From assembly GCA_963817955.1 (NCBI GenBank), contig CAWFQK010000009.1, positions 1 to 64,000 of the forward strand: a stretch of 64,000 nt of DNA, read 5' to 3'. Shown here piece by piece: positions 1 to 64,000 of this stretch (positions are counted from its first letter, which is position 1; every line of letters begins with the position of its first letter). The notes beneath the pieces are model-generated. The model was not told where the DNA came from. It saw nothing but the letters and a program-made list of their open reading frames with translations, and ran no database searches. The position numbers and the translations under genes are program-made. The stretch is from an uncultured Gemmatimonadaceae bacterium (GTDB taxonomy: Bacteria; Gemmatimonadota; Gemmatimonadetes; Gemmatimonadales; Gemmatimonadaceae).

Positions 1-69
1 TGCGTCTGCTCGTGGATTGCCGCCACATGAACCTGTTCTCGAGCGGTTTCGTCGAGGCTGCCGCTGCCG

Positions 70-609
70 CTACTCCTCGCCGGACATCGCTTCGCACGCC
101 CGCACGAGCGCGTCCCAGTCTGATGGTGGGGTGCCCCGTCCGAGTATTCGATAGAACAGCGGCATACGGATCGGTCTGACTTCCGGCCTTCCGCACGATT
201 CTCGTCGTTCAGCCATGGGTAAAAGATCGTGGTGAAGCGGTGTGAAACCGGAAGAACAATCGAAATCGTCGATGAAACTTCGCGCGCCGCCAATGCGTGT
301 GGGTACGACCGAGGCTCTGCCCTGGCGAAAGGCCGGGTGGTCCGGATTGGTCGGTATCTCTTTGAGGACGAGGTCGGCCACCGTGCGGAAGAATTTCACC
401 TCCGCTGTGTGCATGTACCCGATTGGATCCGCGATCTGCGCGTCCCGCGCCGCGTCGCGCATCGCACTCCAGCGATCTCGAAAGGCAGTCCAGAAAAGCA
501 ATGTCCAGCCGTTGACAATGAGCGGGGCGGGCGCCGCTGCTCGGCGAGCGCGGCCGCGGCCGTGTGCATGTTGGTTGACATTCCCCGCGCCTGTTTGTTG
601 TTTGCTCAC
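70..609 (-). CDS. yhaV: YhaV-family type II toxin, frameshifted in this sequence
   Basis: Frames join into VNGWTLLF..EIPTNPDHPAFRQG / SLGRTHTHWRRAKFHRRFRLFFRFH / ..GTPPSDWDALV, which is the YhaV pattern. It lies directly downstream of a PrlF-like gene. Indels near 200-320 may be read errors. Confidence 0.8.
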   Translation of the reverse strand: MSKQQTGAGNVNQHAHGRGRARRAAAPAPLIVNGWTLLFWTAFRDRWSAMRDAARDAQIADPIGYMHTAEVKFFRTVADLVLKEIPTNPDHPAFRQGRASVVPTRIGGARSFIDDFDCSSGFTPLHHDLLPMAERRESCGRPEVRPIRMPLFYRILGRGTPPSDWDALVRACEAMSGEE

Positions 610-639
610 GGCAGTCCGCCGGGCGCCCTCGTGGCGGAA

Positions 640-1043
640 TCACTTCCCAGCAATTCGCTTGGAAGGTTTCCTCGATCGAGCGACGGGGCGAGATCCAGGA
701 AGCTCGAAGTTGTCACCGAGATCCGCATCGGGGTCGGACCGCGTGCCGCGGAGGATCTTGTTGGCGTCTCGGCGATCGGCTCGAGTGACTGCGCTGATCA
801 GATCCGGACGCAACTCCATCTGACGCCGGATGAAGCCGAGAAACGCGTCAAGTACAGGGTCGGTCTCATCCTTGGCGTTCTCGACGGTGGCCTGAACGAG
901 CATGCAGCCGGGCGCGATGATGCTGACAGCGAACTCCCGCTCGCGAACTCTGGATGCGCGCGAAAAAGCGCAGAGTCGAGGCGCAGCGCCTTGGAATTGC
1001 CTACGGTGGCGGCTTTGCCGTGGTACGTCATCAGTTTCTCCAT
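640..1043 (-). CDS. prlF: PrlF/SohA-family antitoxin, one frameshift near 935
   Basis: AbrB-like N-terminus (GKAATVGNSKALRLD, ORF 798-1043) continues in the frame of ORF 640-1083 with DPVLDAFLGFIRRQMELRPDLI, the PrlF C-terminal motif. Confidence 0.8.
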
Positions 1044-1767
1044 GATGTACGTACAAATGTAAGAACAGCACCCGCGCGATCAAGGGCCCAATGGGCTATT
1101 GGCGGCCGCGTCAATGTTGGGGTATGTGGGATATGTGGGGTATGTGGAGCGCTTCGATCCGCGTAAAAACCGTTCGCGAACCTGCAGGTCGTCAGGTGCG
1201 GTAACGTGCAATTCTGCGCGAAGTTACAGGTCTGAGGCACGAGGTTACCCCGCGATGGGGTTCAGGGCCTTGGCCTACGCGTGGCGCTTCTTCGTACATC
1301 TGGGCCTAACCGCCCCAGGTCAATATCGAGACCGCGCCGAGTGCCTGGGTGCCCTCGATTGAGTGATGAGTACCTCGACCGCCCGGTGCATGTCACCCGC
1401 GATCGTATCCCGCGGCGACGAACCAAGCGCAACAGGAGAAGGGGCGCTGTCCGCGTTTCATCCAGGCCGTGCGGCAGAGACAATCCATTGCGGGACCCGC
1501 GCGCGATGCCGGATCGCGATCCCTCGGCCAATCGTGAGGACATCACGGGCCAGCCAAACGCGCGAGCCGTTCCGCGTAACGATCTAGCCATGGTCAGGGT
1601 CGTGGCCGAAGACCGCCTCGCACGAACATCGTTCCCGGGCACGATTACCGGTCCGGATGCGGGCGAATTCCTGATCGTCACAGCCGTAGGTCACGTCGCG
1701 CTCGGCCGCCGCGAGCCGACGATCATCACGGTCGAAGCGGAAAGCGGATCCGGACGCCGTTCCGGAC

Positions 1768-2528
1768 GGCGACGTCTCGCGTCCACATCCGATGACCGTC
1801 GCCTGGTCGCGCTATGCGCAGTCGCTCACGTCGCGGCCAGTGAAGGGAATGCTCACTGGGCCGGTCACCATGTTGCAGTGGTCGTTCGTGCGCGAGGATC
1901 TCGGCCACTCGGCCGTGGCAATGCAGATCGCGCTGGCGCTGCGCGACGAAATCGTGGACCTGGAGCGCGCTGGCATCCGAGTGATCCAGGTCGACGAGCC
2001 GGCGCTGCGCGAAGGCTTGCCGCTCCGTCGAGCCGAGCGAGCCGACTATCTCGCATGGGCGACGGACGCGTTCCGCCTGTCGACCGGCGGCGCGCGTGCC
2101 GAGACGCAGGTCCACACCCACATGTGCTACGCCGATTTCGGCGAGATCGTCGATGCGATGGCGCGGATGGACGCCGATGTGATCTCGATCGAGGCAGCGC
2201 GCTCGGGCATGGCGTTGCTGCACTCGATCGACGCGGAGTCGTACGGCCGCGCGCTGGGCCCTGGCGTTACGACGTCCACTCGCCCCGTGTCCCGTCGGTG
2301 GACGAGATCGTGCACCAAATCGGGCGGGCGCTCGAGACGTGCGGGCCGGAGCAACTGTGGGTGAATCCCGACTGTGGGCTCAAGACACGGGCGTGGGGCG
2401 AGGTACAGGCGGCGTTGGCGAACATGGTCGAGGCCGTGCGGGTCGTGCGCGCCGGCCTGGTTGGCGGAGTCGAATCGGCAAACGCGGCGAACGCGAGGCA
2501 TGCGACGCGGACTGGAACGGCAGCATGA
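1768..2528 (+). pseudogene. metE: C-terminal fragment of cobalamin-independent methionine synthase
   Basis: [39 protein letters not shown], then YDVHSPRVP and [11 protein letters not shown] after a frameshift near 2266. The N-terminal two thirds are absent upstream of 1768. Confidence 0.85.
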
Positions 2529-2830
2529 ACAACCCATGAGCGATTGGAGGGAGAGCGCGTCGCTACACCGCCAATCCGAACAATCGTGCGGCGTTTCTTT
2601 GCCGTGCCTGGGATTTCGATGACGCAGGCCGCGGTGGGAACGACAGCCGTCGTTCGGCAGTTGCCGTGCGACGTCCGGCCACTTCGTTCGAGCGCTTGAC
2701 GAACCCTTCGCGCGACGTCGTCAGCATCGTACGGTTTTTCAATGACGTCGTCCGCATCGAGCTTCATGAGCTCGACCACGTCTTCGATTCCCCCGGCGTG
2801 CCCGCTAATCACGATGACGGGGATCCACGT
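2525..2830 (-). pseudogene. Response-regulator receiver-domain fragment
   Basis: IPVIVISGH..EDVVELMKLDADDVIEKPYDADDVARRVRQAL matches the C-terminal half of a REC domain. No N-terminal phospho-acceptor half or start codon was found. Confidence 0.6.
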
Positions 2831-3043
2831 TTCTCGCCGGCCGCCCCGTTTTCCTATGCAGCGTGCGCCTTGTGTGCGAAGAGCGATGTGACGCGATGAA
2901 CGAGTTTCGGCAGTCACTTGACTCGCTTCTGGAAGCGGGAATGGCTGAAGACGCCATCGACCACGCACGCTAGCCATGGAGACGAACTGAAACCCGCGAG
3001 CGCGCACGCCCGTACTGTAGATTGGCGCCGGCGTGGAGGCCCA

Positions 3044-3349
3044 ATGCGCATCCTGTGGACGTTCTTCAAGAGTATCGTTGGGCTTGCGATCGCGATCCCG
3101 GTCGGCATTCTGCTGCTGGCGCTCACGTTCGGCGTGCTCGGCGCGCTGATCGGACTGGCGGTCCTGGCGCTCAAGTGCGCGGTCATCGCGGCCGTGGTCT
3201 ACGGGCTGTTCCGCTTCACGCGGTCCATGTTCGCGCCGACGCCCAAGCCCGCCGTGCCGGTGGTCCGCGAGTTGCCACCAGTCGATCCGTACTACGAGGC
3301 GGCGATGCGCGAGCTCAACACCGAGCTGGGGCACGAGAGGCGGAGCTGA
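3044..3349 (+). CDS. Small membrane protein of unknown function
   Basis: GGAGG RBS at 3035, ATG at 3044, two hydrophobic helices, C-terminal DPYYEAAMRELNTELG. Confidence 0.75.
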   Translation: MRILWTFFKSIVGLAIAIPVGILLLALTFGVLGALIGLAVLALKCAVIAAVVYGLFRFTRSMFAPTPKPAVPVVRELPPVDPYYEAAMRELNTELGHERRS

Positions 3350-3410
3350 CGGCTGGTGCGCCCACGGCTGGCGCGCGGCCACGACCTGCTTCTGACCTTC
3401 GCGAAGGTTC

Positions 3411-3535
3411 GGGGACACGAGACACGCGACACGCGATGCCTGTCATCCTGAGCGAAGCGCTGTCATCCTGAGCCAAGCGAAGGATCTCTCTGCAGGGCGA
3501 AGAGATCCTTCGGTCGCTTCAGTCCCTCCAGGAGT
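3411..3535. repeat. Heptamer arm (GACACGA/GACACGC) plus REP-like palindrome with a duplicated 20-bp head
   Basis: TGTCATCCTGAGC occurs at 3441 and 3461, followed by GCGAAGGATCTCT..AGAGATCCTTCG. Related copies lie at 33.8 and 35.5 kb. Confidence 0.8.
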
Positions 3536-3674
3536 ATCTCTGACAAAGCAGTAGTAGAAACGTTCTCATGATTACGCGCGCGGCGAGCGCAGTGCCTGGC
3601 ACGATGAGGCGGTGCCCCCATGCGGGGATGGTTGTTCTCGCGAGTATTAGAAATCCTCTCATATTAGTTGGCGA

Positions 3675-3704
3675 TTGACAGCGGATGCGGATTGTCCGTA
3701 CACT
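3675..3704 (+). promoter_or_regulatory. Sigma70-like promoter
   Basis: TTGACA-N18-TACACT upstream of the 3877-7073 gene pair. Confidence 0.45.
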
Positions 3705-3876
3705 GTCGCCGCTCTGATTGCGTATGGATCCGGTCTGAGCTCACAGCCCAGCGTCGAGAAGCGATCACCAGTTCCCGTGCAGAACTGGCCAACGCTGGCC
3801 ATGAGTGAGTCGCAGATCGGCGACCGTGATGCCACGGCCGTGACTGAGACCTCTCGCCAGTAACCTTCGATTAGCG

Positions 3877-4626
3877 ATGCCTTCCAACATCAGAATTGTT
3901 CCTCGCGTGCCGATGATCGCCCTCATCGCGGTCCTCCTTTCTGGCGCCTTGGCCGCTTGCCGCCAAGGCGCGGCCTCTCAATCCCGTGAGAGCGCGGAGC
4001 GGCACAATCTCAAGCAGGCGCTGATGTTTCTGGCGACATGCGAATTCAAGTACTGGGAAACGAACAATCGTTTCGCGCCAGACGGGTCCTGCTCCTGGAT
4101 AACGGATGACACGGCTGGCGTTAGGGTTCGCATACAATGGGCTTCGTCGTCGGGATTCGGCGCACGCGCCACACGCACAGGTGACCGGGCCGACTGCATC
4201 TACGTTGTCGGATGGGCCGATTCGGCGAATTTCATGTTCACGAGTCGTGATCACCGTGGCGGGATTCCGGAGGGGCCGGTCTGTGACGGCGACGCTGGTC
4301 CTGCCATCAATGATTGGAGAACCTACGACACGCAGCTTGTCTTCGGCAACATGAACCGCCTGGTGCGACGCATGCGGCAATACCGGGCCGATCACGGTCG
4401 TTTCCCTCCGCAGGCTGACCTGCCGCCCATATCTCCCCGGAATCGTGTGGTGTGGCTCGAACCGACATCATGGGCGATCGAGACGACGCCGGCGCTGTCG
4501 AACGGCATTCATTGTGTGGTTTGGGATGGGAACGCCGGAGCGCACGCTCCGCCGCGCGATCAGCGAGGGAGCGCAGTTTCTGCGGGCACCGCCGTCTGCG
4601 ATTCGAGCGTCGCGGCAGTGCGATGA
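3877..4626 (+). CDS. Putative lipoprotein with two tandem pilin-like globular domains
   Basis: Lipobox LAAC. Two repeats of helix-Y/W..N/HxRF..beta meander..C-IY/VV-x-G..G.xVCD. Confidence 0.6.
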   Translation: MPSNIRIVPRVPMIALIAVLLSGALAACRQGAASQSRESAERHNLKQALMFLATCEFKYWETNNRFAPDGSCSWITDDTAGVRVRIQWASSSGFGARATRTGDRADCIYVVGWADSANFMFTSRDHRGGIPEGPVCDGDAGPAINDWRTYDTQLVFGNMNRLVRRMRQYRADHGRFPPQADLPPISPRNRVVWLEPTSWAIETTPALSNGIHCVVWDGNAGAHAPPRDQRGSAVSAGTAVCDSSVAAVR

Positions 4627-7073
4627 CGCAGTTTCGATTAGCGTTTCGTCGCCTTCGGGGGGCGCCCAGCTTTGCGCTCACCGCGATCCTGACGCTCGGG
4701 GCCTGCTTCGGCGTGAACACCGCGCTCCTGAGTATCCTGGTGTCCGTCGTGTGGCGGCCGCAGCCCGGGCTTCAGCAACCGGACCGGCTCGTGCAGGTCA
4801 CGCTCCGCGAGCGGCGCGGGACATTCGCCTATCCGTCGCCGGAGGAGTTCCAGGAGCTACGTAGCTCGCCAGCGGGTGACGGAGACTTGGCGTTCTATGC
4901 GCCGTCGTTCGTGACGATGGCGGCGAGCGGCGCGACCTCGAGGCTCATGGGCGCGTCCGTCTCGCCCGAGTACTTCCGGGTCCTGCTGGCACGGCCGCGC
5001 CTCGGTCGATTCTTCATCCCGTCGGATTTCGACGTATCGAGCAGTGAGCGGCCTGTCGTCATCAGCCACCGCTTGTGGAAGAGCGCTTTTGACGGTGCGA
5101 CATCCATCCTGGGACGAACACTCCAGGTCGACGGCCGGCCTGCGTACGTGGTCGTCGGCGTAGCGGCCGATGGCTTCCACGGGCCAGAGGGATTCATCCA
5201 ACCCGATCTTTGGCTTCCGCTACGGAAGCAAGACGAGTCCCCAGGGCCGGGGCGTATCGTCGGCAGGATGTCGCGCGGGACGGATCCACAACGGCTCGGT
5301 GCATTGCTGCAGGTCAGCTGGACCCGCGTGCAACGCGCGGAAAATGAGCAACGCCAGGCAACTGGGCGGAGACTGATCGATCTGATCCTGGACGTGGCGC
5401 CACTCCGTGCGGGCCTCCAGCCCGAGCACTATTGGGCGGTGCGTGTCTTGGTCGGTGGAGCGCTGACGATTGCCGCCATCGTGCTCCTCGTCGCCTGCAT
5501 CAATCTCGGCGGCCTGGCGCTCGCTCGGGCTATGGCGCGCCAGAAGGACGTGGCGATCATGCGCGCCCTGGGTGCCGACGCATACCATGTCGTCGCCGAT
5601 GCACTCCTCGAGGTCGGGATCGTGGTCGGCGTCGGTGCGTGCGTGGGATTGCTGCCGGCGAGCGCGATCGGACACCTGCTGATTGCCGTCGCCGGCTCAC
5701 CCGTGCCTTTCACGATACCATTTGAGCTCGATTTCGTGACCGTCGCACTGGCGGCCGGTCTCACCGTCGTCTCGATCGCGGTGAGCGCGGTCGTTCCAGT
5801 GGTGCGGACGATGCGAGCCGACCCCGCAACGCTGCTTCGAGGGGACACGGTATCGAGTCGAGGCAACGCACGGAGCAATCGCATTCAGGACCTCATCGTG
5901 GCCCTCCAAGTTGCGTGTGCGGCCGTGCTCATCACTGTTTCAGTAACGATCACCAACGCCGCACGCACACGACTGGATCGCGAGTCAGGCATAGCGCGAC
6001 CCGACCAGACGCTCGTCCTCCGCATGCCGACCACCACGAGGGGGGATTCGGTGGCGGCTATCGCTCGCGTCGACCGAGTCGTCGAGCACATGAGGTCTTT
6101 GCCAGGCGTCGCCGAGGTGTCGGCCGCGTATAGCGCACCGTCGGGCGGATCACTTCTTTCCATTCAGCTGGCGCCCTGGACTTCCAGCGACGCGCGCGCT
6201 TCGCGTTCGGTCGAGGGTGATGTGCCGCCCACGCGTCTCAACGTCATCGATACGGCGTTCTTTGGCGCGGTCGGCGTACGCGCGCTCGCGGGGCGCCTCT
6301 TCACCGCCGACGATGAACGTTCGAGAAACCGCGTCGTCGTCTTGAGCCGGACGCTCGCGAGCAGATTGTTCGGCGGCCAAGATCCGGTCGGGCGTCTCGT
6401 CACATTCAATGATGACTCGCACACCGCGGCTCGTGTCAGCGGAATCGTTCCCGACGTCGCCTACACGTTTGATACCGACGACGACTCCAAAGGCGAAGCG
6501 TACGTCCTCGCCACCCAATTCGGCCCGAGCCTCGGTCGACACACCCTGCTGGTGCGTGCGGCGATGGATCCCGCGGCGGTGAAACAGGAGCTCGACGCCA
6601 CCATGCGATCGTCATTCCCGACCTCGGTGGTGGAGGGGGCAGCATCGGTGCGTCAGTTCACCCTCGAACAGACGGCGACGAGTCGAACACTCTTCAAGCT
6701 GCTTGCCAGTGCCGGATTTCTGGCGCTCGCCCTGGCATGCACCGGCGCTTTCGGCGTCGCATCCTACAATGCTCGCCAGCGTGTACGCGAGGTGGGCGTT
6801 CGACTCGCGCTGGGCTCATCGCAGTATCGCATCATCTGGCTCTTCGCGCGACGCGCACTCATCGCCGGATCCTGCGGGCTCGCGGTCGGTCTTGGTGTGC
6901 TGACGTACATCGCCCCGGTCTTGCCGACGTCGTTGGGTCTTTCCCAGGGCGTGCCGGCGCGATCGGCGGCAGCGAGCACAGGTCTGATGCTAGGGGCCAT
7001 CGCCATTGCGGTCATCGTAGCGGTCTGGCGGATGGCAACGATGAAGCCCGTTGACGCGCTCAGGGCGACCTAG
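4623..7073 (+). CDS. Duplicated MacB_PCD/FtsX ABC permease (ADOP-like)
   Basis: FRRLRGAPSFALTAILTLG, VLLVACINLG, VALQVA, RVREVGVRLALG, PVDALR. Its ATG overlaps the upstream stop codon. No ATPase gene is adjacent. Confidence 0.9.
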   Translation: MTQFRLAFRRLRGAPSFALTAILTLGACFGVNTALLSILVSVVWRPQPGLQQPDRLVQVTLRERRGTFAYPSPEEFQELRSSPAGDGDLAFYAPSFVTMAASGATSRLMGASVSPEYFRVLLARPRLGRFFIPSDFDVSSSERPVVISHRLWKSAFDGATSILGRTLQVDGRPAYVVVGVAADGFHGPEGFIQPDLWLPLRKQDESPGPGRIVGRMSRGTDPQRLGALLQVSWTRVQRAENEQRQATGRRLIDLILDVAPLRAGLQPEHYWAVRVLVGGALTIAAIVLLVACINLGGLALARAMARQKDVAIMRALGADAYHVVADALLEVGIVVGVGACVGLLPASAIGHLLIAVAGSPVPFTIPFELDFVTVALAAGLTVVSIAVSAVVPVVRTMRADPATLLRGDTVSSRGNARSNRIQDLIVALQVACAAVLITVSVTITNAARTRLDRESGIARPDQTLVLRMPTTTRGDSVAAIARVDRVVEHMRSLPGVAEVSAAYSAPSGGSLLSIQLAPWTSSDARASRSVEGDVPPTRLNVIDTAFFGAVGVRALAGRLFTADDERSRNRVVVLSRTLASRLFGGQDPVGRLVTFNDDSHTAARVSGIVPDVAYTFDTDDDSKGEAYVLATQFGPSLGRHTLLVRAAMDPAAVKQELDATMRSSFPTSVVEGAASVRQFTLEQTATSRTLFKLLASAGFLALALACTGAFGVASYNARQRVREVGVRLALGSSQYRIIWLFARRALIAGSCGLAVGLGVLTYIAPVLPTSLGLSQGVPARSAAASTGLMLGAIAIAVIVAVWRMATMKPVDALRAT

Positions 7074-7244
7074 GATCAATACCGTTCAGTTAATGGAATA
7101 AGGGCTCGATTCGGGTCGTCGCCACCGTGAGGCCGCATTGGCTCGGGCCGCTGCTGGATTGCCGGCTGGCATTCGACTGATGGATCAGATCAGTCTTGGA
7201 GTGCTGGCGACGCGACGACGATTGCCATCGTGTCTGTCGTTGTG

Positions 7245-7679
7245 ATGATCGCGCACGCCGAGTCACGGCACACGCGCGGCATCCTCGACACGAGCACGGT
7301 CATTCTCCTGCCGCGCATCGAGAATCCGACGCTCCTCCCCGATGAGCCGCTCATCACCGCGATCACCCTCGCCGAACTGAGCGTCGGCCCGCTCGTCGCC
7401 GGATCGGATGAATAGCGGGCCGCACGCCAGGCACATCTTCAGCAAGCCGAAGCCGACTTCGAGCCGCTTCCGTTCGACGCGACTGCCGCGCGCGCCTTCG
7501 GCCAAGTGGCCGCCTCGCTCAGGCGCTCCGGCCGCAAGACGACGGCGCGCTCATACGACGCGATGATTGCTGCCACGGCGATCGCCAACGAGCTTCCGCT
7601 CTACACCTGCAATCCCGCAGACTTCACAGGCATTGCGGGTCTCGAAGTAGTCGCCGTTCCCGTACCCGCCAGCCTATAG
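7245..7679 (+). pseudogene. vapC: VapC/PIN-domain toxin interrupted by an in-frame TAG at 7413-7415
   Basis: GILDTSTVI..ITAITLAELSVGPL * RAARQAHLQ..LPFD..DAMIAATAIANELPLYTCNPADF in one frame. No antitoxin gene upstream. Confidence 0.85.
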
Positions 7680-7830
7680 TCGCGTCCACACGGGTGGACG
7701 CCCAATCAGTCAAAGACTAGCAATATATAATGAGCGAACGTGACAAACAGCCGATCCCCGAGCGGCCCGGTCTCCCCTCGACGTTCGCGCACGCCTCGTC
7801 GAAGCCCTTCGGCTCGATCTGCTGATGGCC

Positions 7831-9195
7831 CTACTCGAGAGCTTCTTCCATTTCGTATTCAAATCCTTCGTGCACGAACGCTGTCGCAATAGCCGCGCAA
7901 TCCGCGTTCGTGCCCCCTTGCCTGTGGACCTCGCCTTCCCACTCTGCCTTCACGATCTCCACCATCTCGTCAATGATGGTGTTCGCCTCCTCGCGAGTGA
8001 GGCCGAAACGCGAAGCGCCTGAGAGCAGATTGACTCGTCGCGCCCGACGGCCGTAACGGCCGCAGATCATTGCCAGGTCTCTCTCCTGCTGCCCCGCTCG
8101 CGGATCTGGCGTGATGTCGTAGGCGGGCGCCAGCTGCCACTCGGTTCCGGGGGCAATGAGCGCGTGATTCCTCGGATGGTCGTCGAGGTTGGAGACCAGG
8201 GCGTTCAAGACGATACGGCGAAACAGCTCCGTTCGATCGTCCTTGGGCCGTCGCGACCAGCGGCGCAGCTCATCGGCGAATAGGAGGTAAGACCACTGGC
8301 GACGATCCGCCAGAGAATCTTCAGCATCGAGCACCGTAAGTGCGCTGACCATCCGGTGGCGAACATATTTCTCGCCTGTGTCGTCGGTTCCGGCAAGCCG
8401 CTCGCGGTCGAAGCGTTTGACCATGAGAACGCTGCTATCGCCGATCTGGAGGATCTTCGTCCGCGGCGTGTGTATCCCGCAGCGTCGTGCGAGGCCGAGC
8501 ATGGCTGCCTCGACGACTGAGTTCATCCAGCGATCATATTTTTCGGGGAACTTGGCTATCCAGAGCCCGTCTTCGTCCTCCACGACGCTCTTCGCACGCG
8601 CACCGCCCATGGACGTGCCGCCGCCTTGGAATAGGACCTCGACATGCCTGAGCTGGTCCGGCAGGTTCTGCCCGGTCGGGTCTTCTCGAAGGAGACGTGC
8701 CACTTCGAGTAGATGCGGAAGTTGCACCACCCGGTTGAACGCCCAAACGGGTGGTGGCGGTGTGGTGCCGCGGCCGAACGAGAGCGCGCCAGCCCGGTCC
8801 TCGGGCGATTGGAGCAGATAGTCGACTTCGGTCAGGTCGCTTCGGCCGAGTGTGCGCTCAATGACGCGCCGGCCCCACGCATCCGGTGATGCGTCGCGAA
8901 GCGCCCCGAATACGCCGTGGAGCTTTGTTGTCGCGTAGACCGTGTCCGTGATCGGAAGATTGAACGGGTCGAGTGGCACGGCATCAACACGGGATCGGTA
9001 TGTTCGACCGTAGACGAAGCGGCCGATGACCGCGCCAGTCATGGTCTCTTCCTGGACGAAGCGTCCGCACGTCACGACCTCGCTCGCGCCGGGCAGCTGG
9101 ACGTACACATAACACTCTCGCTCGCGGCGTCGACTCGCGGTCTTGCGAGCGCGAGATGTCGCGGTGTCCGGATTGTCGTTGATGCGGGGAGGCAC
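7831..9195 (-). CDS. hipA: HipA-family kinase toxin
   Basis: DASPDAWGRR, DRAGALSF, TSMGGARAK, WIAKFP, VKRFDR, NLDDHPRNH, LAPAYDI. Confidence 0.9.
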   Translation of the reverse strand: MPPRINDNPDTATSRARKTASRRRERECYVYVQLPGASEVVTCGRFVQEETMTGAVIGRFVYGRTYRSRVDAVPLDPFNLPITDTVYATTKLHGVFGALRDASPDAWGRRVIERTLGRSDLTEVDYLLQSPEDRAGALSFGRGTTPPPPVWAFNRVVQLPHLLEVARLLREDPTGQNLPDQLRHVEVLFQGGGTSMGGARAKSVVEDEDGLWIAKFPEKYDRWMNSVVEAAMLGLARRCGIHTPRTKILQIGDSSVLMVKRFDRERLAGTDDTGEKYVRHRMVSALTVLDAEDSLADRRQWSYLLFADELRRWSRRPKDDRTELFRRIVLNALVSNLDDHPRNHALIAPGTEWQLAPAYDITPDPRAGQQERDLAMICGRYGRRARRVNLLSGASRFGLTREEANTIIDEMVEIVKAEWEGEVHRQGGTNADCAAIATAFVHEGFEYEMEEALE

Positions 9196-9213
9196 GAAAG
9201 CGGGGGAGGGGCG

Positions 9214-9546
9214 TCAGAAATTGTCGTCGATCGCCGTGGCCGGACGCACGCGCTCGCCGAGGCGGGCAGCTGCGAGTGTCTCGCCCTCGCGATCTCGGTC
9301 TGGCAGCGCGACATCGGCAAGTTGGTCCAGCAGCCCGAGCGCCCACAGCGCACCGGCGTAGGCGCCAATGGCGGTACCCGGGGCGCCCATCTCGATCTTC
9401 CGAATCGTGTTCGAGTGCACACCCGCCTTTTCGGCCAGGTCTTCCTGCCGCCACCCGCGACGCATACGAGCCGTTGCGATGTGCCCGCCTAAGCGAACCA
9501 GCACGTCCTCTATGGCGGCTACCGGACTGATCGGCTGACGTCCCAT
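9214..9546 (-). CDS. XRE-family HTH protein, probable HipB-like antitoxin
   Basis: IATARMRRGWRQEDLAEKAGVHSNTIRKIEMG, directly upstream of hipA. Confidence 0.85.
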   Translation of the reverse strand: MGRQPISPVAAIEDVLVRLGGHIATARMRRGWRQEDLAEKAGVHSNTIRKIEMGAPGTAIGAYAGALWALGLLDQLADVALPDRDREGETLAAARLGERVRPATAIDDNF

Positions 9547-9618
9547 CCGTATACCTGGTCCTCGAGTCTTGCAACAAAAATATGTCGCTTATCCATCTTT
9601 GGCAACATAAATATGGTG

Positions 9619-9810
9619 CTAGGCCCGTTCGATACCGCCCCACGCGACGACGAGCGCGAGTGCGTGGTCGAGCGACCACACATCAAACCGGTCAGGATCG
9701 TAGCCGGCGCCCGCCCAGCGTCGATATGAATCGTGCTCCGGGTGATCCGGATCGCTGAAGGCCTCGAGCATTTCCGCGAAACCCTCTGGACCACCTGTAT
9801 CCTCCGGCCC
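9619..9810 (-). pseudogene. C-terminal fragment of a pRiA4b ORF-3 family protein
   Basis: Manual translation GPEDTGGPEGFAEMLEAFSDPDHPEHDSYRRWAGAGYDPDRFD matches the PPEDxGG..DPxHPEH..W..FDPxxFD family tail. The N-terminus is missing. Confidence 0.7.
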
Positions 9811-9887
9811 ATCGCGATATTCCGACGCATCAGACCGAAATCCGAAATGACTGGCGAAGCGGTAGGTTCTTTCGACATCGGTACAGC

Positions 9888-10722
9888 ATGAAACGACACC
9901 GCTACGACGCTGCCATCGAGGCGGGCGAGCGAGAACGATTGCCGCGGCCCAACTGGCTGGACGCGAAAGATGTCTTATGCGAGATCGCTCTCAGGGCCGG
10001 CATCGCGATTGACCGCCGCACCATCGGACGAATTCGGCACATCGGGGATGGGTTGTCCAACGTCGTCTTCGGCGGCACGGCTCGGTCGCATGAGATCGAG
10101 ACGGATCTCGTCGTTAAACTGCCGTCACCGCGCGCGATGCCGGATCGCGATGACCGGCTCCGAAAAGAGGCGACCGTCCTTCGCCATCTGCATGCGCAGC
10201 GACTGACGTTCGCGATTCCTCGGCCAATTGCCGAGGTCGAAACCTCCGCGGGCTTGGCTGTCGTACAAGAGTGGGTCGACGGACTGGAGGTCGATCTGCG
10301 CGCGCCGCGGTTCCGCGGCGGCAAGCCATGGGAGTTCGTCGCCACAGTGGCAGCCGCCATTCACGCGATCGATCCGGCGCCGATCCACGAGCACCTTCCG
10401 ACCCATCTCACCCGCCGGGGTCATCGACTGGGCGGAGGCGCTGGTCGGCGATCCCGCCTACGACCTGGCGATCGTGACGCGCGGACATCGCAAGCCGTTT
10501 GGCGTGGCGAACGGGCTCGCGCGCCTTGTGGAGGCGTACAATCGAGTGGCCGAATCTCCGCTCACGGTTCCCGAGGTACACGTGCCCGAGCTGATGCTTC
10601 ACGCCGGATTCTATCGAGACGCCGTCCGCGACTATGGACCGCGAAGTCCGCAGGCCGAGCGACAGCGACTCACGTGGCGCTCGCTGCTGCGGCGCGTTCG
10701 TGCGGACGTCGGTCGGTCATGA
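9888..10722 (+). pseudogene. Aminoglycoside-phosphotransferase-like kinase with an internal deletion
   Basis: N-lobe (IGDGLSNVVF, LVVKLP, FAIPRPI) jumps near 10418 into another frame at GVIDWAEALVGDPAYDLA. The catalytic HGD loop is absent. Confidence 0.75.
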
Positions 10723-10767
10723 GTCTTCTATGATGAGACGCCTCGGTCCGCGGCGCTTGACTGCGGC

Positions 10768-11031
10768 TCAGCGCTTTGGCGCAAAGAGCATGCACCAGCC
10801 GGTCGGGCTGATGTCCCCCTCCACGAGCTTGCACGACTTTGTTGGCTGGAAATAGGCGCAGCCTGAGCACTGCTGGCCATTCTTCGGCGAGCTCTGATAT
10901 TTCGCGGTCTTCTTGTCGACCTTCGGCTGGGCCTTGGCCAAGCTCGGGAAAAGGGTGCCGAGCGTAATGGCGAGGAGAGCCCGGCTCAGGCCCGCGAGCA
11001 CCTCTCGGCGCGAATACATCGATGAATCCAT
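10768..11031 (-). CDS. High-potential iron-sulfur protein (HiPIP), Tat exported
   Basis: SRREVL twin-arginine signal, then YQ..CSGCAYF..C.LV.G.ISPTGWC (four Cys). Confidence 0.9.
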   Translation of the reverse strand: MDSSMYSRREVLAGLSRALLAITLGTLFPSLAKAQPKVDKKTAKYQSSPKNGQQCSGCAYFQPTKSCKLVEGDISPTGWCMLFAPKR

Positions 11032-11136
11032 GACGTTCGCCTCCTACACGACGTGATCGATCGTTGGCTGTTGCACCGAAGCGCGCGCGGCAGGTCGTTC
11101 GGCCTCAGGGCAGATGCCAGCGTAGAGTGGACAGAG

Positions 11137-11151
11137 GCACTCGGCATGCCA
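11137..11151 (-). promoter_or_regulatory. Possible sigma54 promoter for HiPIP
   Basis: TGGCATG-CCGA-GTGC on the minus strand with -24/-12 spacing. Confidence 0.3.
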
Positions 11152-11279
11152 GGGTGCTGGAGCCGGGGTTGCGAAGGCCCGCTGTTCTTGACGGACCGGC
11201 AAAAACCGATACGGGTTCGCAATGCCATGCAAGCAAGAGTTTGGCGCAATCGAGGGCAGCCATTGGTAGATTGACCCCA

Positions 11280-12311
11280 ATGGCCCGCGCATCCAAGCAA
11301 ACGCACACGTGGCAATTCAAGTCGCGATTCCGGCGCAACGCGTTTGGTTGGCGCGGATCGCGACCGGCCATTCAACGCATCCATGAGGCGGTAGCGGAAA
11401 TCCAGGCGGTCGCTCGAACAGATCGGAACCTCGCCGCGGATGGCGCCGTTGTGTTCCTCGAGCGAGTGTCGCCCGCACTCGGGCAGATCGATAGTTCGTC
11501 CGGTGCCATCGGCAGCGCAGTCAACGGTGCGATCATGGACCTCGTGACGATCATTGCCGACGCGCCCGCCGAGCAGCGAACGCGGGAAGAATGGCTCGAT
11601 CGGCTCTGGGCTGCACACGAGGCCGATGCGATGCCGTATATCGAGATCCTCGCGGACTACTGGGGCGAGTTGTGTGGCTCGAAGGAGGTCGCGTCGGAAT
11701 GGGCAGACCGTCTCGTCGACATCACTCGATTGGCGCTCAGTCCTGATCCGCACATGCGGGGCTACTTCCATGGTACATCGGCTTGTCTGAGTGCGTTGTT
11801 CCGGGCGGAGCGATACGCCGAGATCATCGACATTCTGCGGACGGAGAAGTTCTGGCACTACGTGCAGTGGGCGGTGAAGGCGCGCGCCGCTCGCGGCGAC
11901 AAAGCGGGCGCGATCAGATATGCGGAATCGTGCCGCGGTCGATCAACGCCAGACGGCGCGGTTGATCGTGTCTGTGAAGAGATTCTGCTGACGTCGGGCT
12001 TCGCCGATGAGGCATACGTACGATACGGGCGTGGGGCAAATCGTCGCGGAACCTACCTGGCTACATTCCGCGCGGTCGCGAAGAAGTACCCGGACAAACA
12101 GCCGTCGGAGATTCTCGCCGATCTCGTCGCGGACACGCCGGGCGAGGAGGGGAAGTGGTTCGCCGCGGCCAAAGAGGCGAAGCTCTACGACCTCGCTTTG
12201 GATTGCGCGCGCCGAAGCCCCTGCGATCCGAGGACGCTGGCGCGCGCCGCCACCTTGGGCCTGCACTCGTCCGTCGGGCGATCGCCGATGGCCGCCGCAC
12301 TGGCCGACTGA
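11280..12311 (+). pseudogene. Conserved all-helical hypothetical protein, probably truncated near 12250
   Basis: WQFKSRFRRNAFGW..FLERVSPAL..DSSSGAIG..PGEEGKWFAAAK..SPCDPRTLARAA, then an abrupt switch into AbiEi-derived sequence. Confidence 0.65.
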
Positions 12312-12469
12312 CGCATGACGAGGCTGACCGTCTCACGCAGGAGTTGCTTGACGAATCGCCTCCGCGTGAGAGACGGAGCCGATCGGCACCCGTAGGCGAC
12401 AGAGCGCGGACGGACTCGTCCAAGCAGCAACGAAAGGCGAAGACCACGCGCGGAGCGCGGGCTCGGTGA
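12250..12469 (+). pseudogene. C-terminal remnant of an AbiEi-family antitoxin
   Basis: HLGPALVRRAIADGRRTGRLTHDEADRL. Its TGA overlaps the GTG start of the AbiEii gene (GTGA). Confidence 0.55.
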
Positions 12470-13335
12470 TCAGGCCAAAATAAAAATCTCCGGCCGGACC
12501 GCCGCCATCAGCCGGCGTGCTGGCCAAGTACGCGCGCGCCTACGCAAAGGATCGTGGCGTCAGTGAAGGCCGAGTTCGGGCATGGATCTCGTACATGATT
12601 CTCGCCGGCCTCCGCGAACAATCGAGGGAATCCAGCGATGCTCATCGATTCACCGTCAAGGGCGGGGTCGCGCTCGAACTCCGACTGAGAGACCGTGCCC
12701 GAGCAACGAAGGACATCGATCTGGTATTGCATCATGCTGAGGGCGATCTCGCACGCACCCTCGAGCGGGCCGTCACGACGGGCGCGTCCAACGGGTATCT
12801 GGGCTTCCACTTTCGTCGAAAGGGCGAGCCGCTCGTTCTCGAGAACCGCACGATCAGCGTGGAGTTTGCCGTCACCTACCAAGGCGGGCCGTGGACGAGC
12901 ATCATCGTCGATGTTGCTCGCGCCGAACCTGGAGAGGGGGAGATAGAGCTGTTGCCGGCGGTTCCGCTTCAGGAGGCAACCGGTATCACTGGACCGACCG
13001 AGCTGGCCTGTCTTCTCCTGCGCATGCACATCGCGCAGAAGCTTCATGGCATGACACTGCCCCCACGATCCGGCAAGCGAAACGAGCGATTCAAGGACTT
13101 GATCGACGTCCTATTGATGGAGGTGCTCGTCACCGACTATGCGGGACTTCGAGCGGCGTGCGAATCGGTCTTTCGAACTCGCGGCACCCACGACCGGCCC
13201 CCGGATTTCGAACTGCCGCCGCATTGGGCGGAGCCTTTCGCGGCTCTTGCGCGAGAGTTGGATCTTCCGGTGCATGATGCACGGGAGGCAATGGAGCGCG
13301 TGCGAGCATTCGTTGAAAATATTCGAAATGCCTGA
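12466..13335 (+). CDS. AbiEii/AbiGii nucleotidyltransferase toxin, TAA at codon 6 (12481), possible restart at GTG 12517
   Basis: FTVKGGVALELRL, RATKDIDL, IAQKLHG, NERFKDLIDV. Confidence 0.8.
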
Positions 13336-13577
13336 CGGCCTCGCCCGTAGTCGGGTCGACCAGCTCTCGTCAAGACGCCGGGCTCGAGCGCGAGCGACTC
13401 AGCGAGCTTCAGTCGGAGTAAATCGGGCGATGTTGTCATTTTAGGAGTGACAATATCGAGGCTGAACGTTCGATTGGCTTGATCCGCATGCACCACTGAG
13501 ACGCCCGCTCCGCGCCGAGGTGTTTGTACTGCAAAGAACTGCGCTATCGTGCAGCGAGCTGGTGCGACAGTTTCAGT

Positions 13578-13700
13578 GTCGAGCAACTCGTCTTTGTCCC
13601 GGAAGTGGCTGTAATAGGTCGACCGGCCGACGTTCGCGCGATCAAGGATCTCCTTCACGACGATCGCGTCGTACGGCTTCTCGTGAATCAGCGATTCCAG
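13578..13700 (-). pseudogene. TetR HTH fragment
   Basis: LIHEKPYDAIVVKEILDRANVGRSTYYSHFRDKDELL, with no start codon or C-terminal domain. Confidence 0.75.
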
Positions 13701-13714
13701 CCGGCGCCGCGTCG

Positions 13715-14064
13715 GATGGCGCGATAGCCCCCGGCGGAAACCCGTTCGCCGGGTCGTCCTGGAACAACCCACTCGAGACCAACCCGAGCCCATAGAGAGC
13801 GATCAGGACCGGGGCCGCCATGCCGGAGCGTCCACCCTGTAGGCGCCGGCGCAGACCGACCGCGTACAGAAGGTTCAGGACCCCCGCTCCCATGAAGTTG
13901 AGCGTTTGGATCCAGCCCCAATCGCCGAGCGAGAGCAGGCTGATATCCTGGGTCCGCGGATCCATCCCGGGCCGCGTGTAGTCCTGCAGCAGGACCACGA
14001 GCACGAACACGGGGCCGGCGATGGCGCCGCACAGCAGGAGCCATCTCGTCGACTTCCTCACCAC
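13715..14064 (-). pseudogene. DUF998-like membrane protein, N-terminal half only
   Basis: LLCGAIAGPVF, ISLLSLGDWGWIQTLNF, GLFQDDPANGFPPG, then a break into the TetR fragment. Confidence 0.7.
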
Positions 14065-14127
14065 GCTTTCGGCATGGCGCCTTTCATCTTGCAGGAACCT
14101 CCGGACCTCACTCACCAACACCGCGCT

Positions 14128-15177
14128 TCACCATGTTGTCCCTCCTTCGCGCGCTTCGTTTTCGAGCCGTTCGAGCGTTTCCCGCTCGTCTGGGGTCAAA
14201 CGGTCACCCGCGCGGCGCTTCCACTCGGCCACATCGGCATACGCCCCCTCCTCATCGTCCAACTGCGATCGAACCACGGCGCGCAAACCCCATGCGTGGT
14301 ACGCCTCAGGATCGTCCATGCGCTGCTCAATCAACCAGTCCAGGTCCGGCAAGGCTCCGCCAAGATCTCCCGACATCATCCGGCTGAGCGCGCGCTGCAT
14401 ACGCGGCATGATGGCGCTCGGGAAAGCGGAAGCCGCAGCAGTGAACGCTGCCTCAGCTTCCTGCATCGACCCCATTTCTCGCAGTGCCGTGCCTCTGCCA
14501 ACCAGAACATCGACCGATGCCCGACCCCCAGCGATCGCTGCGTCGAAGTCGGCGATCGCGTCGGCGAAGCGGTCTTGGCGCAGTCGAAACAGACCGCGCT
14601 GCTCAACTAGGGGGGCCGGATCGCGTACAAGAGGGATCGCCGCAGTGAGTTCCGAGACGGCATCGTCGATCCTGCCGAGACTCTCATATGAAAATGCGCG
14701 GCCGATGTAGCCTTTGACTTCCGCAGGCGCAAGTTCGACAACCCGGCTAAACGCCTCGACAGCCGCCTCGTACTCGCCAGGATCATCGAGATCGAGAAGG
14801 GACATACCCAGTTCGTGATAGGCCTCCGCGGGCGCGGCCACACCTAGTCGGATCGCGCGGCGGAGGTCCGCGACGGCATCGTTCGCCCTCCCATCCTTGC
14901 GTGCGATTGCCGCCCGCACGATGTACAGCGCGCCAGGGTCCGCGCTGGCGGTCGACGACCTTTCCTGACGTGCCACAATAATCCGTGCGACGATATCCGC
15001 GGACAAGCGGTCGCGATCGACGTCCGACTCCAGCAACTCGGCGACATCCAACCTGCGAAGCCTCCGACGATGCATGCGTGCATATCGGCGTCGCCGAGCC
15101 TCTCGCACCAGGGCGAAGTCACGCTCGACGTCCTCGCGCGACTTCTCAGGAACGGTCTTTTCAGATTCGTCTGCCAC
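14128..15177 (-). CDS. Tetratricopeptide repeat protein
   Basis: AGGAGG RBS, GTG at 15177, multiple TPRs (AYHELG..AVEAFSRVVELAP, RFADAIADFDAAI). Confidence 0.85.
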   Translation of the reverse strand: MADESEKTVPEKSREDVERDFALVREARRRRYARMHRRRLRRLDVAELLESDVDRDRLSADIVARIIVARQERSSTASADPGALYIVRAAIARKDGRANDAVADLRRAIRLGVAAPAEAYHELGMSLLDLDDPGEYEAAVEAFSRVVELAPAEVKGYIGRAFSYESLGRIDDAVSELTAAIPLVRDPAPLVEQRGLFRLRQDRFADAIADFDAAIAGGRASVDVLVGRGTALREMGSMQEAEAAFTAAASAFPSAIMPRMQRALSRMMSGDLGGALPDLDWLIEQRMDDPEAYHAWGLRAVVRSQLDDEEGAYADVAEWKRRAGDRLTPDERETLERLENEAREGGTTW

Positions 15178-17539
15178 GAAACCCTCCTGGGCTCTCAGGC
15201 CACTCCGTGCGCGTTTCACGTTTTCGCGAGAGGTACCGTGCCTCCTGCCGCGCCAGGGGCTGACCATGACGATTCTCAAGCAGTGACATCGAAGATACGA
15301 GTCTCCGGATGGGAACGTCCACGAACTTCTGTCGGCCCCCGTATCCGGCTTCTGGCGTAGTGTCCGGAGGTAACGACGGCTGTGTCCCATCACTGAGGCA
15401 CATGAAAGTACGTCGAATTACAAAGTGATCGTTACCGGTACAGTCACTGTACTTGTTAGATACAAACAAATACTGACCGAGACAGGTCGCCCGTGGGTAA
15501 CGGTGCTCTCCGACGCACGAACGCCGTTCTTCAAGACGATCGAAGATGAGGGGGTTGCCGAGAAGACCCCTCGAGCGGTGCGCGACTCGGCGGAGTCTCA
15601 CTTGACGGGGCTGGAGTATGCCGTCGACGCGATTGCCATCGAGGTGGAGCGGATGGGAGAGAATCAGCGATTCCTTACCAGGCTCCTGGCAGACCGTTGA
15701 ACGACGCGTGAAGACCGATACTACTTCGTCCAGATTACGATCGACTCGCTGTCGAACACCCGCAGGATTCTTGGACGACGGGCCCGAGGAGCCGATAGCA
15801 TTGAGCCGAATCACGAGCTCACGGAGCGGTTCGTCTGCGGCCAGTTGCACACGAGTATTGGTTGTGTCCGCGCGGGGGTGCGCGATGCGGTAATACATCG
15901 GCGTTCCTCGGTCGACGTAGCAGGACACGAACGTTCCGCGCTCCAGTCGTTCCGGATGCTCGGACATGCGGCCGACCTGGACGCCGTTTCGCCCGGCCCG
16001 TTCGCTTGCGGCGAGCGGTCGCGCGTCGAGAGTCGCTCCCGTGGCGGGTGACCCATCGGGTAGAAGCACGCGACCGAGAATCGTGCCGACCTGACTCGTA
16101 TCTCGCACTGATCGGTTCCGGGCGCGGCAGTACTCTCGTACGCGATCCTGAAGCGGCTTCCAGGTCAACGAGCCGTCAGTTGTTGCACTTCGCTCGACCC
16201 GTACTGCCCGCACTTGATGCTCGGCGAGGCCGAACGAGGCGGCGGCCGTGTCAGTCGCCTCGAGCACATACGGGCCCGGCACGAGATCTCTGAATAAGAA
16301 GTGCCCAAGCGAATCGGTCGTCACCGTGTCCGGGGACAAACGAAGCAACACTTGCACCCCAGCGACGGGTTTGTGTGAGCTCGTCTCCACCACTCGCCCG
16401 GCGATCCGACCAAGATCGTTCGTCCAGGTAATGCCGTCTATCCACGAGATAGACACGACTTCGCCGCCGGATTCGTGTATTCCGGTGAGCTGCATCTCCA
16501 CTCGACGCGTACGCAGCGGACTCGGCGACCGAGGCACATTGTGGAGGTCCACGCCGAGCAGGCCCATGCGAATGCTCCACCGGTCAATGAAGACGACGCC
16601 CGGACGCATCTCGCGAAACGAGATGATGCCGCCGGAGTGAGCATCGATCGCGGCGGGCTCGAGGGACGTGTACGCGAATTCGAGGGATCGAAGAGCGGGG
16701 CGCTCTGTGTCCATCCAGAGCGTGCCGGTCACGTCGACGATCTCGTCGTCGTCCTTCTCTGGTCGAAAAGACAGACCAACCTGTTGCTGGTGGGCGGCAT
16801 CGGACCGAACGCCAAAGCAATGCGTATCGGCGAAGCTCGGATCGAGCAGCACGTCGGCATCCGGGGCGTTGAATGTTCGTCCGGACGAGTCTTCGGACAT
16901 GTAGCCGCGAACCGCGAACTCTGACGCTGGATATGCCGCGATGAAGGGGCTGATCCGGTGCCCTCCCATTCGTCGGAAGGCCAGTCGAGTGACCTCGCCG
17001 GATACCGGATTGACCGTGCGCTCGAAGCGAACGGTGTGAGTGTCGGCGGAGTCGGCGCGGGCTACAGCGTTCGCCAGGAGCGCAGCTCGCGCCTGTTGCC
17101 ACAGGGCGAGAGCGACTCCCTGATCATCCGAACTGCGGCATCGGGCCACGTCCGTCACAACGACCCGGTCCAGGAGCCGCGGTAGCGCCGTCATCGAGAT
17201 GTCGAGATCGACGTCCTGGTCTTGAGTCGAAAGAGGAACCCTGACCGTACGCGGCCGGAAGCCGATTCGCAGAGCCTGTAGCCGCTGAGTGCCGAACGAC
17301 GGCAGATGATAGTGACCGCGAGCGTCGGTGACGACCCGCGCGAATGCCTTTCCGTTCGAGTCGAGAGCCGAAACCACCGCACCCGCGATGGGTTCGTGCG
17401 ATGTACTGTCTCGAACGAACCCACGAACGGTCTGCGCCGGCATTTCCGACAATGCCGCAAGCGCGCATGGAATCGTCCACCCAAGCAGACGAAGTATGCT
17501 TCTCCACGTTACGCTAGCGAATCGTACCGATGCACGCAT
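15161..17539 (-). CDS. Secreted protein with carboxypeptidase-regulatory-like domains
   Basis: Signal peptide, then QTVRGFVRDSTSHEPIAGAVV..ALRIGFRP and a second domain IAGRVVE..PVAGVQV..LVPGPY. The last ~200 codons (below ~15790) look like read-through antisense to the 15425 gene. Confidence 0.8.
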   Translation of the reverse strand: MRASVRFASVTWRSILRLLGWTIPCALAALSEMPAQTVRGFVRDSTSHEPIAGAVVSALDSNGKAFARVVTDARGHYHLPSFGTQRLQALRIGFRPRTVRVPLSTQDQDVDLDISMTALPRLLDRVVVTDVARCRSSDDQGVALALWQQARAALLANAVARADSADTHTVRFERTVNPVSGEVTRLAFRRMGGHRISPFIAAYPASEFAVRGYMSEDSSGRTFNAPDADVLLDPSFADTHCFGVRSDAAHQQQVGLSFRPEKDDDEIVDVTGTLWMDTERPALRSLEFAYTSLEPAAIDAHSGGIISFREMRPGVVFIDRWSIRMGLLGVDLHNVPRSPSPLRTRRVEMQLTGIHESGGEVVSISWIDGITWTNDLGRIAGRVVETSSHKPVAGVQVLLRLSPDTVTTDSLGHFLFRDLVPGPYVLEATDTAAASFGLAEHQVRAVRVERSATTDGSLTWKPLQDRVREYCRARNRSVRDTSQVGTILGRVLLPDGSPATGATLDARPLAASERAGRNGVQVGRMSEHPERLERGTFVSCYVDRGTPMYYRIAHPRADTTNTRVQLAADEPLRELVIRLNAIGSSGPSSKNPAGVRQRVDRNLDEVVSVFTRRSTVCQEPGKESLILSHPLHLDGNRVDGILQPRQVRLRRVAHRSRGLLGNPLIFDRLEERRSCVGEHRYPRATCLGQYLFVSNKYSDCTGNDHFVIRRTFMCLSDGTQPSLPPDTTPEAGYGGRQKFVDVPIRRLVSSMSLLENRHGQPLARQEARYLSRKRETRTEWPESPGGFRGRRI
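15425..15700 (+). CDS. Small protein with AVDAIAIEVER..QRFLTRLL motif
   Basis: Coiled-coil motif recalled as typical of Gemmatimonadota hypothetical proteins. Start codon uncertain. Confidence 0.6.
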   Translation: MIVTGTVTVLVRYKQILTETGRPWVTVLSDARTPFFKTIEDEGVAEKTPRAVRDSAESHLTGLEYAVDAIAIEVERMGENQRFLTRLLADR

Positions 17540-17577
17540 CACGGATGGAAGGGATGGAAGCACAGCAACTGCAGCGC

Positions 17578-18135
17578 CTATGAGATTCGCTTCGCCCGGC
17601 GGGTCCTGCGACTGGGCCGCGTCGTCTCGTCCGGCTCCGTGAACAACATGGTCGCAGGCTCGTCGGCGGCGCCCAATGCTTGGATCAGGCGTGCGAGCGA
17701 CCGCGCGAGCGACTGGCGTTCGCGCGGCGTGAGCGCATGAAGCGCCGCAACGAGTGCCGTCGTCGGCGCATCGGGCGCCCGTGACAGCATACGCCGCCCC
17801 TTGGGGGTAATGCGGACCGACGCTCGCCGTCGGTCCGACGGATCGGCTGTCCGAGCGACGAGTCCTTCAGTCTCCAGGCGGTCGACGACGTCCGTGACCG
17901 AGCTGCGATCGGTGAGGGTTCGGGTGGCGAGCTCAGTGAGCGAGAGGCGATCGTCGATTCGCAATTGCTGGAGCACGAACAACTGTGCCGCACTGATACC
18001 GGCGATGGCGTGTGTTCGCTGAGCGTTCAGCCGGAGCACCCTCACGAGCCGCCGGATGGAGGTCACGGCCGAGGCGATCGAATCGCGCCGGAGACGAGGC
18101 GAGGAGCGTGCGGAGGACGGTGTGCGCGGACTCAC
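17578..18135 (-). CDS. MarR-family regulator
   Basis: GISAAQLFVL, SLTELA..TDRSSVTDVVDRL..GLVAR..DRRRASVRITPKGR. Confidence 0.9.
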   Translation of the reverse strand: MSPRTPSSARSSPRLRRDSIASAVTSIRRLVRVLRLNAQRTHAIAGISAAQLFVLQQLRIDDRLSLTELATRTLTDRSSVTDVVDRLETEGLVARTADPSDRRRASVRITPKGRRMLSRAPDAPTTALVAALHALTPRERQSLARSLARLIQALGAADEPATMLFTEPDETTRPSRRTRRAKRIS

Positions 18136-18553
18136 GGGATGATTGGGGGCAGATGAAGCACTTGCACGGACGAGGGACTCGCACTGATCGATACCACGCC
18201 AGTGTAATGCGAGAGGTCCCGCGTCCGCCAGGCTGGGTTGCTCCGGCCGACGTGACGATGGGGCGTCCCGAATGTGGTTTGCCGTCGATGGGGCGTCATC
18301 GAACGAACGGGGTGGCGTCGGTGTGTGCATCACGAAACTTGACTTTGTGAGGGGACCGTCCTGACGGCTATCGCGCCAGCCAGAAACGGGGCATCCCCCG
18401 CAACGGCGACACCCTGATGGATGAATCGCTCCCGGCGCGGCTGGACGCCCAGCTGATCGAGAAACGTCTGTATGCATCGCGAGCGCTCCATCGATGTAAC
18501 CGATGCCGCTACCTTTCGGGGAAATGCGCGGTATCCGCGGGCCCGTCGATAGG

Positions 18554-20389
18554 ATGACCACACCAACTTTCAAGACTCGAGACGACGTGAGCGAAGCGAC
18601 TTCCCTATCCGGCAGCGTCGAGCGCCGTTCATGGTATGCTCGCGTGGCGGAGCTGGTCGAGGACCTGAGGCGGAGAGAGGACCGGCTCGCCCTGTTGCTG
18701 AGCCTCGTGATCGGAGCGCTGGTCGGCCTCGTCGTCGTCGCGTTCATCCTGCTGACCGGACGCCTCGCGGCGCACATGTACCCGTCGGGCGGCGCGGGAT
18801 GGCGGCGTATTCTCGTTCCGACGATCGGCGCGCTCGTCACTGGCTATCTCATCTTCCGGTTCTTTCCCGATGCCCGGGGGAGTGGAATTCCCCAGACACG
18901 AGCCGCGATCTTCATCCATGATGGGCGCATTTCGCTGCGCACCGCATTCGGGAAATTCGTCTGCTGCTCCGCCTCGCTCGCGAGCGGCATTGCACTCGGG
19001 CGCGAGGGTCCGTCCGTCCACATCGGAGCGGGAATCTCGTCCGTCATCGCGCGCCGCCTTGGGCTCAGCACCGCGCAGGTCCGATGGCTCGTTCCTGTCG
19101 GGGCGTCGGCCGCACTGGCGGCGGCGTTCAACACGCCGATCGCTGCCGTGCTGTTCTCCCTCGAGGAGATCATGGGCGACATGCACGCGCCGATTCTCGG
19201 GTCCGTCGTGCTCAGCTCGACGACGTCGTGGATGGTGCTGCACCTGGTGCTCGGCGATGAGCCGCTCTTCCACGTCGCTGGATACCACCTCGTGGACCCT
19301 GCGGAGTTGCTCGTGTACGTCGTGCTCGGCATCGTCGGCGGATTCGGATCCGTGGGATTTGTTCGGCTCTTGCTCGAGCTTCGCAAGGGATTTGCCCGGC
19401 TGCCGCGCTCGACGGTCTGGGCGCAGCCGGTGGTCGGCGGGCTGTGCGTGGGCGTGCTCGGGTACTTCGTTCCCGCGGTCCTCGGTGTCGGCTACGATCA
19501 GGTTGACCGCGCGCTCAGTGGCGAACTGGTGCTGCACGTGGTCGTCGTGCTCGCGGTGCTCAAGATCCTTGCGACCGCCGTCTGTTACGCCTCCGGGAAC
19601 GCGGGCGGCATTTTCGGACCGAGCATGTTCATCGGTGCGATGATTGGCGGGGCCGTTGGCCAGGTTGCACACCAATTGTTCCCGGCCAGTACCGCCGGTC
19701 CGGGAGCCTATGCGCTCGTGGGCATGGGCACGGCGTTCGCGGGCATCATTCGTACGCCGTTGACGTCGGTCATCATGATCTTCGAAGTGACGCGCAATTA
19801 TACGATCATCGTACCGCTGATGATCTCGAACCTCATCGCGTTCTATATCTCACAGAAGTTCCAGCACGAGCCGATCTACGAGGCGCTCGCCAGACAGGAC
19901 GGGCTGCACTTGCCGAGCGGCGCGGCACGGCAGATCGCGCGCCAACTGCGGGTGAGTTCTGCCATTCAAGCGACACCGCCCCCGCTCGCCCCAGACCTTT
20001 CCCTTGCTGAGGCGCAGCGCTGCGTCGCGGGAACTGCATTTGGTTCGTGGCCGGTCGTGGACGATCGCGGCCTGGTTGGAATGGTTCGGTGCACCGACAT
20101 CGCGGCGGCGGTGGCCTCTGGCCGCGCCGCGGGGAAGGTGCGAGATCTGCTCGAAGAGATGGATCCCGACGCGACCGACGACGAGGCGGTGCCGCATGTG
20201 CACCGTGATCACCCGCTGGGACTCGCCCTCACACGCATGGGCGCCACAGGTCACACCGTGCTGCCCGTCGTGAGTCGCGCGAACGTGCGCACGCTCCTTG
20301 GCGTCGTGACGCTGCCGGATGTGCTCAAAGCATACGGCGTGGACCACGTCTCGGACCTGCCCGCGGGAGCGAAGGTGCGCGATGAGTGA
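18554..20389 (+). CDS. ClC chloride/proton antiporter with a CBS pair
   Basis: GSGIP, GREGP, AAAFNTP, GGIFGP motifs and C-terminal CBS domains. Confidence 0.92.
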   Translation: MTTPTFKTRDDVSEATSLSGSVERRSWYARVAELVEDLRRREDRLALLLSLVIGALVGLVVVAFILLTGRLAAHMYPSGGAGWRRILVPTIGALVTGYLIFRFFPDARGSGIPQTRAAIFIHDGRISLRTAFGKFVCCSASLASGIALGREGPSVHIGAGISSVIARRLGLSTAQVRWLVPVGASAALAAAFNTPIAAVLFSLEEIMGDMHAPILGSVVLSSTTSWMVLHLVLGDEPLFHVAGYHLVDPAELLVYVVLGIVGGFGSVGFVRLLLELRKGFARLPRSTVWAQPVVGGLCVGVLGYFVPAVLGVGYDQVDRALSGELVLHVVVVLAVLKILATAVCYASGNAGGIFGPSMFIGAMIGGAVGQVAHQLFPASTAGPGAYALVGMGTAFAGIIRTPLTSVIMIFEVTRNYTIIVPLMISNLIAFYISQKFQHEPIYEALARQDGLHLPSGAARQIARQLRVSSAIQATPPPLAPDLSLAEAQRCVAGTAFGSWPVVDDRGLVGMVRCTDIAAAVASGRAAGKVRDLLEEMDPDATDDEAVPHVHRDHPLGLALTRMGATGHTVLPVVSRANVRTLLGVVTLPDVLKAYGVDHVSDLPAGAKVRDE

Positions 20390-21503
20390 CGTCGCCCGGT
20401 CTCCCGCCGCGCCGACGCGAACTGCGAGCACACCGATGTTTGTCGCGACGCTCGCCGGTGTGCTCCTGGCGACGGCCCTCTTCCTGTCCTTCGACATCTT
20501 TCTCGCGCGCCTCGATCGGAGCGCGTCGGATGCGCACGCGGCGTCGGAATACGCGGACGGACTGGCGCTCCTCGCCGCTGGCCGACCGTCGGATGCCAGC
20601 GCGCGATTCGGTGCGGCCGTCGCCATCGACCGGCAGAATGTGAACTACGCGCTCGCGCTTGGGCAGGCGCTGCTCGAGCAGGGCCGAACCACGGATGCCG
20701 AAGCGACCCTGAGGGCACTGCTGGATCGTGCCGAGAACGACGGGGCAGTGAACCTGACCATGGCGCATGTCATGCTGCGCGAGAATCGGCCGGCGGACGC
20801 CAAGGCATACTTCCATCGAGCGATCTTCGGGCGCTGGGGTGCTGATTCGGTCGCGCGTCGCACGCAGGCGCGCTTCGAGCTCATCGACATGCTGGCGGCC
20901 CGGGGTGATTCGCGAGAATTGCTGGCGGAATTGCTCCCGTTCGAGGAGACGTCCCCCGATAGCACCGCGCTCCGCCGGCGTCTTGGCCGTCTGTTCATTC
21001 TGGCCGGATCGCCGGCGAGAGCGGCCGCGATGTTTGGCGAGGTGCTGCGTCGCGATCCGGAGGACGCGACCGCATACGCCGGGATGGGAGAAGCTGCCCT
21101 GGAACTCGGGAATTTTCGAACGGCCCGCGCGGACCTGGCGAAGGCGGCAGAACTCCGGCCGGAAGACCCGGCAATCGCTCGCAGTCTTGCCGTCGCCGAC
21201 AGCGTGCTGTCGCTCGACCCCACGGCGCGCGGCATTGGGGCGCACGAGCGGTATGTGAGAAGTCAGACACTGCTCGCGCGGACGATCGCCGTGCTCGGGG
21301 CGTGCTCGCCGTCCGCGGCATCGGCCTTGGCGGATTCAGCGCGCGCTGTGCTGTCCATGGGCGTGCCCGCGAGGCGCGAAGCGGCACAGGGTGAAGCCAT
21401 GTTGGCATCGGCCACCGATCTGTGGGCGGCGCAAGCGGCGACGTGCGCGCCGGCTGCGAACGACAAGGTGCTGTGGCTGGTGCAGACCCACCTCGCGCAG
21501 TAA
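20382..21503 (+). CDS. Membrane-anchored TPR protein
   Basis: N-terminal TM helix, TPR repeats, start overlaps the ClC gene end. Confidence 0.8.
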   Translation: MSDVARSPAAPTRTASTPMFVATLAGVLLATALFLSFDIFLARLDRSASDAHAASEYADGLALLAAGRPSDASARFGAAVAIDRQNVNYALALGQALLEQGRTTDAEATLRALLDRAENDGAVNLTMAHVMLRENRPADAKAYFHRAIFGRWGADSVARRTQARFELIDMLAARGDSRELLAELLPFEETSPDSTALRRRLGRLFILAGSPARAAAMFGEVLRRDPEDATAYAGMGEAALELGNFRTARADLAKAAELRPEDPAIARSLAVADSVLSLDPTARGIGAHERYVRSQTLLARTIAVLGACSPSAASALADSARAVLSMGVPARREAAQGEAMLASATDLWAAQAATCAPAANDKVLWLVQTHLAQ

Positions 21504-21680
21504 GGCTTCGTCAGGTAATAAGGTTTACACAATGGCGTGAGGCCGAATCGCATAGTTCCACTCCCCGTGGAAGGTGTGCGGGAACAGGTTCACCGTCGCG
21601 ATCTCAGCGTCTGACTTGTTCCATTTGCTCGTGCCCGGATGAGCGCTCGAGCGATCTCACGATACTGCTCGTCGCCATGC

Positions 21681-21709
21681 TTGCAATTTAGCTGTGCCTA
21701 AATTAAATG
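21681..21709 (+). promoter_or_regulatory. Sigma70 promoter overlapped by a DtxR/MntR-type operator
   Basis: TTGCAA-N17-TAAATG with the palindrome AATTTAG-CTGTGC-CTAAATT (21685-21704) across the spacer. Confidence 0.75.
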
Positions 21710-21758
21710 TTCGCCATCTGGAATCGACTGAGCTGAGTCGCCGATAGGAGGCGATCGA

Positions 21759-23078
21759 GTGGCAAGATCCTACACAACCGGTGATGAGACCGCGCGGCGG
21801 CACCCCAAGGTGCAACGCGCGGCACGTGCGGCGATCGAAGGAAGATCCCGAGGACTCAAAGCGATCCTGCCGTTCATCGGGCCGGCCTTCATCGCGTGTA
21901 TTGCGTACATCGACCCTGGTAACTTCGCGACCAACGTCCAGGGCGGGGCGCAGTTCGGGTACGCCCTTCTCTGGGTGATCCTGTTGGCCAACGTGATGGC
22001 CATGGTGATTCAGGGACTCGCGGCCAAGCTCGGCATCGCCACCGGTATGAACCTCGCCGAGGTGTGCCGAGCCCGATTCCCGCAGTGGGTGAGTTACTGC
22101 TTGTGGGCCACCCAGGAGGTCACGGCGATGGCGACCGACCTGGCCGAGGTGCTCGGCGCCGCGATTGGCATCACCCTCCTCACCGGCATGCCCCTATTCG
22201 CGTCGGCCCTGATCGCCGGGATGACCGTATTCATCATCCTGGCGCTCCAGGGCGGTGGATTCCGCCAACTCGAGGTGTTCATTGGAGGATGCGCCGCGGT
22301 AATCGCACTCTGCTACCTGATCGAGACGATCCTGGCGAAGCCGGACTGGGGGCAGGTCCTTTACCACACCGTGGTGCCGAGCCTGCCGGGGAACGGCGCC
22401 GTGCTGCTGTCGGTGGGTATCATTGGCGCTACCGTGATGCCCCACGTGATCTATCTGCACTCCGATCTCACGCGCGACCGCATCGTTCCGACGAGCGATG
22501 AGGAAGCGAGACGGATCGCCAACTTCAACAAGATCGACGTCATCGTGGCGATGACCCTCGCGGGCGTTGTCAACATGGCCATGCTGTTCATGGCGGCCAA
22601 GGTGTTTCACTTTACCGGGCACGCCGACGTGGCCGATATCAATTCGGCGTACAAGACGCTGACTCCGCTCCTGGGTGGCGCATCGGCACTCGTCTTTGCC
22701 ATCTCCCTCATTGCCTCCGGGATATCCAGTTCGCATGTTGGGACGATGGCCGGCCAGGTGGTCATGCAGGGATTCGTCGATTTTCGAATTCCTATCTGGC
22801 TGCGGCGAATGGCGACCCTGATCCCAGCCCTGGTGGCGATACAACTCGGTCTCGATCCGACCCGTACGTTGGTCATCAGCCAGGTGGTGCTGAGCTTCTC
22901 GCTCCCCATCCCGGTGATCACGCTGATAATGTTCACGCGCGACCGCGCGATCATGGGCAATCTCGTCAATCATCCGGCCGTGACGGCGGTCGCGATCCTC
23001 TGCGCCACAGTCATCCTGTTTCTGAACGCGATCCTGCTCTACCAGACCTTCGGCGGTCAGCTGCCGAGCTTCGGCTGA
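21759..23078 (+). CDS. mntH: Nramp Mn2+/Fe2+ transporter
   Basis: AYIDPGNFATN, GATVMPHVIYLHS, GTMAGQVVMQGF, SQVVLSF. Confidence 0.95.
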   Translation: MARSYTTGDETARRHPKVQRAARAAIEGRSRGLKAILPFIGPAFIACIAYIDPGNFATNVQGGAQFGYALLWVILLANVMAMVIQGLAAKLGIATGMNLAEVCRARFPQWVSYCLWATQEVTAMATDLAEVLGAAIGITLLTGMPLFASALIAGMTVFIILALQGGGFRQLEVFIGGCAAVIALCYLIETILAKPDWGQVLYHTVVPSLPGNGAVLLSVGIIGATVMPHVIYLHSDLTRDRIVPTSDEEARRIANFNKIDVIVAMTLAGVVNMAMLFMAAKVFHFTGHADVADINSAYKTLTPLLGGASALVFAISLIASGISSSHVGTMAGQVVMQGFVDFRIPIWLRRMATLIPALVAIQLGLDPTRTLVISQVVLSFSLPIPVITLIMFTRDRAIMGNLVNHPAVTAVAILCATVILFLNAILLYQTFGGQLPSFG

Positions 23079-23112
23079 CCGGTGTGTGACCAACAATGAG
23101 AGAAGGTTGACA

Positions 23113-24126
23113 ATGCCTTCAGCGAACCGGCCGCGGCCGACGCCCCCCAACCAATCGCCCGCCGCCGCGTCGATGGAACGAATCCTCGTCCCGGTCGACG
23201 GCTCCCGTCTGGCGGAAGCGGCGCTTCCGATCGCCGCTCGGCTCGCGCAAGCGTGTGGCTCGGCCATCACCCTACTCCACGTGATCGAGCGGGACGCGCC
23301 ATCCAGCGTTCACGGAGAACCCCATCTGGCCAACGCAGCCGAGGCAGTGGCGTATCTCGACCGGCTCACGCGACAGCTCGCCGCAGGCGGCCGAACTGTT
23401 GACTATCACGTCCACGAAGTGCCGGTCGGCGACGTCGCGCGGAGCATTGCCGATCATGCCGAGGAACAGAAGAGTGATGTCGTCGTCGTGAGCACACACG
23501 GCGCTGGAGGCATCCGGCGGGAACTCTGGGGCTCCATCGCCCAGCGTGTGCTGCAGTTGAGCCGTCGCCCCGTGTTGCTCGTACGGGCGCGATGGGCTCT
23601 GCCCGTGCCCGCGTCGTTCAACCCGGCAACGATCATGGTTCCGCTGGATGGCACCGTCGCGTCTGAAGCAGCGCTTCCACTCGCGAGCAAGCTCGCCCAT
23701 TCGCTCGATGCGCGTCTCCGCCTGGTGATGGTGGTGCCGACCCTGGAGACGGTCGCCCCGGATTACCGCCCGAAAGCAACTTTTCTGCCCGGCACGACCC
23801 GCGTCCTCCTTGACGTGCGAGAAGAGCAAGCCGCCGCCTACCTGGAGGATCTCGCCGCGTACCTTCTTTCGATCGGGGTGCCGAACCTCGCCGAAGTCCG
23901 TCGCGGCGCCCCAGTGGCCGAGCTCGCGGCCGACGCCGCCGAACACGGCGACGGCTTGGTGGTGGCAGCTACACACGGGCGGGCTGGACTTCAGGCGATC
24001 TGGTCCACGAGTGTCGCGGCCCGCCTGCTGAAGCGTACGAACGCCCCGATTCTGCTTGTGCCGATCATTGAACCCGCGTCCAACTCGGTGGTCCAGTCGG
24101 GCGCTCACGAAAAGGAGGTTCTTTGA
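23113..24126 (+). CDS. Tandem-domain universal stress protein
   Basis: ILVPVDGS..STHGAGG..GSIAQRVL and IMVPLDGT..ATHGRAG..SVAARLL. Confidence 0.9.
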   Translation: MPSANRPRPTPPNQSPAAASMERILVPVDGSRLAEAALPIAARLAQACGSAITLLHVIERDAPSSVHGEPHLANAAEAVAYLDRLTRQLAAGGRTVDYHVHEVPVGDVARSIADHAEEQKSDVVVVSTHGAGGIRRELWGSIAQRVLQLSRRPVLLVRARWALPVPASFNPATIMVPLDGTVASEAALPLASKLAHSLDARLRLVMVVPTLETVAPDYRPKATFLPGTTRVLLDVREEQAAAYLEDLAAYLLSIGVPNLAEVRRGAPVAELAADAAEHGDGLVVAATHGRAGLQAIWSTSVAARLLKRTNAPILLVPIIEPASNSVVQSGAHEKEVL

Positions 24127-24869
24127 TGAGTGCCGCGCGGGCCCGACGCAACGTCCCAATCCAGCCTGTCCTACGCCCAGGGCGGGAGATAGACGGAACG
24201 GTCGACGCCGACATCACCGCTCCGGTTGAGGATTATCTCAAGGCGATCTACGAGCTAGAGCGCGGCGGTGTGGCAGTGGCGACGACGGCTCTCGCTGCGC
24301 AATTGGATGTTGCGCCGCCATCGGTGACGGGCATGGTGCGGCGACTCGCCGACCAGGGCCTCCTGACACATGAACCGTATCACGGAGTTCGCCTGACGCC
24401 CCAGGGCCGGCGCCTCGCGCTTCGCACGCTGAGGCGGCACCGCGTCATCGAGGCGTATCTGTCCAAGGCACTCGGATACGGCTGGGATGAGGTGCACGAG
24501 GAGGCGGAGCGGCTGGAACATGCGGCATCCGACGACCTGATCGACCGCATGGCCGCGGCAATAGGTGAGCCGAGCGTGGATCCGCACGGCGCGCCCATCC
24601 CTCGTCGCGACGGAGCGGTCGAGGATGAGCGGCTGTGCACGCTGGCCGATGTTAAGGTCGGCGCGACAGCGGAGGTCATGCGGATCTCCGACGATGACCC
24701 GGCCCTCCTGCGGTACCTCGCTGATCTCGAGCTCAAACCGGGATGCACCGTGCGAGTCATCGAGCGCGCGCCGTTCGGCGGTCCGATCACGCTGGAGATC
24801 GCCGGCAGTCATCGCGACATCGGGCCAGCGCTCGCCGAGCGGCTGTACGTTCGGGCACGGCGCAGCTGA
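24126..24869 (+). CDS. mntR: DtxR/MntR metal-dependent regulator with FeoA domain
   Basis: EDYLKAIY, RRHRVIE, VHEEAERLEH, DPHGAPIP. Confidence 0.92.
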   Translation: MSAARARRNVPIQPVLRPGREIDGTVDADITAPVEDYLKAIYELERGGVAVATTALAAQLDVAPPSVTGMVRRLADQGLLTHEPYHGVRLTPQGRRLALRTLRRHRVIEAYLSKALGYGWDEVHEEAERLEHAASDDLIDRMAAAIGEPSVDPHGAPIPRRDGAVEDERLCTLADVKVGATAEVMRISDDDPALLRYLADLELKPGCTVRVIERAPFGGPITLEIAGSHRDIGPALAERLYVRARRS

Positions 24870-24914
24870 ATCCGCATTGGGGGTGTCGATGACAGCCCCG
24901 GCGCTTTCCGCCGC

Positions 24915-25064
24915 TCAGCGCGTTGCGTGCGATGCGTGTGATGCGTTGTCCACGATCGCCGCGACGCCTTCGGCATGTGCGCAATGCGCACAACAGAAGA
25001 AGGAGCCCTGCGCCTCGACACCGTGACCGATGACCTTGCACCCGCATACCTCGCACGTGGACAT
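24915..25064 (-). CDS. 49-aa Cys/His-rich metallothionein-like protein, absent from the ORF track
   Basis: GGAG RBS, MSTCEVCGCKVIGHGVEAQGSFFCCAHCAHAEGVAAIVDNASHASHATR. Confidence 0.7.
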   Translation of the reverse strand: MSTCEVCGCKVIGHGVEAQGSFFCCAHCAHAEGVAAIVDNASHASHATR

Positions 25065-25099
25065 GTGATGCTCCGTCGAAGATTGTCGCCAGAGATCTC

Positions 25100-27373
25100 T
25101 CAGCTTTCGGAGACTTCGTTGTCCCGTCGCTCCCTGGCTGCGCTACTGTCGCTATCGGCATCCTCGAAGTCGGCGTCGAACGCCGCGCCGCGGAGGCGAT
25201 GCTTCAGCTTGTCGCCGCTGGGCTTTGATTCAGACTTCTTTTGACCAAGCTTGTCGCGGTTCTTACGATCGGCGTCTGCCATGGTATCCACTCCCTTTGC
25301 AGTCTGCACAGGTGCCAGGAGCGTGCCGTGAGGAACGTTGCGCCTGAGCTCATCTAACCAGACCGTCGCCTCGGAATCGCTCGGCGCACGCCAGTCGCCG
25401 CGCGGCGTGAGGGAACCGCCCGAGCCCACTTTGGGCGCGTTCGGGATTGCCGATCGCTTGAACTGGCTCGTCTTGAAGAATCGGTAGAGGAAGACCTCCA
25501 GCCATTTGACGATTGTCGCAAGATCGTACTCGTGCCGTTTCTCCGGCGGGATGAGCTGAGGCCACTGGCCGCGCCCGCGGCTGCCCCACGCGTGCTGTGC
25601 CAGGTATGCAACCTTGCTCGGGCGAAAGCCGAAACGCGTGATGTAGTAGAGATGGAAATCCTGCAGCTCGAACGGCCCCACAGCCGCCTCACTACTCTGC
25701 AACCCACGTCGCTCGACCGCAGGGACGGGCACGAGTTCGGGTGAGATCTCGGTTTCGAGAATGGAACGAAGCGCGGCACCCACACGATCGTCGAAGCCCC
25801 CCGAGTTGGCCACCCATCGAATGAGATACTGGATGAGCGTCTTCGGCACCGAGGCATTCACATGATAGTGCGACATCTGGTCGCCGACGCCGTACGTCGC
25901 CCAGCCCAGCGCGAGCTCGCTGAGATCGCCGGTCCCCACCACGAGACCGCCATGGAGATTGGCGAGACGAAACAGGTGCGACGTCCGTTCACCCGCCTGC
26001 ACGTTCTCGAACGTGACATCGTACACGAGCTCGCCACGCGCAAAGGGATGCCCGATGTCGCGCAGCATCTGCATTGCCGAGGGACTGATGTCGATCTCGC
26101 CCGCGGTCACGCCCATGGCGGACATGAGCGCATGCGCATCGGCGCGCGTCTCACTGCTCGTCGCGAACCCGGGGAGCGAATAGCCCAGGACGTTGGCGCG
26201 CGGCAGCCGCAGTCGATCCATTGCCTGCGCCGAAACGAGCAATGCTTGTGTGGAATCGAGGCCCCCGGACACGCCGATCACGACTTTCTCAATGCCCGTG
26301 CTCGCCAGCCGCTTCATCAGGCCGTGGACCTGAATGTTGTAGGCCTCGCGGCAGCGCTCGTCGAGATCACGCGGATCGCTTGGCACGTAGGGAAAGCGCG
26401 AGACCTCGCGACGCAACGCCATCTCGCCGTCGGGCACATGTAGCTCGAACGGAATGCGGCGCATGCGGCGCACGCGCTCGCGTTCTTCGCCCACGAGGTC
26501 GTTGAAGCTCGTGGTGCGCGATCGTTCCTGCACGATCCGCTCGAGATCGACATCGGCCACGGTGAGTTGCTCGTCATCCGCGAACCGCTCGGACTCGGCT
26601 AACCGAATGCTATTCTCGTAGATCATCGCGTGTCCATCCCAGGCCAGATCCGTCGTGGATTCACCTGGGCCGGCGGCCGCGTAGAGATACGCAGCGATGC
26701 ACCTGGCAGACTGCCCCGCGCAGAGTGCGCGCCGGTAATCGGCTTTGCCGATCGTGATGTTGCTCGCGGAGAGATTGGCGAGCACGGTCGCGCCAGCGAG
26801 TGCGCCCCACGTGCTCGGCGGAATCGGCACCCAGAGATCTTCACAGATTTCGACGAAGAGCGCGAAATCCTTCACGTTCACCGCGTCGAACACGAGATCG
26901 TTGCCAAAGGGTACTCGCGCTCCGAGCAGGTCGGCCTCACGACTCACCGCCCAGCCGCCCGGCGTGAACTGGCGGCGCTCGTAGAACTCGCGGTAATTGG
27001 GCAGATAACTCTTGGGGACAATCCCGAGGACGCGTCCGCGGTACATGACGACGGCCGTATTGAAGAGCTTCCCCTCGACACGAAGCGGCGCACCCACGAC
27101 GATGACCGTGGTGAGGCTGCGACTCTCGTCGAGCAGCCGGGCGAGCGCCCGTTCAACGCCCTCGAGTAACGCGTCCTGCTGAAACAGGTCGTCGTTGCTG
27201 TATGCCGAGATGCCGAGCTCGGGGAAGAGGGTCACGACCGCATGGACGTCGGACGCGCGCCGCGTGAGCCCGAGCGTCTGCTCGAGGTTGTACTCTGGGT
27301 CGGCCACCCGCACGAACGGCGTGGCGACGGCTACCCGGGCAAACCCGTGCGCATACGGCGAGTGAAATGGCAT
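25100..27373 (-). CDS. nadE: Glutamine-dependent NAD+ synthetase with a C-terminal extension
   Basis: Nitrilase domain ([25 protein letters not shown]) plus [25 protein letters not shown]. Confidence 0.95.
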
Positions 27374-27530
27374 TTAGAACGCGTCATCGACACGAAGGTG
27401 AGGCACGACAGCGTGCACAGGCGGGGCCAGATCGATCAGGCAGCAGGTTCGTCGCCCCGTGGCTCGCACCCTGCAGGACGCCGGGGCGCTACCGCGCCAC
27501 AAAACGTCTCGGCTGCTTTGGATCACTGAC

Positions 27531-28184
27531 ATGAACCCCGACGAGTCGTCAGATCAGAACGCCGGCTTGCCAATAGAACGAAGAGAATTCGTTGCTACCA
27601 TAATCACGGCCGCGGCCGCTCTGGCTGTGACATCCACCGCCGGCGCACGCGAGGCGACCGTGGGCACGGTGGTAACGCCAAGCGAGGCCGCGCCGGCCGC
27701 GGACCTCATGGACGTGGAACTCCGGATCAACGGCGTCGCGAGGCAATTGCAGATCGACCCGCGCGTGACGCTACTCGACGCACTGCGCGAACATCTCGCG
27801 CTCATCGGCACCAAGAAAGGGTGTGACCATGGCCAGTGCGGCGCGTGCACGGTTCATGTGGACGGCCGCCGTGTGCTCAGTTGCTTGACTCTCGCGGCGA
27901 GCGTGCAAGGGAAGGAGGTCGCGACGATCGAAGGGCTTGCGCGGGGTGATCGCTTGCATCCAATGCAGCAAGCCTTTCTCGACCGGGACGGCCTCCAATG
28001 CGGCTACTGCACGTCCGGCCAGATCATGTCAGCGGTGGCGCTCCTCAATGAACCCTGCGGCCCAAGCGACGCCGATGTTCGGGAGTGCATGAGTGGCAAT
28101 CTCTGCCGGTGTGGTGCCTATCCAAATATCGTCAAAGCTGTCCAGGACGTGAGGAACAGGCCGCTCAGCCGATCGGGGGACTAG
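27531..28184 (+). CDS. PaoA/YagT-like 2Fe-2S subunit with Tat-like signal
   Basis: [37 protein letters not shown]. Confidence 0.92.
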
Positions 28185-28185
28185 C

Positions 28186-29172
28186 ATGTACCCATTCACC
28201 TTTGTGTCCGCAGCCGATGAGGCGTCGGTGCGGGACCTGCTGGCAAGTGATGCGAGCACGCTGGTGCTGGCTGGTGGCACGACGCTCGTGGATCTCATGA
28301 AGCTCGATGTCGAGCGCCCAACGAAAGTCGTGGACATCAACGCGCTCCCGCTCAGGCAAATCGAGGATTTGCCGGGTGGAGGACTGCGAATCGGTGCGCT
28401 CGTGCGCAACAGCGATCTAGCGCATCATGATCTGGTTCGGGAGCGCTACCCGGTCTTATCGCAGGCGTTGCTCGCCGGCGCATCACCGCAGTTGCGGAAC
28501 ATGGCGACCACCGGCGGAAACCTCCTGCAGCGGACGCGGTGCTATTACTTTCGCGATACGGCCTCCCCGTGCAACAAGCGCGAGCCAGGTACCGCGTGCT
28601 CGGCGCTGCACGGACAGAACCGCATCCACGCCGTCCTCGGTACGAGCGAGCACTGCATCGCGACGCATCCGTCAGACATGGCCGTGGCGCTGGTTGCGCT
28701 CGACGCCGTCGTCCACCTGCGCGGGCCGAGTGGTGATCGCTCGGTACCGCTGACCGCGTTCTACCTGGTACCCGGTACGACGCCGCAGCGTGAGACGGTC
28801 CTCCAACAGGGTGAGCTCATTACTGCCGTCGACGTGCCGCCGCTGCCGTTTGCCAAGCGCTCTGTCTATGTGAAGGTGCGCGATCGCGCGTCCTACGCAT
28901 TTGCCCTCGCTTCCGCGGCGGTTGCGCTCGACGTTCAGGACGGGACGATTCGGAATGCCCGTGTCGCGCTCGGCGGGGTCGGCACCAAGCCGTGGCGAGC
29001 GATCGAGGCAGAGCATGCGCTCGTCGGCAAACGGCCGGGAGCTGCCGCCTATCAAGCGGCGGCCAACGCCGCATTGGCGGGTGCGGTGGGACGCGAGCAC
29101 AACACGTTCAAGATAGCAGTAGCCAAGAGAACGCTCATGCGAACACTCGCACGTGCGGAGTCATTGACATGA
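28186..29172 (+). CDS. PaoB/YagS-like FAD-binding subunit
   Basis: [48 protein letters not shown]. Confidence 0.92.
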
Positions 29173-31253
29173 TCGGCGAACCGATCAATCGCGTCGACGG
29201 CAGACTCAAGGTGACCGGTGCGGCACACTTCACCGCCGAGACGCCGGCCGACCGAATGGCATACGCCGTGATCGTCCAGAGCAGCATTGCCAACGGAACG
29301 CTGCAGACGATCGATACCAGCGCAGCGGCCGCGGCGTCTGGCGTCATTGCCGTGATGACGGCCGACAATGCGCCACGCCTTCCGCAGCAGGGACGCGCGG
29401 CGCTCAAACCGCCGTCGGGGCGCGCGTTGTCGCTGCTCCAGGAGCGGACCGTTCACTACAATGGCGAGCCGATTGCCGTGGTCATCGCGAGCTCGTTCGA
29501 GGAGGCGACGCATGCGGCGTCACTCGTGCGCGCCATGTACCAGACCGACCAGCCAGTGATCGACATGACGGCGGCCCTGCCGAACGCCCGTCCGTATACC
29601 GAGAAGATTCTGGGCAGCATCCCGTCGGCGCTCGCGCGCGGTGATGTCGCGTCAGGACTCTCGGAGGCGGCGGCGCGCGTCGACGAGACCTATACGACGC
29701 CAATCGAGACGCACAACGCCATGGAGCCGCACGCCACCGTCGCGCAATGGGAGGGCGATCGGCTCACGCTGTACGATTCCACGCAGTACGTCTATGGCGT
29801 CAAACGCTTTGTCGCCAAGACACTCGGCGTGCCGGAAGATAGCGTTCGCGTCATCTCCAACTTTGCCGGCGGCGCGTTCGGCTCGAAAGGATCGGCGTGG
29901 TCCCACGTCGTGCTGGCCGCCATGGCGGCGAAACAGGTGGGCCGTCCAGTGAAGCTCGTGCTGTCCCGCCGGCAGATGTTCGGTCTGGTTGGTGCGCGTC
30001 CATATACGGTACAGCGTGTCGCGCTCGGAGCCCACAGTGACGGCACGCTGACCGCGGTTCGGCACGAGTCGACATCGAGTACGTCGGTGCTCGAGGATTG
30101 GCTGGAGCCGTCCACGCTCCAGACACGGATGTTGTACGCGACGCCGAACATCGAGACGAGTCAGCGGCTCGTGAAACTGAATGTCGGAACACCGACATTC
30201 AATCGGGCACCAGGTGAAGCGTCTGGAACGTTTGCGCTCGAAAGCGCGATGGACGAGCTCGCGGTAGAGCTCGGGATGGATCCGATCGCGCTCCGTCTCA
30301 AGAACTACGCGGAGGCCGACCCGGAGAGCGGACATCCCTGGTCGAGCAAGTCGCTTCGCGAGTGCTACGCACAGGGCGCGGAGCGGTTCGGTTGGGCGCG
30401 ACACAACCCGCGCCCGCGAGCGACCAAGGACGGGGAAGTGCTCGTAGGGTATGGCATGGCGACGGCAACGTATCCCGCGCGGCGAAGCCCAGCGTCGGCG
30501 CTGGCGCGCATGCTCCCGAATGGCGACGTCGTGGTGCAGGCAGCAACACACGAGCTTGGGACGGGTACGTACACGGTCATGTCCCAGATCGCAGCCGACG
30601 TGCTGGGCATTCCGGTAGGGCGTGTCCACTTCGAGTTGGGCGACAGCACGATGCCGGAGAATCCGATCTCTGCTGGCTCAATGACGGCGGCGAGCACCGG
30701 GTCTGCCGTTCAAGCTGTCGCGGAGGCGCTCCGCGACAAGCTGCGTTCGCGAACTGGCAATGAGACAGTCGAGGCCCGCGTCAGCGTGAAGCCGGGGGAT
30801 GAGCAACAGCACTATTCCATGCATTCGTTTGGCGCGGTCTTCGCCGAGGTGCGCGTCGATCCGGACCTCGGCGAACTGCGAGTGTCGCGTGTCCTTGGCG
30901 CATACGGCGTCGGACGTCTGCTCAATGACAAGACGGCCCACAGCCAACTCATGGGGGGAATCGTGTATGGGCTGGGCCACGCGCTGACCGAGGAGACGAT
31001 CATCGATCCGCGCACCGGGAGGTACCTCAACGCCGACCTTGCGGAATACCTCGTGCCCGTGAACGCTGACGTCCCGGACATCGAGGTCATTGTCGTTGAC
31101 GAGCACGATACGATCGTCAACCCGCTTGGCGTCAAAGGCATTGGCGAGATTGCAACGACCGGTGTTGCGGCCGCGGTCGCGAATGCCGTCTTCAACGCGA
31201 CGGGACATCGGGTGCGGACGCTGCCAATCAGGTTGGACAAGCTCTTGGTCTGA
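29169..31253 (+). CDS. PaoC/YagR-like molybdopterin-binding subunit
   Basis: [35 protein letters not shown]. Confidence 0.92.
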
Positions 31254-31265
31254 GTGAGCGCTTCG

Positions 31266-31475
31266 TTACCAGCGCGCCAGCTGTGTGATTTGAATGAGGT
31301 TGCCGCAGGTGTCGTTCAATTTGGCGATTGTCGATCCGGGCACCTTGGTTGGCGGCATGATGAACGCGCCGCCGCGCGCGTCGATGCGTTCGTAGTCGCC
31401 CTTGACGTCGTCGGTGTAGAAGCGCAGGGCGTTGTCCAGGTTGTCAACGTAGATGCTCGTCAGTTTGATCGTCAT
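31266..31475 (-). pseudogene. VOC/glyoxalase gene with an in-frame internal deletion
   Basis: IKLTSIYVDN..ALRFYTD is joined directly to DVKGDYER..NDTCGNLIQI. At 69 aa, the middle of the domain is missing. Confidence 0.7.
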
Positions 31476-31542
31476 GCGGATCTCCGCGGGTGGTCAGTTG
31501 TCGTCGCGCTGAATATTGCGTCCGTCGTGCTCGTCCCGCCAC

Positions 31543-32562
31543 TCATCCGCTGTGACATAGCGCGAACGCAGCGCGCACGTCGGCGAGCACGCCCGCGGCA
31601 GTCGCGCGCGCCCGGGCGGTTCCGCGCGCGAGAATGTTGTCGGTGTCGATACCATCGCGCTCGATCTGTGTGCGCCGTTCGCGGATCGGCGCAATCACGG
31701 ATTCGAGGACATCGACGAGCCGGCGCTTCAACGCGACGTCGCCGAGGCCGCCGCGAGTGTAGTGCTGCGCCAACTCGGTGACGATCTCGGGATTGTCGAA
31801 CGCGTGCAGGTGCGCGAATACGACGTTGCCTTCTACGCGACCCGGGTCGCTGATGCGGACGTGCGCCGGGTCGGTGTACATCGCGTGTACCGCGGCGCGG
31901 ATCTCCTCGGGAGTGGCAGAGAGGGGAATCGCGTTGCCGAACGACTTGCTGGCCTTTCGCCCGTCCGTGCCGGGCAGTCGCGGCGTCCGCGACAGCAGCG
32001 CGCGGCATTCGGGGAGCACGGGCCTGCCGGCGAGTGCCGCCAGGCGACGCACGATCTCGTTGGTCTGCTCGATCATCGGCAGTTGGTCGTCGCCCACCGG
32101 GACCAGCGTCGCACGCAATGCCGTGATGTCCGCGGCCTGGCTCACGGGATAGCAGAGGAAACCGGCAGGAATATCGCGCTCGAACCCACGGGCCACGATC
32201 TCTGCACGCACCGTAGGATTCCGCTCGAGCCGCGCGACCGTGACGAGGTTGAGATACAGCATGGTGAGCTCGGCGAGCTCCGGCATGCCCGACTGGAGCG
32301 CTATCGTCGTGACGTCAGGGTCGATGCCGGCTGCGCAGTAGTCGAGCACGAGCTCTCGTACGTTCCGGCGCACGTCGGCAGCCCGTCCGCTGTTGTCCGT
32401 GAGCGCCTGGAGATCGGCGATGAGAATTGTCTGGTCGTGCTCGTGCTGGAGCGCGACGCGCGAGCGCAGCGAGCCCGCGTAATGGCCCAGGTGTAGCCGC
32501 CCCGTCGGACGGTCGCCGGTGAGGATGACCTCACGAGTGGGTGCAAGGGAAGGACTGGACAT
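31543..32562 (-). CDS. trpS: Tryptophan--tRNA ligase
   Basis: TGDRPTGRLHLGHY (HIGH), YPVSQAADI, VPVGDDQ, KASKS (KMSKS variant). Confidence 0.95.
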   Translation of the reverse strand: MSSPSLAPTREVILTGDRPTGRLHLGHYAGSLRSRVALQHEHDQTILIADLQALTDNSGRAADVRRNVRELVLDYCAAGIDPDVTTIALQSGMPELAELTMLYLNLVTVARLERNPTVRAEIVARGFERDIPAGFLCYPVSQAADITALRATLVPVGDDQLPMIEQTNEIVRRLAALAGRPVLPECRALLSRTPRLPGTDGRKASKSFGNAIPLSATPEEIRAAVHAMYTDPAHVRISDPGRVEGNVVFAHLHAFDNPEIVTELAQHYTRGGLGDVALKRRLVDVLESVIAPIRERRTQIERDGIDTDNILARGTARARATAAGVLADVRAAFALCHSG

Positions 32563-32654
32563 GATCGATCGTGGCTCCTCTCGGTGGGATGGAGTGAGGG
32601 GCCTGGAATCGGATGTCCCATCCGGAGCCAGTCGCGAATGACCTGGCTGGAAAT

Positions 32655-32714
32655 GACATGGGCCGCCTCACGTGAAGCGGCCCGGACACATGCACACGCG
32701 ATGGTACGGGCCGC
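32655..32714 (-). promoter_or_regulatory. Attenuator hairpins of the trpS leader
   Basis: Minus-strand hairpin GGGCCGCTTCA-CG-TGAGGCGGCCC (32660-32683). Its 5' arm can instead pair with GCGGCCCG (32707-32714), just after the leader stop. Confidence 0.7.
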
Positions 32715-32762
32715 TCAGGTCGAGGGCCACCACCAGAGGTTGGTCGTGTGCAGGTATCTCAT
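32715..32762 (-). CDS. trpS leader peptide MRYLHTTNLWWWPST
   Basis: ATG AGA TAC CTG CAC ACG ACC AAC CTC TGG TGG TGG CCC TCG ACC TGA, about 150 nt upstream of trpS. Confidence 0.85.
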   Translation of the reverse strand: MRYLHTTNLWWWPST

Positions 32763-32783
32763 AGGTATAAACCTAATGGGTGT

Positions 32784-32900
32784 GAGACGCGGGACGCGGG
32801 ACACGAGAAACTCACAACGCACAACTCACAACTGGCAACCCGAAACTCGCCGACCGGTGGGCCGACCGCTACGGAGCAGCCAGCGACATCTAGCCGGTCA
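32784..32900 (+). repeat. Dispersed ~115-bp repeat, copy A
   Basis: (GGGACAC)-type and (CACAACT)-type heptamers plus core CGAAACTCGCCGACCGGTGGGCCGACCGCTACGGAGCAGCCAGCGACATC. Confidence 0.9.
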
Positions 32901-33094
32901 ACACCCGGGGTCCAATCCATGTCGCACCATCGCTGCACCGGTGGCCGACTGCTACGAGGAAAAGCCGCATACGCTCTTACCTCGACTTTGGCCATTTCTC
33001 ACGTGCTGTGAGCGAGGCGCGGATAGCGGCCTCATGACGTGACGAAGCGGGTGACCTCGTAGACTGACACAACTCCTTGCAAGAGTACTGTGTC

Positions 33095-33745
33095 ATGTCG
33101 ACGCTGCCGACCCGCTTCGCCTCGATCATCATAGCATTTTCCGGACTCTTTCGCCAGCGGACGTGGCGGTACGCGGAACGGCTCCTCGTCGGCGCCATGC
33201 TCGCGCCGGGTATTCGCACCGTCGCGAGCGCCCTGCGCGTGCTCGGGCTGGCCGACGAACGCCATTTCGTGAACTATCATCGCGTGTTGAGTCGAGCCCC
33301 ATGGTCCCCCCGCGCGGCGAGTCGGATCTTGCTTGCTCTGCTCGTGCGCGCCTTCGTACCGACCGGTCCGATCGTGCTTGGCCTCGACGACACCATCGAG
33401 CGCCGGCGCGGCGCCAAGATTCACGCCAAAAGCATCTACCGGGATCCGGTCCACTCCTCGCACAGCCACTTCGTGAAAACGAGTGGGTTGCGCTGGCTCT
33501 CGGTCATGCTCCTGGCCCCGATCCCGTGTCGGCCAACTCCAGCGCTGGTTGCCCGGGCGCGCCCGCATCATGGTGGCCGACGCGAGCTTCGCGGCCTTGG
33601 ACCTCCTTGGCGCCCCCGAAAGAAGGGGCGGCGCCTGCCGGCCCTGCATCAGGTCCTCGGTCGTCGAGCGACGGAGTAGACGCGTCTGACGGTGCCGGCC
33701 TGGTATGGCGAGACGAGCCGCGACATCGAGGTCACCTCCGATCAT
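33095..33745 (+). mobile_element. Degraded IS701-like DDE transposase
   Basis: GAMLAPGIRTV, YHRVLSRAPWS, GLDDTIERRRG, YRDPVHSSHSHFVK, followed by out-of-frame pieces (RWLPGR..VADASFAA). Confidence 0.8.
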
Positions 33746-33805
33746 AAAGGAAAGGGCAATGCAGGCAGGTGGACGTACCATTCCGACCAGGGGACACGAG
33801 ACGCC

Positions 33806-33913
33806 TGTCAAGTTGAGCGACGCCGTGTCAATCTGAGCGACGCCGTGTCAATCTGAGCGACGCCGTGTCAATCTGAGCGACGCCGTGTCATCCTGATCGA
33901 AGCGAAGGATCTC
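33806..33913 (+). repeat. 20-bp tandem repeat (TGTCAATCTGAGCGACGCCG) x4 ending in a REP half-site
   Basis: Direct reading. The final unit is TGTCATCCTGATCGAAGCGAAGGATCTC. Confidence 0.9.
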
Positions 33914-33916
33914 TTA

Positions 33917-34033
33917 TGACCGGCTGGATGTCGCTGGCTGCTCCGTAGCGGTCGGCCCACCGGTCGGCGAGTTTCGAGTGTCCAGTTGTGAGTTGTGCGT
34001 TGTGAGTTTCTCGTGTCCCGTTTCCCGTGTCCC
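33917..34033 (-). repeat. Dispersed repeat copy B, inverted relative to A
   Basis: Near-identical reverse complement of 32784-32900. Confidence 0.9.
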
Positions 34034-34063
34034 GTTGGCGTCACGAAGACAGAGCAAGCCATG

Positions 34064-34097
34064 AAGAAAAGCTCGGCCCAGTGTTTGGGCCGAGCTT
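34064..34097 (-). terminator. Intrinsic terminator
   Basis: AAGCTCGGCCCA-N5-TGGGCCGAGCTT followed by TTCTT on the minus strand, downstream of the 34122 gene. Confidence 0.75.
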
Positions 34098-34121
34098 GGC
34101 ACGACTACAGGCGGAATCAAC

Positions 34122-34838
34122 TCAACGCCAAACGACGTCGAAGGTGTAGTGCCCGTACCCTTGTTCCGGGTCACGAACCCGAAGGACAGCAGTGTAGCCG
34201 TTGTCGGGTGTCGGTTGTTGAATGACGTTCACCTGACCGCGACCTTCAAGCAGGTTGACGTCGACACCGGTCGCGCCCGCCGGTATTCCGTTGAACGAGG
34301 ATTCGATCCGGCGCGGTTCGTCGCCGGCCACCGTACGGTAGCTGACACCCCCTGGCCGCAGTGTGATGAGAAGATTGTCATCAACCTCACCACTCCATTG
34401 CAGCGCAACCCGGTTGGCGCGGCTGCGATTGAATGGCGGTCCGAGCTCGCCGGCTGCCGCTGGCTGCCAGTATGCATCGAGCCGGTAATCGCCGGTGCCG
34501 GGTTGCGGATCACGAATCCGAATCACCGCCATGTATCCGTTCTCGGCCGTAGGCTGCCGGATCACGTCGACGGTCCCGCGTCCGTCGAGCACCCGGACGC
34601 TGACTTGGCCATCAGTGTGCGGCAGGGGCGAAATCACCTCAGTCCGGCGTTGACCCGGCTCACTGGGGCCGAGGCTGGTTGTCGTCAGATTCCTGCCACT
34701 GATGGTCAGTTGGACCGCTTGATCGACGCGACCTGACCAGTGGAAGAGCTCGCGCTCCTGCGCACGCGCGATCGTCGCGATCCCCATCGTAATGGCTGCG
34801 CCCGCCGCGATGCTCGTCATCTTGCAATTTCCCCACAT
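34122..34838 (-). CDS. Secreted protein with two tandem beta domains
   Basis: Signal peptide ending ARA-Q. WSGxVD..GRGxVxVIxQPTxxNGYxAVxRxRDP occurs twice. Confidence 0.8.
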   Translation of the reverse strand: MWGNCKMTSIAAGAAITMGIATIARAQERELFHWSGRVDQAVQLTISGRNLTTTSLGPSEPGQRRTEVISPLPHTDGQVSVRVLDGRGTVDVIRQPTAENGYMAVIRIRDPQPGTGDYRLDAYWQPAAAGELGPPFNRSRANRVALQWSGEVDDNLLITLRPGGVSYRTVAGDEPRRIESSFNGIPAGATGVDVNLLEGRGQVNVIQQPTPDNGYTAVLRVRDPEQGYGHYTFDVVWR

Positions 34839-34898
34839 ACTCCCCTCCATGTTGGTCCTTCGAGCTACTGCGTTTTCGCAAGCACTGCGCCGCCGCTG

Positions 34899-34913
34899 TG
34901 GCACGGCGTCTGC
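34899..34913 (+). promoter_or_regulatory. Possible sigma54 promoter
   Basis: TGGCACG-GCGT-CTGC, 55 nt upstream of the VOC gene. Confidence 0.35.
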
Positions 34914-34967
34914 CGCGACTTGCCACCTCGCGCACTCGAACGTTCATCCCTATGGCTGGAGGACACG

Positions 34968-35465
34968 ATGGCCAAAGCGAGAAGTCCCGTCCCCTCTGGA
35001 TTTCATACCGTGACCGCGCATTTGATTTTCGACAATAGCGATCAGGCCATTGACTGGTACAAGAAGGCGCTTGGTGCCGAGGAGAAGAGCCGTGCAGTCG
35101 GCCCCGACGGCAAGGTCATGCATGCCGACCTGCAGATCGGAGACTCGCATATCATGTTGAACGACGCGATGGGGGGTGCCAAGAGCGCGAAGACACTTGG
35201 CGCGTCGCCAATCTCATTGTGGGTGTACGTGCCGGATTGTGACACGCTCTTCAATCGCGCCGTGAAGGCCGGCGCTCAGGTCGCGCCCGGGCCAATGGGT
35301 CAACTGGCCGATCAGTTCTGGGGCGATCGAAGCGGCACGTTCACCGACCCCTACGGCTACCAGTGGACGATCGCCACGCGTAGGGAAGATCTCTCACCCG
35401 AAGAGATGGATCGTCGGTCGCAAGAGTTCTTCAGCCAATTCGCGGCGCAGACGGCACACGCATAG
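34968..35465 (+). CDS. VOC/PhnB-like glyoxalase family protein
   Basis: GFHTVTAHL, AIDWYKKALGA, HADLQIGDS, DQFWGDRSG..DPYGYQW, with GGAGG RBS. Confidence 0.9.
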   Translation: MAKARSPVPSGFHTVTAHLIFDNSDQAIDWYKKALGAEEKSRAVGPDGKVMHADLQIGDSHIMLNDAMGGAKSAKTLGASPISLWVYVPDCDTLFNRAVKAGAQVAPGPMGQLADQFWGDRSGTFTDPYGYQWTIATRREDLSPEEMDRRSQEFFSQFAAQTAHA

Positions 35466-35494
35466 TCACACATCTAGCACACGTGTACCACAGC

Positions 35495-35587
35495 GTGTCA
35501 TCCTGAGCCGAAGGCGAAGGATCTGCGCGTTCAAGATGCAGATCCTTCGCTGCGCTCAGGACAACAGCGTACCGCTCAGGACGACAC
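35495..35587. repeat. REP-like palindrome between convergent genes, with a duplicated 20-bp tail
   Basis: GTCATCCTGAGC..GCGAAGGATCTGC..GCAGATCCTTCGC..CGCTCAGGACAAC..CGCTCAGGACGAC. Confidence 0.85.
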
Positions 35588-35592
35588 CGCGA

Positions 35593-36816
35593 TTACTTGG
35601 CGTCGCGGAGCCAGACCACGTACCAGGTGGGGTGCTCACCCATATCTTCGCGGCAATGTACGCCTGTGAATCGCGCGGCGAGCGTGCCGCCGGGGTCCGA
35701 GCGTGTGGGATAGACTTCGACGAGCTCCACGTCGCGCGCCATGAAACGGCGGAGCGGCGTGAAGCGCAGCTCCTTGCCGTTGATGAGTATGCAGGCGTCG
35801 CTATCGTCAAACGCGCCGATCGGTTGGGTGGGTGCCGGCGGTTGCCCACCAACACTCGGCATGGCCCGGGCCCTGCTCGGGATGTTACTCTGTGACTGTG
35901 GCGCCGAAACACGCGGCGCGGGGGGCTCCATGTGCGTCGGGATGGCTTTGCGCATGACCGCGAACTGTTCTGCGCCCGACACCCCCGCGTACAGCATCGC
36001 CATATCCAGCGAGATGCCTCCAAATCGTCGCAAGTCGTCCGGTCCGATGACGACATCGCTCGCCGCCGAGCGCCAGCGCTTGCGCTTGTCCAGTTCAGCC
36101 CATGCCGCTTCGCTGCGGCCATAGCCGCTCCGTTCGTTCACCACGACCGGGTCGAGCTGCGTCGGGAGTTGACGGATCTTGATCGCCATCTCCCGCTCGT
36201 CGCCATCCTGGAGTTGCACCGCCACCGCATTCGGCTCGTAACCGAGTTTCCGCGCCCGCACGAGGTAGGAACCCACCGGAAGCTGGCGAAAGGCGAACCC
36301 GCCATTCTCACGTGTGAGTCCCACGCGATCGGCGCCTACGAGCTGGACCTCGGCGTCGGCGACGGTTTCGCCCAGCGAGTCGACGACGAATCCCAAAATC
36401 GCCGAGCGTCCGCGCATTTTCTTGTCTTCCTGGGCACGGACGACGACCGGATCCAGCGTGTGCGGCAGGGCGCGGAGCGTGACCATCAAGTCCGTCTGCT
36501 CGTTCGCCCGCGCCAACCAGGTGTACGAGACGGTCGTGTAGCCCAGCTTCCGAAAGAAGACATCGTGTGAGCCCAGCGGGATGTCGGCGAGCGTGAATCG
36601 ACCGTCCGCACCTGTGCGCGTCGTGCGTCGCTGATCTAACGTCGTGACTTCGGCGTCGGCCATGGGAGCACCGGTGGAGTCACGCACGACCCCGACGAGC
36701 GACGCAAGCGCAGGCGCCGGCGTGCGTTGGCTATCAATCTGCGCGCTTACGCCGGCCGCACGAACCGTAGCGAATGCCAGCGCAATCAGGAAACGGTGAA
36801 GCGGTAAGGTTCGCAT
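35593..36816 (-). CDS. Secreted protein with two carboxypeptidase-regulatory-like domains and a plug-like C-terminus
   Basis: LVGVVRDSTGAPMADAEV..RKLGY, GFVVDSLGETVADAEV..RKLGY, DVELVEVY. Confidence 0.8.
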   Translation of the reverse strand: MRTLPLHRFLIALAFATVRAAGVSAQIDSQRTPAPALASLVGVVRDSTGAPMADAEVTTLDQRRTTRTGADGRFTLADIPLGSHDVFFRKLGYTTVSYTWLARANEQTDLMVTLRALPHTLDPVVVRAQEDKKMRGRSAILGFVVDSLGETVADAEVQLVGADRVGLTRENGGFAFRQLPVGSYLVRARKLGYEPNAVAVQLQDGDEREMAIKIRQLPTQLDPVVVNERSGYGRSEAAWAELDKRKRWRSAASDVVIGPDDLRRFGGISLDMAMLYAGVSGAEQFAVMRKAIPTHMEPPAPRVSAPQSQSNIPSRARAMPSVGGQPPAPTQPIGAFDDSDACILINGKELRFTPLRRFMARDVELVEVYPTRSDPGGTLAARFTGVHCREDMGEHPTWYVVWLRDAK

Positions 36817-36995
36817 GCCGCAACTTGTATGCAAAAATGGATATGCGCAATAGGAAACAAACTCTGGCGCCCCATTGCCGCGCGCTCTTCAAACGCCAAC
36901 GCCCAACCAGATCCGATCTGCGATCTGGATATCGAACTCAGACGCCACGCGATACAAGTGTCTGCCAAGCTAACAATGCAAAACGACAAGAACAT

Positions 36996-37010
36996 TTGTC
37001 ATAATGACAA
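36996..37010. promoter_or_regulatory. Palindromic operator candidate
   Basis: TTGTCA-TAA-TGACAA, 30 nt upstream of an XRE gene. Confidence 0.5.
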
Positions 37011-37039
37011 GTACGGCTTACATTGACAACTGACACTTG

Positions 37040-37273
37040 ATGGAGGGTTCGATCGAAGCAGCGCGCTTGGAAAACCGGCTGAAGGTCGCCCGCGCCGAGC
37101 GGGGCTTGTCTCAGGGACAACTCGCCGACCTTGCCGGAGTCACCCGTCAAACGATCGGTTCCATTGAAACCGGACAGTACGTCCCGTCGGCGCTTCTTGC
37201 CTTCGTGCTCGCCGATCGCCTCGGCAAGCGCGTAGATGACCTGTTCACCCTGGTTGGAGGACCCAAGTCATGA
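37040..37273 (+). CDS. XRE-family HTH regulator
   Basis: NRLKVARAERGLSQGQLADLAGVTRQTIGSIETGQYVPS. Confidence 0.9.
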   Translation: MEGSIEAARLENRLKVARAERGLSQGQLADLAGVTRQTIGSIETGQYVPSALLAFVLADRLGKRVDDLFTLVGGPKS

Positions 37274-37353
37274 CGGCCAAACCGATTCTGCGAGACGAAC
37301 GGACTGAGAATGCGGCCGTGATCGCAGCCGGTATCGTGCTGTTTCGCCGGTAG
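37270..37353 (+). pseudogene. 27-codon remnant of an XRE-coupled membrane protein
   Basis: ATGA-coupled MTAKPILRDERTENAAVIAAGIVLFRR, in which the RDER motif is joined to a hydrophobic C-terminus. Confidence 0.4.
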
Positions 37354-37367
37354 GCAGCTGAGTGGTG

Positions 37368-40076
37368 ATGAGCTCTCGCCTCACGCTATCCCTGACTCCG
37401 CATAACCGACTGCTGGTTGTGCCGGATGCCCAGGCGCCGGAACTCGATGAACTCGTCGCACAACGTCTGGTTGACGCGTTTGCGCGTGGTTCCGGCGACG
37501 GTCTGCTGCAACTCGGCGGCGCCGAGGTCGGACGGCCGCTGCCCCCCGTGTTCGCGTATTGGCGCGAGCTGGGCACGCGCTACGTCACCGCGGTGTGCAC
37601 CCGCCGGGATACGGGCGAGCATGACGTACCCCTTCCGCCACCAGAGATCTCTGATTTGGAAGCGCTCGCGCTCGGCGCTCCGGCTATGATGGGCGCGGAG
37701 TACGTCACCGCCGACGGGCTCCGTGCTTTGTGGGGCGAGATCGACGTGGCGTTTGCTATGCGGCGCCGAGAGGCAGGTTCGACTACCGCCGAGACGCTGA
37801 AGCAGCTCAACCCGGCCTGGAACGTGGTGGGGCACGTTCATTTCAATCTGGCGGAGAACGCCAAAGACCCGGACGCACCATTCGCCTTTCTCGCGACCTA
37901 CACGCATCAGCTCTCGCAGCGCGGCAAGGCGCAGCATGTCCCCCTGGGCGAGGCCCTCCGTGAATATGCGGGCGCGAAGAGCCGCCAGCGCCTGCTCGCG
38001 CTACTTGCGCCCGTGCAGCGCGCCGCCGAAGAGTGTTCTTGGCTGCGGACGTTGGTCGACACAGGCGAAGTATTCCACCCGTTGCGTTGGTCCGCCGCCG
38101 AGGCGTTCCAGTTGCTCACCGACCTGCCACGCCTCGAGCGCGCCGGCGTAATTGTTCGCGTGCCGGCGCGTTGGGGCCGGCGTGGGCCGCCGCGTCCGCG
38201 CGTCGCCGCGACCGTGGGATCGCGGCCACCAGCAAACGGCGGCGTCGGTGCCGACGCGCTGCTCGACTTCGACATGGCGGTGACCCTCGACGGCGAACGC
38301 CTGACGGCAGCCGAGATTAAACGGCTACTCCAGGGCACGCGCGGGCTCACGTTCATTCGCGGCCAGTGGATCCAGGTGGAGTCCGAGCAGCTCGCGCAAA
38401 CGATCGAGCGATTTCGTCAACTCCAACGGATGTCGTCTGAGCGTGGCCTGACGTTCGCCGAAGCCGCGCGGCTCGTCTCCGGCGCGGACGTCGTTGGCCA
38501 GGAATTATCCGAAGACAACGTTCGCGAATGGTCGCACGTCGAGGCGGGCCCTTGGCTCATGGATGTTCTGAAACGGCTACGGTCCCCCGAACGGCTGAAC
38601 GACGTCGAGCCCGGCGAGGCCCTTCACGGTACGCTGCGACCATATCAGCATATCGGCGTACGTTGGCTCACGCTGCTGTCGAAGCTCGGCCTCGGCGCCT
38701 GCCTGGCCGACGACATGGGACTTGGCAAGACCATTCAGGTACTCGCGCTGCTCCTCCTTCGGAAGCGCGAGGTCAGGCGCGCAAGCGAGCGAGCGCCGAG
38801 CCTGCTCGTCGTACCGGCGTCACTACTCGCCAACTGGCAATCGGAGATTGCGCGCTTCTCGCCGACGCTGCGCGTGATGGTGATGCATCAGTCCGCAATG
38901 CCGGCGTCGGCGCTGGCCGCGATCGACTCGCGCCGGTTTGACGAGACGGACCTCGTGATCACCACCTATGGCTCGTTGCTCCGATTGCGATCGGTCGCGG
39001 ACTACCGCTGGGATCTCGCCATACTCGACGAGGCGCAGGCAATCAAGAACGCTGGCGCCAAACAGACACGGGCGGCGAAACGTCTACAGGCCCGCGCGCG
39101 CATTGCGATCACGGGAACGCCGGTGGAGAACCATCTCTCTGATCTCTGGTCCATCTTCGACTTCATCAACCCTGGTCTCCTGGGATCGGCCAAGCAGTTC
39201 AGCGCGTACGTGAAGCGGCTCGCGGCAGACCAACACAACCCGTACGGGCCGCTCCGCGAGCTCGTTCGTCCCTACATCCTGCGTCGTCTCAAGACCGATC
39301 GGTCGGTGATCTCGGATCTTCCTGAGAAGGTGGAGGTGAAGGCGTACTGTCAGCTCAGCCGCGCACAGGCGGCGTTGTATGACCAAGCGGTCCGTGAGCT
39401 CCGAGAGCAACTCGCCATACTCGACGGCATGCAGCGTCGCGGCGTGGTGTTGAGCTTTCTCATGCGGCTCAAGCAGATCTGCAACCACCCCTCGCAGTGG
39501 CTCGGCGACGAGGCCTGGGCGGAGAGTGACAGCGGCAAGTGGGCGCGCCTTCGCGAGCTCGCCGAGGTAATCGCGGCGAAACAAGAGAAGGTGCTCGTCT
39601 TCACGCAGTTTCGCGAAGTGACGGCACCGCTCGCCGGGTTCCTCGGAACCGTCTTCGGTCAACCGGGCCTCACGCTGCACGGGCAGACTCCAGTGAACCG
39701 TCGCGGAGACATGGTTCGGCAGTTTCAGGACGACGACCGGGTGCCGTTCTTCGTGATCTCACTCAAGGCGGGCGGCTCGGGGCTCAACCTCACCGCCGCA
39801 TCACATGTCATCCACTTCGACCGGTGGTGGAATCCGGCAGTGGAGAACCAGGCGACAGACCGTGCCTTCCGCATTGGACAGCGCAAGAACGTGCTCGTTC
39901 ACAAGTTCATCTGTCGCGGCACGGTCGAGGAGAAGATCGACCGGCTCATTGAATCGAAGTCGCATCTCTCGGCCGGCTTGCTCGAAGGCGGCGGGGAGCT
40001 CAATCTTACAGAGTTGAGTGACGACGAGTTGCTCCGGCTCGTGTCGCTCGACATTGGATCCTCCATCAACGAATGA
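37368..40076 (+). CDS. SNF2-family helicase/ATPase
   Basis: LRPYQ, CLADDMGLGKT, LDEAQAIKN, TGTPVENH, KAGGSGLNLT, WWNPAVENQATDRAFRIGQ. Confidence 0.95.
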   Translation: MSSRLTLSLTPHNRLLVVPDAQAPELDELVAQRLVDAFARGSGDGLLQLGGAEVGRPLPPVFAYWRELGTRYVTAVCTRRDTGEHDVPLPPPEISDLEALALGAPAMMGAEYVTADGLRALWGEIDVAFAMRRREAGSTTAETLKQLNPAWNVVGHVHFNLAENAKDPDAPFAFLATYTHQLSQRGKAQHVPLGEALREYAGAKSRQRLLALLAPVQRAAEECSWLRTLVDTGEVFHPLRWSAAEAFQLLTDLPRLERAGVIVRVPARWGRRGPPRPRVAATVGSRPPANGGVGADALLDFDMAVTLDGERLTAAEIKRLLQGTRGLTFIRGQWIQVESEQLAQTIERFRQLQRMSSERGLTFAEAARLVSGADVVGQELSEDNVREWSHVEAGPWLMDVLKRLRSPERLNDVEPGEALHGTLRPYQHIGVRWLTLLSKLGLGACLADDMGLGKTIQVLALLLLRKREVRRASERAPSLLVVPASLLANWQSEIARFSPTLRVMVMHQSAMPASALAAIDSRRFDETDLVITTYGSLLRLRSVADYRWDLAILDEAQAIKNAGAKQTRAAKRLQARARIAITGTPVENHLSDLWSIFDFINPGLLGSAKQFSAYVKRLAADQHNPYGPLRELVRPYILRRLKTDRSVISDLPEKVEVKAYCQLSRAQAALYDQAVRELREQLAILDGMQRRGVVLSFLMRLKQICNHPSQWLGDEAWAESDSGKWARLRELAEVIAAKQEKVLVFTQFREVTAPLAGFLGTVFGQPGLTLHGQTPVNRRGDMVRQFQDDDRVPFFVISLKAGGSGLNLTAASHVIHFDRWWNPAVENQATDRAFRIGQRKNVLVHKFICRGTVEEKIDRLIESKSHLSAGLLEGGGELNLTELSDDELLRLVSLDIGSSINE

Positions 40077-40079
40077 TTC

Positions 40080-41021
40080 ATGTCGTATTACGACTGGAAC
40101 TGGAAACCTCGCCTGTCGGTCGGTGCGCTCCGTGCGGCAGCCAAGCGCGAGGCGGCGGCGCTCACGAAGAAGGGGCGGACGCTGGAGCCTGTCGTGATCG
40201 AGGGCCGTGCGATCACGCGCACCTTCTGGGGGACGGCGTGGTGCAAGAACCTCGAGAGCTATAGCGATTTCGAGAACCGATTGCCGCGGGGTCGTTCGTA
40301 TGTGCGCAACGGTCTCGTGCTGCACCTCGCCATCACGCCCGGGACGATCGAGGCGTTGGTCCGCGGGTCATCGCTCTACGAGACGACCATCGCCATCTCG
40401 CCGATCTCGAGCGAGCGATGGAAGTCCATCTGCACGGACTTGGCGGGCAGCATCGATTCCGTCGTCGAGCTACTGCAAGGCCGCCTCTCGGCTGCCGCAA
40501 TGGAGCGCATCTGCCGGCAAGGCTCCGGGCTCTTTCCGGCGCCCGCCGAGATCCGCCTCGATTGCAGTTGCCCGGACTACGCGTCGATGTGCAAGCACGT
40601 CGCCGCTGTACTTTACGGAATTGGTGCGCGATTGGATGAACAGCCTGAACTCCTGTTCACCCTTCGGCAGGCTGATGCGAGCGACCTGATCGCCAATGCG
40701 GATAGTGTTGCCACCATGGCCAAGCGCGCCCCGCGAAAGGACCGGATGCTCGCGCGTGCGAACCTGTCCGAGATGTTCGGATTGGAGATGGCGGCGAAGG
40801 ACGAAACTGCGACGACCACACGGCGCCAGAATCGAGATCGGCCTGCAGCGAGTGCGAAGAAGGGCGAGAAAGGACCCGGGAAGGTAAAGAAGGCGACGAA
40901 CGCGAAAGCCGCGCGAAAGAAACCGGCTCGCGCGGCACAAAAATCCGTGCGCAAGAAAGCCCCCGCGCGCAAGAAAGCCCCCGCGCGCAAGAAAGCCCCT
41001 GCGCGCACGAAAGCTCAATAG
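40080..41021 (+). CDS. SWIM zinc-finger protein with a Lys/Ala-rich tail
   Basis: RLPRGRSYVRNG, CSCPD..CKHVAA, (RKKAPA)x3 tail. Confidence 0.92.
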   Translation: MSYYDWNWKPRLSVGALRAAAKREAAALTKKGRTLEPVVIEGRAITRTFWGTAWCKNLESYSDFENRLPRGRSYVRNGLVLHLAITPGTIEALVRGSSLYETTIAISPISSERWKSICTDLAGSIDSVVELLQGRLSAAAMERICRQGSGLFPAPAEIRLDCSCPDYASMCKHVAAVLYGIGARLDEQPELLFTLRQADASDLIANADSVATMAKRAPRKDRMLARANLSEMFGLEMAAKDETATTTRRQNRDRPAASAKKGEKGPGKVKKATNAKAARKKPARAAQKSVRKKAPARKKAPARKKAPARTKAQ

Positions 41022-41025
41022 TATC

Positions 41026-43326
41026 CTACTTCACGATCTCAAATGGCAGTGCCGGCAGTATGCCGGCAACCACTCGCTGGCGCTGCGGCGGGGCCTGTCC
41101 AGCCGGCCGCTGCGCATTCGCCGGGGGAACGCGCTCCCCGGTGATCTCCACGATCAAGTTCCCGCGCACCCCTGGTTTCACCTTCGCTGGGTCCACGGTG
41201 AGTGAAAATGTGATGCCCGAGGCGTCTAGCGTCGTGCCGGTCAGCGTGACTCCATCTGGCGGTTCACTCAGTCGGCATTGGATGGTCTCCAACGTGCGGT
41301 AACCGGGCGGAATTGCTGCACGTACCTGCACCGTTCCTCCGGTGGCGAACCGGAGCGGCAGTGGCGTCACCACGCGCGACGCCACCATGGTGCCGCCTCG
41401 AGCCAGCACCGACACCCAGGTATCATCGGCTGGGACGAGATGACGGTACGCGAACGCTTGCATCATGTCGTCCGCCGGGACCGCGTCATGCGTGACGGTG
41501 CGCCCGGCGATCGTCGCGTGTCCTGAGAATTGGAGTGCGACGGGCATTGGCGCGGCGCCTTGCCCGCCGATCGCGCGCACCGCCGCTGGCGCTGTGAGCG
41601 TCGTGCGGATCTGCTCCTGTCCCGCGGGTATGACACCGCCGCTGAAGAGAAAACCGCGCGGGGCGTTCGCCAGCGCCACGGCAATGTCCCCAGCAAAGCC
41701 GTCGCGCCGTATGGCGGTGACGGTCACTGGAACGGAGTTGCCACCCGGCACGCTGATGCTCGACGGTGACACCCGGAGCTCGAAGTCCGGTTGTGGGCTG
41801 CTGATGCGCAAACGGTAGGCGTACTCCGGTCCGCCGTGCTGCTGTACGTCGCGCAGTTGCACGTAATACGTACCGGCCGCTGGCAGCGTCGCCATCAACC
41901 ACGAGTCGGCGTGATGTGTCTCGAGCCCCGCGCCCTTGTCTTCGTGATCGTCGTTCCATGCCAGGCGCTTGCCGGCGGCATCGGACAGCTCGAGCACTGC
42001 GTCGAGCGGCGACTCCAATCTGCGGGCAGTCACCTCGGCAACGATGGTATCGCCGGCCTTGCCGGTGAAGCTGAAGATGTCCCGGTCGCCGGGATGGTCG
42101 ATGCGTCCGTTGATGATGACCGGAAGCGCAACGGATGTCGCGCGCGCGCGCGTATCATTCGGCTCCCGCTCGCTCACTTCGGGGAACGTATCGAGCGCAA
42201 CGGGAAGGCTGTTCGAGCGGTGAGCTCCGATTGCCGCGGCGATGGACGATCGGCCGGCTCGCTTGTTCGTTGCGTCCAACACCGTGCGATTGGACGCGAG
42301 ATTCCATCCGGTGAGCGCCAGATCGGTTCGCGCGCCAGCGCGCCCGCCGAGCGGATACACGCTGGTGAGGAATGGAAGCTCGCCGATGCTGATGCGGTAG
42401 ACGAAATCATCTCGGCCCCGATACAGTGCATCCTTGATCTCGATGACATACTCGCCATCCGCCGGGATGTCGTATTGAATCACGGGGTCCGGATGGAAGC
42501 GATAATCATCGTTGTAGGCGAGCTCGCGGCCGTGTGCGTCGTACAGCGTGAGTGTGGCCTGGATCCACCCGGGTACGGCGTCACCGAGATACGGCATCAA
42601 GGTCCGCGCATCCACCGTGGCGACCAGGTGCAATCCCTTTGGCGCATGGAAGCGATAGCGATCGACGTCGCCCGACGCGAATTGGTTCTGTGCGGCCTGC
42701 GGAGTCCGCGCACGAGCGATGTCGCCGGGAATGAGACGACCGTTGACGACTGCAGGCAGGGTGATCGCCAATTCGCCGTCGGCCTTCGTTTCCTTCCGGG
42801 CTATCTCGCGAAACTCGGGGAGCTGTCCCACGCAGAATACGAGAGGACTCGTGAGCCCGACCGGCGTCTGCAATCGCAACCGGCGTTGGCCCGGCTCCGC
42901 GTCCCCAGCAATGGTGACGTTGAGCGTGACGATCTCGGCCAACGAGGGATTTTGCTGGCGCCGCACGGACTCGATGATCGTATCCCGGATGGCCAGAATG
43001 CGCCGCTGCGTTGCCGGGTCCGCGCCCTGCTGCTGAATTCCTTTCACGAGGGCTTGCACGGTGTCGCGCAGTGCAGTGAGGGCCTGGCCAAGTATGGGCC
43101 GGTCCACGCCGGCCACAGACACGCTCACGCCGGTGCCCGACACGAATGCTCCGCCCACGCCGTTCAGATACTGCCCCCCAACCTGCACTTGAAACGTGGT
43201 GCCTTGCTGGCCTCCGGCTGGATAGACGTATCCGGCGTGCGGTATCTGCGCGGTTTGTTGCGCCCGTGCCGGCACCGCGGCCACCGTGGTCGCGACGAGC
43301 ACACCAGACAACGTGAGCAGTCTCAT
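41026..43326 (-). CDS. Secreted PPC (pre-peptidase C-terminal) repeat protein
   Basis: Signal peptide, YVYPAGGQQG, GDVDRYRF, EREPND, GDRDIFSF, YRLRIS. Confidence 0.85.
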   Translation of the reverse strand: MRLLTLSGVLVATTVAAVPARAQQTAQIPHAGYVYPAGGQQGTTFQVQVGGQYLNGVGGAFVSGTGVSVSVAGVDRPILGQALTALRDTVQALVKGIQQQGADPATQRRILAIRDTIIESVRRQQNPSLAEIVTLNVTIAGDAEPGQRRLRLQTPVGLTSPLVFCVGQLPEFREIARKETKADGELAITLPAVVNGRLIPGDIARARTPQAAQNQFASGDVDRYRFHAPKGLHLVATVDARTLMPYLGDAVPGWIQATLTLYDAHGRELAYNDDYRFHPDPVIQYDIPADGEYVIEIKDALYRGRDDFVYRISIGELPFLTSVYPLGGRAGARTDLALTGWNLASNRTVLDATNKRAGRSSIAAAIGAHRSNSLPVALDTFPEVSEREPNDTRARATSVALPVIINGRIDHPGDRDIFSFTGKAGDTIVAEVTARRLESPLDAVLELSDAAGKRLAWNDDHEDKGAGLETHHADSWLMATLPAAGTYYVQLRDVQQHGGPEYAYRLRISSPQPDFELRVSPSSISVPGGNSVPVTVTAIRRDGFAGDIAVALANAPRGFLFSGGVIPAGQEQIRTTLTAPAAVRAIGGQGAAPMPVALQFSGHATIAGRTVTHDAVPADDMMQAFAYRHLVPADDTWVSVLARGGTMVASRVVTPLPLRFATGGTVQVRAAIPPGYRTLETIQCRLSEPPDGVTLTGTTLDASGITFSLTVDPAKVKPGVRGNLIVEITGERVPPANAQRPAGQAPPQRQRVVAGILPALPFEIVK

Positions 43327-44642
43327 ATGATCTCAGTCAGTATTCCGCCCGCGTTGAGGCCTTCGGCGGGTCCGGGAATGGCACGCATGTCGAGACCCTG
43401 TGGATGCGGCAGCTTGGCATTCGGATCGATGCCGAGCAATTGATAGATGCTGGCGATGAGATCGCTGGGCGACACCGGCCGGTCGCGCACCTCTTCGCCG
43501 CGAGCGTCGGACGATCCGATCACGTGACCGCCCTTGAATCCGCCGCCGGCGACGAGAGACGAGAACACGGCACCATGATGATTGCGGCCGCCGTTCCACG
43601 GAGCCTCCCAGTCGATACGAGGCCGCCGGCCGAATTCGCCGCCACACCACACGATGGTGCTGTCCAGCAACCCGTGATCGGACAGGTCCTGCAACAACAT
43701 CGCGAGACCCTTGTCCATCTGCGGGAGCTTCTGCCGCAGAATCTGGAAGTTCTGCTTGTGGGTGTCCCAGCCCTGATAGTTGATCGTGATGTACGGCACG
43801 CCGCGTTCGACGAGCCTCCGGGCAACGAGACAGGATTGTCCGAAGGTGTTGCGCCCGTAGCGGTCGCGAAGGTCGTTTGGCTCCTGCGAGAGATCGAAGA
43901 CCTTGCCAGCGTCGCCGAGGATGAGATCGTAGGCCTGGTCCTCGGAGTGCGTGAATGCGTCGAGCGATGCATCGGCGTTCAGGACGTGGCCGATGGTCTT
44001 GAGCTGGCGCAGCAATTCGCGGCGGCTGCGCTGCCGATCATCCGAGATGTTCTGCGCCACGACGCCTTCGACGACGAATCGCGCCTGCGCCGGGTCTCCG
44101 CCGGTCGCAAAGGGGGCATAGCGCGGTCCGAGGAAACCGGCTTCAGAAAATCGCCCCTGCGGTTGGGTGAGGACCACGTACGGCGGAACGAGACCCTTGT
44201 ATCCCGCATCCGCGCCCTTGAACAGCGATACGACGGCGCCAGCACAGGGAAAGACGTCGTGCCCGTTCGACTTCCGGCCCGTCTGCACGGTATAGGACGC
44301 CGTCTCGTGGGCGTTGATACCGTGGGTCATGCTGCGGATGATCGAGTACTTGTCGGCGTGCTTGGCCAATTCCGGCAGCAATTCGTTGATCAGCATGCCA
44401 TCGACATTCGTGGCAATCGGCTTGTTGAACGGACCGCAGTAGTCGTAGCCGGCATCCGGCTTGGGGTCGAACGTGTCCAGGTGGCCCGGACCGCCCCACA
44501 TCCAGATCTGGATGACGGACTTGGCCTTGGTGGCGCGCGCAGGCTCGGCAGCCCATGCGGCGCGCGGGAGCTGGTTCGCGACGAAGAGTGCGCCCGCGCT
44601 CAGCAGTCCGTGTTTCAAGGCATCGCGTCTGTTCATGCTCAT
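43323..44642 (-). CDS. DUF1501 domain protein, Tat signal
   Basis: MNRRDALK, AKSVIQIWMWGGPGHLDTFDPKP, LVARRLVERGV, GWDTH, GEFGRRP, GRNH. Confidence 0.92.
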   Translation of the reverse strand: MSMNRRDALKHGLLSAGALFVANQLPRAAWAAEPARATKAKSVIQIWMWGGPGHLDTFDPKPDAGYDYCGPFNKPIATNVDGMLINELLPELAKHADKYSIIRSMTHGINAHETASYTVQTGRKSNGHDVFPCAGAVVSLFKGADAGYKGLVPPYVVLTQPQGRFSEAGFLGPRYAPFATGGDPAQARFVVEGVVAQNISDDRQRSRRELLRQLKTIGHVLNADASLDAFTHSEDQAYDLILGDAGKVFDLSQEPNDLRDRYGRNTFGQSCLVARRLVERGVPYITINYQGWDTHKQNFQILRQKLPQMDKGLAMLLQDLSDHGLLDSTIVWCGGEFGRRPRIDWEAPWNGGRNHHGAVFSSLVAGGGFKGGHVIGSSDARGEEVRDRPVSPSDLIASIYQLLGIDPNAKLPHPQGLDMRAIPGPAEGLNAGGILTEII

Positions 44643-44662
44643 GGCGTGTCCCTGGGTGAGGC

Positions 44663-46216
44663 CTAGTGCCGGTAGAGAAATTCGGGCGAGTTGATCAGCG
44701 CCCACGCGACGTCGATCGTGGTCGTGCGCCGATTGTTGCTGACCGACGCGGCGTAGGTCAGACCAGCTTTCAGCTCGTCGGCACTGGGCGAGCGTGAGAG
44801 AATCATCATGTAGAGATTCGTCACCAGCTCCGGCAGCCCCATGGGCGCGCGCACCAGCGCCTGCAAGGATTGGCTCTGCTCCAGCTTCCGTTGGATCTGC
44901 GTGGAGTTGAGCAGCGCGAGGCGCGCCGGGGCAGTTGGCTTGTTGTCGCGCTCGGACGCGGTGCCAAGATCTCGCGGTGAACGACCAAAGGTCTTGAGCA
45001 GCTCGTTCGTGATGCTCCCGTCGGCGAGCGTGATCGTGCGGCGACTTTCGGGCACGAAGGTGAATGGCTCCGGAATCGGACTGGAGTACTGCTCGGTTCC
45101 GCCGGTGATCTGATCGATGGCATCGATCAGCACCTCCGCATCGAGCGGCCGCTGGATATAGTGCGCGAAGTTGGCGTCGGCCCGTGCGTCGGCCGTCCCG
45201 GCGACCGCCGAGCGCTGGTACGTGGCCGACGTCAGAATGATCCGCATGAGATGTTTGAGGTCGTAGTGCGACCCCACGACCTCCTGCGCGAGATACGCCA
45301 GTAGCTCCGGATTGGCCGGCGGGTTGTCGGGCCGCATGTCGTCTGGCTCGGCGGTGATGCCGCGGCCGAGCAGCCACGCCCAGACGCGATTGGCGATCGC
45401 CGGCGCAAACCAGGGGTTCGTCGGTGCCGTGAGCCAGTCCGCGAAGATGACGCGCGGGTCCTGGTCGAGCGAGAGGGCGATGGTCGTGCCATCCGGGAAG
45501 GTGGCGCGACGTGGACCCGCCTTGTCCGGATCGAAGAACACGATCTCTTCCTTCCACTCCTGTGTGTACTTGTATGAAACATTCGCGAAGAACTCAGCCA
45601 TGCCGGCAAGGCGCGCTTTGGGCCAATGCTCCACGCGCGTCCCCATGAAGGTGAGCGCGACGGCCGCCGCGAGCGCCTCGGGCTGGCGACTCTGCACGGC
45701 GCGATAGAAGTTCACCGGCGGTTCGCGGAAGTTGCTGCCGCTCGACGTGAGCAGATCGCGGGCAAAGCGATCGAACGGGGTGTTCGCGCGAATGCTCGCC
45801 CGGATCCAGTGGTGGTACGACTGGACGGCGTTCGGCCAGAGGTTGATGGGATACTCGGACTTCACGCGGAGCACGTCGCTCCACTTCATTGCCCAGTAGT
45901 CGGCGAACTCGTCTCGCTCCAGGAGTGCGTCGATGAGCTTCTCGCGTTTGTGCGCGTCACGGTCGGCGAGAAAGGAGCGTGCTTCGTCGGCGGTTGGCAA
46001 CGTGCCGATGACATCCAGGTAGACTCGCCGGACGAACACCTCGTCGCTGCTCACGGGCGCCGGCTGAATCCCGAGCCGCTTGAGCTTTGCCGACACGATC
46101 GCGTCGATCTTCGAGACGGCGGGTGCACGGGCGGGAACCGTCGAGGCGCTCGCCGGGCAGGGTGCGACGGCGAGCACGGTCAGGACGAGGGCCAGGCGAA
46201 TCACTCGACGTGGCAT
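44663..46216 (-). CDS. DUF1549/DUF1553 (PSD1) domain protein
   Basis: FVRRVYLDVIGTLPT, NRVWAWLLGRG, NPELLAYL, WALINSPEFLYRH. Confidence 0.92.
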   Translation of the reverse strand: MPRRVIRLALVLTVLAVAPCPASASTVPARAPAVSKIDAIVSAKLKRLGIQPAPVSSDEVFVRRVYLDVIGTLPTADEARSFLADRDAHKREKLIDALLERDEFADYWAMKWSDVLRVKSEYPINLWPNAVQSYHHWIRASIRANTPFDRFARDLLTSSGSNFREPPVNFYRAVQSRQPEALAAAVALTFMGTRVEHWPKARLAGMAEFFANVSYKYTQEWKEEIVFFDPDKAGPRRATFPDGTTIALSLDQDPRVIFADWLTAPTNPWFAPAIANRVWAWLLGRGITAEPDDMRPDNPPANPELLAYLAQEVVGSHYDLKHLMRIILTSATYQRSAVAGTADARADANFAHYIQRPLDAEVLIDAIDQITGGTEQYSSPIPEPFTFVPESRRTITLADGSITNELLKTFGRSPRDLGTASERDNKPTAPARLALLNSTQIQRKLEQSQSLQALVRAPMGLPELVTNLYMMILSRSPSADELKAGLTYAASVSNNRRTTTIDVAWALINSPEFLYRH

Positions 46217-46226
46217 GGCTTAGTCG

Positions 46227-46847
46227 TTACCTGCGCCGGTCGCGCGGCATGACGGCGATTGCTTCGATCTCGATGAGCAGGTCCTCGCGGCACAGACGCG
46301 TCTGGATGCCAGTGCTCGCGGGGAGCGGATCGAGGCCGAGCCACTCGAAGAACTCCGTGCGGACTTCATTGAAATCCTTGTAATCACGCTCGATGTCGCG
46401 CAGGTAGCAGCTCGTGCGAACGATGTCGTGCCAGCTCGCTCCGTCGGCTGCGAGCAACTCGGAAATGTTGCGATAGGTTCGCCAGAGCTGCGCGCGGAAG
46501 TCGCCAACGTTGACCGTGCGTCCAGCCTCGTCGATGCTCGCGGTTCCGGAGATGAGCAGCACCGTCTTGTCGCCGAGATCGAAGCGGATACCGCGGGAGA
46601 AGGACGATGGCTTTGCGTAATCGAACGCTTCATTGAGGACGCCGGTCGCGTGCATAGCATGCCGCTCGATGATATCCAGCGTGCGTGATGCGTCGCGAAC
46701 GGATGCCGGCGTGCGCGTGCCTTCCTGCGTGATCATCCCGAGGGCCTGCATCTCGTCGTATTCGGCGCGGCCGAGGGCGTTCTCGGTGATGTGCGACGAA
46801 GGGTGCGGCGCAGTTGCCTCCGGATGGTGCTTGCCGTTGGTAAGCAT
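46227..46847 (-). CDS. Rid (YjgF/UK114) family protein
   Basis: SFSRG, LISGTASID, GDFRAQ, LCREDLLIEIEAIA. Confidence 0.85.
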   Translation of the reverse strand: MLTNGKHHPEATAPHPSSHITENALGRAEYDEMQALGMITQEGTRTPASVRDASRTLDIIERHAMHATGVLNEAFDYAKPSSFSRGIRFDLGDKTVLLISGTASIDEAGRTVNVGDFRAQLWRTYRNISELLAADGASWHDIVRTSCYLRDIERDYKDFNEVRTEFFEWLGLDPLPASTGIQTRLCREDLLIEIEAIAVMPRDRRR

Positions 46848-47008
46848 GAGGCTCGAGCGGAGAGGAGTGATGAATGTGGACCCTCGGATGACGACGCGAC
46901 GCGACTGTTGTTTGTCGGGGATTCCCTGATCTGCGCATAAGGAAAAACCAATGGTCACGGGATAGGGTCATCAGACGTAAGCACGCCCTTGCAGGGCTTC
47001 CGCGTTCC

Positions 47009-47400
47009 CTACCTGCGGCGTAACGGTACGAGCTCTTGGTGGGCCTGGTCGTAGAGATACGGAACCCGGTTGGGGACGCGCTCCAGCAAGCGCTCATCGA
47101 GGGCGCCGTAGTCGTATGCCACGAGCGTGCGCGCCGTACCTGGATCGGCGACGTTGGCCACCAGGGCGTATGTCCCAACGTGGTCCGGAGCATACCGGAC
47201 GAATACGATACGATTGCATTGCGGGAAGCTGCGCGATCTGCGTGCGGAAGCGGCGAGTGGCAACAATGCGTTGTTGCGTGATTCGCTGCGCGGCCAACAC
47301 GTCACTCATCGCGGGCACGAGCGCGATGATGACCAGCGCTGCCGTGGCGAGGGCGCTCTTCGTTGCGGTGCGTGCCTCCTGATAGACCGGCGAGCCGTGG
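47009..47400 (-). pseudogene. C-terminal fragment of a probable membrane glycosyltransferase-like protein
   Basis: IVFVRYAPDH..LVAN..AYDYG..RVPYLYD. The upstream part is replaced by a heptamer array. Confidence 0.45.
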
Positions 47401-47417
47401 ACGCGTCACGGGTGGAG

Positions 47418-47519
47418 GACACGAGACACGAGACACGAGACACGAGACACGAGACACGAGACACGAGACACGAGACACGAGACACGAGACAACGGGACAA
47501 CGGGACAACGGGACAACGG
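47418..47519 (+). repeat. (GACACGA)x10 followed by (GACAACGG)x4
   Basis: Direct reading. Confidence 0.95.
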
Positions 47520-47584
47520 CCGACTACGTGTTCATGACCTTCACATGGGTCGGGTGAGACTGAGTCGGGTTGGGCTCCGTGTCT

Positions 47585-47741
47585 TGACTGGCCGGATGTC
47601 GCTGGCTGCTCCGTAGCGGTCGGCCCACCGGTCGGCGAGTTTCGAGTGTCCAGTTGTGAGTTGTGCGTTGTGAGTGTTCCACACTCGTCTCCCGTCTCCC
47701 GTGTCCCGTGTCCCGTGTCCCGTGTCCCGTGTCCCGTGTCT
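47585..47741 (-). repeat. Dispersed repeat copy C with an expanded (CGTGTCC)n arm
   Basis: Core near-identical to copy B. The arm is approximately complementary to the 47418 array. Confidence 0.9.
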
Positions 47742-47747
47742 CTACCC

Positions 47748-49863
47748 TCACGAGATGTACAGTGTCGTATCCCCGGCGTTATAGGAAACCGTGCGCGCAA
47801 CGAGGTTCGTGGTTCGTTGCGGTGAGGACGGAAGAAGCTGGCCCGCAGAATCGAACAGCGCGTTATGGTTGGGGCAGTGGAACGCGGATCCCGTGCTGTG
47901 CCAGTTCTCTATCCGCACCGTGGTTCCCTGATGTGGACACCGCATTGAGAACGCAGCAAATGTATTCGCGCCAGTGCGAACGACGGCAGTCGGCGTGCCC
48001 TGAACGACGCCGACGCTGCCCGCTATACCTCCCACGGTGGCGAGTGTGGGCCAATTGGCGATGACCACTCCAAGCCCCGCCGGGCTCACGGCGAGCGTCA
48101 CGGCCACGGTCTTGGCGGCTACGCCTACGGCGGTGATCTGAACCGTTGCCGTGTACGTTCCAACGGAGAACGTGCTCGAGGCCGCTCGTAGGGTGAGCGC
48201 GGCCGGCGTTGTCGTGGTGTTGAGCGAGGACCCACTGAGCCACCCGGTTGCGCCAGATCCGTAGGTGACGCTGAACGCGAGGCCGCTCAGTATGGCGCTC
48301 CCACTACTCGTGATGTTCACCACCTGTCCGCCCGGGCTCGTGCCGGCGGGCGCGCTGAATGACACGCTCGCCGGCGACAGCACCAGCGCGGAACTGGCCC
48401 CGACTGTGAGCGTCACGGCGACAGTCCGCGGCGAATTGGCGACGCCGGCAGATGCCACCGACACCGTCGCCGTATAGGTACCAGGCGGCAGCGCCAGTGG
48501 AGAGGCGGTGAGTGTGAGAATCGCCGGCGCTGTCGTGGTGGAGAGCGCGGCCGTCAGCCACCCCGAGCCGCCCGTGCCATACGCGATTGCCGCGGTGAGC
48601 CCGGCGATGGTGCTGCCGCCGCCGTCTTGCACATTGATCGTTTGGGTTGCGGTGCTGCCGCCCCCTTGCGTCGTCAGGAATGACGCCGTGGTCACCGAAA
48701 GCGCCAAGCTGGGTGCTGCATTCGCCGCGGCCACCGTGAAGGTGACGGCAACTTGCAGCGGCGAGTTGGTCGCTCCGGACGCGACGATCGGAACCGTCGC
48801 CGTATATGTTCCCGCGTTCAGCGCGCCGAGCGTTGGCGTGAGGATGAGTGTAGAGGGTGCGGTGGCCGAGGTGAGTATCGCGCTCGAGCCACCCGGCGGC
48901 GCCCGCGCCGAATGCGATCGTTCCGATGCTGAGCCCCGCAAGCGTTCCACCGCCAACGTTCGTGATGGCGAGCTGCTGCGCCACGGGGCTTGCGCTGCCG
49001 GCCGCGGCGGCGAATGCGACGTTCGTCGATGCGACGGCGATTGTCGGCGCCGCCGCGGTAGACGAAACGAGGAGGGAAACGGGGAGCGCCTGCGGCGCAT
49101 TGACGGCCGTGGGCGCAGTGATCTGCACCGTCGCCGTGTACGCACCGGGGGCCAGCCCTGCGATCGACGGTTGCAGTGTGAGCGTCGCCGGGGCAGTGTG
49201 CACGTCGAGCGTGGCGGCGAGCCAGCCGCTTGGCTGAGCCAGTCCGTACCCGACGACGATATCCAGTCCCGATAGTGTTCCACCGCCCGTATTGGTGATG
49301 CTCGCCGTCTGCACGGCGGGATTGGTTCCGTTCTGCACGGCGGCAAAGACTTCGCTGGTGGGACTGACCGACATGCTTGGCGCCGGTCCCGCGCCCACAG
49401 GGCCGTTGATCGTCACGGTGCCGGCGTTGGGGTCGAACGTGACGCCCAGTTGCGTCAGGTCGCCCGTTTGATGGCCGCCGATCCACGTGCCGTCCGCCGC
49501 GAACTCAGCAAGATGGCTCGGGCATCGGAATGCCGGCGATCCCGCCAACTCCACGATCGCACCTTGATGCGGGCAGACCAACGAGACCGCCTCGAAGGAC
49601 GCGGTGCCGGTGCGAACGAGAGCGACCGGCTGTCCGGTGCCGCCGTCGAGGCGGGCCATGCCCCCGATCGGGGCAAGTTGAGGAAAGTCTGATAACTTGA
49701 TCGTGAAGGGCGTCGTGGGGAACGGATCGGTCGGATAGGTACCACCAATGTTGCGATCGCCGCACGCCGAGAGCACGAAGGCCCCGATCGTGCCGAGCGC
49801 GCCCCGACTGATGAACGCTCGGCGCGGGAGATTTCCGCCGCATGGGCAGTCTGGCGAACACAT
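47748..49863 (-). CDS. Tat lipoprotein: Rieske - four Ig/BACON-like repeats - Rieske (1-nt frameshift near 48885)
   Basis: PRRAFI..VLSAC, CPHQG..CPSH, four repeats with GWL..APA.LTL..GTYTATV, then CPHQG..CPNH. The two ORFs join in the middle of repeat 2. Confidence 0.85.
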
Positions 49864-49920
49864 TGGATTACGGAACCAACAGCGAGTGTCTACGCCGCAT
49901 GTGACGACTGGTGGCGTGAG

Positions 49921-50568
49921 TCAATCATGGCGGAACGGGGACAGCATCATGACGTAGCTGACGACTGCGGTGCTGATGGAGCCGAGCGCGATGTCGCGGT
50001 GCAGCCGCCGAAGCTGATCCGATCGCTTTGCCTTGGTGGATAGAATTCCTGTTGCGGTGAACCCCGCGTCGGCAGTCAGCATGAGGAGGGCGTGTGCGGT
50101 TCGCCATCCGCGACCCGCTGGGTCGTTGCGGCCCGCCCAGAGATTCCAGCCGCCCGTCACGGTGTTCACGACAAAGAGCGCCGTGACTCCCGTCGCCAAC
50201 GGACCATGCGTATCGATTGCCCAACGCGGCGCCTGGTTGCCGGATTTGAGGAGTTGGCTTCCTGTGACGTAGTTCCCGGCGAAGAGCGGCAGCGTCAGGT
50301 AGCTGGCCCACCGATGAATAGTGAGACGACGGCTGTACCAGTCGCTGTACTCCACGGCAACCACGCGCTTCCGGCGCACCGTGTCATTGACCGTGGTCGT
50401 GACGGTCGGGTCCGGCACGAGGCTCCGTGGCATGGCGGGCACGGCCGGCGTCGTTGCCGCGACGACGTCACAAGTGAAGCGGTCCAGGTCCGCGTTCGCG
50501 TTTGCCGTCGGTGGGTTGATGGCTCCAGCGAACCACAGTCCGCCAGCCAACACTACACATTCAAGCAC
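49921..50568 (-). CDS. Four-helix membrane protein with four His, cytochrome b561-like
   Basis: Signal peptide, then IHRWASY, THGPLA, AHALLM and LHRDIA, each preceding a hydrophobic helix. Confidence 0.65.
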   Translation of the reverse strand: MLECVVLAGGLWFAGAINPPTANANADLDRFTCDVVAATTPAVPAMPRSLVPDPTVTTTVNDTVRRKRVVAVEYSDWYSRRLTIHRWASYLTLPLFAGNYVTGSQLLKSGNQAPRWAIDTHGPLATGVTALFVVNTVTGGWNLWAGRNDPAGRGWRTAHALLMLTADAGFTATGILSTKAKRSDQLRRLHRDIALGSISTAVVSYVMMLSPFRHD

Positions 50569-50611
50569 TCGTTCTCCCCGATGGTCTTCACGGTTGACGA
50601 CAGAGGCTGAT

Positions 50612-50643
50612 CCAACGTGACTCTCTATCTAGAGTCACGTTGG
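50612..50643. promoter_or_regulatory. Perfect 13-bp inverted repeat
   Basis: CCAACGTGACTCT-CTATCT-AGAGTCACGTTGG, with no adjacent U-tract. Confidence 0.5.
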
Positions 50644-50736
50644 CGCGACTTTACCCTGTCAGCGATTTCGTGGCAACCGGAAGGGACCCGGGGCTCCGCT
50701 ACGAGTGTTAGCCGGCGTCGGGCCGCATTGAGGATT

Positions 50737-51285
50737 TCATGTCGCCACTTCCCGGTGGAGTCGCTCCGCCAGCGCAAGCAGTTCTGCGTGGGTCGTGACG
50801 TCCATTTCCTCCACCTGCGCGAACGCCGCAATGACGTCGCCGTGCGCAGGCTCGGGGATCAGCTCGCTCGCCATAGGGAACAGCATCTCGTCCTCCTTGG
50901 CGATGTGGTCGCGAAGCAGTGCCGCGTAACTACGGGCGGCCGCTATGATGCGGCCGCTCGCGCGAGTGTCGCCCGCGTCCAGCTGCCTGGCAGCCTCGCG
51001 GAGCTGACGGACGTACGCCCGGCCCTGTTCGTGTTCCTCCAACATCATCTCGATCGCGCCGCCCCGCTCCGGGGCACCGTGCCGAGTCATCGTGGGGAAC
51101 AGGACTCCCTCCTCCTTCCGATGATGCGAGCCATCGGCGAAGCGGGCAGCGAAGTCCGCGGCATCGAGAAAGAAGCGCGCCGGCACGGCCTCGCCGCGCG
51201 CGAGCCGCGCGGCGCCGGCGTCAAGCGCATCGAGCACCTGCTCGATGACGCGGTGTTCCTGCAAGAGTACGTCGATGGCTTCCAC
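50737..51285 (-). CDS. Hemerythrin (HHE) domain protein
   Basis: EHRVI, HHRKEEGVLFP, EEHEQGR, HIAKEDEMLFP. Confidence 0.92.
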   Translation of the reverse strand: MEAIDVLLQEHRVIEQVLDALDAGAARLARGEAVPARFFLDAADFAARFADGSHHRKEEGVLFPTMTRHGAPERGGAIEMMLEEHEQGRAYVRQLREAARQLDAGDTRASGRIIAAARSYAALLRDHIAKEDEMLFPMASELIPEPAHGDVIAAFAQVEEMDVTTHAELLALAERLHREVAT

Positions 51286-51303
51286 GCGGTCCTCCCGCTT
51301 CCG

Positions 51304-52383
51304 TCAGGTGGGCGTGAGCACAACTCGCTTTGCGAGCTGTCCATGATGCGCGTCGTCGAAGACCTCATTGATGCGCGAGAGCGGGTGGCGCTCGACGAAT
51401 TGCTTCACGTGAATGCGTCCGTTGGCGATCCATTCCAACAGCTCGGGATAGATGAGTGGGTCGGCCCCCCAGTTGCCGCGTGCCTCGGCGTCGTACGCCA
51501 TGAGGTTCGAGAGACACAGTTCGACTCGTTCGGCGGTATAGCCGACCACCGACAGCACGGCGCCGAAGCCTAGCAGGGCGTATGCCGTTTCCTGGCCGGC
51601 GCGCGTGCCTGAGGTCTCGAAGATCTTCCAGCAGTGCGGTGGCGCACCCAGTGCATTTGCCAGATCTCGCACGGCCTTGCGCGTGTCCTTCACGCTCATG
51701 CCATGAACGTCGATGCCGCCCTGCGCGCCGGCGGCACGTGCCTGCTCGAGCTTTGCGGCGCTCACGTCTACCGCGGCGACGATGGCACCGGCCGCGGCCG
51801 CGATCTGCACGCCGTGCACACCAATGCCGCCCGCACCGACGAATACGGCGAAGTCGCCGGCTTCGAGGCCGGAGCGCTTCACCGCCTGGAAGGGTGTCGA
51901 TATGGCATCGGAGACCACGGCGAGCTCCCACAAGTCGTGGCTGGCAAGGAGCGCGGAAGGCACAGGGCAGAGATAGCGCGCGGGGACGACAACGTGCGAC
52001 GCGAATCCGCCGTGGCGGTCGTTGCCCGGCATGACCTGGTTACGGCAGATTGCGCGGCGGCCTGCGCGGCAGAGATCACACTCGCCGCACGGCAAAACCG
52101 CTGGCACGATGACGGCCTGGCCGATGAGCCCCGCATCGACGCCCGCGCCGATTTCGCGGACCCACCCACTGATTTCGTGGCCAAGGACGAGCGGCAACGC
52201 AGACCGAGTCTTCACGCCCTGCATGAGGAAGGAGACGTCGGTGTGACAGACGCCGCAGCCGGCGACCTCCACGACCGCTTCGCCCGGCTCGGGCTTCCGA
52301 TTGGGGAGCGGACGGTGCTCCAGGCGCGCGCCGGGCGCGGTCATGAACCAAGCGTTCCACTCGGAACCCGCTACGTGCGTCAT
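51304..52383 (-). CDS. had: 6-hydroxycyclohex-1-ene-1-carbonyl-CoA dehydrogenase-like Zn dehydrogenase
   Basis: VAGCGVCHTD, LGHEISG, VPAVLPCGECDLC..C, MPGND.HGGFASH, KIFETSGT.AGQ, LSNLMAYDA..GNWG. Confidence 0.85.
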   Translation of the reverse strand: MTHVAGSEWNAWFMTAPGARLEHRPLPNRKPEPGEAVVEVAGCGVCHTDVSFLMQGVKTRSALPLVLGHEISGWVREIGAGVDAGLIGQAVIVPAVLPCGECDLCRAGRRAICRNQVMPGNDRHGGFASHVVVPARYLCPVPSALLASHDLWELAVVSDAISTPFQAVKRSGLEAGDFAVFVGAGGIGVHGVQIAAAAGAIVAAVDVSAAKLEQARAAGAQGGIDVHGMSVKDTRKAVRDLANALGAPPHCWKIFETSGTRAGQETAYALLGFGAVLSVVGYTAERVELCLSNLMAYDAEARGNWGADPLIYPELLEWIANGRIHVKQFVERHPLSRINEVFDDAHHGQLAKRVVLTPT

Positions 52384-52387
52384 TGTG

Positions 52388-54277
52388 TCATTCTCCTGTG
52401 CTGGCGACGCCATTGGCGTCGTCAAAGATGAAGGCCCCGCACTCATGGCACTGCGCGAGCGTGCGATCTCGTCCGGCGAAACAGGGGCGGTGGTCGTCCG
52501 CCAGGCGCAGCACTTTGCGCAGGAAGCGGCACTCGCACGCGGCGCTCGGCTCGTACACGGCATCGACGTAGCCGTGGGCGCGCTCGAGCACTGTGCGTAC
52601 GCGCACTTTGAGCGACGGCGTCAGCTCGCCGTCCTCGATCGACAGCTCGGAGCTGATGACGACGAAGGCGTTGACGCGCTCGTACTTCACGGCATGCGAC
52701 CGGTTGAACTCGAGGATGGTGTCGCGCAGCGACGCCTTCACCTCGCGTTCGGCGGCTGCGCGATCGGTGCCGAACTCCTCGGCGATACGGAAATAGTCGG
52801 GGAACACGAGTGCGGCGACGAAGTCACGGCCGTCGCCGGTGATGATCACGTGCCGGATGTACTTGTTCATTCCGGCGAGGCGGTTCTCGATGTCCGTCGG
52901 GACGACCTTCTCCGCGTTGAGCATTTTGAACACACGGTCCTTCCTGCCGACAAGCCGGAGCCCGTCGCCAGAGAGCTCGCCGAGGTCCCCGGTGTGGAAC
53001 CACCCATCCCCGGGAAGAGCACGCGTCGTCGCCGTCTGGTCCATGTAGTAGCCGGCCATGACGTTCAGACCGCGGATGAGAATCTCGCCGTCGGGTGCGA
53101 TGCGGACGCTGACGCCGGGAATGGGATAGCCAACCATGCCCGGCACCGCTCTGGCCTCGGCGGGATCGGTGAGTGTGCAGCAGGGCGAGGTCTCCGTGAG
53201 GCCCCACCCTTCGACGACGGCAACTCCCTTGGACGCGAAAAATTGCGACAGGTTCGCGGGGAGCGGCGCCGCCGCTGTGAATACGAAGCGTAGATCGGGA
53301 TGGAAGATCGACGCGTCGTCTTCCGGATGCGCTTGCGCGTGGGCCACGAGTTGCTGGTAGACCTTCGGCACGCTGAAGTAGATCGTGGGGCGCGTCTCGA
53401 TCCAGTTGCGGAGCAGGGCAGCAAAGTCGCGGCCCAGGGAATCGTCGATATAGATGGTCGCGCCATTATGCAGCGCGGTGTACTTCTCGAAGATCCCGCC
53501 GAAGCTGTGGTGCCAGGGGAGATACGATAGGAAACGGTCGTTCGACGTGACGTCCCACAGCGCCGCGAGGGCACGCCGCTGCGAGAGAATGTTGTCGTGG
53601 GTGAGGAGCACCCCTTTGAGAGCGCCGCTGGTGCCTGACGTGTACATCATGAGGCAGGGCGCATCAACGTCGATCGCGCATGACTGAGCGATGAACTCGC
53701 GGCGCGTGACGTCGCTGGGCCGCAAACGACGCACGACCTCATTGAAGGCGAAGCGGCCGTGCTGCGCCTCCGGCGTACTGTCGAAGGTCAACACCGCCTT
53801 CGCCGACGCTGGAATCTTGATGCGGTCCGCGTTCGCCGCATCGGCGAAGATCACGATGCTCGGCGCCGCGTGCTCGAGGAGCTCCGCGGTCTGCTCCGGC
53901 GAGTACCCGGCGAAGAGCGGGACGTACACGGCACCAAGTGCCATCGTACCAAATTCCGCCGTCAACATCGCCGACCGGTTCCGCGAGACGACCGCTACGC
54001 GGTCGCCTGGGACGGTGCCTTGCTCCATGAGAAAGCAGCGGAAGGCGCAGGCGTCGTCCAGCAGTTGGACCCACGACGTTGCCCGGTATGCGCCGTCGCG
54101 CCGCTCGCAACATACGGCGAGATCACCGAAACGTGCCGCATTACGGGCCAGCAGCGCGCCAACGCTCTCGCGCTCTCCATGGGGAGCCAGCGAGCATGTC
54201 AGCGTGTCGTCCTGACGCACCGACGCTCGCGCGTGATTCAACGGGAGCCGCCTGGAAAGCTGCTCGTCAGATTTCAT
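52388..54277 (-). CDS. AMP-dependent acyl-CoA ligase (long-chain FACL type) with a Cys-rich tail
   Basis: MYTSGTSG..KGVLLTH, EGWGLTET, WFHTGDLG, GELTPSLKVR. Confidence 0.9.
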   Translation of the reverse strand: MKSDEQLSRRLPLNHARASVRQDDTLTCSLAPHGERESVGALLARNAARFGDLAVCCERRDGAYRATSWVQLLDDACAFRCFLMEQGTVPGDRVAVVSRNRSAMLTAEFGTMALGAVYVPLFAGYSPEQTAELLEHAAPSIVIFADAANADRIKIPASAKAVLTFDSTPEAQHGRFAFNEVVRRLRPSDVTRREFIAQSCAIDVDAPCLMMYTSGTSGALKGVLLTHDNILSQRRALAALWDVTSNDRFLSYLPWHHSFGGIFEKYTALHNGATIYIDDSLGRDFAALLRNWIETRPTIYFSVPKVYQQLVAHAQAHPEDDASIFHPDLRFVFTAAAPLPANLSQFFASKGVAVVEGWGLTETSPCCTLTDPAEARAVPGMVGYPIPGVSVRIAPDGEILIRGLNVMAGYYMDQTATTRALPGDGWFHTGDLGELSGDGLRLVGRKDRVFKMLNAEKVVPTDIENRLAGMNKYIRHVIITGDGRDFVAALVFPDYFRIAEEFGTDRAAAEREVKASLRDTILEFNRSHAVKYERVNAFVVISSELSIEDGELTPSLKVRVRTVLERAHGYVDAVYEPSAACECRFLRKVLRLADDHRPCFAGRDRTLAQCHECGAFIFDDANGVASTGE

Positions 54278-55109
54278 GAGCGGCGCTCTCGGCTGTGGTC
54301 ATCATTGGGTGGGGTTTGGTGGCTGCCGGGCCGACGGATGAGGCTCCGTCCCGCGCGGCGAGTGCCGCGCCAAACGCGCCCATCTCCTGTGGGTGCGGCG
54401 GCACGACGATGTCTACATGCAGTTCGCGGGCGAGCAGCGTCACCATGGTCGGGTGATGTGCAATGACACCGCCCGTGGCGACGACGCGGCCTTGCAGCAC
54501 GTCCATGGCGACGATGCGCTTCACGAGCGAGCGATACGCGGCCATGGCGAGATCGGCCGGGCGCTTGCCGCTGCGAATGAGCGTGAGCAACTCGGTTCCG
54601 GCAAACACCGTGCAGAAGCTCGACAACTCCAGGTCCTCTCGCGTTTCGGCGGTGAGCGCGTCCATGTCCTCGATGGGGACGCCGAGACGCAGCGCGATTT
54701 CATCAAGAAAGCTCCCGGTCCCGGCGGCGCACTTGCGATTCATGCGGTGCGAAACGCGCTGGCCTCCAACGTCGAGGCGAATGACCTTGGCATCTTGTCC
54801 ACCGATGTCGATGACGGTCAACGGTCCGGGAACGTAGAAGGCGGCGCCGCGTGCGTGGCAATCGAGCTCGGTTCTGGAGCCATGCGCAAACGGCACACTC
54901 TGCCGCCCGAAACCGGTGGACCACACAGCGTGGATGTCGCCGCACGCGCACCCTGCGCGCGCGAGGGCATCGGCGTACGCGCGTTCGGCCGCTCCGGCGA
55001 GATCGGCACCGGACCGCACGACAGACGTGCCGAGCACTCGTGCATCGCTGTCGATGATGACAGCCTTGGTGTTCCATGAGCCGCTATCGATTCCCGCATA
55101 CTGCATCAT
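54267..55109 (-). CDS. BadF/BadG/BcrA/BcrD-type ATP-dependent activase
   Basis: GIDSGS..TK, STGFGR, IDIGGQDAK, MNRKCAAGTG, SSFCTVFA, GAFGAA. Confidence 0.92.
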   Translation of the reverse strand: MMQYAGIDSGSWNTKAVIIDSDARVLGTSVVRSGADLAGAAERAYADALARAGCACGDIHAVWSTGFGRQSVPFAHGSRTELDCHARGAAFYVPGPLTVIDIGGQDAKVIRLDVGGQRVSHRMNRKCAAGTGSFLDEIALRLGVPIEDMDALTAETREDLELSSFCTVFAGTELLTLIRSGKRPADLAMAAYRSLVKRIVAMDVLQGRVVATGGVIAHHPTMVTLLARELHVDIVVPPHPQEMGAFGAALAARDGASSVGPAATKPHPMMTTAESAAHEI

Positions 55110-56347
55110 GCGCTGCTACCCCGATTGGCGATCTTCGCATCGGCGAGCTGCTCGACAAATCCCTCCATGTTCGTGCGCGTCTGCTCATCGGACACGCAGC
55201 GAAGATCGTTCACGTCACCATCCAGGATGAGCGATGGGATGCCGATGCGCTCGGTGAGACGGGCGGGCATGCCGTAGCGGCTGTTCGTGTTGTTCGGGCA
55301 GGTACGGCAGTCATGGTAGATGATACCGTCGACGTGATACAACTCGGCCATGCGCGCGATATAGTCTTCCTTCGCCTGCTCCGACCGGACGATGAACAGC
55401 TCCAGCGAGGCGCGCGCCATCGACTGGATGGGATTTGCGGGATCGAGTGCGGAGAAGATCCAGCTATTGCAATAGGTGGAGGCGACGACCGCGCTGCGAA
55501 ACTCGGCGAACAATGTGGATAGCGCGCGCAGCCGGCCCCAGATCGGCATGCCGTCCCAGAACAGGCGAAACGTTTCACCCTCGACGGCCGCGGCGTTCTG
55601 TTGCGCGCGCGTTTCCAGTTCGGCGAGCAGGACGCGGTAATACGCGCACGCCTCTTCGGCGCCCCTCAGCACGACGGCTGGGCCCATGTGGATGGTGCCG
55701 TCGAAGAACGTGAGTGGCGCTGGCTCATGCGCTGCCGTACGAAGGCACAGCTCCCACAGGTCCGAGCAGTCACGCGAATGGCGCACCGCGGCTTCGAGCC
55801 GCTGCGAATCCAGCCGCGTGCCGGCCACGGCTTCGAGCGTCGGCACGAGGCGCTCGATCTGCTTGGCGATGGCGTCCACGTCGTCCTGTGTGACGACTTC
55901 AAGCGAACGAGGCGAGCGAATGCCGACGACCGGTACGTTCCATGTACGCCCGTACCACTCGAACCAGTCGCGCACGTCGCGGCACTGGTTGGTATTGAAC
56001 ACGAGCACGTCTGGTCGCGGCGTGCCTGCAAGACCGTACGCTGTCAGCGGTGACTCGCCGGCGAGATATGCGCCGACGTCGCTCGTCAGATACGAGCAGA
56101 TTTCCTGCGAGTAGCCGTGCGCGTGCGCGAGCGGCATGTATCGGTTGGCCGTACGTGCCGCGCCGAGCATGGCCGCGTGGTTCTCTGGAAAGAACACGCG
56201 GAAGCCCAGGGCGCGCAGCAGTTCGGCGGGGCCGACGCTCGTGCACCAGGCGACCGGCGCGGTTCGCCGTTCCGCGGCGTCACCGAGGTCGCGAAAGTAC
56301 GCGTCCATCGTTGCTTTGAGCGTGGCGGCCGATGCGAGCGTAGTCAT
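55106..56347 (-). CDS. 2-hydroxyacyl-CoA dehydratase / class I benzoyl-CoA reductase Fe-S subunit
   Basis: FPENH, EICSY, NTNQC, RLFWDGMPIW, HDCRTC, LILDGD..QTRTNMEGF. Confidence 0.88.
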   Translation of the reverse strand: MTTLASAATLKATMDAYFRDLGDAAERRTAPVAWCTSVGPAELLRALGFRVFFPENHAAMLGAARTANRYMPLAHAHGYSQEICSYLTSDVGAYLAGESPLTAYGLAGTPRPDVLVFNTNQCRDVRDWFEWYGRTWNVPVVGIRSPRSLEVVTQDDVDAIAKQIERLVPTLEAVAGTRLDSQRLEAAVRHSRDCSDLWELCLRTAAHEPAPLTFFDGTIHMGPAVVLRGAEEACAYYRVLLAELETRAQQNAAAVEGETFRLFWDGMPIWGRLRALSTLFAEFRSAVVASTYCNSWIFSALDPANPIQSMARASLELFIVRSEQAKEDYIARMAELYHVDGIIYHDCRTCPNNTNSRYGMPARLTERIGIPSLILDGDVNDLRCVSDEQTRTNMEGFVEQLADAKIANRGSSA

Positions 56348-57138
56348 GACGGCTCTCCAGCACGCAGCGTCATGAGCGCGGCCCCGACCGCGGCCGTGTA
56401 GATCGGCTCTTGCACGGCGTGCACGGGAATGCCGGCCAGTGATTCCAGGGCTTGCAGCACGCCCGGGAAGAACTCGACGACGCCGCCGCAGACATACAGT
56501 GGCTCGCAGAACCCGCCGATCTCGACAATGCGCTCGGCGACCGACCGCATGCAGCCGAGCGCGACCTCTTCTCTCGTCGCGCCGTCGCGCAGTCGTTCGA
56601 GCACCTCGGTCGCCGAGAAGACAGAGCAGTAGCTGCTGACGGTGACGGAATGTTCGGCGGCGGCGGCGAGCTCCTGGAGCCGCGTCGGCGGCACATCGAG
56701 GTGGCGCGCAGTGAACATGAGAAAACTGCCGATGCCCAGCGCGCAGCGCCGCACGCCGCGCGCATCCGTGCGGCGGCCGAGGTCATCGACGCGGATCACA
56801 TGCGGATCGCGTCCGCCGATGTCCACGAGCGTCATGGAGTGCGAGACGTGCTGGAAGGCGCCGAGTGCGTGACAGGCCCCGTTGCTGGCGCGCAGCGTTG
56901 CGTCGGCAACGCAGTCCATACCGAATCCAGTCGCGCCGATCGCATCGATCGCGTCTGCGTCGAGCTGTGCATCCTCGAGGGCCGCGGCCAGCGCCTCAAA
57001 GGCGCACGCCTGGAAATATCCGCGGATCGGCGTCACGGCGCGTCCGAGCACGCGCCCGTCCTCGCTCGCCACGACGGCTTTGACGCACTCCGTTCCGACG
57101 TCGATGCCGGCAGCGATTCTCATCCGATGATCGGGCAT
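56344..57138 (-). CDS. Second BadF/BadG-type activase subunit
   Basis: GIDVGTECVK, ATGFG, VDIGGRD, RRCALGIG, SSYCSVFS. Confidence 0.88.
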   Translation of the reverse strand: MPDHRMRIAAGIDVGTECVKAVVASEDGRVLGRAVTPIRGYFQACAFEALAAALEDAQLDADAIDAIGATGFGMDCVADATLRASNGACHALGAFQHVSHSMTLVDIGGRDPHVIRVDDLGRRTDARGVRRCALGIGSFLMFTARHLDVPPTRLQELAAAAEHSVTVSSYCSVFSATEVLERLRDGATREEVALGCMRSVAERIVEIGGFCEPLYVCGGVVEFFPGVLQALESLAGIPVHAVQEPIYTAAVGAALMTLRAGEPS

Positions 57139-57157
57139 GCGTATCGCTCCTGTCGCC

Positions 57158-59448
57158 TCAGTACGCCACGAGGCGGTCGGTGAAGAGCTCACGGTGCTCC
57201 TCGATGAAATCCGCAAGCTGGCGCTCGAGCCGCTCGGCGGAAAAGAGACGGGCGTCGTGCGCGTCGGCCTCGAGGACGAGTGTCGGAATGTCCGTGAGCC
57301 GTTGGCCGCGTGCGCCAAGACCGTAACCCAAATGACTTGCCTCATGCGACGTGCGGCAATGATGAAGCACGATCGCGTTGACGCCGTATTCCTCCAGCCG
57401 CGAATCCACCGACGCGTTCCGGTAAGCTTCCGAGCGATTGCCGGAGACTCCGGCGTAGGCGGCCCCCATGCTCGAGAGTGGATCGCGACCGTCGAGTGCC
57501 GTGAGCGCAAAGGTGCTCGCGTACGTGGACGCGACGATCGCTACGCCGCGGGCGGCAAAAATGTCGGCCAGGGTGTGGCGTGCGCACCAGACGGGCGGAC
57601 CTTCCCAGTACACGCGATGTGTCTGGTTGGGAACAGCGGCGATGCCGCGAGCCATCCGATCCTCGAGCTCCGAGGCGAGCAGGCGATAGTAATCGACCGC
57701 TGCGCGCGTTCCGCGGAGCAGCACCAGCGGTGCCAGGTGAACCTGCGCGTCGAAGAATGTCAGCGGTGCCGGATTCGTGCGCGCCATGCCGAGGATATGC
57801 GCCCACAACAGGGAGGCTTCGGCGCTCGCGCTCACGACCTCGGAGAGGCGGCTCATCTCGAGCGAGCGTCCCGTGACTGTCTCCAGGCGCTCGATCAGCC
57901 GAGCCAATTGTGCCGTTGCCCCATCGATGTCTGTTCGCTCCAGCACGTGTGAGCCCGGGCGGGAAATGCAGGCCCACAGTCGGCACATGAAAATGCGAAC
58001 CATAGAACTCGAACCAGGGCTGCAACTCGTGGCCGGTGTTCGTGCTGTACACGACCACGTCCGGCCGCGGTGGGCCAGCAATGCCGTGCGTGGCGACGAG
58101 CGGGCTGGTGCCTGCCAGCAGCGCCCCGATATCCGAGCGCATGGCCGAACTGACGAACGGCGAGTACCCCTCGGCGGCGGCACGGGCCAGCGCGGCGTGC
58201 GACTGCCCGGTCATGCTGATCAGCGCCGCATGATGCTCGGGCAAGTAGGGCGTGACATCGAGCGCGCGGAGGATCTCCACCGGAGCGAGCGACGAGCACG
58301 CAGCCACTGTACGCAGCGGATCGGCCGCCGCGGCCGCCAGATCGACGTAGTACTCGTGGACGATCTCCTTCAGTTTGCGCGTACTCTCGAGGGGCGGAAC
58401 TGTACGGCCCGCCATCGGACGCCGGTGACCAGTGTGCCGTCCCGTCGCACTCGCGACCGGTGGTCCGCCAGTCGCGCGATGCTCCACGATTCCCAGTTGC
58501 TGAACCACCTGCTCCTTCTGGAGGAAGGTGTTCCGCTCGCGCGAATGAATGAAGTGCGTGATTGCCGCATTGTGTGGCGCCTGCATTCCCAGCCGCGTGG
58601 CTTCAGCCACGACGGCGCCGTTCAGCGCGTCGACCTCGGTCCGCTTACCGCGCGACAGGTCCTGCCACATGGAAGGGCGATTCTTGCCGAGGGAGCGCAA
58701 CGAACTGATCACCGGGCGGAAGGGATCTTCCTCGTCGACGATCGGAATGCCTTTGGCGCGCATCACGGCGATGATTTCCTCACAGAGCGCGCGCATGAAC
58801 GCCATGAGGTCCGGATCGCCGAGCATTTCGCGGCAGGTGAGACCCGTGAGCGCCGACGTGGGATTCACGACCGCGTTGTGGAGAAGCTTCTGCCAGATCG
58901 CGTGCTCCACATTGTCAACGAGGTCAGTGTTCAGGCCCGCCCGATTGAAGATCTCGGCGACAGCCTCCGTGACAGGGGAGCGCTCACCAACGAACGGGGC
59001 GATCTGAATGGGCTTGATGCCCGTGCGGTAGTTCAGACGGCGCGGACCGGCGTGCTGGATGCTGTGATACGTGATGCCGCAGAGCACGCGCCCCGGAGCG
59101 ACGAGCGACGCCAGCTTCTGCGCGTTGCCAACGCCGTTCTGGAGCGAGAGAAACAGCGTCTTGTCTGAGCACGCTGGCAGTATGGCGCGGACGGCACTCT
59201 CCGTCTCATAACCCTTCACGGCCACGAAGACGAGATCGAGATCCGATAGCTCATCGACGCTCGAGACGACGTTCAGCGGAACGCATACCTCTTCTTCGCC
59301 GACGCGGGAGATGAGGAGGCCGTCCTGCCGCAGGAGATGTGCGCGTGCCGCGTTCACCTCGAGCAGCACGACGTCCTCGCCAGCTCGCGTCAGTTGCGCG
59401 CCGACGAGTCCGCCCAGCGCGCCGGCTCCGACGAATGAGTATTCGCAT
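57158..59448 (-). CDS. Fusion of ketopantoate reductase (PanE/ApbA) and a HAD/BCR-family subunit (indels near 59433 and 57950)
   Basis: GAGALGG, LSLQNG, WQKLLHN..NP, SMWQD..TEVDALNG, continuing in frame through a linker into LPEHH..RVYWEGPPVW..LVLEADAHD. Confidence 0.82.
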
Positions 59449-59476
59449 TTCGGGCCCCCTCCGACCGCCACGTGGC

Positions 59477-60264
59477 TCATTTATTACTCCAGACCGGCCG
59501 TCGCTTTTCGAAGAAAGCTGCGATGCCCTCGCGCACGTCGTCGGTCTGCATCAGTTCCTCGAGGAACACTCGCTCTGCCTCCTCTCGGGCCTCGCCGAAC
59601 GGCCGGTGCAAGAGCGCACGGGTCAGGCGCACGTTCATCCGCATCACGGCCGCACTCGACGCGGCGCAGGTCGGCCAGCACCTCGTCGAGCGCGCCGGCG
59701 AGCGCCTCCGGTGCGACGACGCGCGAGACCAATCCCAAGGCGCACATTTCATCCGCGGAGTACACGCGTCCGCGCGCCGTGACCTCGATCGCTCGGCCGA
59801 CACCGATGCGCGCGGGCGAGCCAGGCGACACCGACCGGCGCAAAGAAGCCGAGCCGGATCTCCGGTTGCCCGAAGGTGGCACGGTTGCTGGCGAGCAGGA
59901 TGTCCGCCATCATGGCGAGCTCGAACCCCGCACCGAGCGCCGCGCCATCGACCGCGACCACGATCGGCAGCTCGCTCTCGCCAAGCGCGGCAAAGAGGCG
60001 GCTGAAGGCTCGCGATCATTGCGGGCGCGTTCTCAGGCCGATGTTCGCCGACGTCGGCGCCCGCCGAGAAGGCGCGTCCCTCCGCTTGCAGCACGAATGC
60101 CTTGAGCGACGGCTCGCGTCCGGCGGCGTTCGACCGCGGTGGCGAGCTCGCAGCATTACCTCCGCCGTCGACAATATTCACCGGCGGCGCGCAGAGCGTG
60201 ACGAACGCCACGTCGTCTTGCGTGGCGTAGCGCACCAAATTCGTTACTTCTGTGCTGCTGGCAT
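59477..60264 (-). CDS. Enoyl-CoA hydratase, Dch (dienoyl-CoA hydratase)-like, frameshifted
   Basis: PPVNI, FSAGADVGEH, ALGAGFELA, FGQPEIRLG, FLEELM.T.D..EGIAAFFEKRRPVW. Confidence 0.8.
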
Positions 60265-60276
60265 GCCGCTCTCCGG

Positions 60277-61039
<763 letters not shown>

Positions 61040-61041
61040 CG

Positions 61042-62039
61042 TCACATCTTACTCGGCTGCCTGATCATGCGATCCGGCAACGCCGCGCCGCAAGTGCCGC
61101 AGAAGGTGAACTGCTTCGGGAATGCCCTTCGCACCGCACTTCGCGCACGTCCTTTGCCGTACGGCCCCCAGAGGAATTCGCTGCTGCCGCTCTCGCTGCG
61201 GCCGCCTGCGCGCGCAGTCCGCATGAAATCGATCTTCCGCTTCTCGACGAACGCCTGCATGCCCTCGTACGGCTCGAGCGTCGTGAAATGCGTCGAGAGC
61301 CAGTCGCGCGCGTGGCCGACGGTCGCGTGCCACGGCGCTTCCTTCCAGTAGTTCACCTGCTGCTTGGTGTAGCGCGTGCACTCGGGGAACTTCTCGAGCA
61401 GCTGCTTGACGAGCGCGCGCACTTCGTCATCGAGCTGCGCGCGCGGCACCACGCGGTTCACGAGCCCCACTCCAGCGCCGTTTGCCGCGGGGATGCGCGG
61501 GTTCAGGAACAGCATCTCGCGAGCGCGGCGGTCGCCGACAGTGATCGAGAGCCACTGCGTGGCGCCGCCGCACGCGACGCTGCCTACGCTCGTCCCGACC
61601 TGGCCGAGGTACGTGTCGTCGGCCATCACCGCGAGGTCGCAGGCGAGCTGCGTCTCGTTGCCGCCGCCGACGGCGATGCCGTTGATGCGCGCGATCGTCA
61701 CCTTGCCGCTTCGCAGGATGCTCTCGATGTACTTGGCGAAGAGCCCCATGTACTTGAAGTAGTCGTGCGGGCTCTGCGTGTAGACGTGCCTGCGTACTCC
61801 TTCACGTCGCCGCCGGTGCAGAACGCCTTTTCGCCGGCGCCCGTCAGCACGATGACGCCGACGCTGTCGTCGTTCGACGCGTCGTCGATCGCCGTGATGA
61901 GCTCCTGCAGCGTGACGTGGTGTAGCAGTTGAAGGACTCCGGCCGGTTGATCGTGATGCGGCCCACCCAGTCCTTCTTCTCGTACAGGATGTCCTTGAAG
62001 CCGAAGCCTGGCAGCCTCCTTCGAGGCGAAATAGTTCAT
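61042..62039 (-). CDS. Oah/MenB-like crotonase (ring-opening hydrolase candidate) with a C-terminal Zn ribbon, frameshifted
   Basis: [44 protein letters not shown], then CAKC..FCGTCG. Confidence 0.78.
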
Positions 62040-62074
62040 TTGGGTGTCGTAATCCTCTCTGTCGTCCCGATCGT

Positions 62075-63301
62075 TCAGCGCACGCTGACTTTCAACACCA
62101 CCGCGGCGGCGCTGTCGCCCGCGGCACAGCCAGTGAACAGTCCATAGCCGCCGCCTGCGATCGCGAGATCCTCGATGAGCTCGATGATCGACCGGAGCCC
62201 GGTCGGTGCCTGCGGGTGTCCCCACACGAGCGAACAGCCGTGGCGGTTCATCTTCTCGGGATCGAGCGACAGCTCGCGCGAGAGGTAGACGTCGTTCACG
62301 GCGAACGGGTTGTGCGACGTCGATGCTCGCGAGCTGGTCCGCGCCGATGCCCGGCGCGTTCCAGTGCCATGCGCGGCGGCCGGCACGACGGCCATCGGCA
62401 TGAAGCCCTTCTTCACACGCGCTTGTCCGTACGAGAGCAGCTGCACGTCGATCGTTCGCCATTGCGTCGCCATGCTGCGCGCGCGCGGTCGCGATCGCCA
62501 ATGAGCACCATTGCCGCGCTCCCGTCGGCGGGATGCGTCTGCGTGCCGAAGGTGACCGTTCCGCCCTCGAGCACTGGCCGGAGACCGGCCAGTCCTGCCG
62601 CAGTTCGTTGCATGCACGCCCTCGTCGCCCGTGACGGTGGCCATGCACCTGCTTACCGCGGCGTCCTTCACCTCGAGCGGACCACGGCATATAGCGCCGC
62701 AGGAAGGCGGCGTCGTCGGCCAGCGCGCGCGCGTACTGCGCATAGCGCAGGAGCGTGATCTCCTCCTGCGCCTCGCGCGATCGATGCCCACTTCGCGCGC
62801 CACGTTCTCGGCGGTCTGCATCATCGAGTTCTTGGCGTACGGATCGTGACCGAAGCTGTCGAGCACGAGGTTCTCAGAGTCTCCCGTGCCGCCGGGGCCG
62901 GCCGGGTTGGGATAGAACACGTGCGGACCGTTGCTCGTGCGGTCGGCCGTCGCGGCGAGATAAGACGCTCGCCCCTCCAGCGTGAAGTTCCTCGGCGCCC
63001 TCGACCAGACAGCGCACCGACGTGGCGCATGCCTGATTGACCGTCGGGCCGCTCGCGTGGCAGAGGCCGGCGAGACCGGCGAACCACGGGGCGCCGTAGA
63101 AGGAGTCCTTGCTGGCACCGTCATGCCGAGGCACATGCCATCGACATCGCTCGGCGCGATGCCGCGCTCAGCGAGCGCGCGTGCTGTCACCTCGGCCGCG
63201 AACGGAATGGGCTGGAGGGTGGCAAAGCTGCCTTGCCACGCACAGAAGGGTGACGACCAATAGGCGCCATAGGGAATCCAGACATCGTGGAATTGTGTCA
63301 T
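62075..63301 (-). CDS. Thiolase, frameshifted
   Basis: [40 protein letters not shown]. Confidence 0.9.
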
Positions 63302-64000
63302 ATGTTCTCCGTCGCGACTGGCCGCAGCCGTCGAGGTTCACTGCGCGGTAGGCGTGGTGTTTTTCGTGGTGTGCTGCTTTGCACCCGGGGCTTCGGCGGC
63401 GGCGGACGCCGTTCAGCACGAGGTCGCAGCATCTCATTCCCGATCTGCTCCACTGTCCCATGCCGCGATGGAGTCGTACCACATGAAAATCCAGTTGAGC
63501 ATGCCGAAGACGAACAGCGCGCGTGGCGGCTCTTCCGCGACTCCTGCCGTTCGCGTGGCCGCTTCGCCCATCAACGTCGGCCCGAGCACGCGCGTCATCA
63601 ACCGGTAGTAGCGCCGGCGAATCGCCTCGACGGTCGCGTAGGGCTTGCTCGTGAGCGACTCGAGCTCGAACGTGCACGACCTTCAGCTCGTTCGGGTGCT
63701 TCGCGAATAGAACTGCCAGGTGTCCCGTGACCAACCGCGCGAGCCGCTCCTCCGGCGTACCCGGCTTGTGCGGCGACCTCCTGCTGCGCGGCGAGCAGCG
63801 ACTCGAAGGTGCGATACTGGAACTGGAAGAGCAGGTCTTCCTTGCTCGCGAAGTAGTGATAGATGCCGGCGAGGCTCGACGTCGATCGCCTTGCTCAGGT
63901 CGCGCATCGACGTGGCCTCGAATCCCTTTTCGGCGATGAGAGCGCGGCCGCCGTCAGCAGCGCGTCGAGCTTCTGCTGGGTGGCCGGACGCGGGCCGCGC
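63298..64000 (-). CDS. TetR-family regulator (partial, frameshifted)
   Basis: SMRDLS..IYHYFASKEDLLF and LFVFGMLNWIFMWY read across frames. The 5' end is at or beyond the window edge, and the 3' end is approximate. Confidence 0.75.

Follow-up and report, generated by a model that had tools for sequence, protein, structure and literature searches.

What is gained by joining a ketopantoate-reductase-family (PanE/ApbA) domain to an HGD-D subunit that has lost its cluster cysteines? The question arises at positions 57158-59448, minus strand, of the window (the whole 64,000-nucleotide stretch of DNA analysed here), where the initial annotation described one domain that runs in frame into the other. 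In this assembly that continuity does not hold, as the 2291 nucleotides equal 3 x 763 + 2 and two 1-nucleotide frame breaks lie within them.

Domain structure of the fused gene

The gene reads from right to left along the window and comprises the following parts.

59434-59448, minus strand: start codon and first five codons (MRILI), from the DNA; shifted by one base against the PanE body
59433-59435, minus strand: frame break 1, a single surplus base (ATT C GTC); blastn against loci L012, L042 and L019 gives a 1-nucleotide gap in these relatives
58539-59432, minus strand: PanE/ApbA ketopantoate-reductase-family domain (Rossmann GAGALGG, WQK, TEVDALNG), from Pfam
58290-58538, minus strand: linker of about 80 residues, variable in the family (consensus mostly 'x'; no Pfam match)
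57951-58289, minus strand: cluster-free HGD-D domain, N-terminal third (FVSSA, STNTG); Pfam HGD-D profile 3-90; tblastn of residues 4-491 of the relative P0001
57947-57950, minus strand: frame break 2; the bases 'ACAC', flanked by CTC (57953-57951) and GTG (57946-57944), correspond to 3 or 6 bases in relatives
57158-57946, minus strand: cluster-free HGD-D domain, remaining two thirds (CRTS) and stop codon; Pfam HGD-D profile 94-340 in ORF 57158..58183; tblastn of P0001 residues 485-750

From the ATG at 59448 the gene reads MRILI up to the shift at 59433-59435, and the consensus N-terminus from an alignment of family members is MRILIVGAGALGG. On the ORF 57342..59480, Pfam places ApbA (PF02558) at residues 16-163 (E 9e-32; 110.2 bits, cut-off 22.2) and ApbA_C (PF08546) at residues 190-314 (E 2.9e-35; 121.8 bits, cut-off 22.7), which bears out the PanE/ApbA assignment made in the initial annotation; the ortholog at the intact locus L001 scores 255.7 bits with TIGR00745 (cut-off 141.35). 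The Rossmann GxGxxG and the catalytic Lys and Glu motifs are kept in the window as GAGALGG (59429-59409), WQKLLHN (58895-58875) and RTEVDALNG (58643-58617). Across 20 family members K173, E257, N94 and S245 vary little or not at all, and we take K173 and E257 to be the equivalents of Lys176 and Glu256 of E. coli PanE.

The HGD-D profile (PF06050) is split between two frames, with positions 3-90 in the frame of ORF 57342..59480 and 94-340 in that of ORF 57158..58183; in the intact L001 ortholog the domain is near full length (profile 4-340 of 342, E 1.5e-45). It is a paralog of the gene at 55106-56347, as had been noticed from the letters, and the three replacements read there are exact: EICSY of the paralog becomes FVSSA (S at 58151-58149), NTNQC becomes STNTG (G at 58034-58032) and CRTC becomes CRTS (S at 57349-57347).

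Origin of the frame breaks

We propose that both breaks are probably assembly (consensus) errors resembling sequencing errors, and not biology, because each is found inside or on the border of a 13-kb error-dense stretch (57.9-71.2 kb) and because housekeeping genes elsewhere, such as thiC and pckA, are split alike. The interval from 57.9 to 69.5 kb contains at least 16 frame breaks in 9 genes, with neither nonsense codons nor large deletions; the interval from 50.7 to 57.9 kb is free of breaks. Among 14 frame-switch candidates picked at random from the rest of the genome, 5 interrupt one Pfam domain (ThiC, PEPCK, N6_Mtase, epimerase and CPSase). Programmed +1 frameshifting was considered and rejected: relatives carry the gene in one frame in 79/79 loci, and neither site has a stop or a slippery context.

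There is also a slim chance that this is a decaying aromatic-degradation island in which the fused gene and those upstream of it are real pseudogenes. Such decay would suit the concentration of breaks in one 13-kb stretch that holds BCR, Mo enzyme and beta-oxidation genes; moreover, the contigs of the sole matching run, a soil metagenome with 9% of the words, leave 57352-58527 uncovered and say nothing on either break. However, only small shifts occur, the tblastn pieces span nearly whole orthologs at 72-96% identity free of nonsense codons and large deletions, the error-dense stretch starts in mid-gene, and thiC, pckA and a CPSase are split in the same manner elsewhere. In addition, at 60344, 60452, 60490, 60502, 61649 and 62661 the window has single bases that do not occur in short-read contigs from a close relative. 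In practical terms, a 13-kb stretch so full of single-base shifts will yield fragments in automatic annotation.

Conservation of the fusion and of the cysteine loss

The fusion is a genuine, widely conserved but unstudied gene of about 760 residues. The initial annotation had warned that it might be an indel artefact or that homologs might retain the cysteines, and neither is the case. PanE and HGD-D share one uninterrupted frame in 79/79 related loci, and 119 of the 120 protein clusters listed carry PF02558, PF08546 and PF06050 together, at 737-785 aa. Relatives are encoded by 136 stretches in species-representative genomes from several soil and sediment phyla. The three cysteines occur in 0/78, 0/79 and 6/77 fused domains, versus 46/46 at each position in the partners; no fused domain keeps more than one of them, and no cysteine is invariant among 30 aligned fused HGD-D domains.

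An HMMER alignment with 3o3m_A matches the three cysteines of the partner at 55106-56347 to three cysteines of HadB. According to PMC11971306 (section 8), BzdO Cys95/128/380 coordinate their cluster in the way that HadB does, from which we infer that the aligned HadB cysteines are cluster ligands. The fused domain lacks the three cluster cysteines per subunit that characterise component D of 2-hydroxyacyl-CoA dehydratases. The description of it as a cluster-less structural subunit also fits the pattern of conservation, for in 42/42 loci no part is less conserved than the fused HGD-D half (55.4%, versus 69.2% for the partner and 66.7% for its own PanE domain).

Judging by their sequences, the fused and partner subunits are sister paralogs at about 41-45% identity, and each is of the HadB (alpha) type. 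In a quick tree they fall on opposite sides of a branch with SH-aLRT 98, they are sister to each other relative to 4 BCR-like outgroups, and their internal orders are similar. Nor do they resemble an alpha and a beta of different subfamilies: among HAD chains, both proteins match only the alpha chain 3o3m_A. Passages of PMC7317905 describe HadB and HadC as each binding a [4Fe-4S] cluster through three Cys. As for the reductase half, an ESM Atlas search with the PanE part returned generic PanE clusters only. Its nearest stand-alone relatives are about 35-39% identical, with the exception of a 316-aa protein (P0122) at 56%, for which no locus was found in a metagenome scan.

The cysteine-bearing partner and the two ATPases

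Three genes downstream of the fusion complete what appears to be a module.

56344-57138, minus strand: ATPase1, BcrAD_BadFG family (Pfam), with both cluster cysteines (RRCALGIG, SYCSVF)
55106-56347, minus strand: Cys-bearing HGD-D partner (HadB/alpha-like), C84, C122 and C350 plus invariant C35 and C293; 3o3m_A E 2.1e-46
54267-55109, minus strand: ATPase2, BcrAD_BadFG family (RKCAAGTG, SFCTVF), from Pfam (E 3e-44) and the translation

The partner aligns to HadB over residues 25-411. At L001 it scores 185 bits with the NCBIfam model for HadB, versus 128.3 for BcrB and 71.4 for BzdO, the latter two far under the BCR equivalog cut-offs of 486.55 (TIGR02260) and 448.6 (TIGR03191). In 30/40 loci it lies within 10 kb of the fusion; of the cases with none nearby, 5 were tested and all 5 have it in another part of the genome. 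The predicted complex of the partner with the fused HGD-D domain scores 0.28 (mark 0.32), a value that speaks neither for nor against their pairing. At the His131-type BCR column the partner has Val; MbdO, in the HMMER alignment, has no His there either, so this column was dropped as a BCR signature.

Membership of the DCCP family was also compared. The seven-Cys motif given in passages of PMC7317905, CX19CX18-19CX29CX166-170CX32-34CX32C, is absent from the fused domain. The partner has five invariant Cys (C35, C84, C122, C293 and C350), among which C293 aligns to a DCCP Cys with a C122-C293 spacing of X170; one motif Cys has no counterpart, and NF040772 (DCCP) gives 49 bits against a cut-off of 350.

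ATPase1 lies directly downstream of the fusion in 69/69 loci. Aligned to MbdQ (9gai_D) and HgdC (1hux_A), it matches both Cys, with MbdQ as its best solved match (E 6.5e-29). Both ATPases keep the two HgdC-type cysteines per subunit of an ATP-dependent activator, and since they are two different genes, we infer a heterodimer, not a homodimer. Among the best 120 of 4324 matches examined for longer relatives of ATPase2, no PanE-activase fusion occurs. A pair of different ATPase genes is a BCR-like and not a dehydratase-like trait, which speaks against the dehydratase proposed below.

Gene neighbourhood

The module is embedded in the following genes.

62075-63301, minus strand: thiolase
61042-61999, minus strand: ECH_a (BadI/Oah/MenB-like crotonase), in 3 frame pieces
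60280-60940, minus strand: FabG-like SDR, with at least 2 frame shifts
59477-60268, minus strand: ECH_b (crotonase), in 4 frame pieces; best NCBIfam match dienoyl-CoA hydratase
52388-54277, minus strand: FadD-like acyl-CoA ligase with a Cys-rich C-terminal tail; Pfam AMP-binding, NCBIfam on the L001 ortholog
51304-52383, minus strand: Zn-ADH, Had-like (6-hydroxycyclohex-1-ene-1-carbonyl-CoA dehydrogenase); L001 ortholog 82.7% identical

The L001 ortholog of the Had-like Zn-ADH scores 421 bits with TIGR03201 (cut-off 338.65). Across the family, the Dch-like ECH_b is directly upstream of the fusion in 61/66 loci, a Had-like ADH is near it in 38/40 and a Mo enzyme resembling 4-hydroxybenzoyl-CoA reductase (4-HBCR) in 39/46. 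The tightest of these neighbours, ECH_b and the ADH, belong to ring processing and not to side-chain beta-oxidation, an observation that again runs counter to a dehydratase. In Gemmatimonadota loci canonical BcrA and BcrD are adjacent (BcrD 339 bits, cut-off 312.85), and they are present in this genome too. The fusion family always sits in clusters for anaerobic aromatic degradation, and it bears on anoxic aromatic breakdown by uncultured soil bacteria.

Proposed mechanism

A reading to which we would give an even chance is that the fusion is the scaffold subunit of an ATP-activated, one-cluster, 2-hydroxyacyl-CoA-dehydratase-like enzyme with a tethered 2-oxoacid reductase. Based on co-occurrence, we propose that the cluster-free half (alpha') pairs with the Cys-bearing alpha (55106-56347), which would hold the sole catalytic [4Fe-4S] cluster. 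The two different BcrAD-type ATPases would serve as the ATP-driven electron injector, the electron would pass directly to the alpha cluster, and alpha would act on a CoA thioester by ketyl-radical chemistry, as 2-hydroxyacyl-CoA dehydratases do. Reduction of the matching 2-oxoacid to the 2-hydroxyacid would fall to the tethered PanE domain, and activation of that acid to the neighbouring ligase; judged from gene content, the PanE domain may in this way supply 2-hydroxyacyl substrates, as had been envisaged in the initial annotation. The other role considered there, coupling of redox to the complex, conflicts with established chemistry and is unlikely, since hydride transfer by a domain without flavin cannot provide Fe-S clusters with single electrons.

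Given the benzoyl-CoA pathway genes around the cluster, the substrate is perhaps an aryl-pyruvate, which would be converted through aryl-lactyl-CoA and a cinnamoyl-type CoA into (4-hydroxy)benzoyl-CoA. This is the weakest step of the proposal. A route from aryl-lactyl-CoA through cinnamoyl-CoA to benzoyl-CoA is hypothesised for a benzene degrader in passages of PMC13416013. Counting against the dehydratase reading, only 21/40 loci have a CoA ligase near the fusion, and 28-51 kb of the window holds neither an aminotransferase nor any other aryl-pyruvate source.

It is also possible, though we regard it as doubtful, that the cluster-free paralog replaces the usual electron-relay subunit as a docking platform that brings its own 2-oxoacid reductase, such that one complex would lead from a 2-oxoacid through the 2-hydroxyacyl-CoA to the enoyl-CoA. 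If true, this would constitute an undescribed route by which phenylalanine- and tyrosine-derived acids are fed into the benzoyl-CoA pathway in soil Gemmatimonadota, Acidobacteriota and their relatives.

Two other assignments of function have to be weighed against the dehydratase. We consider it unlikely that alpha', alpha, ATPase1 and ATPase2 themselves reduce an aromatic CoA ester (e.g. hydroxybenzoyl-CoA) in the ATP-dependent manner of a BCR, in which case ring reduction would give a product whose keto tautomer the PanE domain reduces with NAD(P)H. In its favour, BcrA/D and BzdP/Q likewise have two distinct ATPase subunits, and MbdQ is the solved structure that ATPase1 matches best (E 6.5e-29). 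Flanking the fusion are, in nearly all loci, the Dch-like ECH_b (61/66) and the Had-like ADH (38/40), and in most loci the 4-HBCR-like Mo enzyme (39/46). Of the 5 genomes checked, 2 (G002 and G004) show no canonical BcrA/BcrD, their only BcrAD genes being the two of the fusion module, and there the module could itself be the ring reductase. Yet each of these two genomes has one AOR-family gene (a weak NCBIfam match to aldehyde:ferredoxin oxidoreductase, 194 bits versus 868) that could be a class II BCR, and canonical BcrA/BcrD adjoin the module in Gemmatimonadota loci and are present in this genome. Moreover, there is no subunit with the six-Cys [8Fe-9S] site of BzdN (PMC11971306, section 8), and the partner is well under the BcrB (128 vs 486.55) and BzdO (71 vs 448.6) cut-offs and nearer to HadB.

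It is quite unlikely, in our view, that the module acts on a non-aromatic acid. It would then, for example, interconvert 2-oxoglutarate, (R)-2-hydroxyglutaryl-CoA and glutaconyl-CoA where the pimeloyl/glutaryl-CoA branch terminates, or act on branched-chain 2-oxoacids. The benzoyl-CoA pathway ends in glutaryl-CoA, the thiolase and SDR present are suited to short-chain beta-oxidation, and the best matches of the partner are to the alpha subunit of 2-hydroxyisocaproyl-CoA dehydratase. However, neither a CoA-transferase nor a glutaconyl-CoA decarboxylase was seen in the cluster, and the sequence fixes the substrate neither way.

Comparison with known systems

Among the closest counterparts of the putative dehydratase is HadBC of Clostridioides difficile ((R)-2-hydroxyisocaproyl-CoA dehydratase; PDB 3O3M/3O3N, 4EHT), which works with HadI, LdhA and HadA. 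The likeness extends to the HGD-D fold, the alignment of the partner with HadB including the three cysteines, the ATP-dependent BcrAD-type [4Fe-4S] activator and, in the logic of the pathway, a 2-oxoacid reductase upstream. Whereas HadC is a beta-type subunit with its own [4Fe-4S] cluster, the second subunit here is alpha-type and lacks the cluster cysteines; the reductase is of the PanE family and fused to this cluster-free subunit; two ATPase genes replace one homodimeric activator; a CoA ligase stands in place of a CoA-transferase; and the genes are embedded among benzoyl-CoA pathway genes of soil phyla. The phenyllactate dehydratase of Clostridium sporogenes, FldABC with FldI and FldH, presumably converts aryl-lactyl-CoA to cinnamoyl-CoA. 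It is the chemistry that we propose here for an aromatic substrate, and we set the module beside Fld by reaction and not by FldBC sequence; the module lacks a CoA-transferase subunit, and nothing in Fld corresponds to the fused cluster-free subunit.

Within the PanE/ApbA family of 2-oxoacid reductases, the Lactococcus PanE acts as a D-2-hydroxyacid dehydrogenase. Solved relatives of the domain are 3hwr_A (E 6.8e-33) and 3wfi_A (E 4e-19; D-mandelate dehydrogenase 3WFI), and it differs from the family in its fusion to an HGD-D domain.

Class I BCRs (BzdNOPQ, MbdONQP and BcrABCD; PDB 8S02, 9G87 and 9GAI) share with the module two HGD-D subunits, two different BcrAD ATPases, a catalytic subunit with three Cys and an open Fe site, and the genomic setting. 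The departure from canonical BCR claimed in the initial annotation is nonetheless clear: the two subunits are paralogs of the HadB/alpha-like type, with none of the [8Fe-9S] type beside them. The double cubane of BzdN, an [8Fe-9S] cluster held by six Cys (PMC11971306, section 8), is missing from the fused subunit; BzdN and BzdO are 12.7% identical (PMC11971306, section 7), compared with about 41-45% between the subunits here; and the NCBIfam BCR equivalog cut-offs are missed widely. In the solved HadBC, BzdNO and DCCP, both halves of the catalytic dimer hold an Fe-S cluster. The fusion family has dropped one of them and gained a tethered NAD(P)H reductase, and in doing so it tests ideas on the path of the ATP-driven electron to the active site and on the need for a second cluster.

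Conservation of the fusion and its neighbours

Whether the fusion of a PanE-type reductase to an HGD-D domain is an indel artefact can be judged from homologs, which show it to be genuine and widespread. Among the 120 best clusters (query residues 1-508), 119 combine PF02558, PF08546 and PF06050 in 737-785 aa; the other, of 505 aa, is without PF06050. A relative is encoded in 136 stretches of species-representative genomes. We kept 80 of these, all from MAGs, as loci for analysis, and their hosts belong to Gemmatimonadota, Acidobacteriota, Eisenbacteria, Krumholzibacteriota, Myxococcota and other phyla. The two parts share one stop-free frame in every locus that has both (79/79); L074, a locus with only the PanE end, at a contig end, was left out of this count. 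The reductase has intact cofactor and catalytic motifs and is covalently joined to a cluster-free alpha-type paralog (alpha'), which always co-occurs with a Cys-bearing alpha paralog (the partner) and two different cluster-competent ATPases.

55106-56347: partner (alpha), Cys-bearing HGD-D protein
56344..57138, minus strand: ATPase1, BcrAD-type
54267..55109, minus strand: ATPase2, BcrAD-type

Table. Genes near the fusion, counted only over loci with sufficient flank.
ATPase1, directly downstream: 69/69
ECH_b (crotonase), directly upstream: 61/66
Had-like Zn-ADH: 38/40
TetR: 42/46
Mo enzyme: 39/46
FAD subunit: 39/46
SDR (FabG-like): 39/46
ECH_a (crotonase): 28/46
Thiolase: 22/46
Canonical BcrD: 20/46
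Canonical BcrA: 18/46
Partner, within 10 kb: 30/40
ATPase2: 29/40
Ligase (FadD-like): 21/40

In five genomes without the partner within 10 kb, its ortholog lies elsewhere in all five (646-661 bits). The source genome follows the gene order of L001, a related locus with intact orthologs, up to BcrA at 69.5 kb. By NCBIfam, the Zn-ADH of L001 passes the Had cut-off (421 vs 338.65) and its BcrD also passes its own (339 vs 312.85); ECH_a is nearest to BadI, MenB and Oah, and ECH_b to dienoyl-CoA hydratase. The gamma-alpha fused Mo subunit of L001, at 935.6, falls just below the cut-off of 994.55 for 4-hydroxybenzoyl-CoA reductase (4-HBCR) alpha. This 4-HBCR-like enzyme with fused gamma and alpha is found at 1604-5388 of L001, in relatives, and at ~64066-67850 in the source genome. 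Its FAD subunit matches best as XdhB, reaching 135.6 bits with the 4-HBCR beta model, in two stretches, against a cut-off of 404.55. Thauera 4-HBCR has an extra [4Fe-4S] loop, which the FAD subunit may lack because it is XdhB-like and its 4-HBCR beta score is low.

Three further features of the window were observed.

52388-52530, minus strand: ligase C-terminus, a Cys-rich tail (CEC ... C ... CHEC) outside the AMP-binding Pfam domains
50740-51297, minus strand: hemerythrin-domain protein closing the cluster, weakly like the di-iron Fe-S cluster repair protein RIC/YtfE
28186-31202, plus strand: second xanthine-dehydrogenase-family Mo enzyme (FAD and MoCo subunits), ~20 kb from the cluster

The ligase tail resembles a small zinc ribbon in sequence. 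The hemerythrin-domain protein, with a relative in 16/40 related loci, could shield the cluster's oxygen-sensitive enzymes in facultative soil bacteria.

Frame breaks in the assembled gene

In the present assembly the fused gene is divided between two frames.

57342..59480, minus strand: ORF of 712 aa, overlapping the second ORF
57158..58183, minus strand: ORF of 341 aa, in a different frame from the first

Pfam places ApbA (residues 16-163), ApbA_C (190-314) and the HGD-D profile up to position 90 (398-508) on the first ORF, and profile positions 94-340 on the second, in the other frame. Full-length relatives span both frames: residues 4-491 of one such relative, P0001, correspond to 59396..57939 and residues 485-750 to 57958..57161. 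The interval 57158-59448 measures 2291 nt (3x763+2). The ATG at 59448 begins MRILI, the consensus N-terminus of the fusion family (alignment A1), but is shifted by one base relative to the frame of the PanE body. One break lies at 59433-59435, where there is a 1-nt gap in relatives L012, L042 and L019; the other lies at 57947-57950, where CTC and GTG are separated by ACAC, four bases against three or six in relatives. The initial annotation was therefore right in part: its motifs and motif changes are all found in the window translation and the domains hold, but the domains do not run in frame here, and its interpretation is partly supported.

We consider both breaks to be very probably an assembly artefact of consensus indels. 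Measured against the L001 orthologs, each gene in 57.9-69.5 kb is split into frame pieces (ECH_b 4, ECH_a 3, SDR at least 3, TetR 2, Mo subunit 3, FAD subunit 2, BcrD 3, BcrA 3), which cover nearly the whole query at 72-96% identity. True pseudogenisation in the source organism seems very unlikely to us; by the same comparison, the split genes contain no nonsense codons or large deletions, and the 7 kb at 50.7-57.9 kb contain no frame break. A codon-usage Viterbi analysis has the frame flipping every few hundred bases over 57.9-71.2 kb, starting mid fused gene, with long segments on both sides. Over the whole genome it gives 105 same-strand frame-switch candidates, or 45 with stricter length limits. 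A random sample of 14 of these 45, outside the window's contig, was scanned with Pfam: five split one domain over two frames (ThiC 1-153 / 144-419; PEPCK_ATP 125-318 / 314-463; N6_Mtase 3-105 / 111-286; Epimerase 2-144 / 144-240; CPSase_L D1 / D2), five are adjacent genes and four are unclear. Because thiC and pckA are broken in a free-living genome, consensus indels are favoured.

From 57948 to the window's end at 64000, and on to ~71220 of the same contig, ~13 kb hold at least 16 frame breaks between clean flanks, hitting ECH_b, SDR, ECH_a, TetR, the Mo enzyme, the FAD subunit, BcrD and BcrA; the pattern suggests that the assembly is unpolished or has low coverage here. A same-strand candidate at ~48849, between 47994-48851 (no clear domain) and 48850-49818 (Rieske-domain), may be a further indel or simply two genes. 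Contigs of X1, a soil metagenome and the sole sequencing run found (9% of sampled words), leave 57352-58527 uncovered. Short X1 contigs match parts of the cluster, including 55722-57015 and 59093-59336; 36 are placed on it, 2 at no less than 99% and 7 at 95-99%, so a close relative of the source organism is present in that soil sample.

Loss of the cluster cysteines

In the HMMER alignment, partner residues C84, C122 and C350 lie opposite three Cys of HadB (3o3m_A). The homologous BzdO Cys95/128/380, plus water, are cluster ligands, and coordination in HadB is alike (PMC11971306), from which we infer that the aligned HadB residues are ligands too. An alignment of 79 fused domains with 46 partners bears out the cysteine loss noted at the outset: all partners (46/46) have Cys at each of the three columns, whereas fused domains have it in 0/78, 0/79 and 6/77, never keeping more than one per domain. 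The loss is thus a family trait. No invariant Cys was found in an alignment of 30 fused domains. Both ATPases retain both HgdC cluster cysteines.

Two further Cys, C35 (56243-56245) and C293 (55469-55471), are invariant in 46/46 partners; the cluster-free paralog keeps them in 62/79 and 42/79. C293 lies opposite a Cys of the double-cubane cluster protein (DCCP), whose motif also fits the distance of X170 between C122 and C293. Judged by these residues, a simple [4Fe-4S] cluster might not be all that the partner holds.

Among the chains of the solved dehydratase, both HGD-D proteins match the alpha chain alone (E 2.1e-46 for the partner, 8.1e-26 for the fused domain); they are ~41-45% identical to each other. 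A quick maximum-likelihood tree (30 sequences each of fused domains and partners, with 4 BCR-like outgroups that these loci also supplied) separates fused and partner groups by a branch with SH-aLRT 98, as sisters of similar internal order.

Table. Mean identity to L001 over 42 loci.
PanE: 66.7%
Fused HGD-D: 55.4%
Partner: 69.2%
ATPase1: 62.2%
ATPase2: 69.4%

The fused HGD-D half has the lowest identity in 42/42 loci, as fits an alpha-type gene that was duplicated long ago, with constraint then relaxed on the copy without a cluster.

Proposed mechanism

We propose that alpha' and alpha would pair as a catalytic dimer holding just one [4Fe-4S] cluster, into which the ATPase heterodimer would directly deliver an electron. 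In BzdO the cluster looks onto a solvent path, which docking of the ATPase dimer is proposed to block (PMC11971306). Alpha, which resembles HadB more than it does the catalytic subunits of BCR, would perform ketyl-type chemistry on a CoA ester. A flavin-free hydride enzyme cannot supply single electrons. With a HadB-like partner and a hydride enzyme that gives none, the simplest role for PanE is the first option of the initial annotation: it would turn a 2-oxoacid into the 2-hydroxyacid that a dehydratase-type reaction needs. In an aromatic version, aryl-pyruvate would pass through aryl-lactyl-CoA and a cinnamoyl-type CoA to (4-hydroxy)benzoyl-CoA, which would give the ligase, SDR, thiolase and Mo enzyme roles; a non-aromatic substrate for the module appears quite unlikely. 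The 28-51 kb part of the window has no aminotransferase. The available text of PMC13416013 hypothesises a similar aryl route for a benzene degrader.

It is also conceivable, if unlikely, that the module is a BCR-like reductase in which PanE reduces a ring ketone. The two-ATPase layout speaks for this, as do the close linkage of the fusion to Dch-like and Had-like genes and the finding that two of five genomes (G002 and G004) have no BcrAD genes beyond the module's own. These two genomes (loci L038 and L062) each carry the fusion, the partner, a Had-like gene and a total of two BcrAD-type ATPase genes. Neither showed a canonical class I benzoyl-CoA reductase, and each has one AOR-family gene of ~670 aa.

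Comparison with known systems

Outside supplements, our literature search turned up neither a PanE-HGD-D fusion nor a cluster-free subunit of this kind, and no paper pairing '2-hydroxyacyl-CoA dehydratase' with 'ketopantoate reductase'. By term search, dehydropantoate, ketopantoate and dehydratase are absent from a Krumholzibacteriota paper (PMC10936416). The solved relatives compared here differ from the PanE-linked module in that both halves carry clusters: 4Fe and 4Fe in HadBC and 8Fe-9S in each DCCP subunit, according to the available part of PMC7317905, and 4Fe and 8Fe-9S in BzdNO (PMC11971306), whereas the fused subunit here is without cluster Cys.
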